Shown here: positions 1 through 64,000 of the stretch, piece by piece | Layout of the letters: the number at the start of each line of letters is the position of its first letter | Numbering within the stretch: position 1 is the first letter of the stretch | From: Vermamoeba vermiformis | Lineage: Eukaryota | Assembly (NCBI GenBank): GCA_045837725.1 | Contig: JBEWZL010000278.1 | Location: 310,001 to 374,000, forward strand | Direction of reading: 5' to 3' | DNA length: 64,000 nucleotides | Notes under the pieces: model-generated | Databases searched by the model: none | Told to the model about the DNA's origin: nothing | What the model saw: the letters and a program-made list of their open reading frames with translations, nothing else | Translations under genes and position numbers: made by a program

Positions 1-1016
1 TACGTACTTGGGGTCCGGACAGTGCCAGTCAGCACCGCGACGACGCGTGTCATCCGCAGCACTGTGTCGCGTGTCAGAGGGGCGATAGGACGGTCGTTCA
101 TATTGGATGTAATCGCGGCCCTCACTGCTGCGCTGATTGTACTCTGTGCCGTAGTCACGTGACTCGCTACCCTGTCCGTCTGATCACGGCGCTCTGATCA
201 CGTGACGCACTCTGATCACGTGGTGCGTGACACAAGTGACACTCAGTGCGCCAAGAGAAATTCAGATTCTTGCAGCCATTGGGATTGTTGCAGATCCAGT
301 CTCCGTCGCGCTTTTCTGGCGGTCCCCCTCTGCGACCTGTTGGGTGCAAAATAACTGTATTTAGGACCCACATTATGTACAGATGTTACGTAGGAGTGCT
401 GAGTCGTCTCTCAAGATTGCAAGAGAGTTCAGATCAAGTCGGGTAATTTTCGAAGAGAAAAATAATAATAAATAATTGAAAATAATATGAGGTCATAGTA
501 ATTACTTGAATATTGTTCCCTATCACGTCTACCATGCCCGCCAGAGGATGACCTATCATCCCTGCCTCTCCGGTCAGATCTGTCACTTGACTCCCCTCGC
601 CCACCATAACCATAGTCTGCACCGTGGGACCGCGCTCTTGCAGGCTCATGATAGCCACCGTTACTGTAACCTGCATTGTTGTTGTTGTTGGGATAACTCG
701 GGGCACTCGATGCGGGTAGGGTGCTCTGAGGGCCCAACTGCTGCACCTGTTGCAGTGCTAGCAGCAAGTTCAAAGCTTGAGGACTCTGCGCGATGAGTGA
801 CGCGACTTGAGTGAGATCGAGCTGCGGTGTTGCTGCTGGCACCGTGGGTATACCGTACGCCGTGGTATTGGCGCTGTTGTCCGCTGCATATGCACTGTAC
901 GATGTGTTACTGCCGCTATTATTATTAGTGCTAGTATTATTGGTCCCTCGTGCATAATCCTGGTTATAATACTCGCGAGATGAGCTGTAGGAGTGTTGAT
1001 CTGAATAATTACTCAT
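1..1016 (-). CDS. RanBP2-type zinc-finger RNA-binding protein (3' partial, spliced)
   Basis: ATG at 1016 opens an S/Y/N/G-rich low-complexity N-terminus with RG/RD repeats. Intron 505-337 joins to [31 protein letters not shown] (W-x-C...C..NF..R..C..C zinc finger). A second finger (GADWHCPDP) begins near the window edge. Confidence 0.8.
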
Positions 1017-1469
1017 GTTCAGCTCGTTGATCGTGTGATATGGGTGATAGATATGCTAATGAGATATATATACAATTAATTCTACGACGTGAATTGATTC
1101 GCGTGGTGTTGTTCACTTGACAGGCACTATTAAAATGACTCGATGGCGCAGTAATCAAATCGAACCCAAGCCCGCGTCCTTCACTGAATACCACGTCCAC
1201 CACTTTCACGAGATTCAATCCCTGATTCAATTAGGGGATCCGACAGCATTCGTTTTGGTGAACAAATAACAAAGGTTGTTTTGGGAGCTCATTTCCTTCC
1301 TGACTGATGCAGAGGCCAAATAGTTATGTTGCGCGAGCTGCGCTAAGGGTGTGGTCAGTTGTCACTAACCAGTGCCGCTAGCCAATGGATGGTTCGCCGT
1401 GAAGCAGGGAAGAGTACTTGACCATCAACTCCGCCACTGAGGAGGTGGGAGGTCTCGAGCCATAGCAGG

Positions 1470-2199
1470 AAGAGTCGTTGTCACTCGCACCAGCGGCGAC
1501 TTGTCTATCAGCAGCGGTACTCCATCACCTTCCCGACGCGTCGTCAGAGATGAGCTCCAGCAGTGTTTGCTGGGGGCGTAGTGACGCTATCCAACAACGG
1601 TGGAGTGTGCAACTGCCGGATGCATCATCAACCAACGAACTCCAGTCCCTGTCATTGTTGGGGATTGGTGACGCTATCCAACAACGGTGGAGTGTGCAAC
1701 TACCGGAGCATCATCAACCAACGAGCTCCAGTCCCTGTCACTCGACAATAGCACGCTGAGCTTGTCCAGCAGCAATTCCGTGTCCTTGCCGCTCCCTTGG
1801 GCAGTCAGTTACCGCACTACCTCTGCATTACAATTCCAAACCACTCCCGACCTCACAGCACCGCTCAACAGTAACTTTGCCATTCCAGTGACTGTCACCA
1901 AGACTACGAATGCGTTCTTGTTGACTACCAACTTGCACTTCCAATCTTCCGAGTTTTGACGTGGATTGCCTTTCGGTTTGTAGTGCGCAAGGTGAGTTAA
2001 TTATGTACGAATCTATCCCTTTCAGAACATTGAAGGAGTCTGGACCAGCTATAATATTCACGGCTCGCTAGTCGTCACAGGGTTGGATCCAGGAAGTGAC
2101 TACAACTTTGAAGTGTGGGGCGGTACTAATCCTTCATCTACATTAACATTGCTCTCGGGCTATGACTTCACATTTACTGTCACTAAGCTGGCTGATTGA
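1470..2199 (+). pseudogene. Frameshifted repeat protein (LPDASSTNELQSLSL..TLSNNGGSVQ repeats) with an FN3-like C-terminus; pseudogene or uncorrected sequencing errors
   Basis: Repeat peptides are recovered only by switching frames. A GT-AG intron at about 1992-2025 leads to VTGLDPGSDYNFEVW, and TGA ends at 2199. The start is not determined. Confidence 0.55.
1581..1741 (+). repeat. 87-bp-period direct repeat (about 2 copies plus degenerate flanking copies)
   Basis: gtgacgctatccaacaacggtggagtgtgcaact occurs at 1581 and 1668, each followed by gcatcatcaaccaacga.ctccagtccctgtca. Confidence 0.9.
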
Positions 2200-2395
2200 T
2201 AAATGCAACGTTGTGTACAGTTAATATTCGCAGTATTTTAATTTAAATAAAGTATTCTATGTGACAGGTGCCCTCATCGTATTTCTTGGTATTATTGTTG
2301 TGCTCGTTATCTGCGCTGTGAGGGCGAGGTGATGAAGTGCGAGTAATCAGATGAGCCTCGCGAGGGGGAGAATGACCGTGTAGCTGCGGATGTGG

Positions 2396-5300
2396 TCAGT
2401 ACACGTGACTAGTGGCAAGAGGTGGTGGTATCTGGTACTTACGCGAAGTGACGGGATTGAGTGCGGCATCAGATCCACTGTTCAAGTACGGCGTGTTGGT
2501 AGCACGTATGACGGGACGAGGGGCAGGGGCGGGGTTGTTGTTCATCGACCACAGGTACGCGAGCACCACTGTCGCAGTGCCAATCAATATAGCGAGCCAC
2601 CAGGCCATGCTCGAGGAGCTAGCGCGGCCCTTGTCGTCGATCACGAGCACATCCGATCCAGAACTCGAGCGCGAGGTGACGAAGATGTGCTCTGCTTGAC
2701 CTGAATCGAGGTCCAAGAACTCAATAGGCAAGCGACGTACAGACACTGAAGGGTCTACTGCTTTGAGTTCGTACGTCCAGGTGTGGGTGGCTGCATCCAC
2801 GCCCACGCGTCGGATCGAGATCAGCTCCGGATTGGTGTTGCGCACACTGAGCTCCTTCTTGGACTGCACTTCGAGCTGCACATTGGCATTGCGCGTGAGG
2901 AAGAGTTCGCGCGGTGCGAGTATCTTGAAGGAGGTGAAGAGCGTGAACTGCTTGTCCGCGGTGACGTGATAGCTCTGCGCGAGATCACTCACTGCTGCGC
3001 GCACGGTGATGGGCTCGGAGATCTTGTCGTGCTTGGTCGCGAAGGGCTTCACGATGCAGTAGTGCTGCAAGCTCTGCGGATTGGTGAAGTTGCGCACAAA
3101 CACGTTCTGCATCTGCTGCGCGGAGGTGAGCGAGCACTTGATGAGCAAGTGGTGCTTGATGGCGGCACTGTCCTCCAGCACCACTCCACTCGCATCGCGC
3201 GGCACCACGGGCATCAAGTACTGCGAGCCATCGGAGGTGAGTTCGTCGTTCTGCACGGCACTGGTGATGGGACTCTCGAGCTCCACACGCGCCACACGCA
3301 CGACTCTGACGTGTGTCCAAGTGAACACGCTGCTGTTGTGATACACCACGGTCTCACCCACACTCACTGCCACTGCTTCACCGGTGTTGCTGTCGATGCG
3401 CACAATGTCCTCATTGGCTGAAGACCACGTGTTCTTGTAGAGTGCCTTGTCCTGTGCGAAGGAGGTCGAGAACTGAATCACACCACCCACGTGCACGGTG
3501 GGGGACAGTGGGGCGATGGCATTCGACACGCGGATCTGCAGGTGATACTTGAGCACGGCCGCGGTCTGACTGGCAGTCACGGCAATGGTGGGCAGCGACG
3601 AGTGACCGCGCAGTTCGAGCAGTGCGTGGCCAGGTCTCAAGCCGCGCACAATAATGTAGCGCGATGTGGCTCTGTCCGTGTCGCTGGTGGCATTGAGCGC
3701 ACTGGCATCGTCGAGCAGCGAGGCAGAGCTGAAGTGTTGGGAGAGTGCCACGAGCTGTGGGTGACTGAGCTGCGAGTCCACGTGCAGTGCTTGCGGACTG
3801 AAGGCGTGGAGCACGTGACCGAGATCATCGCGTGCTTGGAGCTGCAGCAGCATGGAGGAGCCCACGGGGAGATCGTAGTAGACGAAGGGGAAGTGCGGGG
3901 GCAAGACGAGCGGCACGAGCTCAATGCTGCTGATGAGGCGCACACTGACGCGCACGAGCACGCTGCTGCTGGGGTCATCGCCACTGTTCTCTGCACCCTC
4001 TGAGGGATTGACAGCGTCATCGCGCTCAGTGATCAGAATCAACCAGGTGCCCACGGTGTTGTGCGTGGTGATCACTCCGCGAGCATTGACGTGCAGCTCC
4101 GAGGTGAGTTGTGCAGCACTGGCAGGCTGTTGAGTGCCGCACGTGACGCAGCTGAGCAGCTTGTACTTGAGCTTGGGATCGTTGTTCTTGTTGGTGTGCA
4201 GCTGATAGCTGGTCTGCGGGGCCAGGAACAGATGTGCAGGACTCAACAGCTTGAGCGGATCACTCACGTGCACCCACGCGGAGGCAACAATGGGCTCGAG
4301 CACGTGAGAGCGCGGTCGGATGAGTGCGGTGACATTCTCCACGCGCACTGAGACCATGGTGCGACCTGCGCCCACGCCTCGTCCACGCACGGTGACACTG
4401 CGCTCTTCGTCGAGAGTGACATTGGCGGAGTGGTAGATGGGCAACAGCTGCAGCACGGAGGGATCGACCACGGACCACTTGACGCGCATCCACTCGAGGT
4501 GTGTCCAGGCAGTGGGCGTGACTTCAAACATGTGCAGACGATGGTCAAAGTACGCGGTGAGCACGCCAGTCAAGCGGAAGGTGAATTCATTGCCCGTCTT
4601 GAGCACGTAGCTGTCCGCGTGTATCTTGAAGTCTTGGATGTAGCCGACGATCAGTTCAATGCTGTCCTCGGAGATGATCACGTGACGATTCACGGTCTGA
4701 TCCCACACCGAGCAGTGCACGCGCAGACGAGTGCGACCCTCAACCAGGGCTGTGACCGCCCCTGAGGTCTTGTCTACCAGGGCTACAGTGGTGTTGTCGA
4801 CTTGGAACACAATCTCCGAGGGCACGGGAGGACCACCGCGGAGTGCAATGTGGTACTGACTGCCCACCACCATCACGTGCTGCGGGCGAGGGTGCAGTTC
4901 GAGGGGCGGGAACACGTGAATGGTCTTCAAGCCTGTCACGTAGCGGGGTTGCGCCACCTTCTCATCACGTGGACTGGCACGTGCAGTGACACGCGCGACA
5001 CCGAGCTTGAGACCTCTAGCGAGCCACGTGTTCTCAGTGCGGTAGTCGTGCGACATGTGCGCGAGATCTTCAGCGCGAGCAGGGGCAATGTCAATGCTGT
5101 CGCTGTCGATCAGCAGCTGCGTGTCGATGAAGCGGTACTGCGACTGATCGAACGGCTGTCCATTCATGTCCAAGAGATCGACCAGCACGGGGATCTGATC
5201 GCCGATCTTCACCATGTCACGTGATCGCAGTTGTACGGCGTGAATGTCCGAGATTTGAATCTGGCTGAAGGAAGGCTCCGAGCCAGTCAAGCACAAATCT

Positions 5301-8300
5301 ACCAGGGTCAACTTGACGTGTCCCGGTCTGAGTGGTGTCACGTGGATGACATTTGACCCGAATTGGTAACTGATGTTCGCGACAGTGGTGTCGTTGACAG
5401 TGAGCTGGAAGTAGCCGCTGCCGCCGAGTGCGGTGATGGGCACGGCGTTGTGCGGGTGATTGAACAGCGACAGACGCGGGGGTTGTGCTTGCACATTTCT
5501 ATATAAGGTCAATTCAATGTCACGTGTCAACTTCTCCGTGGTCGAAGCTGTCCAGTAGGGCATTTGAATCTTGGAGGCCGCGAGAGTGTCGGGATCATAG
5601 CCCACCACGCGAACTCGTGCAATCACTGAACCTGTGGCACGTGGCAGTCAGTACGAGAGATTGCCTTATTTGGATGCGTACCTTCTTTGAGGGCCAAATT
5701 GAACAGCCGTCCGTGTCTGTAGCTGTGAGTGTCTAAACATGGGTGTTAGTACCTCCGGTGGCATTACCAAAGTAGGCAAGTGTCGTACCCTTGATGAGCT
5801 GAGCAATGAGCTGACTGCCCTCGGTGTACAAATAAGGAAATCTGGGTCTGTTAGCAGCGAGCAGATCAATGCTCATGAGACCACTCGCCTCGGTGACACT
5901 CCACTCCACATTCAGCGAGGTGAAGTTGGTGAACTTGCGACCAGATCTGTCGTACAGATACACTTCAAACTCGATCGATTGGTTGTTGCGCGTCAAGAAT
6001 TTGGTCGGGAAATTTCCGAGCATTTCACGAGTGACTTCGTGATTGGCAAGTGGCAACATGGAGACAGCTGTGACATAATAAGGTGAGTGACAAGCGTGAC
6101 AGGTGTCAAAGCCGTACCTTCAGTGCAGGCGAGGGGCAGGTCGTTGCGGTCAATCTTGTTGGGGTGTTCGAGCACGGGGAACAAGAAGATGTGTTGCGGC
6201 AGTTGACAGCTGAAGTGGAACTTGCTCGTCACGCGCAGAGGGCGAGGGTGTGCGGCACTGCCCGAGTTGGTGACCTCCACAGTGATGTCTTGATCGCCGA
6301 GCTCCAAGCACGTGATCGAGTAGGCGCGGTACGGCGTGTTGGCCTTGAGCTTGTGAATGGCGACAGCATTGGGCTGTTGGGGCAGCAGTGCCTCCGTGGT
6401 GTGGCCCGAGGACTCGTAGGTCCAAGGATTGGGTCCGCCCTCCAGCAGCACTATGGCACTGGAGCCCAGTGTGACCAGGGCAAAGTCACGTGGCCAGACA
6501 ACGCGCAGAGGCTTGAAGCTGAACACCGTGACCTCGATGCGGAGATTCATGTAGTGCACGGTGACTGTGGTCTGACCCTCGCGCAGTGCACGCAACACAC
6601 GGTGCGAACAGTGCTGACCAGCGCCAGTGCTGGGGAGAGGTGCGAACACGTGCTCGTCTTGCACCTCCCACACGAAGGGCAGGGCGGAACAATTGTCGTA
6701 GGGCACGTTGTTCTGATCGTAGAGCTGCACGGAGAGTGTCAGCGTGCTGTCAACTTGACACTCGAACTCGGAGTTGGCGAATTCAATTCTGTGCGGAGTA
6801 GACACGTGAACGAGCACGTGATCGCGATTGATGGGATTGCGACTGTCACTGGCATGCACGGTGACTGAGCCCGTGGACTCCGCGACGAGTCTGCCGTGAT
6901 TGTTGGAGATGAGCTGCGCATTCTGGGCAGTGGCGTGCGTGGCAGGACGTACGAGCACCACACTCTGATCGGTGCTGTACCACTCGTAGAGTCCTGTGCC
7001 ACCCACGGCAGTCAATGTGAGCTCGTGGCCCCAGCCCTGCACATCGCGCACACGTCGCACATTGACATTGGTGATATTCGGCTCAATGCTGTCCAACTTG
7101 CCGCTGTAGTAGTTGAGCCAGGCCACGTGATTGTGGTACGCGAGATTGACGTGTCGCACGCGCGTGTTGTCGTGTGCTGTCAACTTGACGGGTGCAGTGA
7201 TGATGACGTCACTGCGCGTGAGGAGTGGCGGTGAGGGCTGGTACTGCGTGGCGGTGTAGCGGTTGCGGATCTGTTCCAGCGCGACCACAATCTCCGTGGC
7301 ACCCTCTTTGACAGCTGTCACGTGGTGTTGCGCGCTGTTCTTGGACTTGCCGAGCACTTGGAAGTAGTCGGCACTGAGCTGCACGTTGAAGTCGAGGTCG
7401 TCAATGTTGTAGATCTTGTGCCCGTCCTTGTCGTACACCTCAATCTGCACCACGTACTCCCAGCCACTGATCAAGTAGCTGCCGCTGCTGGTGTGCGCAT
7501 CGAGCACGTGACTCTTGTTCTCACTCGTCTCCAACTGCTTCGGAGTGATCTTGAGCGCGAGATAGGCCGGCAGCACCACGACGAGTTCACTCCACGCGTT
7601 GTTGTCCTCCAGATCCACGTACTGCGCCGTGACGCGTGTGGCACCGACTTGCTTGGCCGTGACGAGACCCTGCTGACTGACCTCTGCCACTTGATTGTTC
7701 GAGGTCGTCCACAAGTACAGTCCTGCCGTGCTCGGATCCAATGGCTTCAAGGTCTCTTTGGCGTAGCTCATCAGCGTGTACTGGATCTGCGTACCTGGCA
7801 GCACCCAAATAGTGGTCGAGGGTGCCAACAAGAGGGGTTCGCGCACTGCAATCGTCACTTGCGCGGTGGGCACGGGGCCAGTCATGAACGGATTCACGTA
7901 CTTGGTGAGGCGCGATGAGACGCGTGCGCGGCCAGTGTTGAGTCCCTGCACGAGCACGATACTCGACTGCTTGCCTTCGTCCTCTAAGCGCAGCAATGCC
8001 TCGCTCACCTCGATCGAGCTCTCGCGGAATCGCACCATCTTGAGCACTTGCGCCACCGCACTGCTGGCAGTAGCTTCGGTGTCAGCGCGAATAGACCATT
8101 CATATTCGAGGCCCTCTAAGCTCGAGAACAAGTTTCCTTCGAGATCGAATGCTTGGATCTGCAGAATTTCCGTGTCTTCTTTGAACATGGTGCGTGTAGT
8201 GGTGAGGATGTCAATCTTGACTATATGGTCCACATAGATCTCGCAGCGCAGCAATCGACCGCTCTGCAAGTGCTCGCCCAACAGCCACACATTCTGACGG

Positions 8301-8709
8301 CCTTGCGACACTGTGCTTGCGGCGCGGATCTGGATCTTGGTGCCGCATGTGTCGAGCTCTTTAATGTCCACTACACCTTCTCTGCTTAAGCTCCTGTAAT
8401 GGCACCGAAATTAGCCAGTTGACGTTAATTAATTTTCGCCGATCGCATCCACCGCCAAAATTAATAATTTAAAATAAAAAATATCTGTGGCTCACGAGAA
8501 TTATAATATTGTACGAATAATTACCATTTGAAACAGCCATTATAGGCCTCAATAACATAGCTGACTTTGTGATCGTGGGGCAGCAAGACAGAGACCGTGC
8601 TGATCGAAATATCAGTGCCTACAGTGGAGGAGAGCTGCGCACTGATGAGCTGACTAGCGCACAGCACTAGTAGTAATATAGTTGCGTAGTATCGCGTTGA
8701 ATTGCCCAT
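2396..8709 (-). CDS. NUP210: Nuclear pore membrane glycoprotein 210 (gp210), spliced
   Basis: Signal peptide MGNSTRYYATILLLVLC, then YVIEAYNGCFKW, LRCEIYVDHIVKIDILTTTR and QAFDLEGNLFSSLEGLEYEW. Many Ig-like (BIG2) WxSSN motifs, one C-terminal TM helix and a short tail. Built from ORFs 8521-8742, 5993-8371, 5733-6059 and 2396-5626. Confidence 0.92.
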
Positions 8710-9008
8710 AGTGTTAGTTCTCTTCCAAGCCAGCATCCACACTATTATTCATACAACTCCTAGCCTCGCTTACAAATACTGTTGAGTGAGGACAGAAGTG
8801 AGAGGGAAGAACAGTCTCTACTGATGGATATAATATATATAGAGACAATAGCTGTTGTGGAGCTAATGACGGGGCAATAACAAAAAGACAAAACTTTCAG
8901 CGCCAATTCTGCAGGGGCTTGGAACCCTAGTGGGCATCAAATAGGCTTTATTTACAATACGTGGTGCGAATATGTACATATTTATACAAACTCTAAAGAC
9001 CAGAGCTC

Positions 9009-9491
9009 TTATTTTTTGGGTTTTTGACCAGATGGGCTTGGATTAGCCTGTGGCTTGTTTGAAATTTGCGGAGGTTGTGTAGGTGCTGGTTTTGCTTTTT
9101 TTCTGTTCGGTACAGGCCCTTCTTGCAGCATAAATGTTGGATCTGACTTGACATTGTCTGCTTGCAACTTCAATAATGGCTGTAAATTCGCCAGATCTGC
9201 TTTGGGCGGTGCTTTCAATGCCAATGCCTTCAACCCAGTATAGCGAATAGTACGTGCCTCTTTTGAAGCAGGCGCAGCTTTGTTTTTCTTGGGTTTGAAG
9301 TGTTTCTTCTTGACCTCAGCCAGATTGAGCACGTACTGGCCATTATTCGCGGTGATGAAGCTCTTGTCTTTCTTGCCGTAGCGCTTGTTCACGCGCAGCT
9401 CGATTTCATTCATCAGTCCATTGCGCACCAACAGATTCTCAGTGGCAGTCACTTCAGGCACGAGTGACTCAGTGAAGACGAGATGAAACAT
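9009..9491 (-). CDS. Hypothetical basic Lys/Pro-rich protein (about 160 aa)
   Basis: Single-exon ORF starting MFHLVFTESL, preceded by an AT-rich leader. No family recognised. Confidence 0.6.
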   Translation of the reverse strand: MFHLVFTESLVPEVTATENLLVRNGLMNEIELRVNKRYGKKDKSFITANNGQYVLNLAEVKKKHFKPKKNKAAPASKEARTIRYTGLKALALKAPPKADLANLQPLLKLQADNVKSDPTFMLQEGPVPNRKKAKPAPTQPPQISNKPQANPSPSGQKPKK

Positions 9492-9725
9492 GGTATAATT
9501 AATATAGATCTTATTATTAATATTAAGTATAGAGCTCTGTTGGTGCCTGTGTGACTGAGAACAAAATGCGCGATTAGCTGTGAAATTTTGAGAAACAGGG
9601 CCAAAGAGCACGTGACACGGACAGTGCTGGTACAATGCTAAAAATAGAACCGCGCAACACGACCCTATGGGATAGGGAGATATATTACAGGTGTTATTCA
9701 CAAGTGATATGTACAATCGGCAGTT

Positions 9726-12700
9726 CTAGCGCACTTTGAATATGCTCTGCATGAAGGTGAGGAAGCGTTCTGCGTACTCATTGGGCGGCAGGGCACTAAT
9801 CTCGTGCTAAAAATAGAACAACCAATCAGCTCACAGCACAACAATCACTCGCAGTACGTACTCTGGCGTATTTGAAGGACTTGAAGGTGCTCTCGAGCAG
9901 TTTGATGGCAGTGAACTTGACGAGGTAGTCGATGATGCCCATGTAATACACCTCGCCTCCCTGCGCTGCGGGCCATCCACCGTCACTCACCTGCGCATCA
10001 CGTGACACCTGCGCTGATTGCTGCGTGATGCCGAGCAGCAGCGAGTAGTCCATCACCCCCTGTGCCTCCAAGAACTTGCAGTCACGTGACAGCGTGCCAA
10101 TCAGTCGCTGATGCAGTGCGGGGTGCAGTTCTACGATGCGATCAAAGTCCAAGTCTTTCATGGGGGCACCGGGCTTGCGATCTGTGCGGTGACACGTGTC
10201 AGTGGGGTGCGTGTCACAACGAGTACCGTACCTTTCTCAGCGGTGATTCTGCCCGCCACGGAGCCCTTGAGATCGTACGACACGGTGATGTGCTGCGCGG
10301 TGGTGAAGACTGAGCGCATGACGAGGAAGTGGTGCTCCTTGCTCTTGTTGTCTTTCAGCTGCATCAGACCCAGGAACGGGGCTGGTGGTGGCATCGGTTA
10401 GTGCTGTTGAGGGGCAGTAGTAGTGTCTCACTTACTCAGCAGAGTGGGTCCGGTAGTCACGTGATCGTAATACTTTGCCAACATTTCGCGCAAAGTTTCA
10501 GCCTCGCTGGCACTGATCGTCTTCAACAAGAACTGGCCGTCGCTCGAGTAGAAGAACATGGAGCCACTCTTGCCGTAGCTGCCTTGTTGCGACCAGCCAC
10601 GCCACTCACCTGCGAGCAACCACGGCCAGATCATGCCTTCGAGACCGATCGAGCTGATCAGATCTGTTTCTGAAATGCCAAACTTGTTTCTGATCGCGCG
10701 CCATACAGTCGGAGTGAATATCTTGACGTTATAGAAGGTCATTGGTGCCACTGGATCGCCGTTCTGATCCGCACTGAGCTGCAGCGGATTGGAGGCAGGC
10801 CAGTACGGGGTCTGATCTGAACGCTTTTCACTGAAATCACTCGACACGATCGGTCGGTGCGCCTCTGCACTGTCCACCGCTAGCTGCATTGCAAACATCA
10901 AGCTGATCATTATATTGAAGTGCGGGTGTCCTGGAAACACCACGTGACCAGAGGGTGCGGATGTGTTGCGCGCACCAGCACGTGACTTGCCGTAGAGCAG
11001 CGCGTGCACGAGCTTGCTGGCGAGATTGGAGTTCAGATAGGTGGTGTAGGTGAGCGGTGCAGTGAGGGGCTGCAGCAGTGCGAGGGCAGCTTCAATGCGC
11101 TCGTGTCGCCGGTCCATGTTGATCTTGAGCGCGCGCAGCCACTCCACCACTCCGAACAGCACTGCAGTCACGTGATCGACACTCACGCGCATGTCATGCA
11201 GTGGCACGCACTGAGGCAGTCGCGCAGTCTCACGTCGCGGGTACTTGCGCTTGTCGAGCACGTAGGACGGGGCAGCGAGTCGGCGCTGATCGAGTGGTGT
11301 CTGACTGAGCTGATCGGCGATGTACAGCGTCAAGTAGCCGAGTCGTGTGCGTGCCTCCTCAGTGCCGCGCAACAACGTGCCCATGGTGGCAATGTAGTCC
11401 TTGAACGGCACACCCTTGGGGTCAGTGCTCGTGCCCTGGTAGAAGGAGTGGTGCAGGGTGGCATAGAGCCACTCGACCACATCGGGCCCATTCGCTGGCT
11501 GTGAGTAGCCAACGGGTCCTAACACGTAGCGATAACTGTGCAGCTCGTACTCACCCGAGGGGGACTTGCACTCTGCGCGATCGATGAGCGACCATGACTA
11601 TATGAGGCAAGTGACACGTACCTTGGAAGGTGAGGTGATGCGCACTGACCTCACTCTCGCTCAGCTTGGTGTCGCGTGCAATTTCAGCAATCTCCGCGGG
11701 AGATAGCGCCGTGTTCCGTGCGACAGCAGAGAGGAATTGCGTGTACAAGAAGTCCGTGCCCTTGGAGAGTCCATCGCTCACACTCCTAAGCACGTGATCA
11801 GCACGCACACGCACACACACGATAATGGACAGTACGTACTTGGTGAAGGTAGCCGCAGCGACTTTGACGGCACTCGAGTCACTGGTGGTCTTCATCTCCA
11901 CGAGCTCTCTGTTCTCGTAGCAGTGCTTGCACACGCGTACTGGATGAATGTAGCCCAATCTGACAGCGATCAGTTAGTTACTAGCGGCATTATTGCACCA
12001 CGACGTACTTGGGCAGAGGCACTTCCTTGTCACTGCACAGCGCACACACGACATTGCCACAGCCGCGACAGTGGTGTCTGCGGAACAGCAGCGTGAAGGG
12101 TGCGGCACAGATCTTGCACTGCGGGGCCTTGTCATCGGAGACCCACTGTGGTCTGGGCAAGGTGTTCACTTCACTCAGCAGATTGCTCGGCAGTGCACTC
12201 GGGGCAGGGGTCGCAGTGCCACTCGTGGTGCCAGCAGTGCCCGTGGTGGGATAGACGAGCAGCGCGTCCTTGAGTATCTCAACAAAGTCTGCATTCACTT
12301 GCAGATTCATCTTGCGCAGGTAGTCGTACGAACTCTCGACATGTTGACGTTGAAATCCCTTGGACACAAAGTAGAGAATGATTTTTTCACGGTCTTTGTC
12401 GGGCTGTGGCACGGCAGCAGCGAGATTGTTGGTGTTGATGAACTGATTCAGATCGGTGAACTGTGTCGTGTAGTGCTGCGGCCAGGACTGCACTGCTGTG
12501 TGTGACATGACTGGCGAGTACTGCACTTGCGACGACACGTTGACAGGTGTGGTTGACAGGTGTCATTGATACGCTCATCGGAGGCATGCTCTGATAGTTG
12601 ACAGTGCACGGATCACACGGGTCACACGAGGCCGCATAATTGCCCCAGGGATTGCTCGGCTGTGGCGTGTAACAGCTGTCTGGATACGCCGAGTGCTGCA

Positions 12701-14292
12701 TGTTGTAGCTCTGACGCGAGTCATAATAAGGCTGCGTAGCGGAGTGCGGTGAGTAGGGCTGTGCACTGTGGTACTGTGACTGCACGTCATTGTAGGGATA
12801 GAGCTGTGGATAGGGCTGGCCGTACTGATCTCTCGCACCTGGTGTGTGCGGGTACACATTGGGTGCATAGGGCGTGTTGTTATAGGGGGCAGGTGAATAG
12901 GATCCAGTGAGGGGCGAGGTGTAGTGCTGAGAGCTGCGCGGACTGGTGTAGGGAGCGGTGTAGGGCGAGGAGGGCGTGACGTATGTGCCACTGTTGCTGT
13001 TGTAGGGACTCGTGTAGTGATTGGCCGCGGTGTAGGGTGTGGAGGGACTGTAGGGACTGGTGGGATTGTTGTAGGCATTGGGATTGTAGGTCTGTTGAGC
13101 ACTATTGGTATTATACGCCGCGCTAGTGGTGTTGGTGTAAGGGCTGTTGGGCTGATGCACACTCGCGTAGTTCTGCGGACTGTGGACAGCACTGGCCCAG
13201 GGATTGGTGCTGGACATGGAGCTGTTGTTGTAGCCTGTGTTGGGGGCACTGCTGTTCGGTGCGGTGTGGAGACTGGGACTAACTGGGCTATTGAAGCTGT
13301 TTGTAGTTGTGTTATTGAAGCTATTATTAGCCGTGTTATTGAAGGTATTGTTAGCTGTGTTATTGAAGGTATTATTAGCTGCGGTATTAAAGCTGTTGGT
13401 TGTTGTGTTATTGAAGTTATTATTCGCTGTATTATTGAAGGTATTATTAGCTGTATTGTTGAAGTTATTATTCGCTGCATAAGTGTTGGGCGGGCTGTAC
13501 GGACTGTTGTGTGACAGGCCTGTCATTTGGCCGGGTAGTGCGCTGTTGTTACTGGGTGTCACATTGACAGGTGTCATACTCTGTGCTGTACCAGATGTCC
13601 CGTTGACAGGTGTCATACTCTGACTCGTGCCAGGCAGGGCTACAGAAGTGCGTGCCAAGCGTCCAATCACTTTGTTCTTGGGCGGATCTGCAGGCACTTG
13701 AATGGCCTCTAACTGCTGCACGGCACTCCCCACATCACTGTTGTTGCTGATACTATGGCTATTATTGTTAGCACTCGTAATGTCTAGTTGCAGCTGTTGC
13801 AATGAACTCGCAGTCAGATCCACGCTGTTCCGCTGTTGCTGATAATACTGCAGCAGTTCTTGTTGCTGCGCGAATATTGCTTTGATTTCTTCAGCGCGCG
13901 TCAAGAACTGTTCGATCAGTGTGCGCAGCTGTTTCTTGTCCTCGCCATTGCTCACGTCTAACGAAAGGAGTTAGATCCGCGTCATAAAACCTCAATCTCA
14001 CATAGATTTATGAATACAGTACAATTATTCCCTTATTAATTAAATTACAACCAACTGCTAATGCAGAATTTCCATAATTTTCGAATTAGTAACTAAATTT
14101 CGTAATAATGACGCAATCAACAGTTACTGATACGCACATTGTAGTGTTTGAAATAGACGTCTCTATAGCTTCAGTATATGTAGGCAGTGCTTCTATGTAA
14201 TTGCCTTCCACATCTAGTTTTCTAGCTTGTTCAATTAACTTTGCTCCGCGATCGAACAATGCGTTTCGCTTTTTGATTCGTTCCAAGTCCAT
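9726..14292 (-). CDS. Phosphatidylinositol phosphate kinase (PIP5K family) with MIT, low-complexity, FYVE and NCS/EF-hand-like regions, spliced
   Basis: MIT: ARKLDVEGNYIEAL...EQFLTRAEEIK. FYVE: WVSD..CKIC...RRHHCRGCG..VC..CS...VRVCKHC. Kinase motifs: GKSGSMFFYSSDGQFLLKT, YDLKGS, KDLDF, MDYSLLLG, YMGIIDYL, ISALPPNEYAERF. Stop TAG ends at 9726. Confidence 0.85.
13290..13476 (-). repeat. Coding tandem repeat with a 24-bp unit (NNTANNTF-like, about 7-8 copies)
   Basis: Repeated gtgttattgaaggtattattagc-like units within the kinase low-complexity region. Confidence 0.9.
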
Positions 14293-14850
14293 GAATGGAT
14301 GTTATATATTACATATTATACAAAGGTGTTGTGGTGGTTGTATTCAGTTCTGTGCGCAAAGGTGGGACGGCTCTCTTTTTTTCACCTCCTCCCAAACTTT
14401 CACGAATTCCAGGGCCCTGGTCGATGTACGGCAATGTCACGGCCAGTACGCGCACTACCCTACAATAGCACTACTCTACCATATCACTACTCTACAATAG
14501 CACTGTGCTGATTAACTGCGCGAGTCTGCAGCTGAGTTAGCACAAGTCTGAGTGTTGTGCAGTCAAATGAGGCTTAATTAGGTTAAAAATGTTTTACTTG
14601 TGGTAATTACAATCAATGAGCGTCATGCTCACTGCGTTACATCGATTCTGTGCCTAGTATAATCGGCGAGTATAGGGCCTTACAAGAGCTTCTTGCGCTG
14701 TTAATAAAGAAAATGTTGTCAGCCAGATCCAACGCCAAAAAAAAAAATAATATTGAATGTAGACTGTAAATATAGCAAGTTGTTGATAACGCGAATTCAG
14801 AGCGCGAGGCTCATTCACATTGGACTTTCTTGCATGTCATATATCATCAT

Positions 14851-15819
14851 CTACGCAGCACACAGATCTGCTTCAAACACATCTGCACCGTGCTGCGAAA
14901 CAGACGACGAGCCGAGTAACCGATTACTGACCTGGAAGAAGCGTCGCAAGTAGTAGACCTGCGCAACACTGAGCAGACCGAGCGAGATGATGGTGAATAC
15001 AGTCAAATAGGCCACACGCGCGTTCTGAGTCTCTGCAACCAGATTCACTCCGTCAATCATATGGGACACTTGAACTGCACACGAGCACGCGTGGTAACAC
15101 GTACTGCAATGTACACAATGATGTAAATACGCGACTACATACCGTTGGCATCGCGGTGCTCGGCTTCACGTTCGCGGTGGTGTCGCAACTCCTCGCGGAT
15201 GTCGTTGGTCATGTCTTCAATCTTGCGCAGCTTCTGTTCGAGAGGCTTCAATGACTCCTTAGCGCCATCGTTCTTCTTGTTGTCGCGTTGCACGGTGTAG
15301 GATAACGAGACACGACGTTGAAGATTTGAGTTGACTACAAAGTCAAATAGGGTCAATAAGGCTCCTAATATTATGATTAAATATATTGACGTACGAGGGA
15401 AGCCAGGGCGAGGGCTGTCAATGAAGCAGAAGTCGTATTGGCCTTCAATATCGGCAGCAAAGGCAAAAGTACCCTCATTGACATCATCCGTGTTGTGAAG
15501 GCGTGTTTTCATAGGGTTATCAATCTAAAATATATTATCAGTGATTTGAAGAAATATTGTACCTAATTACTTGCAATCAGAGAATTTTAAAGATTATTCC
15601 AAAATTATAAAAATATTTTCTAGATGCAGATCAAATAATTGCACGTACCCAAAATTGTAATTGCATTTGGGTGAGACCTTGGACATTAACATTGCCAGAA
15701 ATAATTTCTCCTTTGTCAAATTGATCGGTGAAGCATCTGATGCCGCCAGGAGAGATATCAAACTGCACAGCATAGGCAGCAGCAATTACAGCCAATAATA
15801 CTAAGAAATAGTGCCTCAT
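14851..15819 (-). CDS. p24/emp24/gp25L (TMED, GOLD domain) cargo receptor, spliced; last exon uncertain
   Basis: Signal peptide, RCFTDQ, FAFAADIEGQYDFCF, coiled coil ending REREAEHRDANE-TQNARV, and TM ending QVYYLRRFF. Confidence 0.9.
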
Positions 15820-16244
15820 GTTGAATTACGTGGAGCTGTGCTCTAATAATTGAACTCTGAATGCTTTATTCGTTGGTGACGTAGGCGTAATTTCTTCTCG
15901 TTCAATCGCGGGTTATTATTAAGTGTCACAATGAGAGGGTACTAATGTAGTATAAAGTATATGATGCTAAGAAGCCTAGTAACACTTAAGGTTGAAAAGT
16001 TTTGCATGCAGTCCTCTCAGCAATGTGACATATAATGGGATCCAACAAGCACCGAATTGTAACTCGAGGATAGATAGCGCTAGACTAAGCGAACGACATG
16101 CTTAAAGTACCCATATTTATAACCACCCACACGTACCCAAGACGGTGTTGCAAACTCAAACAGATCTGCAACAGCACCGTTACAAAAAAAAACCATTCCC
16201 GCACATATAATATAACGATTACTACGAGAGTATACTAGGAGACA

Positions 16245-17697
16245 TTAGTATTCAGCAGGTGTGTCACTGACTGGCTTTTCAGCGGGCTCTGTCTTCTCCT
16301 CTTCAACCACCTCTGCCTTGTCTTTCTTCTCCTTCTTCTCTTTCTTCTCTTTGCGCTCTTTTTTCTTCTCATTTGCAGCTCGTTGTTCGTCGTGTTCGCG
16401 CGCTTCAGTCACCAGCGAGGTCGGTGTGTGATCGACCATCGTGTGCGGGGCCTTTCTCCACAATGTAATTCTGCAGGGACACGTGTCAGCAAATATCAAA
16501 CAGTGTGTGCTAGTCGCGCATGTAATGTATATGATGATACGTACTCTTGTTGCTTGAAGTATCTTCTGTCCTCTTCGTCCACGAGCACCAAATTCAAATA
16601 ATATTTCACTGAAAACTTGCTGTGAATGTTCTTGTAGGTCGGTGTCAGTTCAAATGCGCCCAAAAACAGCCGAATGGGAATGGATTCACCGCGCACTGGT
16701 GCTCCGTCCATAATTTCGTACTTGGTCAGGGTCTCGCTCTCGTTGTAGAGATTGGCCCCTGAGCCTGTAGACTCGCGCTTGATGACCGCGACTTCCATGT
16801 ATTTGATCTTGAGTCGCACCAAGAGGAAATAAATCTTGCCGATAATCACGTCCTTCAAGTGGTACTTTGATTTGCTGTATTCGAACTCAATGTGCAGGCA
16901 GTCCTCAATGCCGACCTCCATCTTAATCGTGTTGTTGATCTCAGGTGGGCTCTGATAGTTGATGACCCAGAGATCCACCTCCTTGGTGATGTTTGGCATG
17001 AATCCTCGCACCATGGTGAATCGCACGAAATATCTGTTCAAAGCAATGCAATCAGCCCTCATGCAAGCTATCTCGATTTGCTCCGTGCTTAATGCGTGCA
17101 TATTAGCGATACGTACCGTAGTCTGACATTGATGCCGTTGTAAGACTCGTAGGGCTTCTCGGGGTTAGCGAACTCGAAGTCAAAGGTTTTGTCGGCTGTA
17201 AATTCACCAGCTGGCGCCAATTCTTGCGTCAATGAGGTGAATTCAAAGTGATTGCCGCGGTCATAGAACATCTCTGTGGTGGGTGTTAATTAAATACGAT
17301 TATTGCGTATTTTTTTTGAAAATTGGAAAAGGTTTGTAGAATATTCTATATTAATGCTCCGAACATTATTAACCGTGCATAAATTAAAATAATTAATATT
17401 TTGCAGCAGGGATTATTATCTGGTGCTTTGCTTACCTATTTGACCAATGAAATCAACACGCATCCCTTGATGGTCAACTTTCTTGCCTTCTTTGGTCAAT
17501 TTAACGTGAACTTGACCTTTAACGGGCTCATTTCCAACATATAAATACAGCTTTTGTGTGCCCTTCTCTGTATTAACTTCCACTGTCTTTCTGTTCTCTA
17601 CGCCGAGTAACTCGATCTCAGCTTTGGCTGAGCCTCCAAACAAGAAAGCCTAAATAATTGTTATTAATGCTCAATATAATTTTCAAAATCCTACCAT
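16245..17697 (-). CDS. VPS26: Retromer subunit VPS26, spliced
   Basis: KPYESYNGINVRLRY, IKMEVGIEDCLHIEFEYSKSKYHLKDVIIGKIYFLLVR, KYEIMDGAPVRGESIPIRLFL and DEEDRRYFKQQEITLWRK. The first coding exon is ATG only. Confidence 0.97.
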
Positions 17698-17903
17698 GTT
17701 GTGTCCTGTGGCTGCAGATGATAAAAATGGATGTCAAAAATCTTTGATCCACCAAACCATTTTTTCCGTGGCAAACCTTAGCTTACTAGGTTGTTATGCG
17801 ATATTTGTTGCTCGTCGTGGTTAATAAGCGAGACCATAGACTGAGTCACTCAGATCGTATTCACAAGGTTTATTTATTACATGGATGGCGAGGGTGTTAG
17901 CAC

Positions 17904-19842
17904 TCAACTCTTGCGCGCAGAGAGAGCGAGTTCATCTTCGAATGACTTGGTGATCAGATCCAACACATCTTGACGACGCACGTGCTCATGATCACGTGTA
18001 CGATCACCGACTTGATCAATCAGCTGCATCAACTCGTCGTGCTTTACATCCACTGCGGCATCACTGCGCGATGAGAAGTAGTGTCGACTCATCGTCACTA
18101 GGGCGTGCAATGTAGTGCTCGACAAAGCTGTGTTGGTCTCGCGGATCTGCTGCATGAGTTTGATACACGAGCGCAGATCGTGCAGTTTGGAAAGCGCAGT
18201 GATTAAGTACATGAGACTCTGTTCATTGACGCGAATGCCGTCCTTCTTCATCAACACCAAGTTCATCAGCGCTGGTCGCATTTGATTGTTGCTGGCATAG
18301 GCCCAGATGAGCAGATTGTACGTGCGACGATGCGGCACGAGCGGTGAAGTGAAGTAGTGACGAGCAATGCGACTCAGTGCGACGATGTGGTGTGACTGAG
18401 CAGCGGCACGAATGAACTGGTGATAGAGGGCACGATTGAGGACGAGACGCGAGGCTAGAACTTCAGTCCACAGCGTGTCAATCAGACTGTGAGCTGAGGG
18501 CGCTGAGGGTGCCACGCGCAGCAGATTGGTGTAGGTACTGCGTGAGGGCTTGAAAAACGAGCTGTGTGGTGTGAATATCAATGTATATAGAGGCCATAAT
18601 ACAACTTACGATTTGAGTCTGTTCCACACATTCAGCGTTGGATCCACGAGCTGCATTTGCGCGCAAGTTTCAATCAATTTGTAAGTGAACATTGGTGAGA
18701 CCTGCGACTGATTCAAGAACGAGAACGCTAGACTGGGCTGATTCAGTCTCAAGGCAGCACGACTAGCGGCAATGAGCACTGGTTCTGTGCGCTGGTGTTG
18801 CTTCAACTGGTCGAGCAGTGTGGTCAGCTGTTGATCGGACGCAGCGTGTTCAATCAACAGTGCGCGAGTGTTGCTGTTGTGTGGAATGTTGAGACTCTTC
18901 ATCTCAGCCAACAGTTCGTGCACGCGCTTCACCTTGCCAGCTCGCATATTGGCCCCCAACAATAGGTTGAAAGTGACGCTGTTCGGCAACACTTGACGTC
19001 GTTTCATGTGCTCAAAGGTCAGCTCAGCTTTCTGCAGATCATTGTGTTGTACGGTCAGTTTGATCAGACGATTGTAATTGTCACATGTCAAAAGCACGTG
19101 CTGCTCGCCCATGACACTCATGTGCGCAAAGGCGCGGTTAATATCACCACTAATGGATTGAGTCAGTTGCCATTATGTTGTTAGTGCTACTCACATGCTG
19201 CAGTACGTGCAGAGTGCGGCGTTGTGTATCATGCGTGCTTCGTTGGGAGGAATGCGAGCCAGCAAGTTCTTAGCCTGATCAAAGTTGCCTGCTCGGATTT
19301 CATTCGCAATTCGACGTGCTTCTTGAGCTCTGAGGGCCATAGGATGTGTCAGGTCAGGACTCCTCTGTGCAGTGTGAGTATTGTTGACAATATGCCAAAG
19401 GGCTTCCCGCCACCGACATGGAGGCTTGAAAACTATTCAATTACATACCTTTGTAACTGATTTCGATTTTTCGAAACGCTGTAATGTGTTACGCGCTGGT
19501 TTGGCTTGGGATTTGAGCCAGGTAATTAACTCTTGTTGGTTGGGAACTTCTTTATAAATTGGTTTGGATGTATGGTAATTATATATCTTAATTCTAGTTT
19601 CTACAATTACAACAGAGAATTAGTTTCGTATATTCGAGAAAATCAATAATTAAAAAACAACCCAATATTAATGCTTGTTCAAAAAAATAATTTAATTAAT
19701 ATGTGAAGATAATCTTACCTAGTGAAGTTATAGAGTTGGTAAATTTACATTTTTCTGCGTTTGTTTTATTTCGTTTGTGTTGGATCAAAGGGGCTGATCT
19801 CCTGCCGTTCAACCGCGCAAGGATATGTGTTATTCGTAACAT
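17904..19842 (-). CDS. Pentatricopeptide-repeat (PPR) protein, probably mitochondrial, spliced
   Basis: Arg-rich presequence MLRITHILARLNGRR. PPR motifs PNSVTFNLLLGANMRAGKVKRVHELLAEMK and TYNLLIWAYASNNQMRPAL...MKKDGI. Confidence 0.8.
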
Positions 19843-20047
19843 TTTAATATACACTAAATGGACATAATATGGTCGACTCTGTGAGCAAATGTCGAACAGT
19901 AATTTCAGCCCCTGCGTTACTATTTTGAGCAGCACTTGTGTCACGTGCTGGGTGATGGACTCTAAAACACAAGCTATGGATTACAGCTATTAACAGTATT
20001 TATAATTCTCCGCAAGATATAGTTACAAGGTATATACAAGAGTGGTT

Positions 20048-22043
20048 TTATACATCGAGCACTTTGAGCAGTGACAGCGCCGAACTGCGCGAGCCGATCA
20101 AGTAGAGTCGGCCATTGATGCCCGCGTGTTCATCGAAGAAGACCCAAATCATATTGCATTGCGTGTCGTTCAAGATGATCACTTTGCGTATCTTGCCAGT
20201 TTTAATGTTCACCTTGGCAATGGTCATCTTCTGTTGTTGAGTACCGCCAACATTGAAGTTTGATCTATAAATGGCAAAATAGGCGAATTTGTTCTTGGTG
20301 TCGATGCCTGGGCAAGGAGATACTTTGATGTCAAACTGCTCGTACTTGGTCGACTGATTGTTCTTGAGTGGCGTGATAGCAGGTGTCTGCAGCAGATCAT
20401 CTTCGCCAAGAGGCAGCACATTGATGTCTTTGGCATCGATCACGAACAAATTCTTAGCATCCTCGCTTAGGGTGATGCCTGGCCAGACTTTGTTCGCTTT
20501 GTTGACTTTCATCTCACTGGTCACTTTGTGCACTGCAGGATGACAGTTGATTTGATAGATCTTCTCGCCAGCATTCAAATAACACACGTAAGGACGTCGA
20601 TGATCAGCCACTACAACAAGGTTGGACAAGTGACTTTCATCGGGCATGGTTGCAAATTGAACTTCAACCACTTGCCACGAGTGTTCGTGCAAGAATTCAT
20701 CCATGTCCACGCACAAGATGAAGATGCTCCCTGAGCAGACAGCTGAGAAGTAAGCCTTGCGATTGCAGGGATCAATTGCACAGCCGTTCAAGTACTGCAA
20801 CTCTGTGGTGCAAAAGAACAAGTAAGCACGGTACTTCTCGCAGAAAATATCTACTTACGACCAAAGTTGTTCCACTTGAAAGTGCGAGTGTTCGGAGTCT
20901 GAGGTGTACTGCCGTGATTGGGCCACGTGACAATTTCAGCTGCGTCAAAATTCTCCGGATTTACTTTGATGACCGTGTGACACGAGACAAAGAATATGTG
21001 TCCAGTCTTCGTATCAACTTCAGCAGCGTTGTATTTGAAGAACTGCAATAAATTGTCTTCCACTTTACGCACGCGATATGACTTTAAACGCAGATCTAAA
21101 TTTCCGAATAAGGCGATCAGACTTGAACTTCTGGGCAAACAAAGAAATTAAGTTGCTTACCCCACTCCACAATACCGTCAATCAAATTGAAGTAATATAT
21201 CTTCAGCCGAGACTTGTCAAAGATTGGCTTGCGATTCCAGCCTTTATGATCCGTGAACTCGATAGCTGCGAGTTGTTGGGCTATCAAAAAGGTGTTATTA
21301 TTTTGAACGTGCATGTATATATTATATTCTTACGTCGTCGCAAAGACAGATAGACTTGTCGCCATGTCTGGTTTTCCTTGCGCAGGTTGGTCCAGCCTTC
21401 TTTTGTAAGTGCCTCCCAAAGCCTATCCTGCAATATTATCTCGCGAAAACGTTTGCAGGCACGACTAGCAACCTCTAATTGCAAGCCAGGAAGATAACTG
21501 AAGAAATTGAAACATTAATTAATGACGGATTTGAACGGATCCAGAAGAAGGAATTTAATAAAATGTTCCGACTGACCATCGCAAACGAATAACTATGTAA
21601 CAACATTAAAATATAATGTATAATGCCATAAATCATGTTATTGTAATAATTTGAAATAGAGTTCAATTTTGGAACATTTATGAAATCTGCGTTAGTAAAA
21701 CAATTTGCTATTTGCTTACTGAAAGATATGTTGCCACATCTCTTCTGGCAATACATTCTGTGGAGCCTACAAAGTAAGTTTAATATTTGATTCCGAACGC
21801 ATTCGGATGTTAGAGAACGCTTACCTCTAAAGCGAAAAATTCTTCGCTTTCTATTGGCATGGATGCATTGTTATTATTACTGTCGAACGAATTTGAATTC
21901 TCCAAATTATCCTGCGAATCTTGCGTGACATCTGTAATAGGAGTACGACACGTTTGCGCAGGGGCCAGATGAGGTTCTAGCCTGCGCTTCTTTTGAATAT
22001 GCAGCTGTTCGACATTATCCTCGAGCTTGCGTTTGTTGCTCAT
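20048..22043 (-). CDS. F-box protein with a beta-rich C-terminal region, spliced
   Basis: NLS-like KKRR, an F-box LPEEMWQHIF...ASRACKRFREIILQDRLW across introns, and downstream exons in ORFs 20851-21138 and 20048-20821. Confidence 0.75.
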
Positions 22044-22782
22044 AGTCTTGGCAGGTCTTGTGTTTGTTTGCAAGACAGATACAAGAAAAAGAACTGTCGG
22101 ACCGACACAAGTCCTGTGTATTCTTTTCTGACTAAAACAAGACCTATGTGCAACGCATCTTGCTGAAGTATAGTCTCGTTAATACTTTAAGACATAAACT
22201 GGTGAAAGTCTCATCCAGCGAATCCAGGATCATATTATTGCTTTAAATGAACATTTGCAGCGGCAATTAAAAAGAGCAAAAGTGCGTACAGAGAAGTTTC
22301 CAGTCATATAAGGACGCTGGAGGTGGAATTTTATTATCGATACTCACCGTTTGAGGTGACGATCGTCACCCAATTCTTTCTGGGTAGTTCGTCTGGGTTT
22401 CTAGGCATACAAACGTTTCCTCTTTGAATATGTCAAAGGCAATGCTGTTATAGCGACAGGGTCCTTTAAACATTCCAGATTTAGTTGTCCTTGCGGTAAA
22501 GGTGTTTGGCTTCTAGTTGGGGGTCGTCGAATTACCTTGCTTGATGTCACTTGTACCACAACATTGAACTTAGGTGACAACTATGTTGTTGTAGCATCTT
22601 GGCACTGTTTTTTACCAATTCCCAAGTCGGATGAAGCAGTTGGAGGGCTTCGGTAGACAGCAAGGTTGGTTGCGACTGACGATGTTAGACAAGCCTTCAA
22701 TAGCTATTTGTTGGAACCTGTTTGTTGTTGAGACTAGCAGTTAATGGGGCGTGTTTTAATCACTTTTATTAGCTTCTTGCAT

Positions 22783-24948
22783 ATGGCAGCACAGGAGGGT
22801 ATGGGACCTCCGCCACCAGGCTTGGAGGGAGCGCATCAAGCGGCTCAATATCAATACTATCAGTTCTATGGCTCGCAAAGGATGGTATTTGACGGAAAGC
22901 GAGTGCGAAAACGCATCGCAAGAAAATTTGTCGACTATTCTTCAAGCGTCGTAAATCACTATACGGTATGTTTAATATTTGTGGTTCCATTGCATGGTTT
23001 CAACTACTACCCAATTTGTTTTGCCTGGAAGATAAAGAAATATATTTTTATAATTATTTAACAATAAATCAATCGGCTCGTTTTTGTTGGATTAATCCAT
23101 TAATATTATGTATTGCGTTTTAAAAATATGAATATTAATTTTTGTTTACAATGAAGAGTGCTATCACTGATCGGGATTACCGTGACTATGAAGCCCTACA
23201 GCCTCACGACAGCTTTATTAAAGAGGTACACTACATGTTTTTAGATATATCAGAGGCTAACTTTCGAATAGATGATGTCGCCACTCGCTTACTTGCACAA
23301 ACCAGCGAACTGCATTGCCACCAAGTTCGTGCACACATCCACTAACATTGCGCGCTGTCCCATCAACGTCGTCACGGTATGTAATGCAGTAGTATTCCAA
23401 TGAGTCCTAACAGTGATTGCTGTGCAGTGGACACCAGAAGGTCGTCGATTGATCACTGGTAACTCCTCGGGCGAATTCACATTATGGAACGGATCTGCAT
23501 TCAATTTCGAGACTATTATGCAGGTACGCAGTGAATATTAATGCACGACTACACGCTGAGTACTGACACGTGTTGCATTCAGGCGCACGACAGTGCGGTG
23601 CGCACCATGATCTGGAGTCACAACGAGAACTGGATGATCACTGGCGATCACGATGGCGTGGTCAAGTACTGGCAGCCCAACATGAACTTTGTCAAAGCCT
23701 TCTCCGCGCACAAAGAAGCAGTCCGAGGACTCAGGTACGCATCACAGTCAGTTGTCACTTGGTCTAGCTGTAACTTTCTTTCGTATCAGTTTCTGTCCGA
23801 CCGACATCAAGTTCGCGTCGTGTTCGGACGATGTGACGTTGAAGATTTGGGACTTTGCGACGCAAGCACAAGAGAGCGTGTTGACTGGCCACGGTTGGGA
23901 CGTGAAAGATGTCAGCTGGCACCCCCACAACTCGCTCATCGTGTCTGGCAGCAAAGACAATTTGATTAAGTTGTGGGACTCGAAGAGTGCGCAGAACATT
24001 GCCACCATGTAAGTGACTCGAGAGGTGTGTATATGGTATAGTGTAATGCTGACCGAGTCGAAACAGTCACGCACACAAGAACACAGTGGTCGCAGTCAAG
24101 TGGAACAAGAACGGCAATTGGATTCTGAGTGCTGGACGCGATCAAATGCTCAAACTGTTTGACATTCGTACCATGCGTGAAGTGCAGAGCTTCAAAGGGC
24201 ACAAGAAAGAGGTGACCGGTATGTCACTATTATACTAGTAGTTCGTGCCTCACAACTAACAACATCAGCTTGCGCGTGGCATCCATTCAACGAGGGCTCA
24301 GTGGTGAGTGGAGATTTCGAGGGCTCCATTCTGTATTGGAATGTAGGCCTAGAGGAACCAGTCGGTGAGATCAAAGGGGCACACGAGTCGAGTGTGTTCG
24401 ATCTGGCGTGGCACCCTCTCGGTCACATTCTGTGTTCCGGCAGCAACGATCACACGACCAAGTTCTGGTGTCGCAATCGTCCTGGTGATCCGATGGACGA
24501 CAGGTACAACATGGGCACGGGCACTGCAGAGACTGATGAGGCTGAAGAGGAGATGAAGCAAGAGAAGGTCGAGAAGAAGCCGCAGTCCAAGATGAAGATC
24601 ACCGTGGTGCCTGGTCTGGTGGGCAGCGTCACCGATGACTCGCTCGCCATTCCTGGCCTCGGTGTGCCCTCGGTCACTAGTCCCTCGCCCAAGCCCGCAC
24701 AGTCCATCTATCAGCCCATCACTTCACCCAATTCACTGCGCATGTCTGGCGGCGGAATGCCAGTGCCAGCCAATTACACCGGACCCAATCCCAATCGAAT
24801 GCCCCCTCCTGGCATGCCTCCATTCGGTCACATGCCTCCACCGCCTGGATTCAACCCTACGATGCCCCCACCTCATATGCCACCGCCTGGCTTCAATCCT
24901 AACGGCCCCCCGAATATGGCACACCCTATGCCACCTCATCCCATGTAA
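22783..24948 (+). CDS. WDR33: Pre-mRNA 3'-end processing WD40 protein (WDR33/Pfs2/FY), spliced
   Basis: [77 protein letters not shown] and a Pro/Met-rich tail. Confidence 0.95.
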
Positions 24949-24970
24949 AATGCTGTACATAAAACACCTG

Positions 24971-27900
24971 TTAATTGATCTTTACTTTGCGCTTTGGTCG
25001 TTTGACAAAGAACAGCAGTGCTAACAACAACAACACATCGAGCAGTATGATGAGCGGTGTGAACCAGTCCTCAATCACGTGATCTTCATTCAGCGCACGT
25101 GTCTCTTCAGCCAAATGATGACACTTGTACTCGTGCAGTTCCTCTTGACTGCGCACTGCTGCTCGTTTTAGTCTGACAACAACGTTAGTATCGAGGATTG
25201 CATAACTCTAATAGTACGTACTGTTGCACAGCCGTGCGTAAAGGTCGCAGCAATGTAGTGGCTTGAGCGAAGTCTTGTTTGTTCACTGCTGCAGTGATTT
25301 GCGTGATCAAGTGACACGATTGGTTGTACGCAGCACTGATGTCAAACAGAGGCAACAACTTCTGGCCAGCAATGTTGGATTTGGCTGTATGTAATCAGCA
25401 CCATAATAACACAAAATAGGCACTTACTCGTGGTAATAGCATTGAGCATGTCCACGGCCAAGTTGAGGGACTGCACGACATTGCTGAGACCTGTCACGAC
25501 CCAGTTGCGATGCACAATGTCGCGCTGCAGTGCAGAGAAGTGATGGCCCGTCAATGAGGTGAGTGACACAGGACTGTCGCCCACAGACCAGGTCCAGTCT
25601 TGAGTAGCACGTGATCGCCCTGGTAGATAACCAATGTGCGGTGACAACAGCCCTCCCAACCTGAGTGCTGTAGCTGCGAGTGTTTGACTCATCGGAGCTC
25701 GTGCGAGGTAGTGGTGCAGAGCGTGCGGGGTGCACAATACGTGCGGTGTGGGAGGTGCGGGTGTCTGCACAGCGATTACCATGCTCTGTAGTGCTCGTGC
25801 GAGGTATCGCTTGTCAATAACGAGACTGCTGTTGGTAGATATCAACAGGATCGGGATGTGTCGCATGATCTTGTCGCGCGATTCATCTGCGAGCACAGGA
25901 TTAGATGCGATGTCAATGGGTGGTTGTGAGTACTGACCGTCATTGATCTGCACTTGCAACAACGGTTCAATCATGGCGTGCAGCTGTTGCGAGTCAATGT
26001 AATTCACGACATCGAGCATGTACTGGCCCGCGTGATCGAGACGTGGCACGTGTGCGGTACGTGTGGCACTGCGCACTGCAGTCCAAATGAAGTCTTTGTT
26101 CTCTGCCGACAAGCTGTACAGTATTAGCACGGACGCGCAGTAGTGTGACACTTACTCTTTGATCTTGAAGGTGAACTCTTGATTGGGCAGTTTGAATTTG
26201 AACAGTTCGTGTTTGAATTCTTTCACATTGAACAGCATTATATCGAGAGGGTCGTATGCCGTGTGATCTGCCACGAGATAGAAGTCAAAGACAATGCGTT
26301 CACTGAACGGCGTGTCAAACATCGGACTGGGCGGCACAAACACGTGTTGATAGGCGTGACTGACAAATGCACCTAATTTGGACAAGAAGTGGTCTGTGAC
26401 TGACTCGCCGTGATCTCCTTCGTGTGCCTCGCCAATCAGATCTTGCACTGACAGGTGCTTGTCGAGGGCTGCACGCCACACTGTGATTGACACGTGTCAA
26501 ACAGAGATCCTCACGAATGTGTCGCTACATACCTGTGCACAACAGATTGAATTCTTCTTCACGCGCTGCATCGGTGCAGTACTGCTCGTACTTCTTGGCA
26601 ATGTTCTGCAAATATTGTGGGTTCGATTGCCTAATTTGGTCAGCGCCATCACTCTCCTCGTCATCGCTGTCGACTGTGCCGAACTCTTCATCCACGTGAT
26701 GTTCAGCGTGATTCAGGCGCGGCACTGCAGGCTTGGTGTTGACAGTCTTCGAGCCCTCGCCGGTGATTGACGGGCCCCACGTGACTGGCCCTGCTGTCAA
26801 ATCAACAAATGCGAATCGACTTCCTGACAGCCACGTGTCAACCAAGCAGTTCGATGCCATGTCGTAGTTCTGTGCTAAATATAGATACGCCTTCTGATAT
26901 TCATTGCCATTTTTAGTAATCTAACAGGACTGTTAGCAGGCCATTGTTTGACACGTGTCATAGTGCGTACCTCACGCGCGAGTTGAATGATGTCACCTTC
27001 GCGCTCTCGGGAGTTAAATCCACAATTAGAATCATCCTCCGACGTGCATTCACGATAATAGCCTTTTATGGCATTGGCCAAATATGCCTTAGCCCAGGCC
27101 TCAGAATCACGTGACAGATCGTACCAGTACACCGTTGCTTTGCTTTCATCGTACTGTGTGCTCAGTCTGTCGTTTGGCTTACTAGCGGTATCTGGGGCGA
27201 AGTTAGACTTCCAAATTAGGAAATTGTGCAAGATTACTCACCTTCGTGGCCCTCTCTGGCACGATAATAAAATTCACTGAACGAACCCTCAGCAATATCG
27301 AAATTTCCTCGCAAGAGTTCGAGTTCGCGCGCTGAAAATCCAGCACGGTACCCGTAGCTCTCATCGGCATTGGTGAGTGGTGACTTGGGATTGAGCACGA
27401 ACAGCGTGTAAGTGGTGTCTAGCTTGAGCTCTTCCAACAGACTGCGCAACACACCTGTGAACCGCGTGGCATCGACGTAGTAATAGTCGCGGTGTGCATC
27501 GTGCCCTGTGTTCTGGTGCTTCTCCACACTGCAGGCACTGCGTTAGTAATAGCAACAATAGCACCATATTTGGTAAGCACAACGTACTCGGGGTCTTCAG
27601 GTCTGATGTGCCAATAGATTGCGTCTTCGAGAATAGAGTTGACTAGGGGACTGACGCGAATGACACGCGTGGTGACACTTTGCGGCAACATTAGCACTGT
27701 ACTAAATGCAGCTCTATACTCACCTATAAGTGATTGATCGCTGCGGTGTGTTCTGCGGGTCAGTGGTGAGTGTATCGTCGTTAAGTGGTACGATCCGATG
27801 ACGAATCACGTGCTCTAAATGGTCGAACCAGGGCTCGAAGTCTTGACGTGTCAAATGAATGCCTTGATTGCCGTCTGCATCAAATCCAACAAATATCAAA

Positions 27901-28260
27901 TTAATATTGATGGGCAGATTGACTGAACGGATCTTCTTTGTGCCAGTAAGCGTAGCCAAGTTGCCTTAAACAAAATATTAATCGTGGATTATTAAATTAT
28001 TTTGTAAATTAACTTACCAGCGAATATCCACTTATCGTCATCGCTCATATGAGAATCCAGCTCTAATAAAATATTTAAAATTATACATTTGTAATTTCTA
28101 TCAAAATTGTTAGCTGGAACATACGTAACTGTGGATAAAACGTAATTGGCTCGCGTGTATGTTGAAGGACTTCAGTATGGTCTTCTTGTACTTGACATTG
28201 CACGAAAGTTAAGCTCACCAAGCTGAAGATGAGCAGAAGTACAGATGACACGCGAAACAT
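24971..28260 (-). CDS. Large uncharacterised type I membrane protein resembling a conserved plant family ending in KPKIN, spliced
   Basis: Signal peptide MFRVSSVLLLIFSL, INLIFVGFDADGNQ, YGYRAGFS, WLSGSRFAFVDLTAGPVTWGP, DWTWSVG and a C-terminal TM followed by KRPKRKVKIN*. Confidence 0.75.
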
Positions 28261-28416
28261 GCTGTATATGTATTGAATAGATGTTATAGCATCAATACTT
28301 TGAATATATACATATGTGGTAGTTGATAATAAACAATTGTTGAGTTTTATTCACAAAATTTTACATCAGAATGGACTGTGCCAAATAAGGCAAGTGAGCC
28401 CTGGTAGAGAGCCAAT

Positions 28417-30313
28417 TTACTTGTCAGAGTGCGGTGACAAGAGGCCTCGCTTGCGGCCAGGACTGCTGTTGTTGTTGCCGCTGAGCTGGTTCAACACGGT
28501 GCTGTACTGCTGTCGTTTGCGCGCTACTTTAACGTGATTCTCGCCGTACTGTCGCGCCATTATCTTCAATTCTTTTTCAATGCAAATGATCGCTGATGAG
28601 CGGTCCTTGAGTCGCAAGTAAATTGTTGCGAGATTGCCATAGGTCTCAGCGAGCTCTCGTGCGCCCTCGCCGTAGTGTTTGTACATGATTGCGAGCTCTT
28701 GTTCCGCGATCTGTTTCGCCTCTTCAAAGTTACGACACGCGCACCACGCTGAGCTGAGGGTGTGCAGCACTGCAGCCTTGTCAACTGACTGAGCGTACTG
28801 GTCATCAGCATTCAATTGGTCCAAACACTTGGTGCAGTACTCGATCACCTTCTCGTACACGCGCAGTTCTAAATTAGGAAACAAAATGTCAAAAGTGTCA
28901 CTTTGAATGTCAAGACAAGCAGCTGACTCACCTAAAAAGTACAACGCCAATTGATGCAATGTGCGCACACCAGGCAATGCACTGGGCTTGGACGAGGCAG
29001 CAGCGAGCTTGGTCTGAATGTCATAGGCCTCGAGCAGTATCTGTTCCATGTTGTCGAGCTCTCGCTTGAACTTGTAAATCAATGCTTCGAGCTGCAAACA
29101 TTTGACCACTTGTTCGCTGATCTCACCGTGCTCGTTCTTGTACATTTGATTCACTTTCTGACACTGAATCAGCGCTTGTTCGTACGAGCCTTGACTCAAC
29201 AAGTGCTACATGCAGCTGTTAGTTCGTGTGCTAGTCATTGATCGAGTCAGGTACCTGTGCGATAGTGAACATGGTGGTTGACATCTCAGGTCTCTCTTGG
29301 CCCTGGTAGATTTCACTCAACAGCTGCAAAGATTTTTCAAGCAATTCTTGTGCCTTTTTGTAGAAGCCCTGTTTGGAAGAGTTAGAACCACTGATTGAAT
29401 AATAAACAGTGCTATTACGTACGAGTTTGTCTTGTATATCAGCCATCGTATTGTATGCTTGATATAGTGCTAATAAATTGTTTTTTCGGTCTTCTTCCCA
29501 AATACTATTCAAATTAGCGGTATTATTGCAATTGTTCGTAATATTTATGGACTAATGCTGCATACCTGGCAATCTTTTCAAATCGCGCTAAAGCCTCTTT
29601 AAATACTCTATTCTCGTAGTAATAATTGGCCAGTATTAAATGTGTTTCGACGAGCAGTTTGTTGTACTCGCTCATTGACACTTTTGACGGCTGTGTTGTG
29701 TCCTGTCATCAGTTAATATCACTCTATGCGTACAAATAAAGTATTATACCTCTATCAACAGTTGAATAATCAATACTGTGCGATCCACAGTTTCTACGGC
29801 GAGACGGATCGACTCTTCTCGTTTTAATCGCAACAAATAGCCCGCGTATTCTTTCAACAATCGCACAGTGATAATTGACTGTTCGCCATATTTGTTAATG
29901 CATTCTTGTATGCAGTCCTTCATCACCATCACGCACTTGTCGTATTCATTATTTTGCGCAAGTTCACTCGCTGAATTCAATTCAATTAAAAATTACATAA
30001 TTTTTTAGGCAATCAAATCGTTATATATAATTACTGGGTAGTATTTAGCAATTATTAAATAAATGTAGATTTTTTCTAATTAAATTAATTTGATTTTGTG
30101 GAGCAAATTGAATACAAAATCAGTTTTTATCCAACACATACCTTTTTCGTGTAATATCGCCACAATACCTTCTTCTTCAAGTGGATCTGACGTGTGATGA
30201 GGCCCAGATTCGTCACCAGGCCACAACTGCCCTAGCAGCTTCTTGATGCCAAGCACCAAGAGTGGTAGTGCGACGACAGCGGCACCGGCAGTAACATATA
30301 TTCTCTTGTCCAT
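28417..30313 (-). CDS. TPR-repeat protein (kinesin-light-chain-type TPRs) with an N-terminal membrane anchor, spliced
   Basis: Hydrophobic N-terminal segment. TPRs such as ELAETYGNLATIYLRL...KELKIMARQYGENH. Confidence 0.75.
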
Positions 30314-30422
30314 CGTTACTTAGGCATGTAATACTAATCGTTCGATTGCAGCCAGTTTTTTCGGCCTCCGAACTAGCGCATCCAAAAATAACTTGCCTGG
30401 AGGTTTTTATTTCGACACCAAC

Positions 30423-31498
30423 ATGGCGACTGTAGTGCACCGTAAACATAAGCAAGGCAGTGGTCACGATGAGTACCATGAAGTCGATCTGGGTGGAAGA
30501 GAGCACGAGACTCCCGAAAAAGGGCGAAAGGGATCGAAACGATTTGAAGGCAAAATGTTCTCGTTAATTGCAGGCGTAGTAGTGTTTGTTTATTATATTT
30601 ATTTTGGTGCTTTGCGTTACACGTTGCGCGGTAAGTCTGCTCCATTAAATATGTCACAAGAAAATTCAGAATCGTTATTTAACCGTTTTTATATGACCAT
30701 AGGATGGGAGGGTGTTTATGATATTTTTTGGATGTGTAATCTTGCATTATTGATTGGATCCCTCGGCATGATCTTGGATCGAGCGGTGTTGATTGGTACG
30801 AATCACATATAATCAATTATCGCTTATTAATATATTCCTTAGGTACTGCCTTGGCGTTAGCCTCATTCTCGCACATTTCATGGATTTTAGAACTCGTGCG
30901 CTGGTTGTTGTTCGATCAGCTGTTGTTTGGTCGCTTGAACTACTTAGGCATGTTATAATCAATGCATATAGTGATCATAATATTAACCCATACTCCTTAT
31001 TCAGTTGTTGCGCAGTACAATCACATCTGGTGGACGACGCTGCATCACTTGTGGTTCGTGCCGCTCTGTCTCGCAGTGCTGCACACTGACTTCAGACACC
31101 ACGGCGTGCCATTCAAGGCGTGGATCAACGCGACTATATTCAATCTCGTTGCTGCTCTTGTGCTGCGATTGTTCGGCACTCCGAATGAGCACGGCATTTA
31201 CAAGAATTACTGTATCCTTAATGCCGCAATTGTGACCCTTAATCACCCTATTGAGTCAATTAACGACCTTAACTCACAACCATAAGTGACAGGCCACGAG
31301 TTCTGGGATGACAGTTCAAGCTTCACGCACTACTTCGACACCTCGGGAGTATTGCCTTATTTGGCGTGGTCTGTGTTCACGCACTCAATCGTGCTCAATG
31401 GCGTGTGCTTCGCATTTTTGAAGGCAATCTCATTGTTAGTATTGGAGAAATTGTCGTTGCGCAAGCAGGATGATATTGACGAGCACAAGGCAATGTAG
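30423..31498 (+). CDS. Multi-pass membrane protein of unknown function, spliced
   Basis: Several hydrophobic helices and the motifs YDIFWMCNLAL and WWTTLHHLWFVP. Exons lie in ORFs 30393-30812, 30962-31285 and 31286-31498. Confidence 0.7.
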
Positions 31499-31584
31499 GT
31501 GTAGACCTCAATTTGACAGGTGTCAGGCACTCAGATGTAAATAGACTTCCACAACATGATGGTTCCGAAACTATTCACAGGGTT

Positions 31585-33445
31585 TTATTTGTGCTCGTGC
31601 GTGTGATCATGATCCGCGTGATTGTCATTATCGACCACGATATCGTCGTGTTGACCAGGAGCTTTGAAGTGTACCTGCAATACAAATGAGATCAATATGT
31701 CAAAAAGAATTACTTGAACTTACAGCAATATCTCTCAGCTTGGGAACTTTGTGCAAAATAGCGTGCTTCACAGCTTTAGCAATCTGAAACAGACGTTAAT
31801 AACAACGCGTTAGAGCAGAAAGATGAACGTACCTCTGTAGCTCTGCCAACAGTGATGTTCGGATCTACGATAATGTAGACGTCAGCAGTGCTGTAAGGGC
31901 CCATCTTGCGCACTCTGTAACGATGTTAGTACGTATCAACTACACACCATATCTCCGTACCTGATCGTGTGATAACCAATCACGTGATTGGTCAAATGAG
32001 CGTCAGGCAGATTGTGCTCATCGCAGTTAGAGTGATCGTGATCATCGTGTGCGAGACTGTGGTCATCAACAGCGCTGCTAGCATTGGACTGTTGTTTGAA
32101 CTGTTCTAACAGCTGGACCAATTGATCGTGCACAGCGTGGTCCATATTGCGATCAGTCAGCTCGCGAATGACGTCAGTGAAGATATAAAAACCAGCTTTG
32201 ATAATCATGCCAGACACCACGACTGAAGCAATAGGATCGAATTGAGGGTACCCGGCCATGGAGCCGACAATGCCCACGAATGCAGCTGCTGAACTCATCG
32301 CGTCACTGCGGTGGTGCCACGCATTAGCTTCGAGCACTTGACTACGCTCTTTCTTCGCGATGAACAGTGTGGCGCGGAACAAGACCTCATTGACCAACAA
32401 AGAGGCTACAGCTGCGTACAGTGCAATCTGTGTGGGACCAGCTCCGTGACCGCCGTGTCCGTGGCTGTGACTGTGACCCAGTTCCCAGCCCATGTATTCA
32501 CCCACTATGCCTTCGAGGGCGTGCATTGTGAGACCCACACCCGTACCTTGACACGTGTCAGTAAGGCGTGTCAATTGGAGTGCTCGAATGACTCACCGAT
32601 CAGCAGCAGTGACACGACAAATGCACCGAGTGGTTCGTACTTGCCATAGCCTGCACATTGAATTAACACCAGACTTGATGTGAATAGTCCTTACCATAAG
32701 GATAGTTCTTGTCCTTGGGTTTGCGCGCCAATTTGTGTGACCAGAGAGTGCTGCGCTGTGTTAGCACCTGATTGACTAAAGCGGTTCTTTTGACTTACAT
32801 TGCATCGCTCAACAAGTCTCCCAAACTGTGTGCTGTAGCAATCGTTAGTACAACTGTATAGCACCTAATGTTAGTTCGTCATACCAGCATCAGCAATCAT
32901 AGCTTGAGAATTGCCAAACTGCGAGTGACACGTTAGATATCGACGAACATGCGCAAACAATAAGATCTAAGCATAATCTAGTCATGAACATACCCAGCCT
33001 GCTGCTCCTTTTCTAAAATCAAATTAACTGTTAGACGGAGCCCGGCGAAATCATGAAAATTAGACACGTACCCAATACATAACAGAATATTTGAAAAAAA
33101 TCCAATGATCGTGATCCGTTGTCCAGCCTTGCCTTCGATCACTTCGCTGTGATCGTGTGCATGTCCGCCATGGCGTGTCGTCCGTGAAGTAGAAAAATAT
33201 TTTTTAAAATTATTGAATATTGTTTCTTGTTTGAAAATTGAACTGTTGCGTGCTCTAATGAATATATTACGTGTTGTTGGAATATTTTCTTTTGTTTTGG
33301 ATGTTTGCAGTTTGATAGAACGGGATCCAAAAGGCGTTCCAGGCTTTCGTTGCCAGAGATTAGTGCCGCTATTTACAAATAAACCAGCATTGTTGCCGAT
33401 GATTTTAGAATGTGTTCGACACCACGTTGTTGCTAGTCGCTGCAT
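31585..33445 (-). CDS. Cation diffusion facilitator metal transporter (MMT/MTP-like, probably mitochondrial), spliced
   Basis: Presequence, then SQAMIADAAHSLGDL, PKDKNYPYGYGKYE, ANAWHHRSDAMSS, His-rich loops and a C-terminal domain RVRKMGPY...VDP. Confidence 0.92.
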
Positions 33446-33511
33446 CGTAAAATTAAAAATGACCAGACTGAAGTTTGTTACTATCCTTTATTGTCACACA
33501 TCACCGCCACC

Positions 33512-34049
33512 ATGCAGTCACTCTTCAAACATACAACCACTCTATTCAGAAATTGCTCACAACAAACAACCCGGCTCACCGCCACTGTTGAAGTGCGTGT
33601 CAGATCAACAGCTTAGATCAATTACAAAAATCAACAAATAATTATTATAACAATCAAACACGATTCACTACAATATATTTGTTAATTCCCGGCAATTAAC
33701 CACCGTTGAAAGCAGAGTATTAATTCTAATTTATTTTTTAGATGAACAAAACTCAAGTAATGACTAAATACAAGCTGAAGTCCAAGGTACGTAACTAAAA
33801 TTAATTATTTAATAATTTAATAACAAGCAAAACTCTTGCTAACGCGGATCTGTACAGGGAGCAGTGAAGAAGAGATGGCGTTTACAAGCCTCAGGCAACA
33901 TTAAGACCTGGCCCTCAAATAAGAATGGCAACTCTTCAGTCTATCGCGTCACTGGCATTCCCAACAATCACCAGCTGCTTAAGCCGCTCATGCAAACACG
34001 CGCTGGATCCACTCCTGCTGAACGAGTGCTCAAGCACGAAGAACTATAA
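33512..34049 (+). CDS. Mitochondrial ribosomal protein bL35-like, spliced (3 exons)
   Basis: MQSLFKHTTTLFR presequence. Spliced KYKLKSK|GAVKKRWRLQASGNIK resembles the L35 KxKT.xAVKKRF+xTxSG motif. Confidence 0.65.
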
Positions 34050-34830
34050 TTGAACAGTCCCTATTGTATATATAACTCATATTAGGCCTGAACAACACCA
34101 GCGATATTCTAACTCACAATAAACTAACTTTTGCTTGCAACAGATCCATGAGTTCTACAACACCTTGTACTGACCTCTACAGCGCTCTGATTGAGTTGAA
34201 TGGAGCCATAAATGCATATAGCCGAGTATTTGATCGATGTGCATGCATTTCATCCATGCTTCTATGCTGTTGCTTCGAAGCAAGTCAAATGCAGTCAGAC
34301 GTGGGAATACTGTGGCTACCGTGTGCAGGTGAGAAGTGAAGCCACCAACGAGCTAAGACAACAAACAGTAGTCTCTTGTGCCCCCAGAGCGTATTATCTG
34401 CAGAAATTTCAGCCGATACATCATGCGTCTGCGGTGCCATGGAAGCTGCTAGAAACTGCTAGAAAGTGGGACCCTCTTTTCTACCCAAACTTATTACCAC
34501 GTCATCGTAAGCATCGAATTGAACTGTTTCGTGGTCACTTAGTGGTTGCAATACGAATGGTATGTCGCTGAGCTCCTGTTGGGAAATTTGACTCGCAAAT
34601 TCGGCGGTTAATGAATTAAATGAACGACGAGCAAATGGTCTGGCGAAACATTAGTAGGAACACATTTGAGGAGGGATGTGTCGACATGCCGACAGCCGTC
34701 AAATGAAAAATCAAAACAAAAGAAGGCGCGCTGATTGGTCAGCTGTCATCGATTGACATGCGGCCAACAAAACCATTTCTGGCGTTCAGTTTCATTTACA
34801 ACTTTTTTTTGATCCTTCAACGACCCCACA

Positions 34831-35982
34831 ATGTCCAAGACCTTGTTGCTTGTCGCTGTTTTGGCTTTGGCATCCGTTGCCATCGCCCAAGTCTCTCAAC
34901 AGACTTTCACTTGCATGTTTGGCGCCCGTGTTGGCCAAAGAAGCGCTGCTTGGATTCCTCACGTCAACAACGGTAAGTAGTGTGGAAATTTAATGCCAAT
35001 AATTGGAACTTTTCACGACGATATCGTTGGATTGGACCAAAAGGTTCACATTATTGTGTTGCAACCTCATGCGGAATCATCGAATAACATTTCCTATTTG
35101 CCTAGCTATGAACCGTTTCGGTATCAACACCCCTGCTCGTATTAGGTAAGATTCTGAATTAAATTCTTTGGCAATTGATTTTAATCTGACTTTTTTCTGT
35201 TCAGAATGTTTATGGCTCAAACCGGTCGTAAGTTTATTTGCTATACACACCTCAATGCATTAAATGCAACCATCGTTGCTTGATTTCGTTCGTCCCACAT
35301 CTGTCTATCCGATTTTTTTCGGCACCGAATACCGAACTCATTTTAATTTCTCGCAGACGAGACTGATGGTTACAACACCTTTGTTGAGGTAAGTCTATTA
35401 GTTTATGGTCCAATATAGGACTTTGGATTCACGAAAGGGACCCGCTAACGAAATTTGCTTTAGTACACCAACAGAGACGGTACCAACGCCTGGTGCCCTC
35501 GTTATGAAGGTGGCTGCCGCTTCAGAGGACGTGGTGCTATGCAATTGACTCACCGCAGCAACTACGCCAACGCTGGTCGTGCTTTGGGTCAAGACTTTGT
35601 CAACAACCCCGATCTCGTTGCTCAAATGCCTTGGGCTTTCTTGACTGCTGGTTGGTTCTGGCAGACTCGCAACCTCAACAGCTTCGCTGACCGTGGCGAC
35701 CTTGTTGGAGCTACTCGTGTCATCAACGGTGGTACTAACGGTCTTGCTGATCGTCAAAACAGATTCGCTGTTGCTCAACGCTGCATTGGTGGTGCTGGTG
35801 GTAACCCCAACCCTCCTCCTCCTCCCGCTGGTGGTAACTGCCAAGTCACTGTTCGCTCTGGTGATACCCTCGGTGCTATCGCTGCCAGACACGGCACTAC
35901 TGTCGCTAACATTCAGCGCCTCAACCCTTCCATCACCAACCCCAACTTGATCCGTGTTGGTCAAGTCATCCGTGTCTGCTAA
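34831..35982 (+). CDS. Secreted glycoside hydrolase family 19 (endolysin/lysozyme-like) with a C-terminal LysM domain; exons 34831-34972, 35106-35145, 35205-35227, 35357-35388, 35464-35982
   Basis: Signal peptide, [63 protein letters not shown], a Pro linker and Lys[41 protein letters not shown]. All four introns are GT-AG and frame-consistent. Confidence 0.95.
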
Positions 35983-36107
35983 GGACCTCTTGACTTATTT
36001 TGTATTTTGGTGACATTATAAAAGCTCTTTGAGAAAATTCTCGGCTCATAATTATAAGGAGGGTAAAAATAGGATCCGTGTTTTTTTATTTTGTCAGTAA
36101 TAAAACT

Positions 36108-37527
36108 ATGGAGAGCACAGAGGATCCAAAGCATGAAGGACAAGCGAAGGCCACGCATGACGCGTGTCCTGAAGATCGAGAGGAGATCGGACGAGCAAAG
36201 AAATGCGAGGGTTGTCCTGGTCAAGCTCTATGTCAATCTATGAGCCGCACTGACCCAGGTAAATTAATATCAATATATATTGAACGAATATAATCAAACA
36301 CAACGCTGACACGTGGATCTTCAGATCAGGAGGCGTTAGACATTCGGATGCGGGCAATAAAACACAAAATTATAGTAATGTCCGGAAAAGGAGGTACGTG
36401 GTGCGGATTTTGGTATTATGCCCTGCTAATTAAATTATTAATTTTTAAAATTATTGTAAAAAGGCGTTGGAAAATCAACAGTTGCAGCACAAATAGCTAT
36501 TGGCTTAGCGGAAAGAGGAAAAAAGGTTGGTATTCAATGAAGATAGTTCGTTTATAATATCGGTGAGTCTCTAACGCTAGTCATTGAAAGGTCGCAGTAT
36601 TGGATGTCGATATTTGCGGACCCAGCATTCCAAAGCTATTACGTGTTGAGAACTCCGAGATTGTCAGTACACAGTGGGGCTGGACTCCTATCAAGTACGT
36701 GCCTATTTAATCGAGACTACTTCGTTCTAATAGTACACATTCGTCTACAGATCTCCTGTTCACCCTAATCTAATTGTCATGTCTATTGCATTCATGCTCA
36801 ACAGTCCTAGTACGTGCATGATATATAAATGTGATAGTATTAATATCACCACAGACATGCCTGTTGTGTGGCGAGGACCGCGCAAGACAGCAATGATCAA
36901 ACGGTTTTTGAAAGAAACATTCTGGGGCCGACTCGACTATTTAAGTACGTCGCTCAATTACTAGGCTTGTCGTGTGTTATTATCGGCAACATCTAATTGT
37001 TATGGCAGTTATTGACACACCACCGGGCACATCTGATGAACACTTGTCAACTCTCATGGCACTCAGCAACGCCAAACCAGACGGAGTACGTGATATTCCA
37101 TATTAACATACGCACGCTAACACCCTTCAGGCCGTGCTCGTGACTACGCCGCAAGAAGTAGCGCTGGACACGGTGAGCAAAGAGATCAATTTCTGTGCCA
37201 AGATGAACTTGCCTGTGCTCGGTCTCGTGGAGAACATGAGCGGCTTCGTGTGCCCTTGTTGTAATGTACGGCCAATGACACGTGTCAAATACAGACTCAC
37301 ACGACTAACTCTACATTGCACAGGAAGTGACAGATATATTCAAGAACGGTGGAGGTGTCAAAATGTCGCAGCAGTTTAACGTCAAATTGCTCGCTCAAGT
37401 GCCGCTTGACCCACGCATTGCGCAGTCAGGTGAGCAGGGCGAGTCAGTGTTCAGCACGCTGAATGACTCACCAAGTGTGCTCGCGTTGAATGGCCTCGTA
37501 GAACAAGTTCTTGCAGTCACACCTTAA
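36108..37527 (+). CDS. NBP35: Cytosolic Fe-S assembly P-loop NTPase Nbp35/NUBP1-like, spliced
   Basis: N-terminal C-x12-CEGCP-x4-C cluster, [45 protein letters not shown] and [11 protein letters not shown]. Confidence 0.9.
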
Positions 37528-38576
37528 TAGTGGATTGCCTTATACGGTAATCGGCTTCACTGTAAATACTACCCAAGCATAGGAATTGTACTATAAATTA
37601 TTGCCATATGGACGCTGTTATAGTCTTTAAAAAGGACATCAAGTGTTATTAGATCGGCATAACATTCGATAACTCCTCTCGTCTAAGACGGCAAAATCGG
37701 TTGGATTTTCAACAATAACTTTCCAACTAAAAAGCCTATATGGTAGAGCTATTAGATACCTCACAAGACGTATGTTGTAATGTGCCTGTTTCTAGCTTTA
37801 AATTAATGTAAGTTGATCTGATAAATATTACTAAACTCCGTTGGATTGCCACTACCTAGGTAATTTATTTCTTCTTAACGGATTATAAAAAAAGCCGATT
37901 GTTTTATACAGAAGTTTAAAGCGACGTTAAGCGATGGGAGTAACTACCAGGTAACGCACTTTGAAAGCAGTTTATTGTACCAGATTTAAAAATGGGTAAC
38001 ACAACGGTTGGGGTAATACACCTAGTCCTGGGATACCAGAAGACTTCTGCTTTCATTTCGTGGGTGGTCTGTATTGATTTATGGGGCCATCATCTCCTAC
38101 GATTGGAACGTACAATCCACCGTCAGGGTTTCCTCCTTCAGCTTCGAAGTCGGTGCAGCAGCTCATTGTAAAAGAATAGTTGTCCATTTGTAGTGTAGTA
38201 TCGGGTTATGTACTTTAAACAAAGCAAACTCGCAGTTTTAAATTTAACCACCGTGTACCAAAAAAGTAAGTATTGGTTTCAAAGAAACAGTAGTGTCGCG
38301 TGGTTCTTCGAAACATATCCGCAGATTAGCTAATTCTTGTACTTATCTTTCGGTAAGTTCTAGAACCTACGATGAACATACTAACGGCCGAAACTAGTTC
38401 GGTTTTAGTGCTGAATTTTCGAGTTACCAAAAAGAGAAGCTACTTCCACGAACAAATGTAGAGGTCACTGTGTGCCGCTTGAGCGGGAGCACTTCAAAGT
38501 GACCGCTCTGGGCAAGGTACCTCGAAAGTAGCTCCAACCAAGTGTTAAATCAAAACGCCAATATACACAACCACAT

Positions 38577-39428
38577 ATGGCGCAAGAAGCACTCAAACAA
38601 GTGCACGACAAAGTCAAGTCCGTGCTCGCAGAAGATGTTTCAACCTGGACTAAGGTCGAGACTAAGACTGAAGGTGCTACCCTCTACGAACGGATGGACG
38701 GCACGTCAAAAGTATCGCCACATCCAGAGCTGCGTGTTGGACGTGCGCACATGACCATTGAGGCTCCCCCTAGTGTTGTGCTCGATGTAATAATGAATTT
38801 GGAGTCAATGCGCAACTGGGACGGTCCGACTATTGCAGATGCCAAGTTGGTCGACGAAATTGAAAAAGACAAGATTCAGGTAAATTTATTTAATGGATTT
38901 ATTTACGAGTATTACCGTATGGTATAATATTTTGTGATTTTTAAAAGATTTTTAGAGATTTTTTTGATCTATTTAGGCGCGGGAATTCGTTTAGTTCAAG
39001 ATTACTGCATCAGTAATAATATATTTCTTATAGATAGTTTATTCGACACATAAGACACTGTCAGCAGCAGTTGCCAAGCGAGATGTGGTGTATGCACGTG
39101 CAGTCGAGAAATTAGACGATCACATAACCGTGTACGGTGTGTCAGTGCCGCACGACAAACAACCAGCAGGTCAGAACGGCTATTTGAGGGCAGAGATCAT
39201 TTATTTCGGCATTGACATTGCCCCGCTGAATGGCAATCAGAGTCAAGTCACGTACATGAGCTGTTTTGACTTCTGTGGCTGGCTGCATCAAAAGGTAAGT
39301 TGCATCTTAATAGTATATTATATCACATAGTGGTACTAAGTATATTGGTGCAGTTCCACGACCAAGAAATCATTCGAAACGCACAACGCTTGGGCAAGAT
39401 CCGACAGCTAGCACTCGCCAAGAAATAA
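38577..39428 (+). CDS. START-domain lipid-binding protein, spliced
   Basis: W.KV...EGATLY, MRNWD, AKRDVVYAR, SVPHDKQP..GYLRAE, QVTYMSCFDFCGWL. Confidence 0.85.
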
Positions 39429-39589
39429 ATAATAAATGTGAATAGATTCATCAGTATACTACTTGATAATACGCACCTCCGATTTGTGAATTACGCCGAG
39501 GAAAAGTTCTTTTCTTCGTCGCTAAACTCATTTATTACTTCACTCGACACGAGCAACACAACTAAGGCCAATTTAACTATATTATTATA

Positions 39590-40703
39590 ATGTCTAGTAC
39601 CGTGCATCACACAGCTGCTGTTGGTTTCAACAAGGACGCAGGACTGTAAGTCTATCAGATCCCAAATTACCGCAATATCCCAGAATGTAATTGGCCATCA
39701 ATGAATTAATCATTAATATATTGTAGCTATGATCGCGCTCGTCCTGGCTATCCTCTGAAAGCTTTGGAGCGGATGGAGAAAATATGTCACATCACCCCTC
39801 AATCTCGTATCTTAGACGTTGCAGCAGGCACTGGAAAATTCACGACTATGTTAGGTAAGTATTATACTGTTTGATGACTGCTAATGGGTGGTAAAATGGC
39901 ACTTGATCTGTGTTTTAGATTGCTATCCCGATATTAATCCTTTATCCAAGCTGAACGAGGTTATAATGTTGCTGCATTGGAGCCTGTTGAAGCAATGCGT
40001 CAAGTGCTGCGTCAGAAACTTCCTCGTAAGTAGATCGCGGTCTCAATTTGTGTAGCCTTAACAAAACGTTGTTTCTGGCCATCGATTACAGTCGTTAATA
40101 TGCTATCGTATAACAATATTTATGCGAGTAGAGATCGAAATCGTCGATGGCACCGCTGCTCAGATCCAACTCCCAGATGCGAGTGTCGATGTGATCACCG
40201 TTGCTCAAGCGTTCCACTGGTTCGCGAGCAAAGATTCATTGCAAGAATTTCACCGCGTGTTGAAACCGAATGGTAATATTGAATAGCACCTCTATTAGAG
40301 ATCTACTAAACTAACGTACTAAGGCTACTTGGTGTTGATTTGGAACGGCAAGGACGAAGCAGTGTCCTGGGTGGAAGACATTGTAGTGTACATGTTCAAT
40401 TACAAGCCTAAAGACACGCCGCAATATCGCGACAACAAGTGGCAATCAGCATTCACGGATCAAGAGCTGTTCGGAGAATTACGTTACACGACTTACAGCA
40501 ACGACCAGACGCAGTCAAGACAAGACATTATTGATCGTGTATTCTCTACTAGCTTTATCTCCAAGCAGCCTGAAGATGTAGCCGTCAAAATCAAAGCAGA
40601 TCTGAACGCCATTATGGATCGCCATTCAATCAATATGAAACCTGGTGAGACCGTTGTCTATCCTTATCGCACTGATCTGTTCATTACTCAAGTTCAAAAA
40701 TAG
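39590..40703 (+). CDS. Class I SAM-dependent methyltransferase (Methyltransf_11-like), spliced
   Basis: YDRARPGYP, motif I LDVAAGTGKFT, ALEPVEAMR, DVITVAQAFHWF and HRVLKPNG. Confidence 0.92.
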
Positions 40704-40823
40704 TAGAAAACAAAGCAAATAGTTTATTTACGTCATATTGCAATAAAACGCAATTAGTACATTTTCATACACGAGTGGAACCAATCAAATTTCGAGTCAC
40801 TGCCACATTCATTGCTCTCGCTA

Positions 40824-42485
40824 TTATTTACGGATGCAACCATTCTCTCGCGCGTATTTCTCCGCGTCAGCGTGGTGATAGTTGGCAGCAATGTCAGCCT
40901 CGTTGCCGTTCCAAGAAGCACCATTTTCATGCGCGTATTTGACGCACGCGAGATAACCATGTTTGGCAGCTTTGTACAAGGTATCGCCCCACGGACACCC
41001 CTCTTCATGCACATATTTCAAGCAGTCTACGTGTCCACCCTTCGCTGCGGTAACGCACATTCTCTCTGCCGGCCATGGACAGCCATGTTCGTGCGCATAT
41101 TGGAGGCACGCTAAGTGACCATTCTCAGTCGCTGCGAGTGTCGTGTTCTCATTCCATTGTGCACCGTGCTCGTGCGCGTATTTTAGAGCAGCCAAGTGGC
41201 CATACAACGCCGCCTTGTAACACGCCGAACCCCACTCGGCACCATTTTCGTGGGCGTATTTGAGGCACTCCAATTGCCCTGATTGGGCAGGACTATCGCA
41301 CTTGACTTCTCCCCACTCCAATCCGTTAGTGTGAGCGTAGATCAAACATTCCAAGTGCCCCTTGTACGCGGCATTCATGAGAGTAGCTTGGCTCCAAGCA
41401 CAGCCTTGTTCATGCGCATATTTCAACAGCTCCAAATTGCCCTGGCTCGCAAGACCAGCTGTAGTTTGATCATCCCATGGACAACCGTTCTGATGGGCGT
41501 AAAGAAGACAATTAAAGTGCCCATTCATTGCCGCGCTACTGCACACTTTGGCATCCCATTGGCAGCCCTGTTCGTGTGCGTACTTGAGACAATCGAGCCG
41601 TCCATGTTCAGCTGCCCTAGCGCAGGTCTCGGCGGTCCATTTCGATCCAGGTTGTTCGTGAATGTATTTCAAGCACGCCAAGTGCCCGCCTTCAGCTGCC
41701 AGCGCACAACAAACTTCAGAGTCCCACTTGCAGCCATTTTGGTGTGCGTATTTTAGACAATCCAAGTGGCCGTGCTGCGCGGCTGTGAAGCAGACAAACT
41801 TGTCCCAGGGGCAGCGATTCTCGTGCGCGTACTTGAGGACCGCGAGGTGTCCTTTCTCCGCTGCCAACTGACACGCGTTGTAATTCCACCCTGTTTTGTT
41901 CTGGTGCGCGTAACGCAAGCAATTGAGGTGTCCTCGCCCAGCTGCAAGTTTGATCACGAATGAATGTACTGGGCGGCCTGGTTTGTGCGCGTATTTCAAG
42001 CAGGAGAGGTAGTCCCAGTAACTGAAGTACTGCTGAAATAGCTCTCGCCCAACCTTGCGTGCAACGAGGCCTAACTTTTGCTTGTAAGTGGCGCAGTAGC
42101 TGTGCAACTGTTTTGACGTTGATGAAAGAAATGCGAGCTTAATGTATTGAAGATCAGGCTCGCTTATTCGCCATTCCCAAGAAATGTCTTCGGTCTTACT
42201 CGTCAGATGCTGTAGTATTATTCCCCACACATCAGATGGTAATTCAGCAGTCTATAAATCGTCGTAAGTAAAAGTAAAGAAGATCTGATCGGCAAAAGAC
42301 TTTAAACAGACCACTTTCGTTATCACTGTGATCTGACTAAGTTACTGTTTCACTGTGTTAACTTGATAATCGTCTTTTTTTGACTAATCATGATTATGAA
42401 GTGGATTGCTGCCCAATAATTTCGAAATTAACGCTTCATTTTGAATAAATTTAACTTTTCTCCTACTCACTTTTTTACTCGCCAT
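40824..42485 (-). CDS. Ankyrin-like repeat protein (CLKYAHENGCPWD type) with an F-box-like N-terminus
   Basis: About 15 repeats of AAxxGHLxCLKYAHExGCxW in one 1.4-kb exon, with LPSDVWGIIL at the N-terminus. The short first exon MASKK at 42485 is tentative. Confidence 0.85.
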
Positions 42486-42754
42486 TTGTTGAAACGACGC
42501 TTGTCAGATTTAGGCAAGTTGATGGAACTGCTAGACTTGTGACGATAATATGAGATTCAGTTGTGGTCAATGTTTCTTGCAGCTAGTTTGAACTGTTGAA
42601 AGTAAATTTCCAGTCTTTAACAACGGTAATTAATTCGGTACACACCACAATCCATAAAAAGGAAAGATATATTTACATAGATTTGTTACGATTAATCTCC
42701 TTGGGAGTGGTTGAACCGAAAAACTAATCGGTTCTCGGAACTCTGGATCCGTGT

Positions 42755-45700
42755 TTAAACTTCAGAGTGCGACCACTCGTCTTCATCGCTGCTGCTCTCA
42801 CTACTGCTGCCGCTCTCAGCACTGCCGCTCTCCTCGAGCTCTTCACTGGCACTCTTGCTGTGGCTCGCACTAGGACTCTCGTTGTCACTTTCATACTCGC
42901 TCTCTTCCTCGTCACTCGGTTCAGTGGCTGGCATAGGATTGCGCAAGTCGACTTGAGCACCAACATCGACACTTGTCTCGGCCTCACTCGCTGGGGACTC
43001 AGATGGCGATTGAGATTGAGACGAACTTTCTGAGTCGTCAGATGCTTCTCTAGAGTTGTCTTGAGCAGGAGAGTGTGAATGCGAGCGTGACATGGACTGT
43101 GAGCGGGACTGCGATTGTGAGCGTGATTGTTCGGAGGAGGAATCGTAGTCCATGGGCTGCATTTGATCGGGCATTTGGAACATTTCAATGTCCGGTGCGT
43201 TCATGTTGAGCTGTCCTTTGTAGGCAGTGGGCACTGGTCTCATGTTGGGCACGTCAGATTGAGACAGGCCTTGCGACGGTTTGACCACGTGACCCGGCAA
43301 AGGAGCATCGTTTGACGCGGAGACGTTCAGTCTGTTGACATTCAAATGACTGCGTGTTGATTGGCGTACAATGTGCGTGTAGGTCTCTGTGGTTACAATA
43401 AGTAACTGCGCTTAGTTTGTTAGTGATAAGACTTACTCTTGCGGTGCAAGTGAAGGAACAGACGCCACGAGTAAATAATGGCAAAGATACCAATCACAAC
43501 GACAAAGCAGACCAAAATCAAGTTGTTGATCGTTGTCGTGCGGTCAGTGAACAAATTGCACAGTTCAGGGCCGTAGAGAGGTGCACTGGGATCACAGCCG
43601 TACAAATAGACCGAGAAGATGATGAGCACGCCCAACAGCAAGAGGAACACTACGGACTCGAGCAGTGCGTAGATGATCACGATCACTTTGTTTCGCACTG
43701 CAGCACCGACGATGCCAAAGATCTGCACGGCAATGAACACCGCGAGACCAGCAATTGGCACCCATTGATTGATGTTCACATCGGTCAAGGCCACAACTGC
43801 GTGAGTCTGAAGAGATAAATTGTTAGAGCTGTTTCACAGGTACCTCCCGTCCAACTTACCAGACCAACCATGGCCACTGCAATCATGTTGAAAATAAACG
43901 GGTTTTCGAAGATGGGCTGACGAACTGATTTAGGTGTCTCGCGCTAATGTGCGTTAGAGAGGTTCGTATTACATATTATTATGATGTGCTTACGTCAGGA
44001 TAAGGTCGCTTGAATCTGTATGCCGCGACAAAGCCCAAAATCGCATAGGGTATCATAATGACAGCGATGATTACTTGCCCCACGAAAATCAATATCGTTG
44101 CCTCTCTAAGACACAATTGTGCATTAGTCCACGTCACTGCATGTGTTATTCATCAGAACTTACATCGCATCCACGCACACGTCTGTCACTATCCGCTCTG
44201 CAAATGACGCGACGAATTGACAGTCAGCAATGCGCAACAGTCCTTGAATGACGTCAATGATCGTTTGCACGCGTTGGATCTGTTGGTTCACTTGATCTTG
44301 CACGTCTTGCGGTGCTTGTGTTATGTACGGAGCAATGGCAGCTTTGAGGTTGTTCAACTTGATGACTGCAGCCTCAGCTATCGCGGGCAAAGTATTATTT
44401 GTAGCACTGAAGTCAATTGTGAGCAATCATCGTGCACATTTAAGCTAAGAGGTACGTACTTGAGTGTTGGATCGAAGGAGTAACCAGTCTCGCGAGTGGC
44501 AGTGTCGTTCAGATCAATGAACTGCTGTTGAATGACCACTTTCAGACTGTCAAATGCATCGCCAAAAGTACCGCCATTGACGCATGACAAGAGAATGCCC
44601 AGGTCAGCTGATTAAAGTGTTAGTAACTACTCGATCGGTGACACACGTGACTTACTGCTCGTGTCGTTGGTTGTCAAGTAGTCGTCAACTTTCTGACAGA
44701 AATCATCCATCACAAATGAAATGGGCACGTGCAGACCAAAACCACTGCCCATGAAGAACACGGTGATGAGACCCATGATGCCGAGACTAATCGTAATGTA
44801 GAGTATTAGCGACATATTACAATTAAGTGACTAGAGGTCTACTTACGCCAGGGCCAATTTGCTCTGCTGAGTGATGGCTGCAGTGAGACCAACAGCCGCA
44901 GTGACCAGTGCAGTCAAAAAGCCAAAGTGCACGACAAGATTTCTGTAGTTACATGTCAGCTAACCATTCAAGTACTAATCTTATTGCGTGTCTGTGTACC
45001 TGAAGACGTCTAACGAGCCAATCTGTTTATCAGCGTCTACGACTGTAGCGTTAATTTGGACCACTTGACTTCTGATTGGATCCAAGTAGGCTATTTAAGG
45101 TCATTAGTGATCTGTGCCTATATCATAATATACAAAAAACAATGCGTACCGGGAAATGACGGGTCAATGGGCGCAACCAACGTTGAAATGTTGTCCAGCT
45201 TCAATGACACTTCAATGACGGCCTCACGAGCAGTGCTAGTAATTGATCGAATGTCTGTGGTCGTAGCACGATTGCCGTACATGCCTACAATAACTCCACC
45301 GCTGTGTAATATAAAGTATTACTATAATAGTAAATTTAAACAATTTAAATTTCATCGAGGTGGTTCAGAATTTATAATTTAAACACGATCGCTGCTGTGT
45401 CAAATTTGTCGTATAATATTGTTTCATATATGAGGATCGTTTGCGCTAATTACGAAACATGTTGCAAAAATTTGTGTGGGATCTACCCCTAAGATTTCGA
45501 TACTTTACTCATTTCAAAGAATGTCATCGCGAGTATAATCTATTAGATACTATAAATCTAATTATGACAAATAATTCGGATGAAAGCGGTCAGATCCTGT
45601 AAAGTCTGCGTGCGATCCTGAAACATATGTTTCAAAACAAACAGATAGTACTTACACTGTGAATAATACGAATATGCCTAATATGATTCGATAAGGCAAG

Positions 45701-46224
45701 CGCTGCTTCCTCGAAAATCGTTCTTGGCTAGCAATTCTACCGCACTTCTTGCATCCGAAATAGCAGCCGCAAAAAGTGAATAACGAGATTATAGCAACTA
45801 AGGCCAATATAAATCCTGGCAATCCGTACAACGCCACGCCCTTTAATCGCAAATTAGTCAAAGGTCACACTCGCACGGAATCCGTTAATGAAAAATCAAT
45901 GATTCGAAATTACTCCGTTTCGTTCGATTAATAAATTATTACGAAACGATATTGCATTAGTGATAGACTTACACCAAAGTATTGGACAGAGGCTTCGAAT
46001 GAGTCGTTGCGCTGAGTGTACGTTCTATTAATGACAATAGCATTCAAATCACGTCCAGTGTCGTATTGTTCGACTGAATTATCGCCTGAGACTATGGACA
46101 TCGCAATTAAATTAAAATTTTTGAGGTACCGGCGGGCGATCAACTTACGTAAGGCAACGGTCATGAGAATGGTTGCACATACTGCCAATAAAGTCAGTGG
46201 CTTATTGGCACCACTAGAGTCCAT
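42755..46224 (-). CDS. Multi-pass membrane protein, prominin/tweety-like, with extra C-terminal TM helices and an acidic Ser-rich tail, spliced
   Basis: Signal peptide, a TM followed by a Cys-rich segment (FCGCYFGCKKC), DDFCQKVD, a large helical ectodomain with ADCQFV...VCVD, a further TM bundle at 43420-43890 and an S/E-rich tail. Confidence 0.6.
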
Positions 46225-46589
46225 GATGAGCTGTGGGTGAGGGTCACAAATGAAAATAAAAATGAAGGAATAATTTTGCACAAATGTGGCAGTTAAGAAA
46301 AATCTCCCGTGAAATCTCAGTTGCCTCTATAACTGCCTCATACTACGAGAGGATGGCCTGTAATCTAATAAGAGCATCTGATTTCGCGATTTATCCGTTC
46401 AGTTTGTTTACGACGGTACATCCGCTTTTTAGTGTTTACGGTCTAAATTCCCGAAGGTTCCATGCAGAGCAATGAAGGTTCGGATCAATGTGCACACCGA
46501 AGTGACGCGAGCCAAAGGCTGTATGAGACGTATACGTTGCATGCGTTAGTATTTGCGATTCGCTAAGACGCGATCTGAGTTGTTGGTTT

Positions 46590-48316
46590 TCAGCTAGTTT
46601 CCGAGTTATCCTTAGGCTTTGATTTGCTCTTGGGTGGTATAATGGCACTCTTCAGATTGAATTCGTCGATCTTCTTTTGTAACGAGGCCGGGTCTTTGAT
46701 AAACTGGAAGTAACGCTGGATGTAGACGAAGTAATCGCATTGCTCGCCAAACAGTAGTGCTGAACATATCGCCTTGAATATCAATGCTTCTCTGTCTATA
46801 TAGCAAGGATTAAACTAAGTAACGGCTTTTCCGTAAATGGTAGTCAGAATTTAATTAACCGTAATTACCTGTATTTTTGAGTTCAACGCGCTGGATCTGC
46901 GGATGAAACAGAGCATGCTTCCACCAATGCACGGTCAAGCGCCAAGACCTTTCTTTCGAAGCATCAGCCTCTTCTTCCAACTTTTCATTATCTTTCTTTT
47001 CTCGCAGTAGTCGCGCTAACAACTGCCACAAGCTCGCATCTTTTAAGCGATAGTGCAGTCTGTTAACGGTGGAATCGATCAACTCGTCGATTGGAACGTC
47101 GTGGCCTGATATCGTTAGTAAAAGGTAGATGTGGACACTTAGTCCCGTTACTTACCTTCCGCGAACATCTTTACGAGTCTGTTGAATGCATAGTCATTGG
47201 CTGGATCGAGTTCTAACAGACTTCGAATGTGTTTGAGCATCAGATCTGTGTTTGTCGGGTAATAGCACTCTACAAATGACAAGACATAGCTATGCAAGGG
47301 TGTTAACAGCTATGACTCAATTAGCATGTTATATATACGTACCGATGCGTGTTTGGGTTCTTCGGTGCACGTGCGCTGTACTCTTGCAAGAAGCTCAGCG
47401 CGGCTTGAATTTCTTTTTTGAACGTCAACAGTCTGGTGTAGTGGTACACAAAGGTATCGCTGCAAGTAGGTGAAATTTCAAGCGCACGACTCAAGTGTTG
47501 TCGCGCCTTGTTGTAGAATCCAGTGCCTCTATTGCCGAGTTGATCGTAGCGCACCGTCGTCAAACCTAGTCCCGCAATCAAAATGTCAGTTGGGCTGTCA
47601 GTAAGTGTTTGTTTAGGACCATACGTTGATTAGTCGCTATGTTGTTGATCTCTCTTTCCCACTCCAAATAACACGCAACACCACAGTAGCCGTGGAACAG
47701 TGGATTTGTTCGGTACGGATCCACTTCGAGATAACTACATCGAGATGAGACGCGCTCTTAGTTATGTAATAGTTGTAATTTACCTCTCTAAAATATCAAC
47801 TGCATCGCGGAAATAACTGCGCTTAATGTTGTAGAAGGCTAGCTCTAAAATGATAATTTCTCTCTGCAGCATGAATGAGTTTCATTTGAATGAAAGCACA
47901 AAATAATTGTAATTACATTGTCTTTATCCAAGGCAATCATTTTGCGGTAAAAATGACGCGCCTGCTCGTGAATAGTTGATGACAGGTTGCGTAATGCTTC
48001 CATGCCCGCCTGTTGATGTAATAATTCGTTAAAAATGGAATCAGTGGTGTAATAAATATGAATCCATTATGTATGAGGTCAGATTAATTTTTCAGGCGGG
48101 TTGTTGTTGGATCTGGCGGATCCAAACGGGTTTCAATACCTTGAAGACAATATTGCGGCATTTCTTGTATGATGGCGTTAAGATAGAAATAATTTGTGTT
48201 GCGGAGTGGAAATCATGTTGCAGCAGTAATTGTTTCAATAGCACGAGCAGATTTCGCAAATGCAGATTCTTGACACCAAACTGGCGCTGTTGTAGAAGCT
48301 TGTTTTGCGAAAACAT
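46590..48316 (-). CDS. RNA polymerase I initiation factor subunit TAF1A/Rrn11-like (TPR-like), spliced
   Basis: HLRNLLVLLKQLLLQHDFHSA, AGMEAL, LELAFY, PYRTNPLFHGYCG, FVYHYTRLL and LLELDPAN resemble Rrn11/TAF1A blocks. Confidence 0.55.
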
Positions 48317-48558
48317 GCTTGCGTAAACACTGCAAACGTATGTGGAACTACGTAAGGTTATGAAATGGCACTAAATGCCGACAAAAGAAAAAACGTTGAC
48401 TCGTTCAGTGAAAACACGTGCCCTGACGTAAGTTATTAAAACGGAGAAATTGATTTTGAGGCATTATTTCATTCAGTCGGAGTGTAAACAATCAAAACCG
48501 GGACCGCGTAACGTTTATTAACGTCCCCTTGTTGATTATTCTTCACTTCACTATCACT

Positions 48559-49129
48559 ATGGAGCTCATCTTCGATCTGCATGCCATGATCTCAGTTGGC
48601 ACGACCCTCTCGGTCCTTGGCCTTCTGTATTTTGCTGGCAAGGTGATCTTATCCAATTTTGTACCACGCAAATCAATTGCCGTCGACGAGGAAAAGTCAT
48701 TTCAAAGCTTTGAAGATGGACGAGTTGTTTACAGCACGGAAGAGGACAAACTGCCCCAATTTTCCCCTCAAAGCTTAGAAAAATACAATGGTGCCAATAA
48801 TAATCCATTATATGTCGCATTATTGGTAAGATTTTATATGATTTTCTATTTATTAATTTCCGGTTTTTTACGGATTTCTAATGTTTACTCTTGGCTTGTA
48901 GGGCAAAGTGTACGATGTCACTAAGAGCAATGACTTTAAGAAGGAAGGTCTATTCCAAATATATGCTGGAAAAGACGTTACATTGGCATTGGCTAAGCAA
49001 ACGACCCATCCAGTAATTGACGGATCCACCTTCACTCCGATCGATTTGAAGCGATTGCAAGTCTGGACCAACATTTTTGAGAAGCGATATGCTTGTGTGG
49101 GTGTTGTACGCTCACACAGCGTGTTGTAA
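48559..49129 (+). CDS. Membrane-associated cytochrome b5-like heme/steroid-binding protein (MAPR family), 2 exons
   Basis: N-terminal TM, FSPQSLEKYNG...PLYVALL|GKVYDVT...YAGKDVTLALAK...W...FEKRYACVG. Confidence 0.88.
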
Positions 49130-49423
49130 TTGTCGCGACAACCACACGATCCAATCCCAACCCAAACCCTTATTTATTTGTAATAAAGCGCTTGGTACTT
49201 TCAGTACTGTTACTTCAATCAGGTACAATAAACACCTGCAGGCGGTAATCTAGCACGGCTTAATTTTCGAATTCCATCTGACAACAACGGCTGTAAATAA
49301 GTGCGGCACTCATCGGGCGGAGAGCTATAATTAGCATTATAAAATACCAAACAGCAGCGGTGGCTTGTCATTGCTACCCTAACAGTCAGTTCTTTTTCTG
49401 CTCCCGACTTGACACCAACAGAG

Positions 49424-50240
49424 ATGGAACTTGAAGTTTGGCTCATACTGTCTCTTATTCTTGTGCTTCCAACATTACCCTTTATAACTTACTGGGCCAA
49501 GGAGCGAACATTGATCGAACAAGACCAGCCTTCTTTACTGTCGTGGTAAATGGATTTGGATCATATTTTTTTTTGCGCTCAGTGAAATGCAGCTCGCTTA
49601 AGAGTCGCACATCTTAGTTCGTGGTCGATTAATTTTTAGAAATTATTAACTATTTATCAGGTTTCAGCCCGAACGAAAGTCCTATTGGAGCTATCTCAAT
49701 CCTATTACCTGGTAACTAGCCAAGTATTATTATTCTGTCTTTGTTAACTTATCACCTAGGTGGACTCCAAAGGAGCCGGGATATGTCACTCGCTTGAACG
49801 AGTTAGCAAACAAACTACCTGTTCTGATCCAAGCTTTCATTGCTGTGGTGGTCTTATTCTTCATTTTAAAACTGCTTATTCAAATAATTCTTTTCGTACT
49901 CGGCTTCCGCAGCGATGGGGTCGCCAAAGGTAACTACTATTTCGACCACTACTCGACGATTTATCGATGCCTTTTTGGCTTTAGGTTCGTATGGCTCCTC
50001 GATGATGAGCAGAGAAGCAATTGCACGAGGAGGTGGAGTAGCGAGGGGCGGAAGAGTTGCCAGACTTCAATCAGCTGGCACTTCAGGAGGTTAGTAGTAC
50101 ACAGTGACGATAATCACCTTACCAATTCATTAGGTCCGCTCGCACTTCTAGGAACATTACTGCCCCTTGGTATCATCGGAGCACTGTTTTATCTGTATTA
50201 TGATACGAAGTCTGCTCGAATTAAACAGTCAGCTTGGTGA
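49424..50240 (+). CDS. IFI6/IFI27-like (ISG12 motif) membrane protein, spliced
   Basis: Spliced LGFRSDGVAKGSYGSSMMSREAIARGGGVARGGRVARLQSAG matches the ISG12 consensus. Upstream exons reconstruct in frame from ATG 49424. Confidence 0.75.
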
Positions 50241-50473
50241 ATAACATACAGAGTACCGAAAGAATTGGAGAATGGGACTCGAAGTGAACGCACAAGCCTC
50301 TTTCGTTGTGGATTTAAAGTATTTATTCGCTAAGGTTATAAAAATTCGCAAAAAACAAGTAAAAAATGTGTTTGAAATGTTCCTTTTGAGATCCGCAGAG
50401 GAAGTATTCGAACGTTATATTACAGATTTCTATCGCTATAACTCTATATTCAACAATCTACAATAAGTGGTCC

Positions 50474-53400
50474 TTAAGGCAGTAGGATAGTCTTCAATGC
50501 CTCCTGTGAAGAGAGATCCATTAAGAACTGACCAAGATCCACGAATCAATAGAACTTACCTTGGATTCAAGCAACTTCTTAATATAATTGGCATCACCCT
50601 TATAGTCAGTTTGTACAAAGTCCTTGATGCTCAATTTCGATTCGTTGAGCATCGCAGTCAAGCGATCAGCACCGCTGTCATCGAGCACTTTACCGAAGGC
50701 TTCAGCAGCAATCTTTTCAGCAGCTTCAGTCTCCAAGAGCGGTTGCAAGAGTGTGTGCAGGTCGTTGAGAGTGAGAACACCTTCAGCGATCACGTGGCCA
50801 AAGAACTGACCGACGTATTTGTACGTGAAGGGAATATCAATGTAAAAGTCTTCAACCAACTCCAACACCATTGAAAAGCTGAGTGATTGAACGTAAATAA
50901 GCCTGCTTGACGAACAATGTCTGTGCTACTTACCCCTTCTCGAAGTGGCTCTTGTTGAGTGCATTCTGTTTGTAGAACTCGGTCAACAACCTCATCACGG
51001 CATCGCAGTCCTTCTCTTTCTTTTCCAAAGAGAATACAATGGCCTAAAGTGCGTTATTAGCGTTGTTTGGGGAGTGGTAAATATGTCACTACGTACTCTG
51101 TTGACAAACTCGTCGTAAGTCGTGGCCTTGAACTCGCGCAGACATTGAAGTGCGTCTTCAATATCACCGCCAGTGAGGTACTCTTCGAGCATCAGATCAA
51201 TCTTGGCCTCGTTGTCACCAGAGGGTTCATCAGAGCCACCGTGTTCTTCCTCCTCATCAGACTCATCCTCGGGAGGAGGTACAGCGCTCATCGAAGCAGC
51301 CAAAGATCTCTTCGGTTGGAACTTGGCGGGGACTTCTTCCTCGTCTGATTCGTCGTCACGTGGCTATAATTACATGACATTAGCAACAAGCTCTACTGGT
51401 TCAAGTGGTTACTTACAATCTCCATGGAAGCAGTGATCTTGATGTCACGCTTAGGCTCGTTCTTGCCCGGACGAGGCTTGTACGGCGAGGGTGTGGGACT
51501 GGGCGAGCTGTCATCTGACGTGGACAAGTAGTTGAACATGTTGGCTTCACGCGGGTTAGTAGACTTCTTGCCCGTGGAAGGACCATCCTTGGACACGTAG
51601 CGAGGAGTGCTGCTCGTGGACTTGGCAAGATCTCGGCCACTCGGCGAGACATCCTTGCCACCGCGGCCCTTCTTGGCACTTCCACCACGGCCTGTGTCAC
51701 GACCTCCGCGACCACTGCCAGGGGTTGAGGCACTAAACAGCTGTTAGAGAACAGCGCCACAAGGCAATGTTAGAAACTTACCCTCGTCGTCCCTTGCCAG
51801 CAGGGGTTGACGTGTTGCTGCCAACAGTCTCCCAGCCTCCTTGCGAGGCTTCTTGTTTTCGCTTGGCGCGCTCTTCTTCTCTGCTCTTGGCAATTTCACG
51901 ATCGATTTGCAATCGTTGTTCGCGCTCTTGTTGCTTGGCTTCACGGTGAATCTCGCTGATGGTCTTGGGACCTTCAACTGCTTGCGGTGATCGAGGGATC
52001 CACTTGGCTTTGCGCAAGTCAACCAAGTCCAACAACATAAAGTATGATCGACGGTCCAAGCCCTTGTTCTTTGAAAGCTGAGCAACAGTGCTGTTTGAAC
52101 GATTAATGTCTATTCATGAACGAGTGGTTAAGTGAATCAAACTTACTGGAAGTACACGTCAACAAGCTGACTGTCTTTGTCAGTCTCCAAAATCTTGCCA
52201 ACAGTACGCAACAATTTGCACAACAATTCCAAGTTCTCAACGGGAGGAATCTTGTCGGTGGTCTCGGGATTTTCCGTTCGTAATTCTCCGAGCAATTGGA
52301 TAACGCAGCCGTGAATAATCTTCGAGGCCAACAACTTCTTTTTGTACAATTCTCCGACGAAGTTGATGTTGCCCAACATTCTCTTCTTGGCAATGATTTC
52401 CAACTCTTCAGTGGACAACACCTTAACATTGGTCTCTTGCAAGAACGGTTTTTCTTCGAACTCGCGTTGACACTCGTTCAACAAGAGTCGCTTGAAGGTG
52501 AACTTGATGTTCGGGTCAGTCGAGTTCGGGTCTTCAAATTGCGGGAACTGTTCAGCGAGAATGACGCACAGATCCGCGTACATAGTGCTGAAGTTGTGCT
52601 CGATGACGGCCTTATCGAAGATCAATTTGATTACACCGCGCAATGCATCGAGGTCTGTAATGCCAGCTCCTTCTTTCAAAATTTGTTCGGTGATCGACTT
52701 GAAATTCTCACGCGTCAACTTGTTCAACAGACTAATCAAGGCATAAGTAACCAAGTATTACTAATAGATTGAATAGCTTACCTAGTGATCTTCTTGTACA
52801 ATGCCTCGTGGTTGACAGGCACTTCATTGCCAGAGCTCCACTTGCCCTTGATGTCAATCTTCTTCTTCGGTGTTGACACTTTGTCATCCTTGGCAGGCTT
52901 CTTTCGTGTATCTTGACGCTTCTTGCTCTTGTTCTATTGGAGCATAGTTAATATCGTGATCATCAACAGATATTTCGTAGTACTTACGGCAATCAAGTGG
53001 GTCTTCTCGGGCTGACGTTTGCTGTCCTTGGCAGGAGTGGTGCCCTTGACAATGCTAGTGATGTTAGTCATGCCTTCAGGACGCTCAGTGCACAACGGTT
53101 GATAGCGCAACAAGAACTCGAGGTCGTAGACTTTCTTCTTCTTGACGGGCTCTTCTTCGACTTCAGGCTCGGACTCTTCACCCTCCTCATCGAAGGGGCT
53201 CACGTCATTGTAATGTGACACGATGACAGTTTGAGTGGCCTTGTCGTTGATGAAGAACGAGGTGTAGTTTGATGCGAAGCCGTAGTTAATGGCAATCAAC
53301 TCCATCTCCTCGTGGCTGCGGTGTCTCTTGGCAGCATTGACTGTACACCACACAATTAGCACGGTGTTTCCTAATTTAGTAATAACGAAGCCAACGTACC

Positions 53401-55596
53401 ATCTTCATTCTCTTCCTCGTCTTCCATCTCTTCTTCGAGATCGAACAATCGTTCAGTGGCAGTCATCAAGTGAATGGTGTTGTCGTTAATGCTGTCAGTG
53501 GTGTCGAGGTCGAGGGTGACATTGAACTTCTTGGATCTGTCGCCAAGAATGGCCTTTAATGTCACGTCAAACTTCTTTTGATCGGGCTCTTCTTCCAAGA
53601 ACGCATAAACAGCCAAAAAGTCTGTAGGAAAAACATTAAATCCAATTCTAACAAATTCATATTAAGTCTTTGCGTACCTCCGCTGAAGACAAGAGGCAAT
53701 TGTTCAGGAGCAGGTGTAACAAACTCCTCCAAGTCACCCCAGTCCAATGTGACTTCATCGAGCATAATTTGCAAACCACGACGCACTTGACGACGAACTT
53801 TAGCCAAGACCAGATCTGGTGCTACTTCAAATTCAGCGTAACCGAATGACATGCGTGCAATGGAATTGAGCTATAAATAGCAATTTGTTAGCGCAACGGT
53901 AAATACGAAATACAATGTAGCCATGGAAGGTAACGACTCGAAATAATGATTTCGAAACGTTTTCGAAAGAATAAATCAAGTCTTAATATTACTTTTAATG
54001 CTGCTATTAACCCATAGTACTTACGACATAATAGTTGGCTCCAACACCAATGCCCAAAGGAAATACGGTGTAACTCTCAGCGTGGCTGGACACCAACGAC
54101 AACAACGTGCCTGAGCTTGAAACCTATATAGTATTGAGTATTAATATATTTTCTTGTAAACTAGGCATTCCAAACGAAAATCTTTTCAACGGATCTGAGC
54201 TGGATCTGCTTACTTGAGCGGTAGTGATCAAAAGCATTTGAATGGGCACTTGAGACTCTTGATTTAGTCTAGGAATGCTATAGACATCCTCCAAGGAGAC
54301 GTAGAGCTCACGCGAGCCAGACTTGAAATCTTTCTCCATCTGACCTCCGTGCACGTACTCGAGCGCTGCCTTCATGTTCTCTTCGCTCACTGAAACGCTT
54401 TCTTCTTCGAATACACGATAAAGAATGTTGGACAGCACGAATAAGTTGAAGCGGGCCTAATACAAGCAGTACATTAATTTCAAAATTCTGATCTCGATCT
54501 TGAAAGGGACATTTAAATGCATGGCATATTATTAATGCACTTACTCTTCGTTGAGTCTTAAGCTCTTCGAGTGCCACAGCGACAGCGCGCTGAACCAATT
54601 CATAATCAGGTTGTTGAGCGCTATCAACGACGATCAAATACTCGCAGGCTTCAGATTCGTCTTTAATCAGCTCTTCGAATTGAGGTTGGAATGCAATCAT
54701 CAATGCAGTGCGGTTGACCATCTTTTTGATCTCTTTATAACATAACGGGGGTTAATTGTGCACAATAATCACAGATGTAGATCGATCAAAAAATTTGTCG
54801 GCGTATATAAGCTTGATCAAATTTACAATATTTTTAGAGAGTAGTATAATTGCTTACCTTCGTATTTTTCGACGAAGCAATGAGGTAGAGAATGGCTAAT
54901 CGGGAGCTTAAATTTTACATCCAAAACCAGATCTGCATCAGTCAACGGTTGCGTATTGGCGGGGTCTAATGTCACGTTGCAGATCTTATATGAATTATCC
55001 AAGTGTTTGAGAACGACAGGGTGGGTCGGGGAAGTCACAGCTTCGATGGGCAAGAACGTCTGCACATTCACATCCAAACCCAGCTCGTATTCGGACAAAA
55101 CTGCTGGTTTCGGCTGATTGTCTTTGTATTCGTGTGGATATATGCGCGGTGCAATCGTAGTCGGCAGAACCAAGCGCAAGGTATCGCCATCGCTCAATAA
55201 TTCGGTGACGCAGGTCACTTTGATCACGATGGCGGTGTTCGGGGCCAGCTTGGAGACATTGCATACTAATACGTCCGAGCAATCATATTTAACATTGCTT
55301 TCTACGGTGCTATTTGTCGCTTCTTTGAATTTTGAGCTCGCTTCTTTTTTCTTTTTGATTTCAGATGCGATGCGCTTGCCACCGACTACGGCTTCATAGC
55401 CGCAGATAGTGCCCAAGTCATGCAACGGAAATTTTAAAGCTGTTTTCTTCGAGATGCCAGTGCTGGGAGCTTCGTATTCTTGCTCGATGGTCAGTTTGGC
55501 TTGGAAGTTCCAGATCCGACCTCGGATTTGGGTTCTTTTCAAAGGCAAAGGTTGATCGTCGATCGCCCAAATGCTTGTTTTAACCTTTCCGTACAT
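50474..55596 (-). CDS. VIT-vWA (VWA5-like) fused to eIF4G (eIF4E-binding motif, MIF4G, MA3), spliced
   Basis: VIT: LPLK..I.G.I...QAKLTIEQEY, FPL....ICGYEA, LRLVLPTTIAPR. A degenerate vWA follows, then NYGFASNYTSF, YDLEFLL, MIF4G (SLLNKLTRENF, LIFDKAVIEHNFSTMYADLC, FKRLLLNECQREFE, KKRMLGNINFVGELYK), GPKTISEIHREA and MA3 (MLEEYL...EDALQCLRE, DFYIDIP). Confidence 0.85.
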
Positions 55597-55750
55597 ATAG
55601 CGGTCTATTTGGGCGTACAGATCAACCAGATCGTGTTTTTCAAATGAACAAAAAAAATAAAAATAAAAAAAATTGCGGCGGCGAGAAATTTATTGACAAG
55701 AAGAACGCGAAAATAATGACCATACCCGCTGTACTATAAATTAATAGAGA

Positions 55751-57437
55751 ATGTTTAATAGGCCTATGTTTGAAGAAACGTAAGTTGTCCCGATCAGATT
55801 CGTTTGACTCGCATCCGATCGAACCCATTTATTGTAATTCATACGTTTATTATTTTTACTGTGGATGATATTGCATCATTATTGTGATCTAGTCGCAGGA
55901 TGTATTCTAATTATTATTTGTGGATCTGATAGTACGCGGCCGAAATGGACTCGCGAGCAAATAATGCGAAACACACCGTCACGAGCAGACGGTATTTCAT
56001 ATGAACTAGAAGCACAGCGAAGGCGATATTACGCGAAGATTATACAAGAGTCTGGCATATTATTGAAGTTGTAAGTCAAAATAATTTTTATTTATTATTC
56101 TACTGCATTGTAAATCATCAATAGTGCCCATATATAATTCAATAAGCATAATACTATAATTTAAAAATTATAATGCGCCTTTGGAACGCGATTGGTCCCA
56201 AAGCGAATTATATTATCTCGCGCCACAATTATTCAATTAAGACCTCCTATTTAACCTTAAAATATTATATTAATATGATGTATATTATTTAGTCCACAAG
56301 CTACCACGATAGCAACAGCTACAGTATACATGCACCGATTTTTTATGGCTCACTCAATGAAGCCAATAGATCCGATCGTAAGTCCAGCACATTGTCGTAT
56401 AATAATACGCCTATACTAACCCCATCATATAGTTACTGGTCTCTACCTGTTTATATATTGCAGGCAAGTCTCAAGAAACTATTCGCAAAGCTAGCGATGT
56501 TATAAACACGACGTACAAAGTGGTCACGGAAGATCGATTGAGACTAGGCAAAGTACGAATTAGAGCTCATACTATATTATACCACTATATTATAGCACTA
56601 TATTAACCTTAATGTCGTATTTGCAGGAATACACAGCGTTCAAAGACGATGTGATTGAAAATGAACAATATTTCTTGCGGTACCTCGGCTTTGATTTGCA
56701 CGTTGAATTGCCGTACAAATATCTCTTAAATATGACCAAGTTCCTCAATGGTACGTATTGCTCGATAATACTATAATTAGTACCTTTGACTGACGAACAA
56801 ATTTTAATTAGTCCCGCCCCACACTGTACATACTGCGTGGACATTGTTGAATGACAGGTAATTACTACTACCATATAATATAATGCCTATAGTCTTACGA
56901 ATGAATTTGCTCAATTTTCTAACATTGGTATTTATTTTGCAATTAGTTTCAGAACCACTCTATGTATCGAACACCCGCCATATCTGATCGCATGTGCGTG
57001 CCTATATTTAGCCGCCAAGTTCACAAACGACTTTACATTCGAACAAGACTTGCAACACTACGAACACTATTGGTGGGAGAACTTTGGGGACTCGGCGGAC
57101 ATGAACACCATTACTCGTACGTCTACAACACTATTTGTGTTAACTATGCTCATATTGTATTGTAGAAATCAGTTTAGATATGTTGCAGTTGTATATTGAA
57201 GAAGACATGCGAGTTCCACCGAGCGAACGAAACGAAGTCAAATCTGAGAATCACGTTGTGGCTAATGAGCAGCATTTGGTTAACGGTACCATCAATAATA
57301 ATACGAATAATGTTAAGAATGAAGATAGTGGCAGTAATAGTAATAATAGTGTAAATACAACCAGTAGTAATAGCGCGGATGCGCCTAAAGCAGCCAAACC
57401 GCGGATTAATGTCACTGTAAAAACGTTAAAACAATAA
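55751..57437 (+). CDS. Transcriptional cyclin (T/K/L/Q group), spliced
   Basis: TPSRADGIS...IQESGILLKL|PQATTIATATVYMHRFF, CLYIAGKSQET and EQYFLRYLGFDLHVELPYKYL. Confidence 0.9.
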
Positions 57438-57683
57438 TAATTCCTCGAACAATAAATACAATATTGTTACGCACCTGTTTGGTACGGAGAATCAACCCCA
57501 GCAATTCGACAAAGCATCTGCTTTCGTACAAATGTTGCCTTGTTTAAAAGACATTTCTCTCCAACTCTTACCGTGCCTTCATTGAAGGATTTGTCATGAC
57601 TCTAATCGGTGGTTGCAGTGCTGTTACTTCAGTTCGACAAAATGGATCGCAATTATTTTTGTTTGAAGGACGCCAACACCACG

Positions 57684-58627
57684 ATGCTCACGCGTGCCTT
57701 ATTTACAGCTAAGACCCTTAGCAAAGGTTCAGCACTGACACCGCTCACTCGCTCTTTATTCACTTCGAGGAAGGTTCAATCCGCAGTCGATCCACATTCG
57801 TTGGTAGAAACCAAAACACGCAATGAAATTACACAACAAGATATGCTCGTACCAGCATCGAGTATGAAGCCATTGTCTGATTCATTTGCTGTGGTTTCTG
57901 TTGGCGGCAAACAGGTAATTATTTTTATTAATTTTGGCATCTGTCTTGTATTGCTTATTAAATATTGATACCCTTTGAAAATAATATATTTACATTAAAT
58001 ACACCCTCATATATTTTTAAAATAATTTTTAAATAAATTAGAACGATTATTTATTGACAGATCTAATATTAATTTCAAAACAGTTCAAAGTAACTAAGGG
58101 CGACGAAATTATGGTCGATAAATTAGAAGGTGCACCACTTATGTCAAAAATATTATTGGATAAAGTCCTGTTAGTCGGCACAAAGTAAGATCACTTGTAA
58201 ATCCGCGTAACGAAATATTTATTAAGCGTCATCGACTTTAAATAGGGAGTTTACCGTTATTGGCCAACCCTTATTAACAAAAGTAAAAGTATTATCAACT
58301 GTCGAAGAAGTTAGCAAAGCAGAAAAGGTTTTGATATTTAAAAAGAGGAGAAGAAAGCACTACAGAAAGTAAGCGTCAGATCCATATATCATTTCGCGTA
58401 GAATACAGTAATAATATGTTAATAACATTGAATGATGAAATTACGCGTTTATTTTCAATCATTTTTGGATCGCGTACTGGTTTGAACTCACAAAACAGAT
58501 CCGCTGCCTTTATCATCCAAATAGCACTCGATCTCTTAAGACCGATATTAATACATTATATTACAGCTTGAAAGGCTTCAGAGCAAGCTACACCTTGTTG
58601 AAAATTGAAGATGTGTTGGTAGCTTAA
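57684..58627 (+). CDS. MRPL21: Mitochondrial ribosomal protein bL21m, spliced
   Basis: Presequence, FAVVSVGGKQ|FKVTKGD, DKVLLVG, IGQP, KVLIFKKRRRKHYR and GFRASYTLLKI. Confidence 0.93.
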
Positions 58628-60371
58628 ATCACGCGGGAAGTTAAAAGAAAGAAATAATATTTAAATCTCTATATACCCTTATTGTTATTGCTAATAATAG
58701 TAGCAAAGCGAATAAATCCAAATTAACAAAATATCTTCGTACACCGCAGAGCACAACTAATTTTCGTTCAAAGAACGAATCCACATTGAAAACCCGAACT
58801 TTACCGAGCATACTAATGACTATATGATAGGAACTTACTTATTGCTACATTTGATCAAGCGATGGTGCTTGGCTAGCACGACGCCTCCTGGCAGATCTCC
58901 GGTACGTGCATCATTCCCCATAATATAGCGCTTTAAATCTCTGCACTGCCCTCGCATCAGCTTGATTAAGATCGATGTCATAAGGACTTTGATGTCCATA
59001 GCGACAATAATGTCCTATTACGGACATTACTCCGGGATCCCTTTGAATCGATGCCAGTCTTGTTTCTTTACGCTAATCGTGGTGTTTGTTGAATAATTCT
59101 TATTGCGTGCACTTTTTAAGTAAATTGAAGCGTATACTAATGTATACCATCCTCATCCCAAAAATAGTACCCAAATTACATAATTTTTGACACTTGATCC
59201 AAAATCGTCTTTCTATCTTCATAATAAGCTTTTAAACTCGAATTTAATTTCAAAATGTGCACCACGACACGTAAATTAGTGCGCGAATACTTGCGCTGAA
59301 AGTGCTGAAGTGGACTGTATACCAATGTTTTACCGGTGAAATTCACATCCAGATCACTTATACGTCAAAATCGTCATGTAATTTATTACCCCTGTTTCAC
59401 TGAACTACGAGTACAAACCAGACCAGTATCTAACAAAATCTATTCAATTGCATGGTGTCCTAATATACTAGACCACAGAATCAAATAGGAGTTCATAATT
59501 ACGTTACAGTTTTGTTGACCTTGCGTTGCGGTTAGATCGGGAAAAGGATGCCCGACAACTAAAGTTAGCAATCTAAGAATATCGTCGGAAGCACTTCCTG
59601 ACAAATTTATGAAACTAGGTTATTTTGTTATTTGTCTTGTTCTGGACTGCTGCACGTGCATAGGTTGTTGCGGATTTGTTTACGGAGAAATTGTAATCCG
59701 TTACCAGCTATCGCCGATACGTCGGGTTACTCGTTTCAGCATTTTTATAAGCACGCACTCGAATACGAGGCTTGTCATCTGGATCAAATCCAAAAGCCAG
59801 TTTTAGTAAATGTCATCCATAACAGCTTCGATATTCCCTTCAAAAGCCCGGACCCGGCCCTTCAGCAATCTAGTCCGTATTGTTTATGTTTCAGCTGTTG
59901 CGTTGAGCTGTTAAGACATCTGAAAATGCAACAGAAATTCCGTCGACATTCGACGGCACACGTTCAGATTGTCGGCACAACCGATATCGGCACTCTGCGT
60001 TGATGCAGCTATCGTAATACTCTTTTCCGATCGTTTACAATGCCTTGGCCTCGTTGCGGTTTGATCCGATCAGAAATGCAACTACATCAAAATATGAACC
60101 GGTCAAAGCCGTGATTTCCCAACGGTTCGTGTACAGAGTAAGAATCAGACTGAAGCGATAGCATATGTCGCTGTGTGGGAGTGTGCGCGGTTCTGCTCTT
60201 AATTTAGACTCGGACTAATATAGAAACAACACGAGTAACTTTTTTGATGAGTTGACAGGCTCAAATATTTTTGTTGTTTCACGCACAAGACTTTTATTTC
60301 AACACTTCTAGACACAAGTGACCACATCTCCTTCACCTTTTAATTCCGACGTCAAACGGTGCAGCACAATT

Positions 60372-62149
60372 ATGGCTCAACTTGAAAGCTTGGACAGTTT
60401 TTGGGACGCATGGCTTGAAAGCTGCGATATTCCAGTTCAAAAGGACGCCACTGGCGAAACTTACTCTGACCACTATTCTATGGATCAAAGCGAGGCAACT
60501 TACAACTTCCCGGGAGCTTCGGGTTACTCGATCTCAGGATATGGCACGAGTTTGAAGGAAATCCCTCGTTTGGTGACTTTTCCAACCGACCAATCCTACT
60601 ACGTCAGCTATAACCAAGGTAATTAATAATGTTATCATACTCCGTTTATCGGGGAGGAAATCTTTTTTCGCGCATCAGTGTTCCGCTTTGGGACAAAAAA
60701 TTGGTGTGTGTCACTTCTATTACTTAACAACCGAGTATATTGCATCAATACATTAACCGTACATGTTTATAAACCATCTGCGAGTAAATTATCGAGATGG
60801 AGCAGCAGTTTAAAATTTTGTTGGCTGCAATAATTGCGATAAGTCTGCGCTTATCGGCGAATTTAAATTATGACTTTAATACTCCCCAATCGCAACCTTA
60901 TCATCATTCCGCCTAACCATCCACAAAAGTTGTTCCTTTGAAACTTCTTTCGCTTCCAAGTTCACAAAAGTGATCAGATCCATCGCTAATCACGAATTTT
61001 TTAACTATAGGCCAATACCAACAAACTTATCAACCCCAGAACGTATACTTCCAACAATCCATAACGACATATCAACAAGTACCTGCCAACTTTAAACCGC
61101 AACAGTGGCCACAAAATCAAAGCCAGATCCAACACCAGAAAATGCCTCGAGTAAGTTTAGTCAAATAGCGAAGCAAGTTCAAGAGAGATTCCATAGTTAG
61201 ATTTGGCAAAGAATCAAAACACAAACCTGTGATTCTCTAAAGTTACTCGGCCAATCAAATTCAGTTTTCTGCGCGGAAATTTCTCGTTTTTTTACTCGAC
61301 CAATCATTTGCTTCCGATGCACAATATTTGCAATCGCGAACTTGATTCGTTCGTGTTGTTTGGAGTACTTCCCTCTGAGTACTTTTCAATCTCCTATCAT
61401 TATTTAACTATGATGCGCACGTTACTAATCTAATCGCTTAGCTTGCTGTTGCTGCTTCACCTGAACCCGTATCTGCCGACCAGATGGACTCACCGTCGAG
61501 CATTGATGATGCCGGAGGCAAACAAAGGTAACTTGACCCTAGAGCAATTTAGAATTCCAAATAATTTCGAACTCTTGACTTGATTCTGTTTCTTGCCTAA
61601 TTTAGAGTGGTTCCATCTACTTCAGAACACAAACAAAGCGGTTTTACTCACATATTATCTTATTTAGCCGCGTCAAGCGTCCTATGAATTCCTTCTTGTT
61701 GTTCAGCAATGAGATTCGACCGATTCTCCAAGCCAAATACAAAGGTATAAATTAGAAACAAGCTGTTCACAAGGCGAATACTAACTCGTATTATCGTGCA
61801 GAAAAATCAAATGCGCAAATTAGCAAGCTTATCGGCGAGCAGTGGCATAAAATGGACTCAGAAAAGAAAAAAGCTTACGTTGAAGCCGCTGAAAAGATCA
61901 AAGAGGTACGCGTCAATTTTGCGCAATTTATTTTCGAAAATACGAGTCTAACGTCGTTTTATATAGCAATTTAACAAAGAACATCCCGACTTCGTTTACA
62001 CTAAGCGATCAAGAAAGAGACAAAGAAAAGAATTGGGCGAGGTTGAAGACGATCCTGCCGCTCGCAAGAAGCGCAAGTTGAATGAGGAATACAACAGCGA
62101 CCTTCTTGACGATAGCGATTTGAGCAGCGACGATGAAGAATCATTCTAA
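60372..62149 (+). CDS. Single HMG-box transcription factor (SOX/MATA-type box), spliced
   Basis: RVKRPMNSFLLFSNEIRP...SNAQISKLIGEQW...KKAYVEAAEKIKEQFNKEHPDFVY, followed by a basic NLS and an acidic tail. Confidence 0.88.
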
Positions 62150-62416
62150 TTGCCAACCCCAATCCAGACCAAAAACCCAAAAATAACCCACATCCCCGTT
62201 CCGAAACATGACAACAGTTATAATGACTCGTGTCGCACCCATAACTGCGCGAATAACCACCTTGTAAATAGTCTGCCCATCTCTTTGTATTGTAAGCTTA
62301 TTTATAAATAGTTGAAATGTCAAATTGCGATTTCAAAGTGCCAAAGTTTAATCATGAACAAACGGTTTTATGTACACATATACATCTCAGACCTTTCTAT
62401 AATGCCGTTAGATCTG

Positions 62417-64000
62417 TTATTGAATGACGCACAAGCCTCCTTCTTTGCGAGTGATAGCGATCTCTTGCGGGGCTGGCACGTCAAACTTGACCGGACTGAC
62501 GATCAATTTGCTTTCGGGCCAATAAACCTCGTCTTCACGGATAAACTCATGATATATCCGCTGATTATCATCTTCATAACTGCGTAACCAAGCGTTAACA
62601 TGAGACAAAGAACGAGCGGATGTGACAAAATCCGATTCTGGTAAATTTGCTTACACAGCTAAGAGCTCTTTAATGGACTGGTGGTGGCGCTTTAGTTTAT
62701 CATATTGTTGCTGCATGTCGGGTTCGCATTCTCTTTTCTAAAAATAGAAAAAAAGTTAAAGAAAACAGCGTGTCCCATCCAGACACAAAGAAGGGAAAAC
62801 GAAATGTACCCCGAATGTCTCTTCTATATTAAGGATACGGTTGTCTCAAGCACGTCAGTCTTGAGTATCGAACATGCTTTGCGCAAGTAGCCGATGGCAT
62901 AACCTGGCTTACTAAAAACAAAAAAATAATTAGATCTTGCCTCGTGGAGCAAGGCCCAAAAGTAATTCCAGCTATATTTAGTAATCCTGTATATTTAACT
63001 CGCGTCGTAGTTTTTACTCACGCGTCCTCATGCATAGATCTGCCCATGTAAGCGTAAGCCAGCGACTCGTAGAGTGTCTTGGTAACTTCCATGTACAGTC
63101 TGAACGAGCTAACTAAAAACTTCTTGTACGGTGCCTGAACAAGATATTGTCGTTAATAATATGACCACTAGTACTAACTTCTTAAAAGGTCGACGAAGAT
63201 CCAGCGGTTAAGAGATTTTGCTGGCGGATCTTGCCCGGACGTTGAATTTGCGCTCACATCGCGAGAAAGTACTCAACTCAACTCCCGACATTTTTTAGTG
63301 GTGTTACGTTTTCAACGACAGGTCAGTGAGGGAAAACTCATCAAGATTTAAAGAGTGTGCGACGCGTGCTTTTTTCGGATCCACGCTTGAAAATTTAAAG
63401 TATTTCTAATTATTGTCGCTTAGGTCATAACAGTGGGGCATATAATAAAGAGCGCTAATCATGACCATATTATTTGCAAGTGGCACTTTGTACCCGTACC
63501 AGCTCATCCACATTTTTTCGGTTAGAATTTCGAGTTAAGGAAAAACTTTTCCCCACGCCGCTAATTAATTTCACTGAACGTATACCCACGCGTTTCGGTA
63601 TACAGACACAAAGGCACGTACCTGTTCTTCGAGGTTTTTCAACAGCACGAGTGACTGGTCCAGCAGATTTGACACGCCAGCGCATAACTTGGCTAGTGTG
63701 CTTGGCTTTGTGGTTCTTCTTATGGCACGCTTGATGACGACTGTTTGGGCCTCGGCGAGTGATATGCTATCAAAGAATACGGATTAGTTTATCGGCAGAC
63801 TTCTCGGACGGTGAATCCGGACACTTGTACACGAGATTTTTTATAACTTTGTTTCATACTTTAGGACAGATGAGATTAAAATCTCACACAACTAATGATG
63901 GGTTAAATTATACTCGGTGCACCCAGTTAAATTTTAAACTTACTCGCAAAGTTACTCGAGATTTTTTTACTTTACGGTAAATTTAGGAAAAATCCGTTAC
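62417..64000 (-). CDS. BRO1-domain protein with a CAAX end (BROX-like), 5' partial, spliced
   Basis: LAEAQTVVIKRAI...STLAKL, GYAIGYLRKA, EDDNQRIYHE (BRO1 patch) and C-terminal CVIQ*. Confidence 0.75.

Follow-up and report, generated by a model that had tools for sequence, protein, structure and literature searches.

A strongly expressed, intron-bearing GH19-LysM gene of the amoeba Vermamoeba vermiformis encodes a probable lysozyme of the endolysin branch

The gene at positions 34831..35982 of the Vermamoeba vermiformis DNA analysed here, a stretch of 64,000 nucleotides (the window), encodes a GH19 domain that sequence, profile and predicted-fold comparisons as well as phylogeny assign to the endolysin type, not to the chitinase type. 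The gene is strongly expressed and integrated in the genome of an echinamoebid amoeba, and we consider its product to be probably an endolysin-branch lysozyme that enters the secretory pathway. GH19 has been divided into chitinases (CHIT) and endolysins (ELYS) by Orlando et al. (2021, PMC8547705; this and the other papers given by PMC number are cited for parts of their text), who state that ELYS has not spread beyond phages and the bacteria they infect. The amoebal gene extends this branch into eukaryotes.

After joining of its five exons, the gene (plus strand throughout) reads as a frame of 251 amino acids free of stop codons, with the ATG at 34831 and the end of the stop codon at 35982, in exact agreement with the coordinates of the preliminary description. 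The introns measure 133, 59, 129 and 75 nt, all are of the GT..AG type, and their phases are 1, 2, 1 and 0. Exon 1 (34831..34972) holds the start codon, a putative signal peptide, the first GH19 helices and Cys28, and is followed by intron 1 (34973..35105), the position of which is common to the paralogues C179 and C266 described below. The same holds for intron 2 (35146..35204) and intron 3 (35228..35356), the latter lying within the His69 codon of the GHET motif. Between these introns, exon 2 (35106..35145) encodes residues 48-60, including Ile54 at endolysin-pattern position 33, and exon 3 (35205..35227) residues 61-68, the catalytic helix as far as the His codon. Exon 4 (35357..35388; residues 69-79) contributes the catalytic acid Glu70 and base Glu79, and intron 4 (35389..35463) has no counterpart in C179. 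The last exon (35464..35982) contains the Cys90-Cys97 loop, the GRG and QLT motifs, the INGG helix, a Gly/Pro linker (~residues 188-204), the Cys-flanked LysM and the stop codon. A 3' untranslated region is placed at 35983..36037 by a poly(A) run after 36037, seen in one contig of RNA run X1 only.

Splicing of the gene was observed directly in RNA. In the raw runs X21 and X23, all four introns appear as joints (291-487 and 704-1110 reads per joint, respectively), and in the joint table of RNA contigs four of four were found for X1 and three of four for X7; the X1 contig matches the window exons without difference in the listed pieces. The four introns read from the DNA, one of them splitting the catalytic H|ET, are thus borne out. 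Furthermore, the protein is identical at 245 of 250 aligned residues (98%) to P0054, a transcript-derived V. vermiformis protein in EukProt. Joints on the opposite strand also occur in the RNA reads and are regarded as artefacts that arise in library preparation when a transcript is very abundant. In the two raw runs, the last exon was covered at depths of 821 and 1707, while none of the 26 bins lying outside the gene exceeded 10 and 16, respectively. The best-expressed neighbour is surpassed 50-100-fold, a contrast that is possibly inflated since both runs stem from one study of another strain (most reads 90-95% alike) and its divergence may under-count the neighbours. Codon usage points in the same direction, the codon adaptation index against the genome's own actin being 0.62 for the gene and 0.23-0.44 for ten neighbouring exons (nine of them at or below 0.29), with effective codon numbers of 36.3 and 40.1-60.1, respectively. 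Both the unusual codon bias and the high expression proposed earlier were therefore recovered. As the bias follows that of the host actin, it is a sign of high expression and not of foreign origin, and a reading of it as a donor signature was rejected. Actin-family matches numbered 123 genome-wide, among which six score identically and show no intron in the matched part, indicating a large actin expansion.

The gene sits on a 506 kb contig among ordinary eukaryotic genes (95 frames scanned): NUP210, PIKfyve, p24, Vps26, eIF4G, a cation efflux gene upstream and an NUBP-type NTPase downstream. NUP210 (window 2399-8410, minus strand) comprises two very long exons of ~1080 and ~800 codons, and its GC content of 57-59% differs from that of the intron-rich middle of the window (42-46%). 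Between the cation efflux and GH19 genes (window ~33500-34100) lies a gene that is small and weakly transcribed, seems to contain introns and matched none of the families tested. The downstream gene (window 36109-37530, plus strand), which begins ~70 bases past the poly(A) site, is iron-sulfur scaffold-like, with ParA-family matches and an N-terminal cysteine motif, and is presumably NUBP1/Nbp35-like. The bacterial look of the domain is the sole argument for contamination by bacteria or an error in gene calling. Either is scarcely conceivable in this setting: both are refuted by reads spliced at four introns, and the eukaryotic flanks, the paralogues with common introns and the transcripts in two amoeba genera all speak against them. 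Nor is this a phage endolysin in the strict sense, which would sit in the lysis cassette of a phage or prophage; the gene is nuclear, spliced and surrounded by eukaryotic housekeeping genes.

The encoded protein consists of a putative signal peptide (residues 1-19; a hydrophobic stretch and an A-x-A site, as judged from the sequence), a GH19 domain (~20-188), the linker and the LysM (205-251). All motifs quoted in the preliminary description are present, and both domains exceed their Pfam cut-offs when the last exon is searched (GH19, PF00182, E 3.4e-15, 56.9 bits, cut-off 25.5; LysM (CBM50), PF01476, E 1.7e-15, 57.1 bits), while NCBIfam gave LysM-level matches only, under cut-off. The mature protein is 25 kDa and strongly basic (pI ~10.9), without N-glycosylation sites, and its six cysteines would form three disulfides (28-186, 90-97 and 205-251). 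Glu70, Glu79 and Thr108, the acid, the base and the water-binding Ser/Thr, align with E49, E58 and T130 of the SPN1S endolysin, and the catalytic pair is intact. The fold was examined in an AlphaFold model of the 98% identical P0054 (pLDDT 87.8) in place of the window's own joined protein. With Foldseek and VIA-align, the top four folds for this model were endolysins (Z 24.3, 23.7, 21.0 and 20.7) and the best chitinase reached 19.5; the GH19 fold superimposed at Z up to 24.3 with an rmsd of 2.3 over 168 residues, and the LysM at an rmsd of 0.8-1.9 over 45-48 residues. The most identical solved match of the LysM in the fold list is that of an algal chitinase (54%).

The same preference was seen in every sequence comparison. 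Among PDB sequences, endolysins or lytic enzymes take the first five places, at E 1e-27 to 1e-17, ahead of the first plant chitinase at 5e-17, and the best PHROG match is an endolysin (E 2e-55). Profile scores were 176 bits against 20 endolysin-type rows and 45 bits against 17 bacterial chitinases, the former being inflated because the endolysin profile was built partly from matches found with the same family. Global identity ranged from 28 to 43% for endolysin-type rows and from 15 to 29% for bacterial chitinases. Three of the 20 endolysin-type references, none of them a characterised enzyme, lie at 0.40-0.43 and so within the ELYS link criterion of at least 40% global identity; characterised ELYS enzymes lie at 0.30-0.37, and none of the 17 chitinases is above 0.29. 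From the ESM Atlas came GH19 clusters of phages and bacteria, at 0.95, along with generic LysM clusters; both are treated here as leads only. By IQ-TREE, with bacterial chitinases as the only outgroup, CHIT split off at 100/100 and the amoebal clade fell on the ELYS side; plant chitinases were compared through PDB searches only, and the chitinases in the trees are all bacterial, as opposed to those of CHIT 13-17 (fungi, animals, oomycetes). The earlier placement of the protein with the endolysin branch rather than with chitinases is hence upheld by PDB matches, fold, profile, PHROG and tree alike.

At the level of diagnostic residues, the ELYS pattern positions I33 and G118 are present as Ile54 and Gly96. 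R109 is absent, its segment being exchanged for the Cys90-Cys97 loop, and at position L/Y173 the M173 of SPN1S aligns with Asn151, as in characterised ELYS rows, flanked by Leu150 and Phe153. Because the ELYS rule, which asks for three of the four positions, has two exceptions among twelve enzymes (PMC8547705), the loss of R109 represents a variant and not an exclusion. The chitinase pattern (C97, C105, F/L/W151, G190, G192 and F/Y222), counted from motifs and from alignment to bacterial chitinases, is represented at no more than two of six positions, where CHIT needs four and 62 of 63 characterised chitinases have them (PMC8547705): position 151 is occupied by Phe138, which is also seen in myxobacterial ELYS, C97 possibly by Cys90, and the other four are missing. 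The Cys90-Cys97 loop occupies the site of the chitinase loop-3 disulfide, Cys90 aligning with C97 and the second cysteine being a different one, and Thr71 and Val131 are chitinase-majority residues. Overall, the domain reads as a short endolysin of the myxobacterial-cyanobacterial type minus an 11-residue hairpin.

Beyond what the preliminary description noted, the gene is one member of a wider amoebal clade, with varied binding modules and four copies in the genome. A profile search identified 31 proteins at 181-380 bits, with the next at 160 (among the best 120 of 6101). The Cys loop motif occurs in 69 of 453 proteins, near-duplicates counted, and is absent from all 106 domains taken from loci of prokaryotes and phages, and the hairpin motif is kept in a single one of 62 clade domains compared to 433 of 507 others. 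All named clade members are transcripts of Vermamoeba and Echinamoeba exundans, echinamoebid amoebae of two genera in one order, and several members, e.g., L120 and L122, have intron-split genes. Their tails vary and include LysM (in many), hevein repeats (P0077 and P0187), cysteine-rich modules and C-terminal hydrophobic segments, and P0090 has a weak SH3_3 match. On the short contig L121, a VanY-type D-Ala-D-Ala carboxypeptidase frame (3-905) lies directly upstream of a divergent clade-type GH19 frame (469-1437), and the two appear to constitute a carboxypeptidase-GH19 fusion across two frames. In pattern-limited scans, 185,579 prokaryotic genomes yielded 29 matching stretches, in none of which the clade patterns were confirmed; a second scan of prokaryotic and viral sequences confirmed them in one of 56 stretches, which is 33% identical and falls outside the clade in IQ-TREE. 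At a further 58 loci, scanned without motif check, GH19 matches were 27-45% identical apart from one 37-residue piece, and no clade member was found.

The genome contains four GH19 loci: the gene at 34831-35982, C179 (GH19 alone), C266 (GH19-LysM) and C261. The three intron-bearing copies are 55-62% identical in the domain and share introns 1-3 in position and phase; these introns therefore predate the duplication. In C266 (L004), an intron after codon 78 lies two bases before intron 4 of the window gene, in the region of the Glu79 codon and in phase 1 as opposed to 0, which could reflect intron sliding or independent gains. C261 (L002:1447-2253, minus strand) is intronless, lacks the catalytic His-Glu pair and has a degenerate LysM-like tail, but its type is conserved in 11 cluster members and is transcribed in Vermamoeba (P0331). 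Judging by these features, it is likely an inactive wall-binding or regulatory copy, and perhaps a retrocopy. Three of the five LysM matches in the genome are in unrelated frames without GH19.

Outside the echinamoebid clade, endolysin-type GH19 domains, some with SH3b, were identified in three proteins of Willaertia magna and four of Naegleria lovaniensis (P0164, P0335-P0338, P0340 and P0346, two with adjacent locus tags). This set lies near myxobacterial LysM-GH19 proteins; the member used as query is 66-69% identical to named myxobacterial proteins, and in IQ-TREE the set groups with Myxococcota rows at 99/94. Under the model, the AU test rejects a single origin for this set and the amoebal clade (p=0.008, for groups defined once a first tree had been seen), and the Naegleria/Willaertia set is probably a separate, younger acquisition. 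Six further endolysin-type proteins (P0015, P0096, P0128, P0185, P0199 and P0432), several with signal peptides and extra cysteines, are possibly a third eukaryotic group. One of them has two GH19 domains, P0128 carries a GH25 fusion under cut-off, and P0199 combines VanY and GH19 in one chain.

Long residence of the gene in its lineage is supported by the three intron positions common to the paralogues, by the divergence of these and by the orthologue in Echinamoeba. A horizontal origin through an old transfer from a bacterium or phage is likely, as the range is patchy and the site-mixture tree nests the clade: in IQ-TREE (LG+C20; 80 chosen rows, 172 columns, 10 bacterial chitinases as outgroup, two long-branch inactive paralogues left out), the clade was recovered at 100/99 and nested among prokaryotic or presumed prokaryotic endolysin-type rows by nodes of 90/92 and 80/95. 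By FastTree (318 of 528 domains, clustered at 78%), it was instead sister (97) to the 288 other endolysin-type rows, a position that would suit a deep GH19 lineage of its own, intermediate between chitinases and endolysins and retained by some amoebae. An AU test with the clade forced outside all endolysin-type rows does not reject this origin (p=0.234), and the pattern residues form a mosaic. Still, we find it rather unlikely, considering that the site-mixture tree with ten chitinase outgroups nests the clade, that a stem as long as its own (0.67) is prone to being drawn towards the outgroup, that named members are limited to two genera of one order, and that the sequence is that of a hairpin-less short endolysin, with an intermediate in P0096, where the Cys loop is present and the bacterial HES motif is kept. 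A grouping of the clade with P0096 and P0015 was absent from the tree and not rejected (AU p=0.139). The closest named prokaryotic matches are myxobacterial and cyanobacterial (33-42%), no donor was found for the clade among the prokaryotic and viral sequences covered by the pattern-limited scans, and in 121 cyanobacterial genomes no chitinase-type match was found at E 1e-20. Of the old horizontal acquisition put forward in the preliminary description, the age and the endolysin side of the GH19 phylogeny thus stand, and the horizontal step, with nesting among prokaryotic ELYS that is not firm, is likely.

As to function, we think it reasonably probable that the protein serves as a secreted cationic muramidase in the digestion of bacterial prey. 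The signal peptide would direct it to food vacuoles or to the outside, the LysM and the basic charge would hold it on the GlcNAc-containing glycan strands of the wall, and the GH19 domain would cut the beta-1,4 MurNAc-GlcNAc bond of prey peptidoglycan by an inverting two-glutamate mechanism. The ancestral gene was probably acquired from a bacterium or phage before the split of Vermamoeba and Echinamoeba, after which introns would have been gained, the gene duplicated and binding modules swapped. The peptidoglycan-cutting chemistry is deduced from relatives with assayed activity, which are muramidases: PaGH19Lys (9EOI) acts on peptidoglycan but leaves chitin intact (PMC12329726), and the myxobacterial C25GH19B is a lysozyme with a pH optimum of 4.5-5 (PMC9098779). 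P0161, 40% identical to the amoebal GH19 over 161 residues, fits C25GH19B by E79/E88 and by 54% identity to the LMM01 enzyme. Bacterial walls as the target are further indicated by the LysM, SH3_3, carboxypeptidase, GH25 and VanY partner domains. An enzyme with an ELYS scaffold, a loop-3-like disulfide and chitin-binding modules might also act as a chitinase, or as a dual chitinase-lysozyme, on fungal prey or chitin detritus. This is favoured by the Cys90-Cys97 loop at the site of loop 3, which is tied to chitin-oligomer affinity (PMC8547705), and by one characterised endolysin-type GH19 that takes chitin too (PMC8547705). The hevein repeats of two clade proteins and the nearness of the Cys-flanked LysM to LysMs of algal and fern-ally chitinases point the same way. 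Wheat-germ-type hevein and LysM modules, however, also bind peptidoglycan, and with folds, profiles and tree on the side of endolysins and so few chitinase-pattern positions present, a chitinolytic or dual role, although the most serious alternative, appears unlikely. Profile searches of the genome, which are blind to introns and carry no weight in this argument, gave no candidate for chitin synthase (PF03142) or GH25 and one GH18 match under cut-off. Remodelling of the cyst wall at encystment or excystment, the other use suggested earlier, would agree with a protein predicted to be secreted and glycan-binding, and a GH19 domain remodels the cyst wall of Toxoplasma (PMC11804682). We nevertheless consider it very unlikely: the wall of a related amoeba, Hartmannella glebae, is given as 64.7% protein and 4.2% cellulose (PMC9511172), and actin-like codons and very high depth in two RNA samples would fit a bulk trophic enzyme.

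The muramidase reading provides a concrete and abundant candidate for the breakdown of prey walls in a very common amoeba of water systems, in which the choice of bacteria that are digested shapes which survive inside. Expression and assay of this small, basic, disulfide-bearing enzyme should be straightforward, and the combination of an endolysin scaffold with a chitinase-like loop offers a natural test of what governs substrate choice in GH19. More tentatively, and with somewhat more doubt than confidence, we propose that endolysin-type GH19 enzymes may be an overlooked major class of digestive lysozymes in bacterivorous protists, acquired at least twice. One acquisition would be the old echinamoebid clade, which has a disulfide loop of its own, shuffled LysM, SH3-like, hevein and membrane-anchor modules and an inactive copy, and whose enzymes may act on peptidoglycan as well as chitin. 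The other would be the heterolobosean set, taken more recently from predatory myxobacteria, and there may be a third eukaryote-like group.

Co-option of lysins by eukaryotes is a theme already known, and GH25 and amidase cases also exist. The T4-like lysozyme family of bivalves, which we take to be GH24, belongs here as well. A study of Trichomonas reportedly describes a laterally acquired toolkit that targets peptidoglycan, mentioning family 19 and lysozyme activity, and may hold a direct eukaryotic GH19 precedent. No paper on the present gene or clade was found in the literature searched, supplements to which could bear on novelty, and a term search of the main text of the Vermamoeba and Echinamoeba genome papers gave no chitinase, lysozyme or peptidoglycan. 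The phage-type lysozymes of bivalves (PMC5303276) resemble the amoebal gene in that a phage-type lysin in a eukaryote underwent intron gain, fusion and duplication, but are T4-like animal proteins of shown activity, whereas the gene described here is a GH19 of an amoeba with a predicted activity. The lysozymes of Dictyostelium presumably do the same job in another bacteria-eating amoeba, and GH19 is not among the four families listed there (Aly, C-, Entamoeba- and viral types; PMC13399256). The family and catalytic core are shared by the GH19 genes of MAST-4 flagellates, which rank with the most strongly expressed glycosidases in that bacterivore and are filed as chitinases able to act as lysozyme, without subfamily assignment in the parts of the paper seen (PMC8237690).

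The closest known systems are bacterial and viral. With ELYS enzymes (SPN1S, 4OK7; PaGH19Lys, 9EOI; PWe2, 9MS7), the amoebal protein shares the fold (Z 21-24), the Glu pair and Gln/Thr core residues, the lack of chitinase loops 1, 2 and 5 and of the C-terminal loop, and a LysM partner, which occurs in ELYS 1, 13 and 22 (PMC8547705). It differs from them in being eukaryotic, in its four introns, signal peptide and six cysteines, and in the Cys-closed loop that takes the place of the R109 hairpin; the three putative disulfides are absent from cytoplasmic phage endolysins. C25GH19B (PMC9098779) is, like the amoebal protein, a short, exported ELYS GH19 without the 3-helix bundle from a predator of bacteria, at 40% identity, and LysM partners are common in the myxobacterial group. 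The myxobacterial enzymes are, however, bacterial, keep the hairpin and are not the sister group in the tree, and their LysM is N-terminal in P0140, in contrast to the C-terminal LysM of the amoebal protein. Plant and bacterial GH19 chitinases share the family and the catalytic core, and scored lower in every comparison made.

Follow-up and report, generated by a model that had tools for sequence, protein, structure and literature searches.

A spliced Vermamoeba vermiformis gene encodes an eIF4G with an N-terminal VIT-vWA module, an architecture found in other amoebozoans

The N-termini of eIF4G proteins are regarded as disordered docking regions, and the PABP and RNA contacts made there underpin the closed-loop model. 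A locus of Vermamoeba vermiformis raises the question of whether a folded module can stand in that place: within the 64,000-nt stretch of DNA that we analysed (the window), a preliminary description, made from the sequence alone, had proposed an eIF4G fused in frame to an N-terminal VIT-vWA module. We modelled this gene on the minus strand (Table 1). Its spliced reading frame starts with the ATG at 55596, ends with the TAA at 50476-50474 and has no stop in between. The protein begins with a VIT domain and a vWA domain whose metal site is dead; an acidic linker of 26 aa leads to the motif YDLEFLL, after which come MIF4G, a stretch rich in RGG and MA3. All 14 introns are GT-AG, with GTAAG or GTACG donors and lengths of 49-154 nt, and they keep the frame into MIF4G with MA3 following, both domains being recognised by Pfam, as had been proposed. 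An Rfam scan of the whole window gave no matches.

Table 1. Positions of the gene and of its encoded features, counted from the first nucleotide of the window.
Feature	Position	Strand	Basis or remark
Whole coding region	50474..55596	minus	15 exons, 1374 aa, stop codon included; 0 internal stops
Exons 1-5	55596-54858, 54732-54545, 54456-54214, 54123-54025, 53870-53678	minus	model from coordinates
Exons 6-10	53621-53400, 53340-52988, 52933-52782, 52731-52147, 52090-51782	minus	model from coordinates
Exons 11-15	51732-51417, 51363-51097, 51043-50934, 50878-50560, 50503-50474	minus	model from coordinates
VIT domain beta-sandwich, exon 1, aa 1-246	54858..55596	minus	Pfam VIT (PF08487) E 5.4e-15, VIT_2 E 2.3e-6
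Hybrid-like region and vWA fold, exons 2-5, aa 247-487	53678..54732	minus	phmmer, Pfam VWA_3, Foldseek
Degenerate MIDAS, D283-S-A-Q-Q287 instead of D-x-S-x-S	54611..54625	minus	aligned by MAFFT to relatives, both standalone and fused
Post-vWA beta-strands, two long helices, closing strands, exon 6 and start of exon 7, aa 488-606	53207..53621	minus	AF2; contains intron 6 (53399-53341)
VIT-vWA family C-terminal motif AINYGFASNYTSFF, aa 578-591	53252..53293	minus	alignment to family and standalone proteins
Acidic linker, aa 607-632, predicted disordered	53129..53206	minus	pLDDT <50 for 607-636, AF2 of P0239
Putative eIF4E-binding motif YDLEFLL, aa 633-639, Y-x4-L-phi	53108..53128	minus	read from sequence
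MIF4G (HEAT-1), aa about 715-960, exons 8-10	51985..52828	minus	Pfam PF02854
RGG- and Ser/Pro-rich linker, exon 11, aa 1028-1133	51417..51732	minus	translation; RGG repeats by eye
MA3 (HEAT-2), aa about 1186-1295, exons 12-14	50770..51207	minus	Pfam

The two halves of the protein meet inside exon 7, where the last part of the VIT-vWA module is encoded together with the eIF4E-binding motif: ELIAINYGFASNYTSFF is followed by the acidic linker and then by KKKKVYDLEFLLRYQ, with neither a stop nor an intron between them. The uninterrupted stretch that the preliminary description had seen linking the VWA5-type C-terminal motif, the acidic linker and YDLEFLL is therefore borne out; from stop to stop it runs over 52934-53404 (minus strand, 156 aa) and contains the whole of exon 7.

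Independent copies and spliced contigs agree with this model. Two 1371-aa proteins (P0239 and P0240), called independently of it, match residues 1-1374 at 93.7% and 93.6% identity, and P0239 reproduces 14/14 of its exon joins. Their contigs are intron-less and at most 4474 nt long, so the introns of the model do not fit in their source, and P0239 itself is one uninterrupted 1371-aa ORF reported by a prokaryote-style gene caller on a 4.5-kb contig. RNA-seq across the gene had been proposed as a check, and spliced contigs from two public runs of different studies (X1 and X3, whose RNA origin we infer solely from their intron-less joints, none of these runs being on record as RNA) cross the junction and have 12 of the 14 introns removed as exact joints. 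One X1 contig (record 3, 1759 nt) spans exons 10-9-8-7-6-5, and contig depth is alike over both gene halves (about 5-10 in X1, about 1-5 in X3). Raw RNA runs under the same species label (X21 and X23) gave 6 and 38 reads, mostly on the 3' half and none on 52854-53697, and by themselves these few reads do not demonstrate transcript continuity. The model, the spliced contigs and P0239 together confirm that the fusion is real and that the in-frame eIF4G fusion is carried by one spliced mRNA.

The C-terminal part is recognisably an eIF4G core. Pfam MIF4G scores E 1.5e-34 on window exon 9 alone and E 2.8e-37 on P0239 (725-952), while the MA3 domain, intact in P0239 (E 6.4e-23, residues 1183-1292), is split by introns in the window and so gives weak scores there: one piece reaches 19.8 bits (E 8.1e-4), short of the 23.2-bit cutoff, and the other passes it with 25.4 bits (E 1.5e-5). 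The only Pfam matches in P0239 are VIT, VIT_2, VWA_3, MIF4G and MA3, with none in the stretch that matches exon 11 and none to W2 (HEAT-3, PF02020) at E up to 0.01; W2 is a domain of animal eIF4G and is not known from the eIF4G of plants and fungi. The putative eIF4E motif precedes MIF4G by ~80 aa, a spacing shared with other eIF4Gs, and AF2 predicts a short helix for it in P0239 (635-640). The position of the motif is kept in 12/12 fused relatives examined (9 canonical, 3 with I or M variants), and in conventional eIF4Gs the corresponding region aligns with the ~40 aa around it (P0017, domain E 4.9e-6; P0042, 5.5e-5; phmmer, 69 proteins). As a pattern, Y-x4-L-phi is short enough to occur by chance. 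By family homology, the fused protein would be expected to bind eIF4E, eIF4A and RNA.

The N-terminal part is a complete VIT-vWA module. The scan that had been suggested for VIT, VWA_3, MIF4G and MA3 placed VIT, MIF4G and MA3 above their cutoffs (VIT on window exon 1 at 56 bits against 26.5); VWA_3 on P0239 stayed just below (24.7 bits against 27) while covering profile positions 4-155 of 155. A vWA fold after the VIT domain is nevertheless present, given a full-length phmmer alignment (150 bits) of P0071, a standalone VIT-vWA protein, with model aa 15-592, and a predicted fold that matches ITIH1. The AF2 model of P0239 (pLDDT 79.4, pTM 0.80, 333/678 residues at pLDDT >=90) is folded over 14-606 and disordered beyond, except for the helix on the eIF4E motif. 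VIT strands span 19-261 at high pLDDT, and the post-vWA region comprises strands at 490-533, helices at 536-557 and 564-581, and strands at 588-594 and 599-605 (pLDDT 84-93). The C-terminal helices and closing strand typical of the family are thus present (helix 564-581, strand 588-594), and AINYGFASNYTSFF aligns there to the consensus YGLxSxxTSFVAV of 50 VIT-vWA proteins and to standalone proteins. Foldseek with the predicted module placed ITIH1 structures 6fpz and 6fpy at the top (E about 2e-33), and an ESM Atlas look-up of P0239 gave leads to ITIH, VWA5A and bacterial VIT/vWA clusters (scores 0.78-0.80), with no large cluster of the fused architecture among the matches.

The metal site of this module has been lost. 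In addition to the degenerate MIDAS listed in Table 1, the downstream TDG position reads TTA, and DSAQQ/TTA is common to the window, P0239 and L001, the same locus in a related species; dictyostelid fused proteins have an intact MIDAS (VDCSESM ... TDG). This loss in the window's lineage speaks against classic metal-dependent ligand capture by the vWA domain. L001, the one locus obtained with a single exon as query, has ~82% nucleotide identity, the same exon structure and indels in multiples of three. Against it, dN/dS was 0.049 overall and 0.037 both for the N-terminal module (588 codons) and for MIF4G (245 codons), with dS about 0.8, and the differences listed between the runs and the window in the CDS were synonymous in 32/36 cases, including 9/9 in aa 1-618. 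The VIT-vWA module is therefore under purifying selection equal in strength to that on MIF4G.

A search of related protists, also suggested beforehand, found the same fusion in Protostelium, Polysphondylium, Acytostelium and Pyxidicula and in several metagenomic proteins. At least four named amoebozoans thus carry it (KAF2072657.1 of Polysphondylium violaceum, XP_012759673.1 of Acytostelium subglobosum, and EukProt proteins of Protostelium nocturnum and Pyxidicula operculata), belonging to two phyla, Evosea and Tubulinea. Of the best 150 profile matches, 9 include the eIF4G part (7 full length, 2 fragments), and 8/10 scanned proteins have Pfam VIT, VWA_3, MIF4G and MA3; P0075, an incomplete record, has VIT, VWA_3 and MIF4G but no MA3, and P0070 has MIF4G and MA3 only. 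A word-based search with the VIT exon returned one weak standalone match (P0069) and missed the fused relatives later found by phmmer and profile search. None of the 68 eIF4G matches listed has a precomputed VIT or vWA Pfam domain, and among them is the Physarum polycephalum protein (P0020, an EukProt transcript), whose VIT-like N-terminus scores below cutoff (Pfam VIT E 6.3e-4).

The Physarum protein and the metagenomic P0070 belong to the same family, with a VIT-like N-terminus, the conserved post-vWA region, the LGLRYGLATRHT motif, KVYDSKFLL, MIF4G and MA3; model aa 464-1350 align to this form at 279 bits. Both have lost the vWA core (about model aa 205-462), which the window's protein retains as part of the full module. 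The MIDAS is lost in the window's lineage, P0222 and Pyxidicula. Such decay in other lineages indicates that the function of the module is not indispensable in its full form. In the module tree, one branch (SH-aLRT 98-99) separates 9 fused rows from 54 non-fused rows. In the MIF4G tree the fused proteins are not one clade, four changes being needed, at least three of them forced by starred branches, and a non-fused Cavostelium eIF4G (P0007, 791 aa, module absent) nests next to fused Protostelium with support 94. Constraining the fused proteins together in the MIF4G tree was not rejected (p-AU 0.383), which does not demonstrate a clade.

Compared with canonical eIF4G (plant eIF4G/eIFiso4G, yeast Tif4631, human eIF4G1), the fused protein has the same order and spacing, with Y-x4-L-phi ~80 aa before MIF4G, a charged/RGG linker and MA3; the difference lies in the N-terminus, which in canonical eIF4G is long and disordered with PABP- and RNA-binding boxes and here is a 600-aa folded VIT-vWA. 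The module is organised like the intracellular proteins VWA5A/BCSC-1 and Dictyostelium Vwa1, in which VIT, hybrid and vWA parts are likewise followed by a helical bundle and then a closing strand, and with which it shares YGLxSxxTSF. According to the main text of PMC10539598, VWA5A and Vwa1 have a C-terminal domain of ~100 aa at the place taken by eIF4G in the fused protein, D. discoideum has seven VIT-vWFA genes, and ITIH1, as cited there, is secreted and dimerises through a working MIDAS. In the module tree the fused modules are separated from the standalone VIT-vWA proteins sampled, and in the window's lineage the MIDAS is lost. ITIH1 (PDB 6FPY/6FPZ) is the best structural match to the predicted module over its whole length (6fpz_A, E 1.9e-33, TM 0.50/0.55, about 659 columns), at a sequence identity of just 12%. 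PARP4 (vault PARP) likewise joins an intracellular VIT-vWA module to an unrelated functional unit, but in PARP4-like proteins the module is internal, and the module tree places the fused-eIF4G modules elsewhere. Profile matches labelled 'Next', with a module start around residue 600-850, are probably of the PARP4 type; neither a PARP nor a BRCT domain was matched by Pfam on the window exons or P0239.

How, then, is the locus best explained? We consider it most probable (about 0.7) that this is a single nuclear amoebozoan gene for that lineage's eIF4G, with a VIT-vWA head that was fused early and is likely a metal-independent docking platform. The C-terminal 740 aa would be an ordinary plant/fungus-style eIF4G core without W2, with a helical Y-x4-L-phi for eIF4E, MIF4G and MA3 for eIF4A (and eIF3) and an RGG-rich RNA-binding linker. 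The long disordered N-terminus that eIF4G has in animals, yeast and plants would have been replaced by a 600-aa folded module of ITIH1/VWA5A type, joined once, early in Amoebozoa, right after the module's last beta-strands. The head, its metal site dead, would most likely serve as a platform for metal-independent protein docking or self-association, tying the cap-binding complex to a partner. This docking role and the identity of the partner are guesses, one lead being an SCF/F-box partner as for Dictyostelium Vwa1; the ATPase, vault or granule put forward in the preliminary description would also be conjectural partners. A broader version, in which the head across Amoebozoa couples the cap-binding complex to a system unlinked to eIF4F in other eukaryotes (an SCF/F-box ubiquitin-ligase module or a cytoskeletal anchor), replacing the disordered PABP/RNA-binding N-terminus and allowing clade-specific localising, dimerising or switching of initiation, is speculative and in our judgement unlikely. 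We name the cytoskeletal anchor as a candidate because a VIT-vWA-like chain in the trypanosome flagellar doublet (9e5c_4s) is among the structural matches.

Three other accounts have to be set against a single fused gene for the lineage's eIF4G. Fusions of this kind are frequently annotation artefacts, and one family record (P0112), with a C-terminal prenylcysteine lyase, looks like a merged model; an adjacent VIT-vWA gene and eIF4G gene could likewise have been merged here as a result of misassembly, read-through or overextended gene modelling, and a contig over two genes is no proof of a single transcript. We nevertheless regard this as extremely improbable, since both halves share one exon with no in-frame stop between them, spliced contigs of two studies cross the junction, P0239 is uninterrupted on an intron-less contig, the junction is also open in L001 with its indels in multiples of three, and the architecture recurs in five or more named species, in transcriptomes as well as in genomes. 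It is also very unlikely that the VIT-vWA part is a functionless, decaying relic and that the working protein is the C-terminal core, perhaps made also from an internal start such as Met574. MIDAS loss, the sub-cutoff VWA_3 score, the Physarum deletion, the absence of the module from Cavostelium and the 3' bias of the raw reads would all fit such decay, but the module evolves as slowly as MIF4G at a dS of about 0.8, its listed differences in aa 1-618 are all synonymous, it folds confidently in AF2 and its contig depth resembles that of the other half.

Less improbable than either, if still doubtful, is that the fused protein has a specialised role as one eIF4G paralogue, serving an mRNA subset, a life-cycle stage or a location, with most of the work left to a conventional eIF4G from another locus. 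In favour of this, several eIF4G isoforms coexist in many eukaryotes (text of PMC5862402), the Cavostelium eIF4G lacks the module and the module is partly dispensable in Physarum. Weak evidence to the contrary is that a word-based search with the window MIF4G gave no match above 47% identity among the matches listed, the closest found being the fused family itself, and that collections with contigs >500 kb carrying fragments of the gene showed no second close paralogue among the matches listed.

The proposed novelty of the architecture holds in one respect and not in another. We found no description of an eIF4G with a VIT-vWA module in the literature searched, where supplementary figures could show one: no paper combined MIF4G, VWA and VIT; those combining MIF4G and 'von Willebrand' were unrelated by title and abstract; the main text of the VIT-vWFA study (PMC10539598) mentions neither eIF4G nor MIF4G, its Fig. 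6 and Supplementary Figures S4/S5 being where the architecture could appear; and the text of an eIF4G domain survey across eukaryotes (PMC5862402), whose S3 Fig could show it, leaves vWA unmentioned. The Amoebozoa-wide eIF4G variant is thus apparently undescribed so far, although it is not peculiar to this genome, and its presence in the public protein sets of at least four other named amoebozoans lowers its novelty, as the preliminary description itself had allowed. In an entire eukaryotic supergroup, a folded adhesion-type module of 600 aa appears to have taken the place of the disordered eIF4G N-terminus, or to have come before it, and selection maintains this module as strongly as the core that binds eIF4A. 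Because the architecture is present in genetically tractable dictyostelids, the role of a VIT-vWA head on eIF4G is directly testable, and the answer may also help to explain VWA5A/BCSC-1 and other intracellular VIT-vWA proteins, which are poorly understood. The amoebozoan proteins also provide a natural deletion set, in which the MIDAS is intact (dictyostelids) or dead (window), the vWA core is deleted (Physarum) or the module is absent altogether (Cavostelium).

The 15 exons join into an open frame of 1374 codons, running from an ATG at 55596 to a TAA ending at 50474, and these are exactly the limits that the preliminary description had set for an eIF4G gene fused to an N-terminal VIT-vWA module; all introns (49-154 nt) are GT-AG, with GTAAG or GTACG donors. 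The open stretch highlighted in that description extends from stop to stop over 52934-53404, and the actual exon within it is exon 7. In single window exons, Pfam recognised VIT (E 5.4e-15) and MIF4G (E 1.5e-34), along with MA3 as two intron-split pieces. The model and Pfam together bear out the original sequence observation as written, namely that the end of the VIT-vWA module and an eIF4E-binding motif share one open exon and that MIF4G and MA3 are present.

Features located in the window
Feature	Position	Strand	Basis or content
NUP210/gp210 nucleoporin gene, few introns	2396-8410	minus	two long open stretches with NUP210 Ig-like domains
Other gene piece	10428-11597	minus	Pfam
Other gene piece	24181-24948	plus	Pfam
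Other gene piece	28417-29205	minus	Pfam
Other gene piece	40824-42251	minus	Pfam
eIF4G/VIT-vWA gene, 15 exons	55596-50474	minus	model built from coordinates alone
Degenerate MIDAS, D-S-A-Q-Q for DxSxS	54625-54611	minus	alignment
Exon 7	53340-52988	minus	uninterrupted: ELIAINYGFASNYTSFF, acidic run, KKKKVYDLEFLLRYQ
ELIAINYGFASNYTSFF in exon 7	53293-53252	minus	translation
Y-x4-L-phi core of KKKKVYDLEFLLRYQ in exon 7	53128-53108	minus	translation
Upstream neighbour of eIF4G gene	55808-56800	plus	expressed: reads and contig from 55808 on

VIT-vWA and eIF4G are encoded by one gene and carried on one spliced mRNA. When contigs from X1 and X3, public runs that belong to separate studies, were mapped to 49900-56200, 12 of the 14 predicted introns proved to be removed exactly (introns 2 and 10 were the two unseen), and contig depth was alike across both halves of the gene. 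A single X1 contig of 1759 nt spans exons 10, 9, 8, 7 and 6 and reaches exon 5; a single spliced molecule thus carries the post-vWA region and the eIF4E motif together with MIF4G. That X1 and X3 are RNA is our guess, one that fits the joints, which skip the introns at GT-AG borders as RNA would. Independently, P0239 and P0240, two close relatives of 1371 aa (93.7% and 93.6% identity, respectively, to model aa 1-1374), come from contigs no longer than 4474 nt. These must be intron-less because the genomic CDS span in the window is 5123 nt, and every one of the 14 exon joins recurs in the P0239 sequence, also the two that are absent from the X1/X3 contigs. From runs X21 and X23, which bear the same species label, just 6 and 38 raw RNA reads mapped; they were 95-99% alike and fell mainly on the 3′ half, with none on 52854-53697. 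At 50427-50564, these reads lack one base at 50427, have an extra G after 50466, and shift the last-intron joint to 50510/50564, with non-canonical ends, vs. 50503/50560 in the model; these deviations are absent from the X1 and X3 contigs and probably reflect a related strain together with alignment slack.

The coding sequence is under strong constraint. Where the runs depart from the window, 36 listed differences fall in the CDS and 32 of these are synonymous, including 9 of 9 in aa 1-618; 19 more differences lie beyond these counts. The locus recurs on a metagenome contig, L001 (~82% nucleotide identity), where the exon structure is unchanged, the exon-7 junction is open, and all indels are multiples of three. 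Measured against L001 at dS ~0.8, dN/dS was 0.049 overall and 0.037 both for the VIT-vWA module (588 codons) and for MIF4G (245 codons; Nei-Gojobori), and the N-terminal module is therefore as constrained as the eIF4A-binding core.

Homology of the module was evident from phmmer, which matched model aa 15-592 to P0071, a standalone VIT-vWA protein of 783 aa (150 bits), and to another collection protein, P0069 (59 bits); in P0239, Pfam scored VIT at 52 bits and VWA_3 at 24.7 bits, slightly below the cutoff of 27 but with the whole profile covered. For P0239 aa 1-678, AlphaFold2 (50-sequence alignment; mean pLDDT 79.4, pTM 0.80) predicts that 14-606 are folded and that 607-678 are disordered, save for a short helix at 635-640 on the eIF4E motif. 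Foldseek against the PDB placed the ITIH1 heavy chain first (6fpz/6fpy, E ~2e-33, TM 0.50/0.55, ~659 columns) and chain 4s of 9e5c second (E 4.2e-29, over the whole VIT-vWA module). The latter protein belongs to the 96-nm repeat of the flagellar microtubule doublet in Trypanosoma brucei and is a VIT-vWA-like fold inside the cell and bound to the cytoskeleton. The motif AINYGFASNYTSFF can be aligned to YGLxSxxTSFVAV, the family consensus, and is predicted to contribute the last part of a long helix and a strand, a region that would correspond to the helical bundle and 'VITpt2' strand in the ITIH1-based naming used in the main text of PMC10539598. The fusion point therefore lies directly after the module's last conserved element. 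According to the same main text, VWA5A and Vwa1 have a C-terminal domain of ~100 aa, whereas here eIF4G stands in its place (PMC10539598). The vWA metal site is lost in the window protein, which reads D-S-A-Q-Q for DxSxS and TTA at the TDG position, as do P0239 and L001.

On the eIF4G side, the residues around the motif, KKKKVYDLEFLLRYQ...PEG, can be aligned to the stretch where conventional eIF4Gs bind eIF4E. Nine of 12 fused proteins have a canonical Y-x4-L-phi no more than 220 aa before MIF4G; at the corresponding alignment position, the remaining three read YDLEFML, YTPEFIL or YTADFMQ. Pfam finds MIF4G and MA3 clearly in P0239 and no W2, and an RGG- and Ser/Pro-rich stretch, recognised by eye in the translation, lies between MIF4G and MA3.

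Two initial word-based searches revealed no annotated fused relative: none of 68 MIF4G matches had a precomputed VIT or vWA domain, and the VIT exon returned one weak match, a standalone protein. Comparing the whole model with those matches by phmmer identified a Physarum polycephalum transcript (P0020, 1170 aa) whose two ends match model aa 10-196 and 464-1350, with the vWA core missing and a sub-threshold Pfam VIT (E 6.3e-4) at its N-terminus; the metagenomic P0070 (1155 aa) has the same build, and Pfam finds MIF4G and MA3 only. When 1.84 billion representative proteins were searched with a junction-region profile, 2813 matched at E up to 0.001, with the eIF4G part also present in 9 of the best 150; among the matches listed are seven long fused proteins (P0075, P0083, P0084, P0097, P0100, P0112 and P0195) and two fused fragments (P0016 and P0078). 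By Pfam, VIT, VWA_3, MIF4G and MA3 occur together in 8 of 10 proteins scanned (P0239, P0222, P0083, P0084, P0097, P0100, P0112 and P0195), and the truncated record P0075 has all but MA3. The fusion is not peculiar to the window: the same architecture is found in Protostelium nocturnum (P0083), Polysphondylium violaceum (P0097, KAF2072657.1, labelled 'hypothetical protein' and, in UniRef, 'Type A von Willebrand factor domain-containing protein'), Pyxidicula operculata (P0100) and Acytostelium subglobosum (P0195, XP_012759673.1), and the named fused species belong to two amoebozoan phyla, Evosea and Tubulinea (NCBI taxonomy).

Fused sequences are already public, under uninformative names. Full-text searches found no description of a VIT-vWA eIF4G, though figures and supplements of PMC5862402 and PMC10539598 may show one; the main text of the 2018 survey of eIF4G domains across eukaryotes is without it (PMC5862402), and that of the Vwa1 paper, which counts seven VIT-vWFA genes in D. 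discoideum, has no mention of eIF4G or MIF4G (PMC10539598). The VIT-vWA eIF4G is real, apparently undescribed so far, and not confined to the window.

Two records show further domain combinations. P0112 (EukProt 'gene4874-6080_t', 2188 aa) ends in prenylcysteine lyase and amine oxidase domains in addition to the fused architecture and is most likely two adjacent genes joined by the gene model. P0001-P0005, a JGI metagenome protein (cluster including an Isochrysis galbana fragment) and Bidens and Musa proteins, each contain two consecutive matches to the model's MIF4G region (two MIF4G stretches by Pfam in P0001), representing duplicated domains or merged models.

Whether the fusion arose once was addressed with two trees. 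The module tree took 63 of 130 near-complete rows (all 9 fused, the best 40 of 72 standalone, and 14 of 49 whose N-terminus carries a long extension), and a branch separates the 9 fused rows from the other 54 (SH-aLRT 98-99), with the window, P0222 and Pyxidicula grouped at support 100. The MIF4G tree (71 rows from 92 MIF4G-matching proteins, leaving out 16 near-duplicates or partial records and spans <150 aa) has an unresolved backbone, and its fused proteins do not form one clade: 4 changes are needed, at least 3 of them forced by starred branches. Constraining 12 fused rows and 4 fused-gene fragments together cost 6.98 log-likelihood units and was not rejected (p-AU 0.383), and a single origin is compatible with this tree without being demonstrated by it. 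The single-fusion picture is complicated by Cavostelium apophysatum, whose eIF4G transcripts P0007 and P0247 (791 and 824 aa) are without the module, P0007 adjoining the fused Protostelium in the MIF4G tree with support 94. Both transcripts begin just ~45 aa ahead of the eIF4E-motif region, and the short form may be a module loss, a shorter isoform, or a truncated transcript.

Our reading is one early fusion, which would have been followed by piecemeal decay of the module. The MIDAS is intact in dictyostelid fused proteins (VDCSESM ... TDG) and lost in the window's lineage, P0222 and Pyxidicula; further instances are excision of the vWA core in Physarum and P0070 and a module gone in Cavostelium, or missed by its transcripts.

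To the observed domain order, dead MIDAS, strong constraint and clade-wide conservation, family knowledge adds a probable function: the C-terminal 740 aa would be an eIF4F scaffold, in which the helical motif would bind eIF4E, MIF4G and MA3 eIF4A, and the RGG region RNA. We would guess that the VIT-vWA head occupies the position of the disordered PABP/RNA-binding region of other eIF4Gs and might act as a metal-independent docking or self-association platform. The F-box protein FbxwD and SCF components co-purify with Dictyostelium Vwa1 (main text of PMC10539598), which is the sole known experimental lead on intracellular VIT-vWA partners in Amoebozoa, one without a tie to eIF4G.

Rfam gave no match in the window. 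Elsewhere in it, the four other gene pieces, which Pfam assigns to PIP5K, WD40, TPR and ankyrin repeats, are ordinary nuclear gene content. The NUP210 gene contains Ig-like domains 1-4, 6-7, 9 and 16, and most of it falls within the GC-rich positions 1-8000 (GC 0.51-0.59). The upstream neighbour of the eIF4G gene is oriented divergently to it, with ~200-250 nt to the eIF4G start, and may be a cyclin gene, given a weak Pfam Cyclin_N match (E 0.013, below cutoff).
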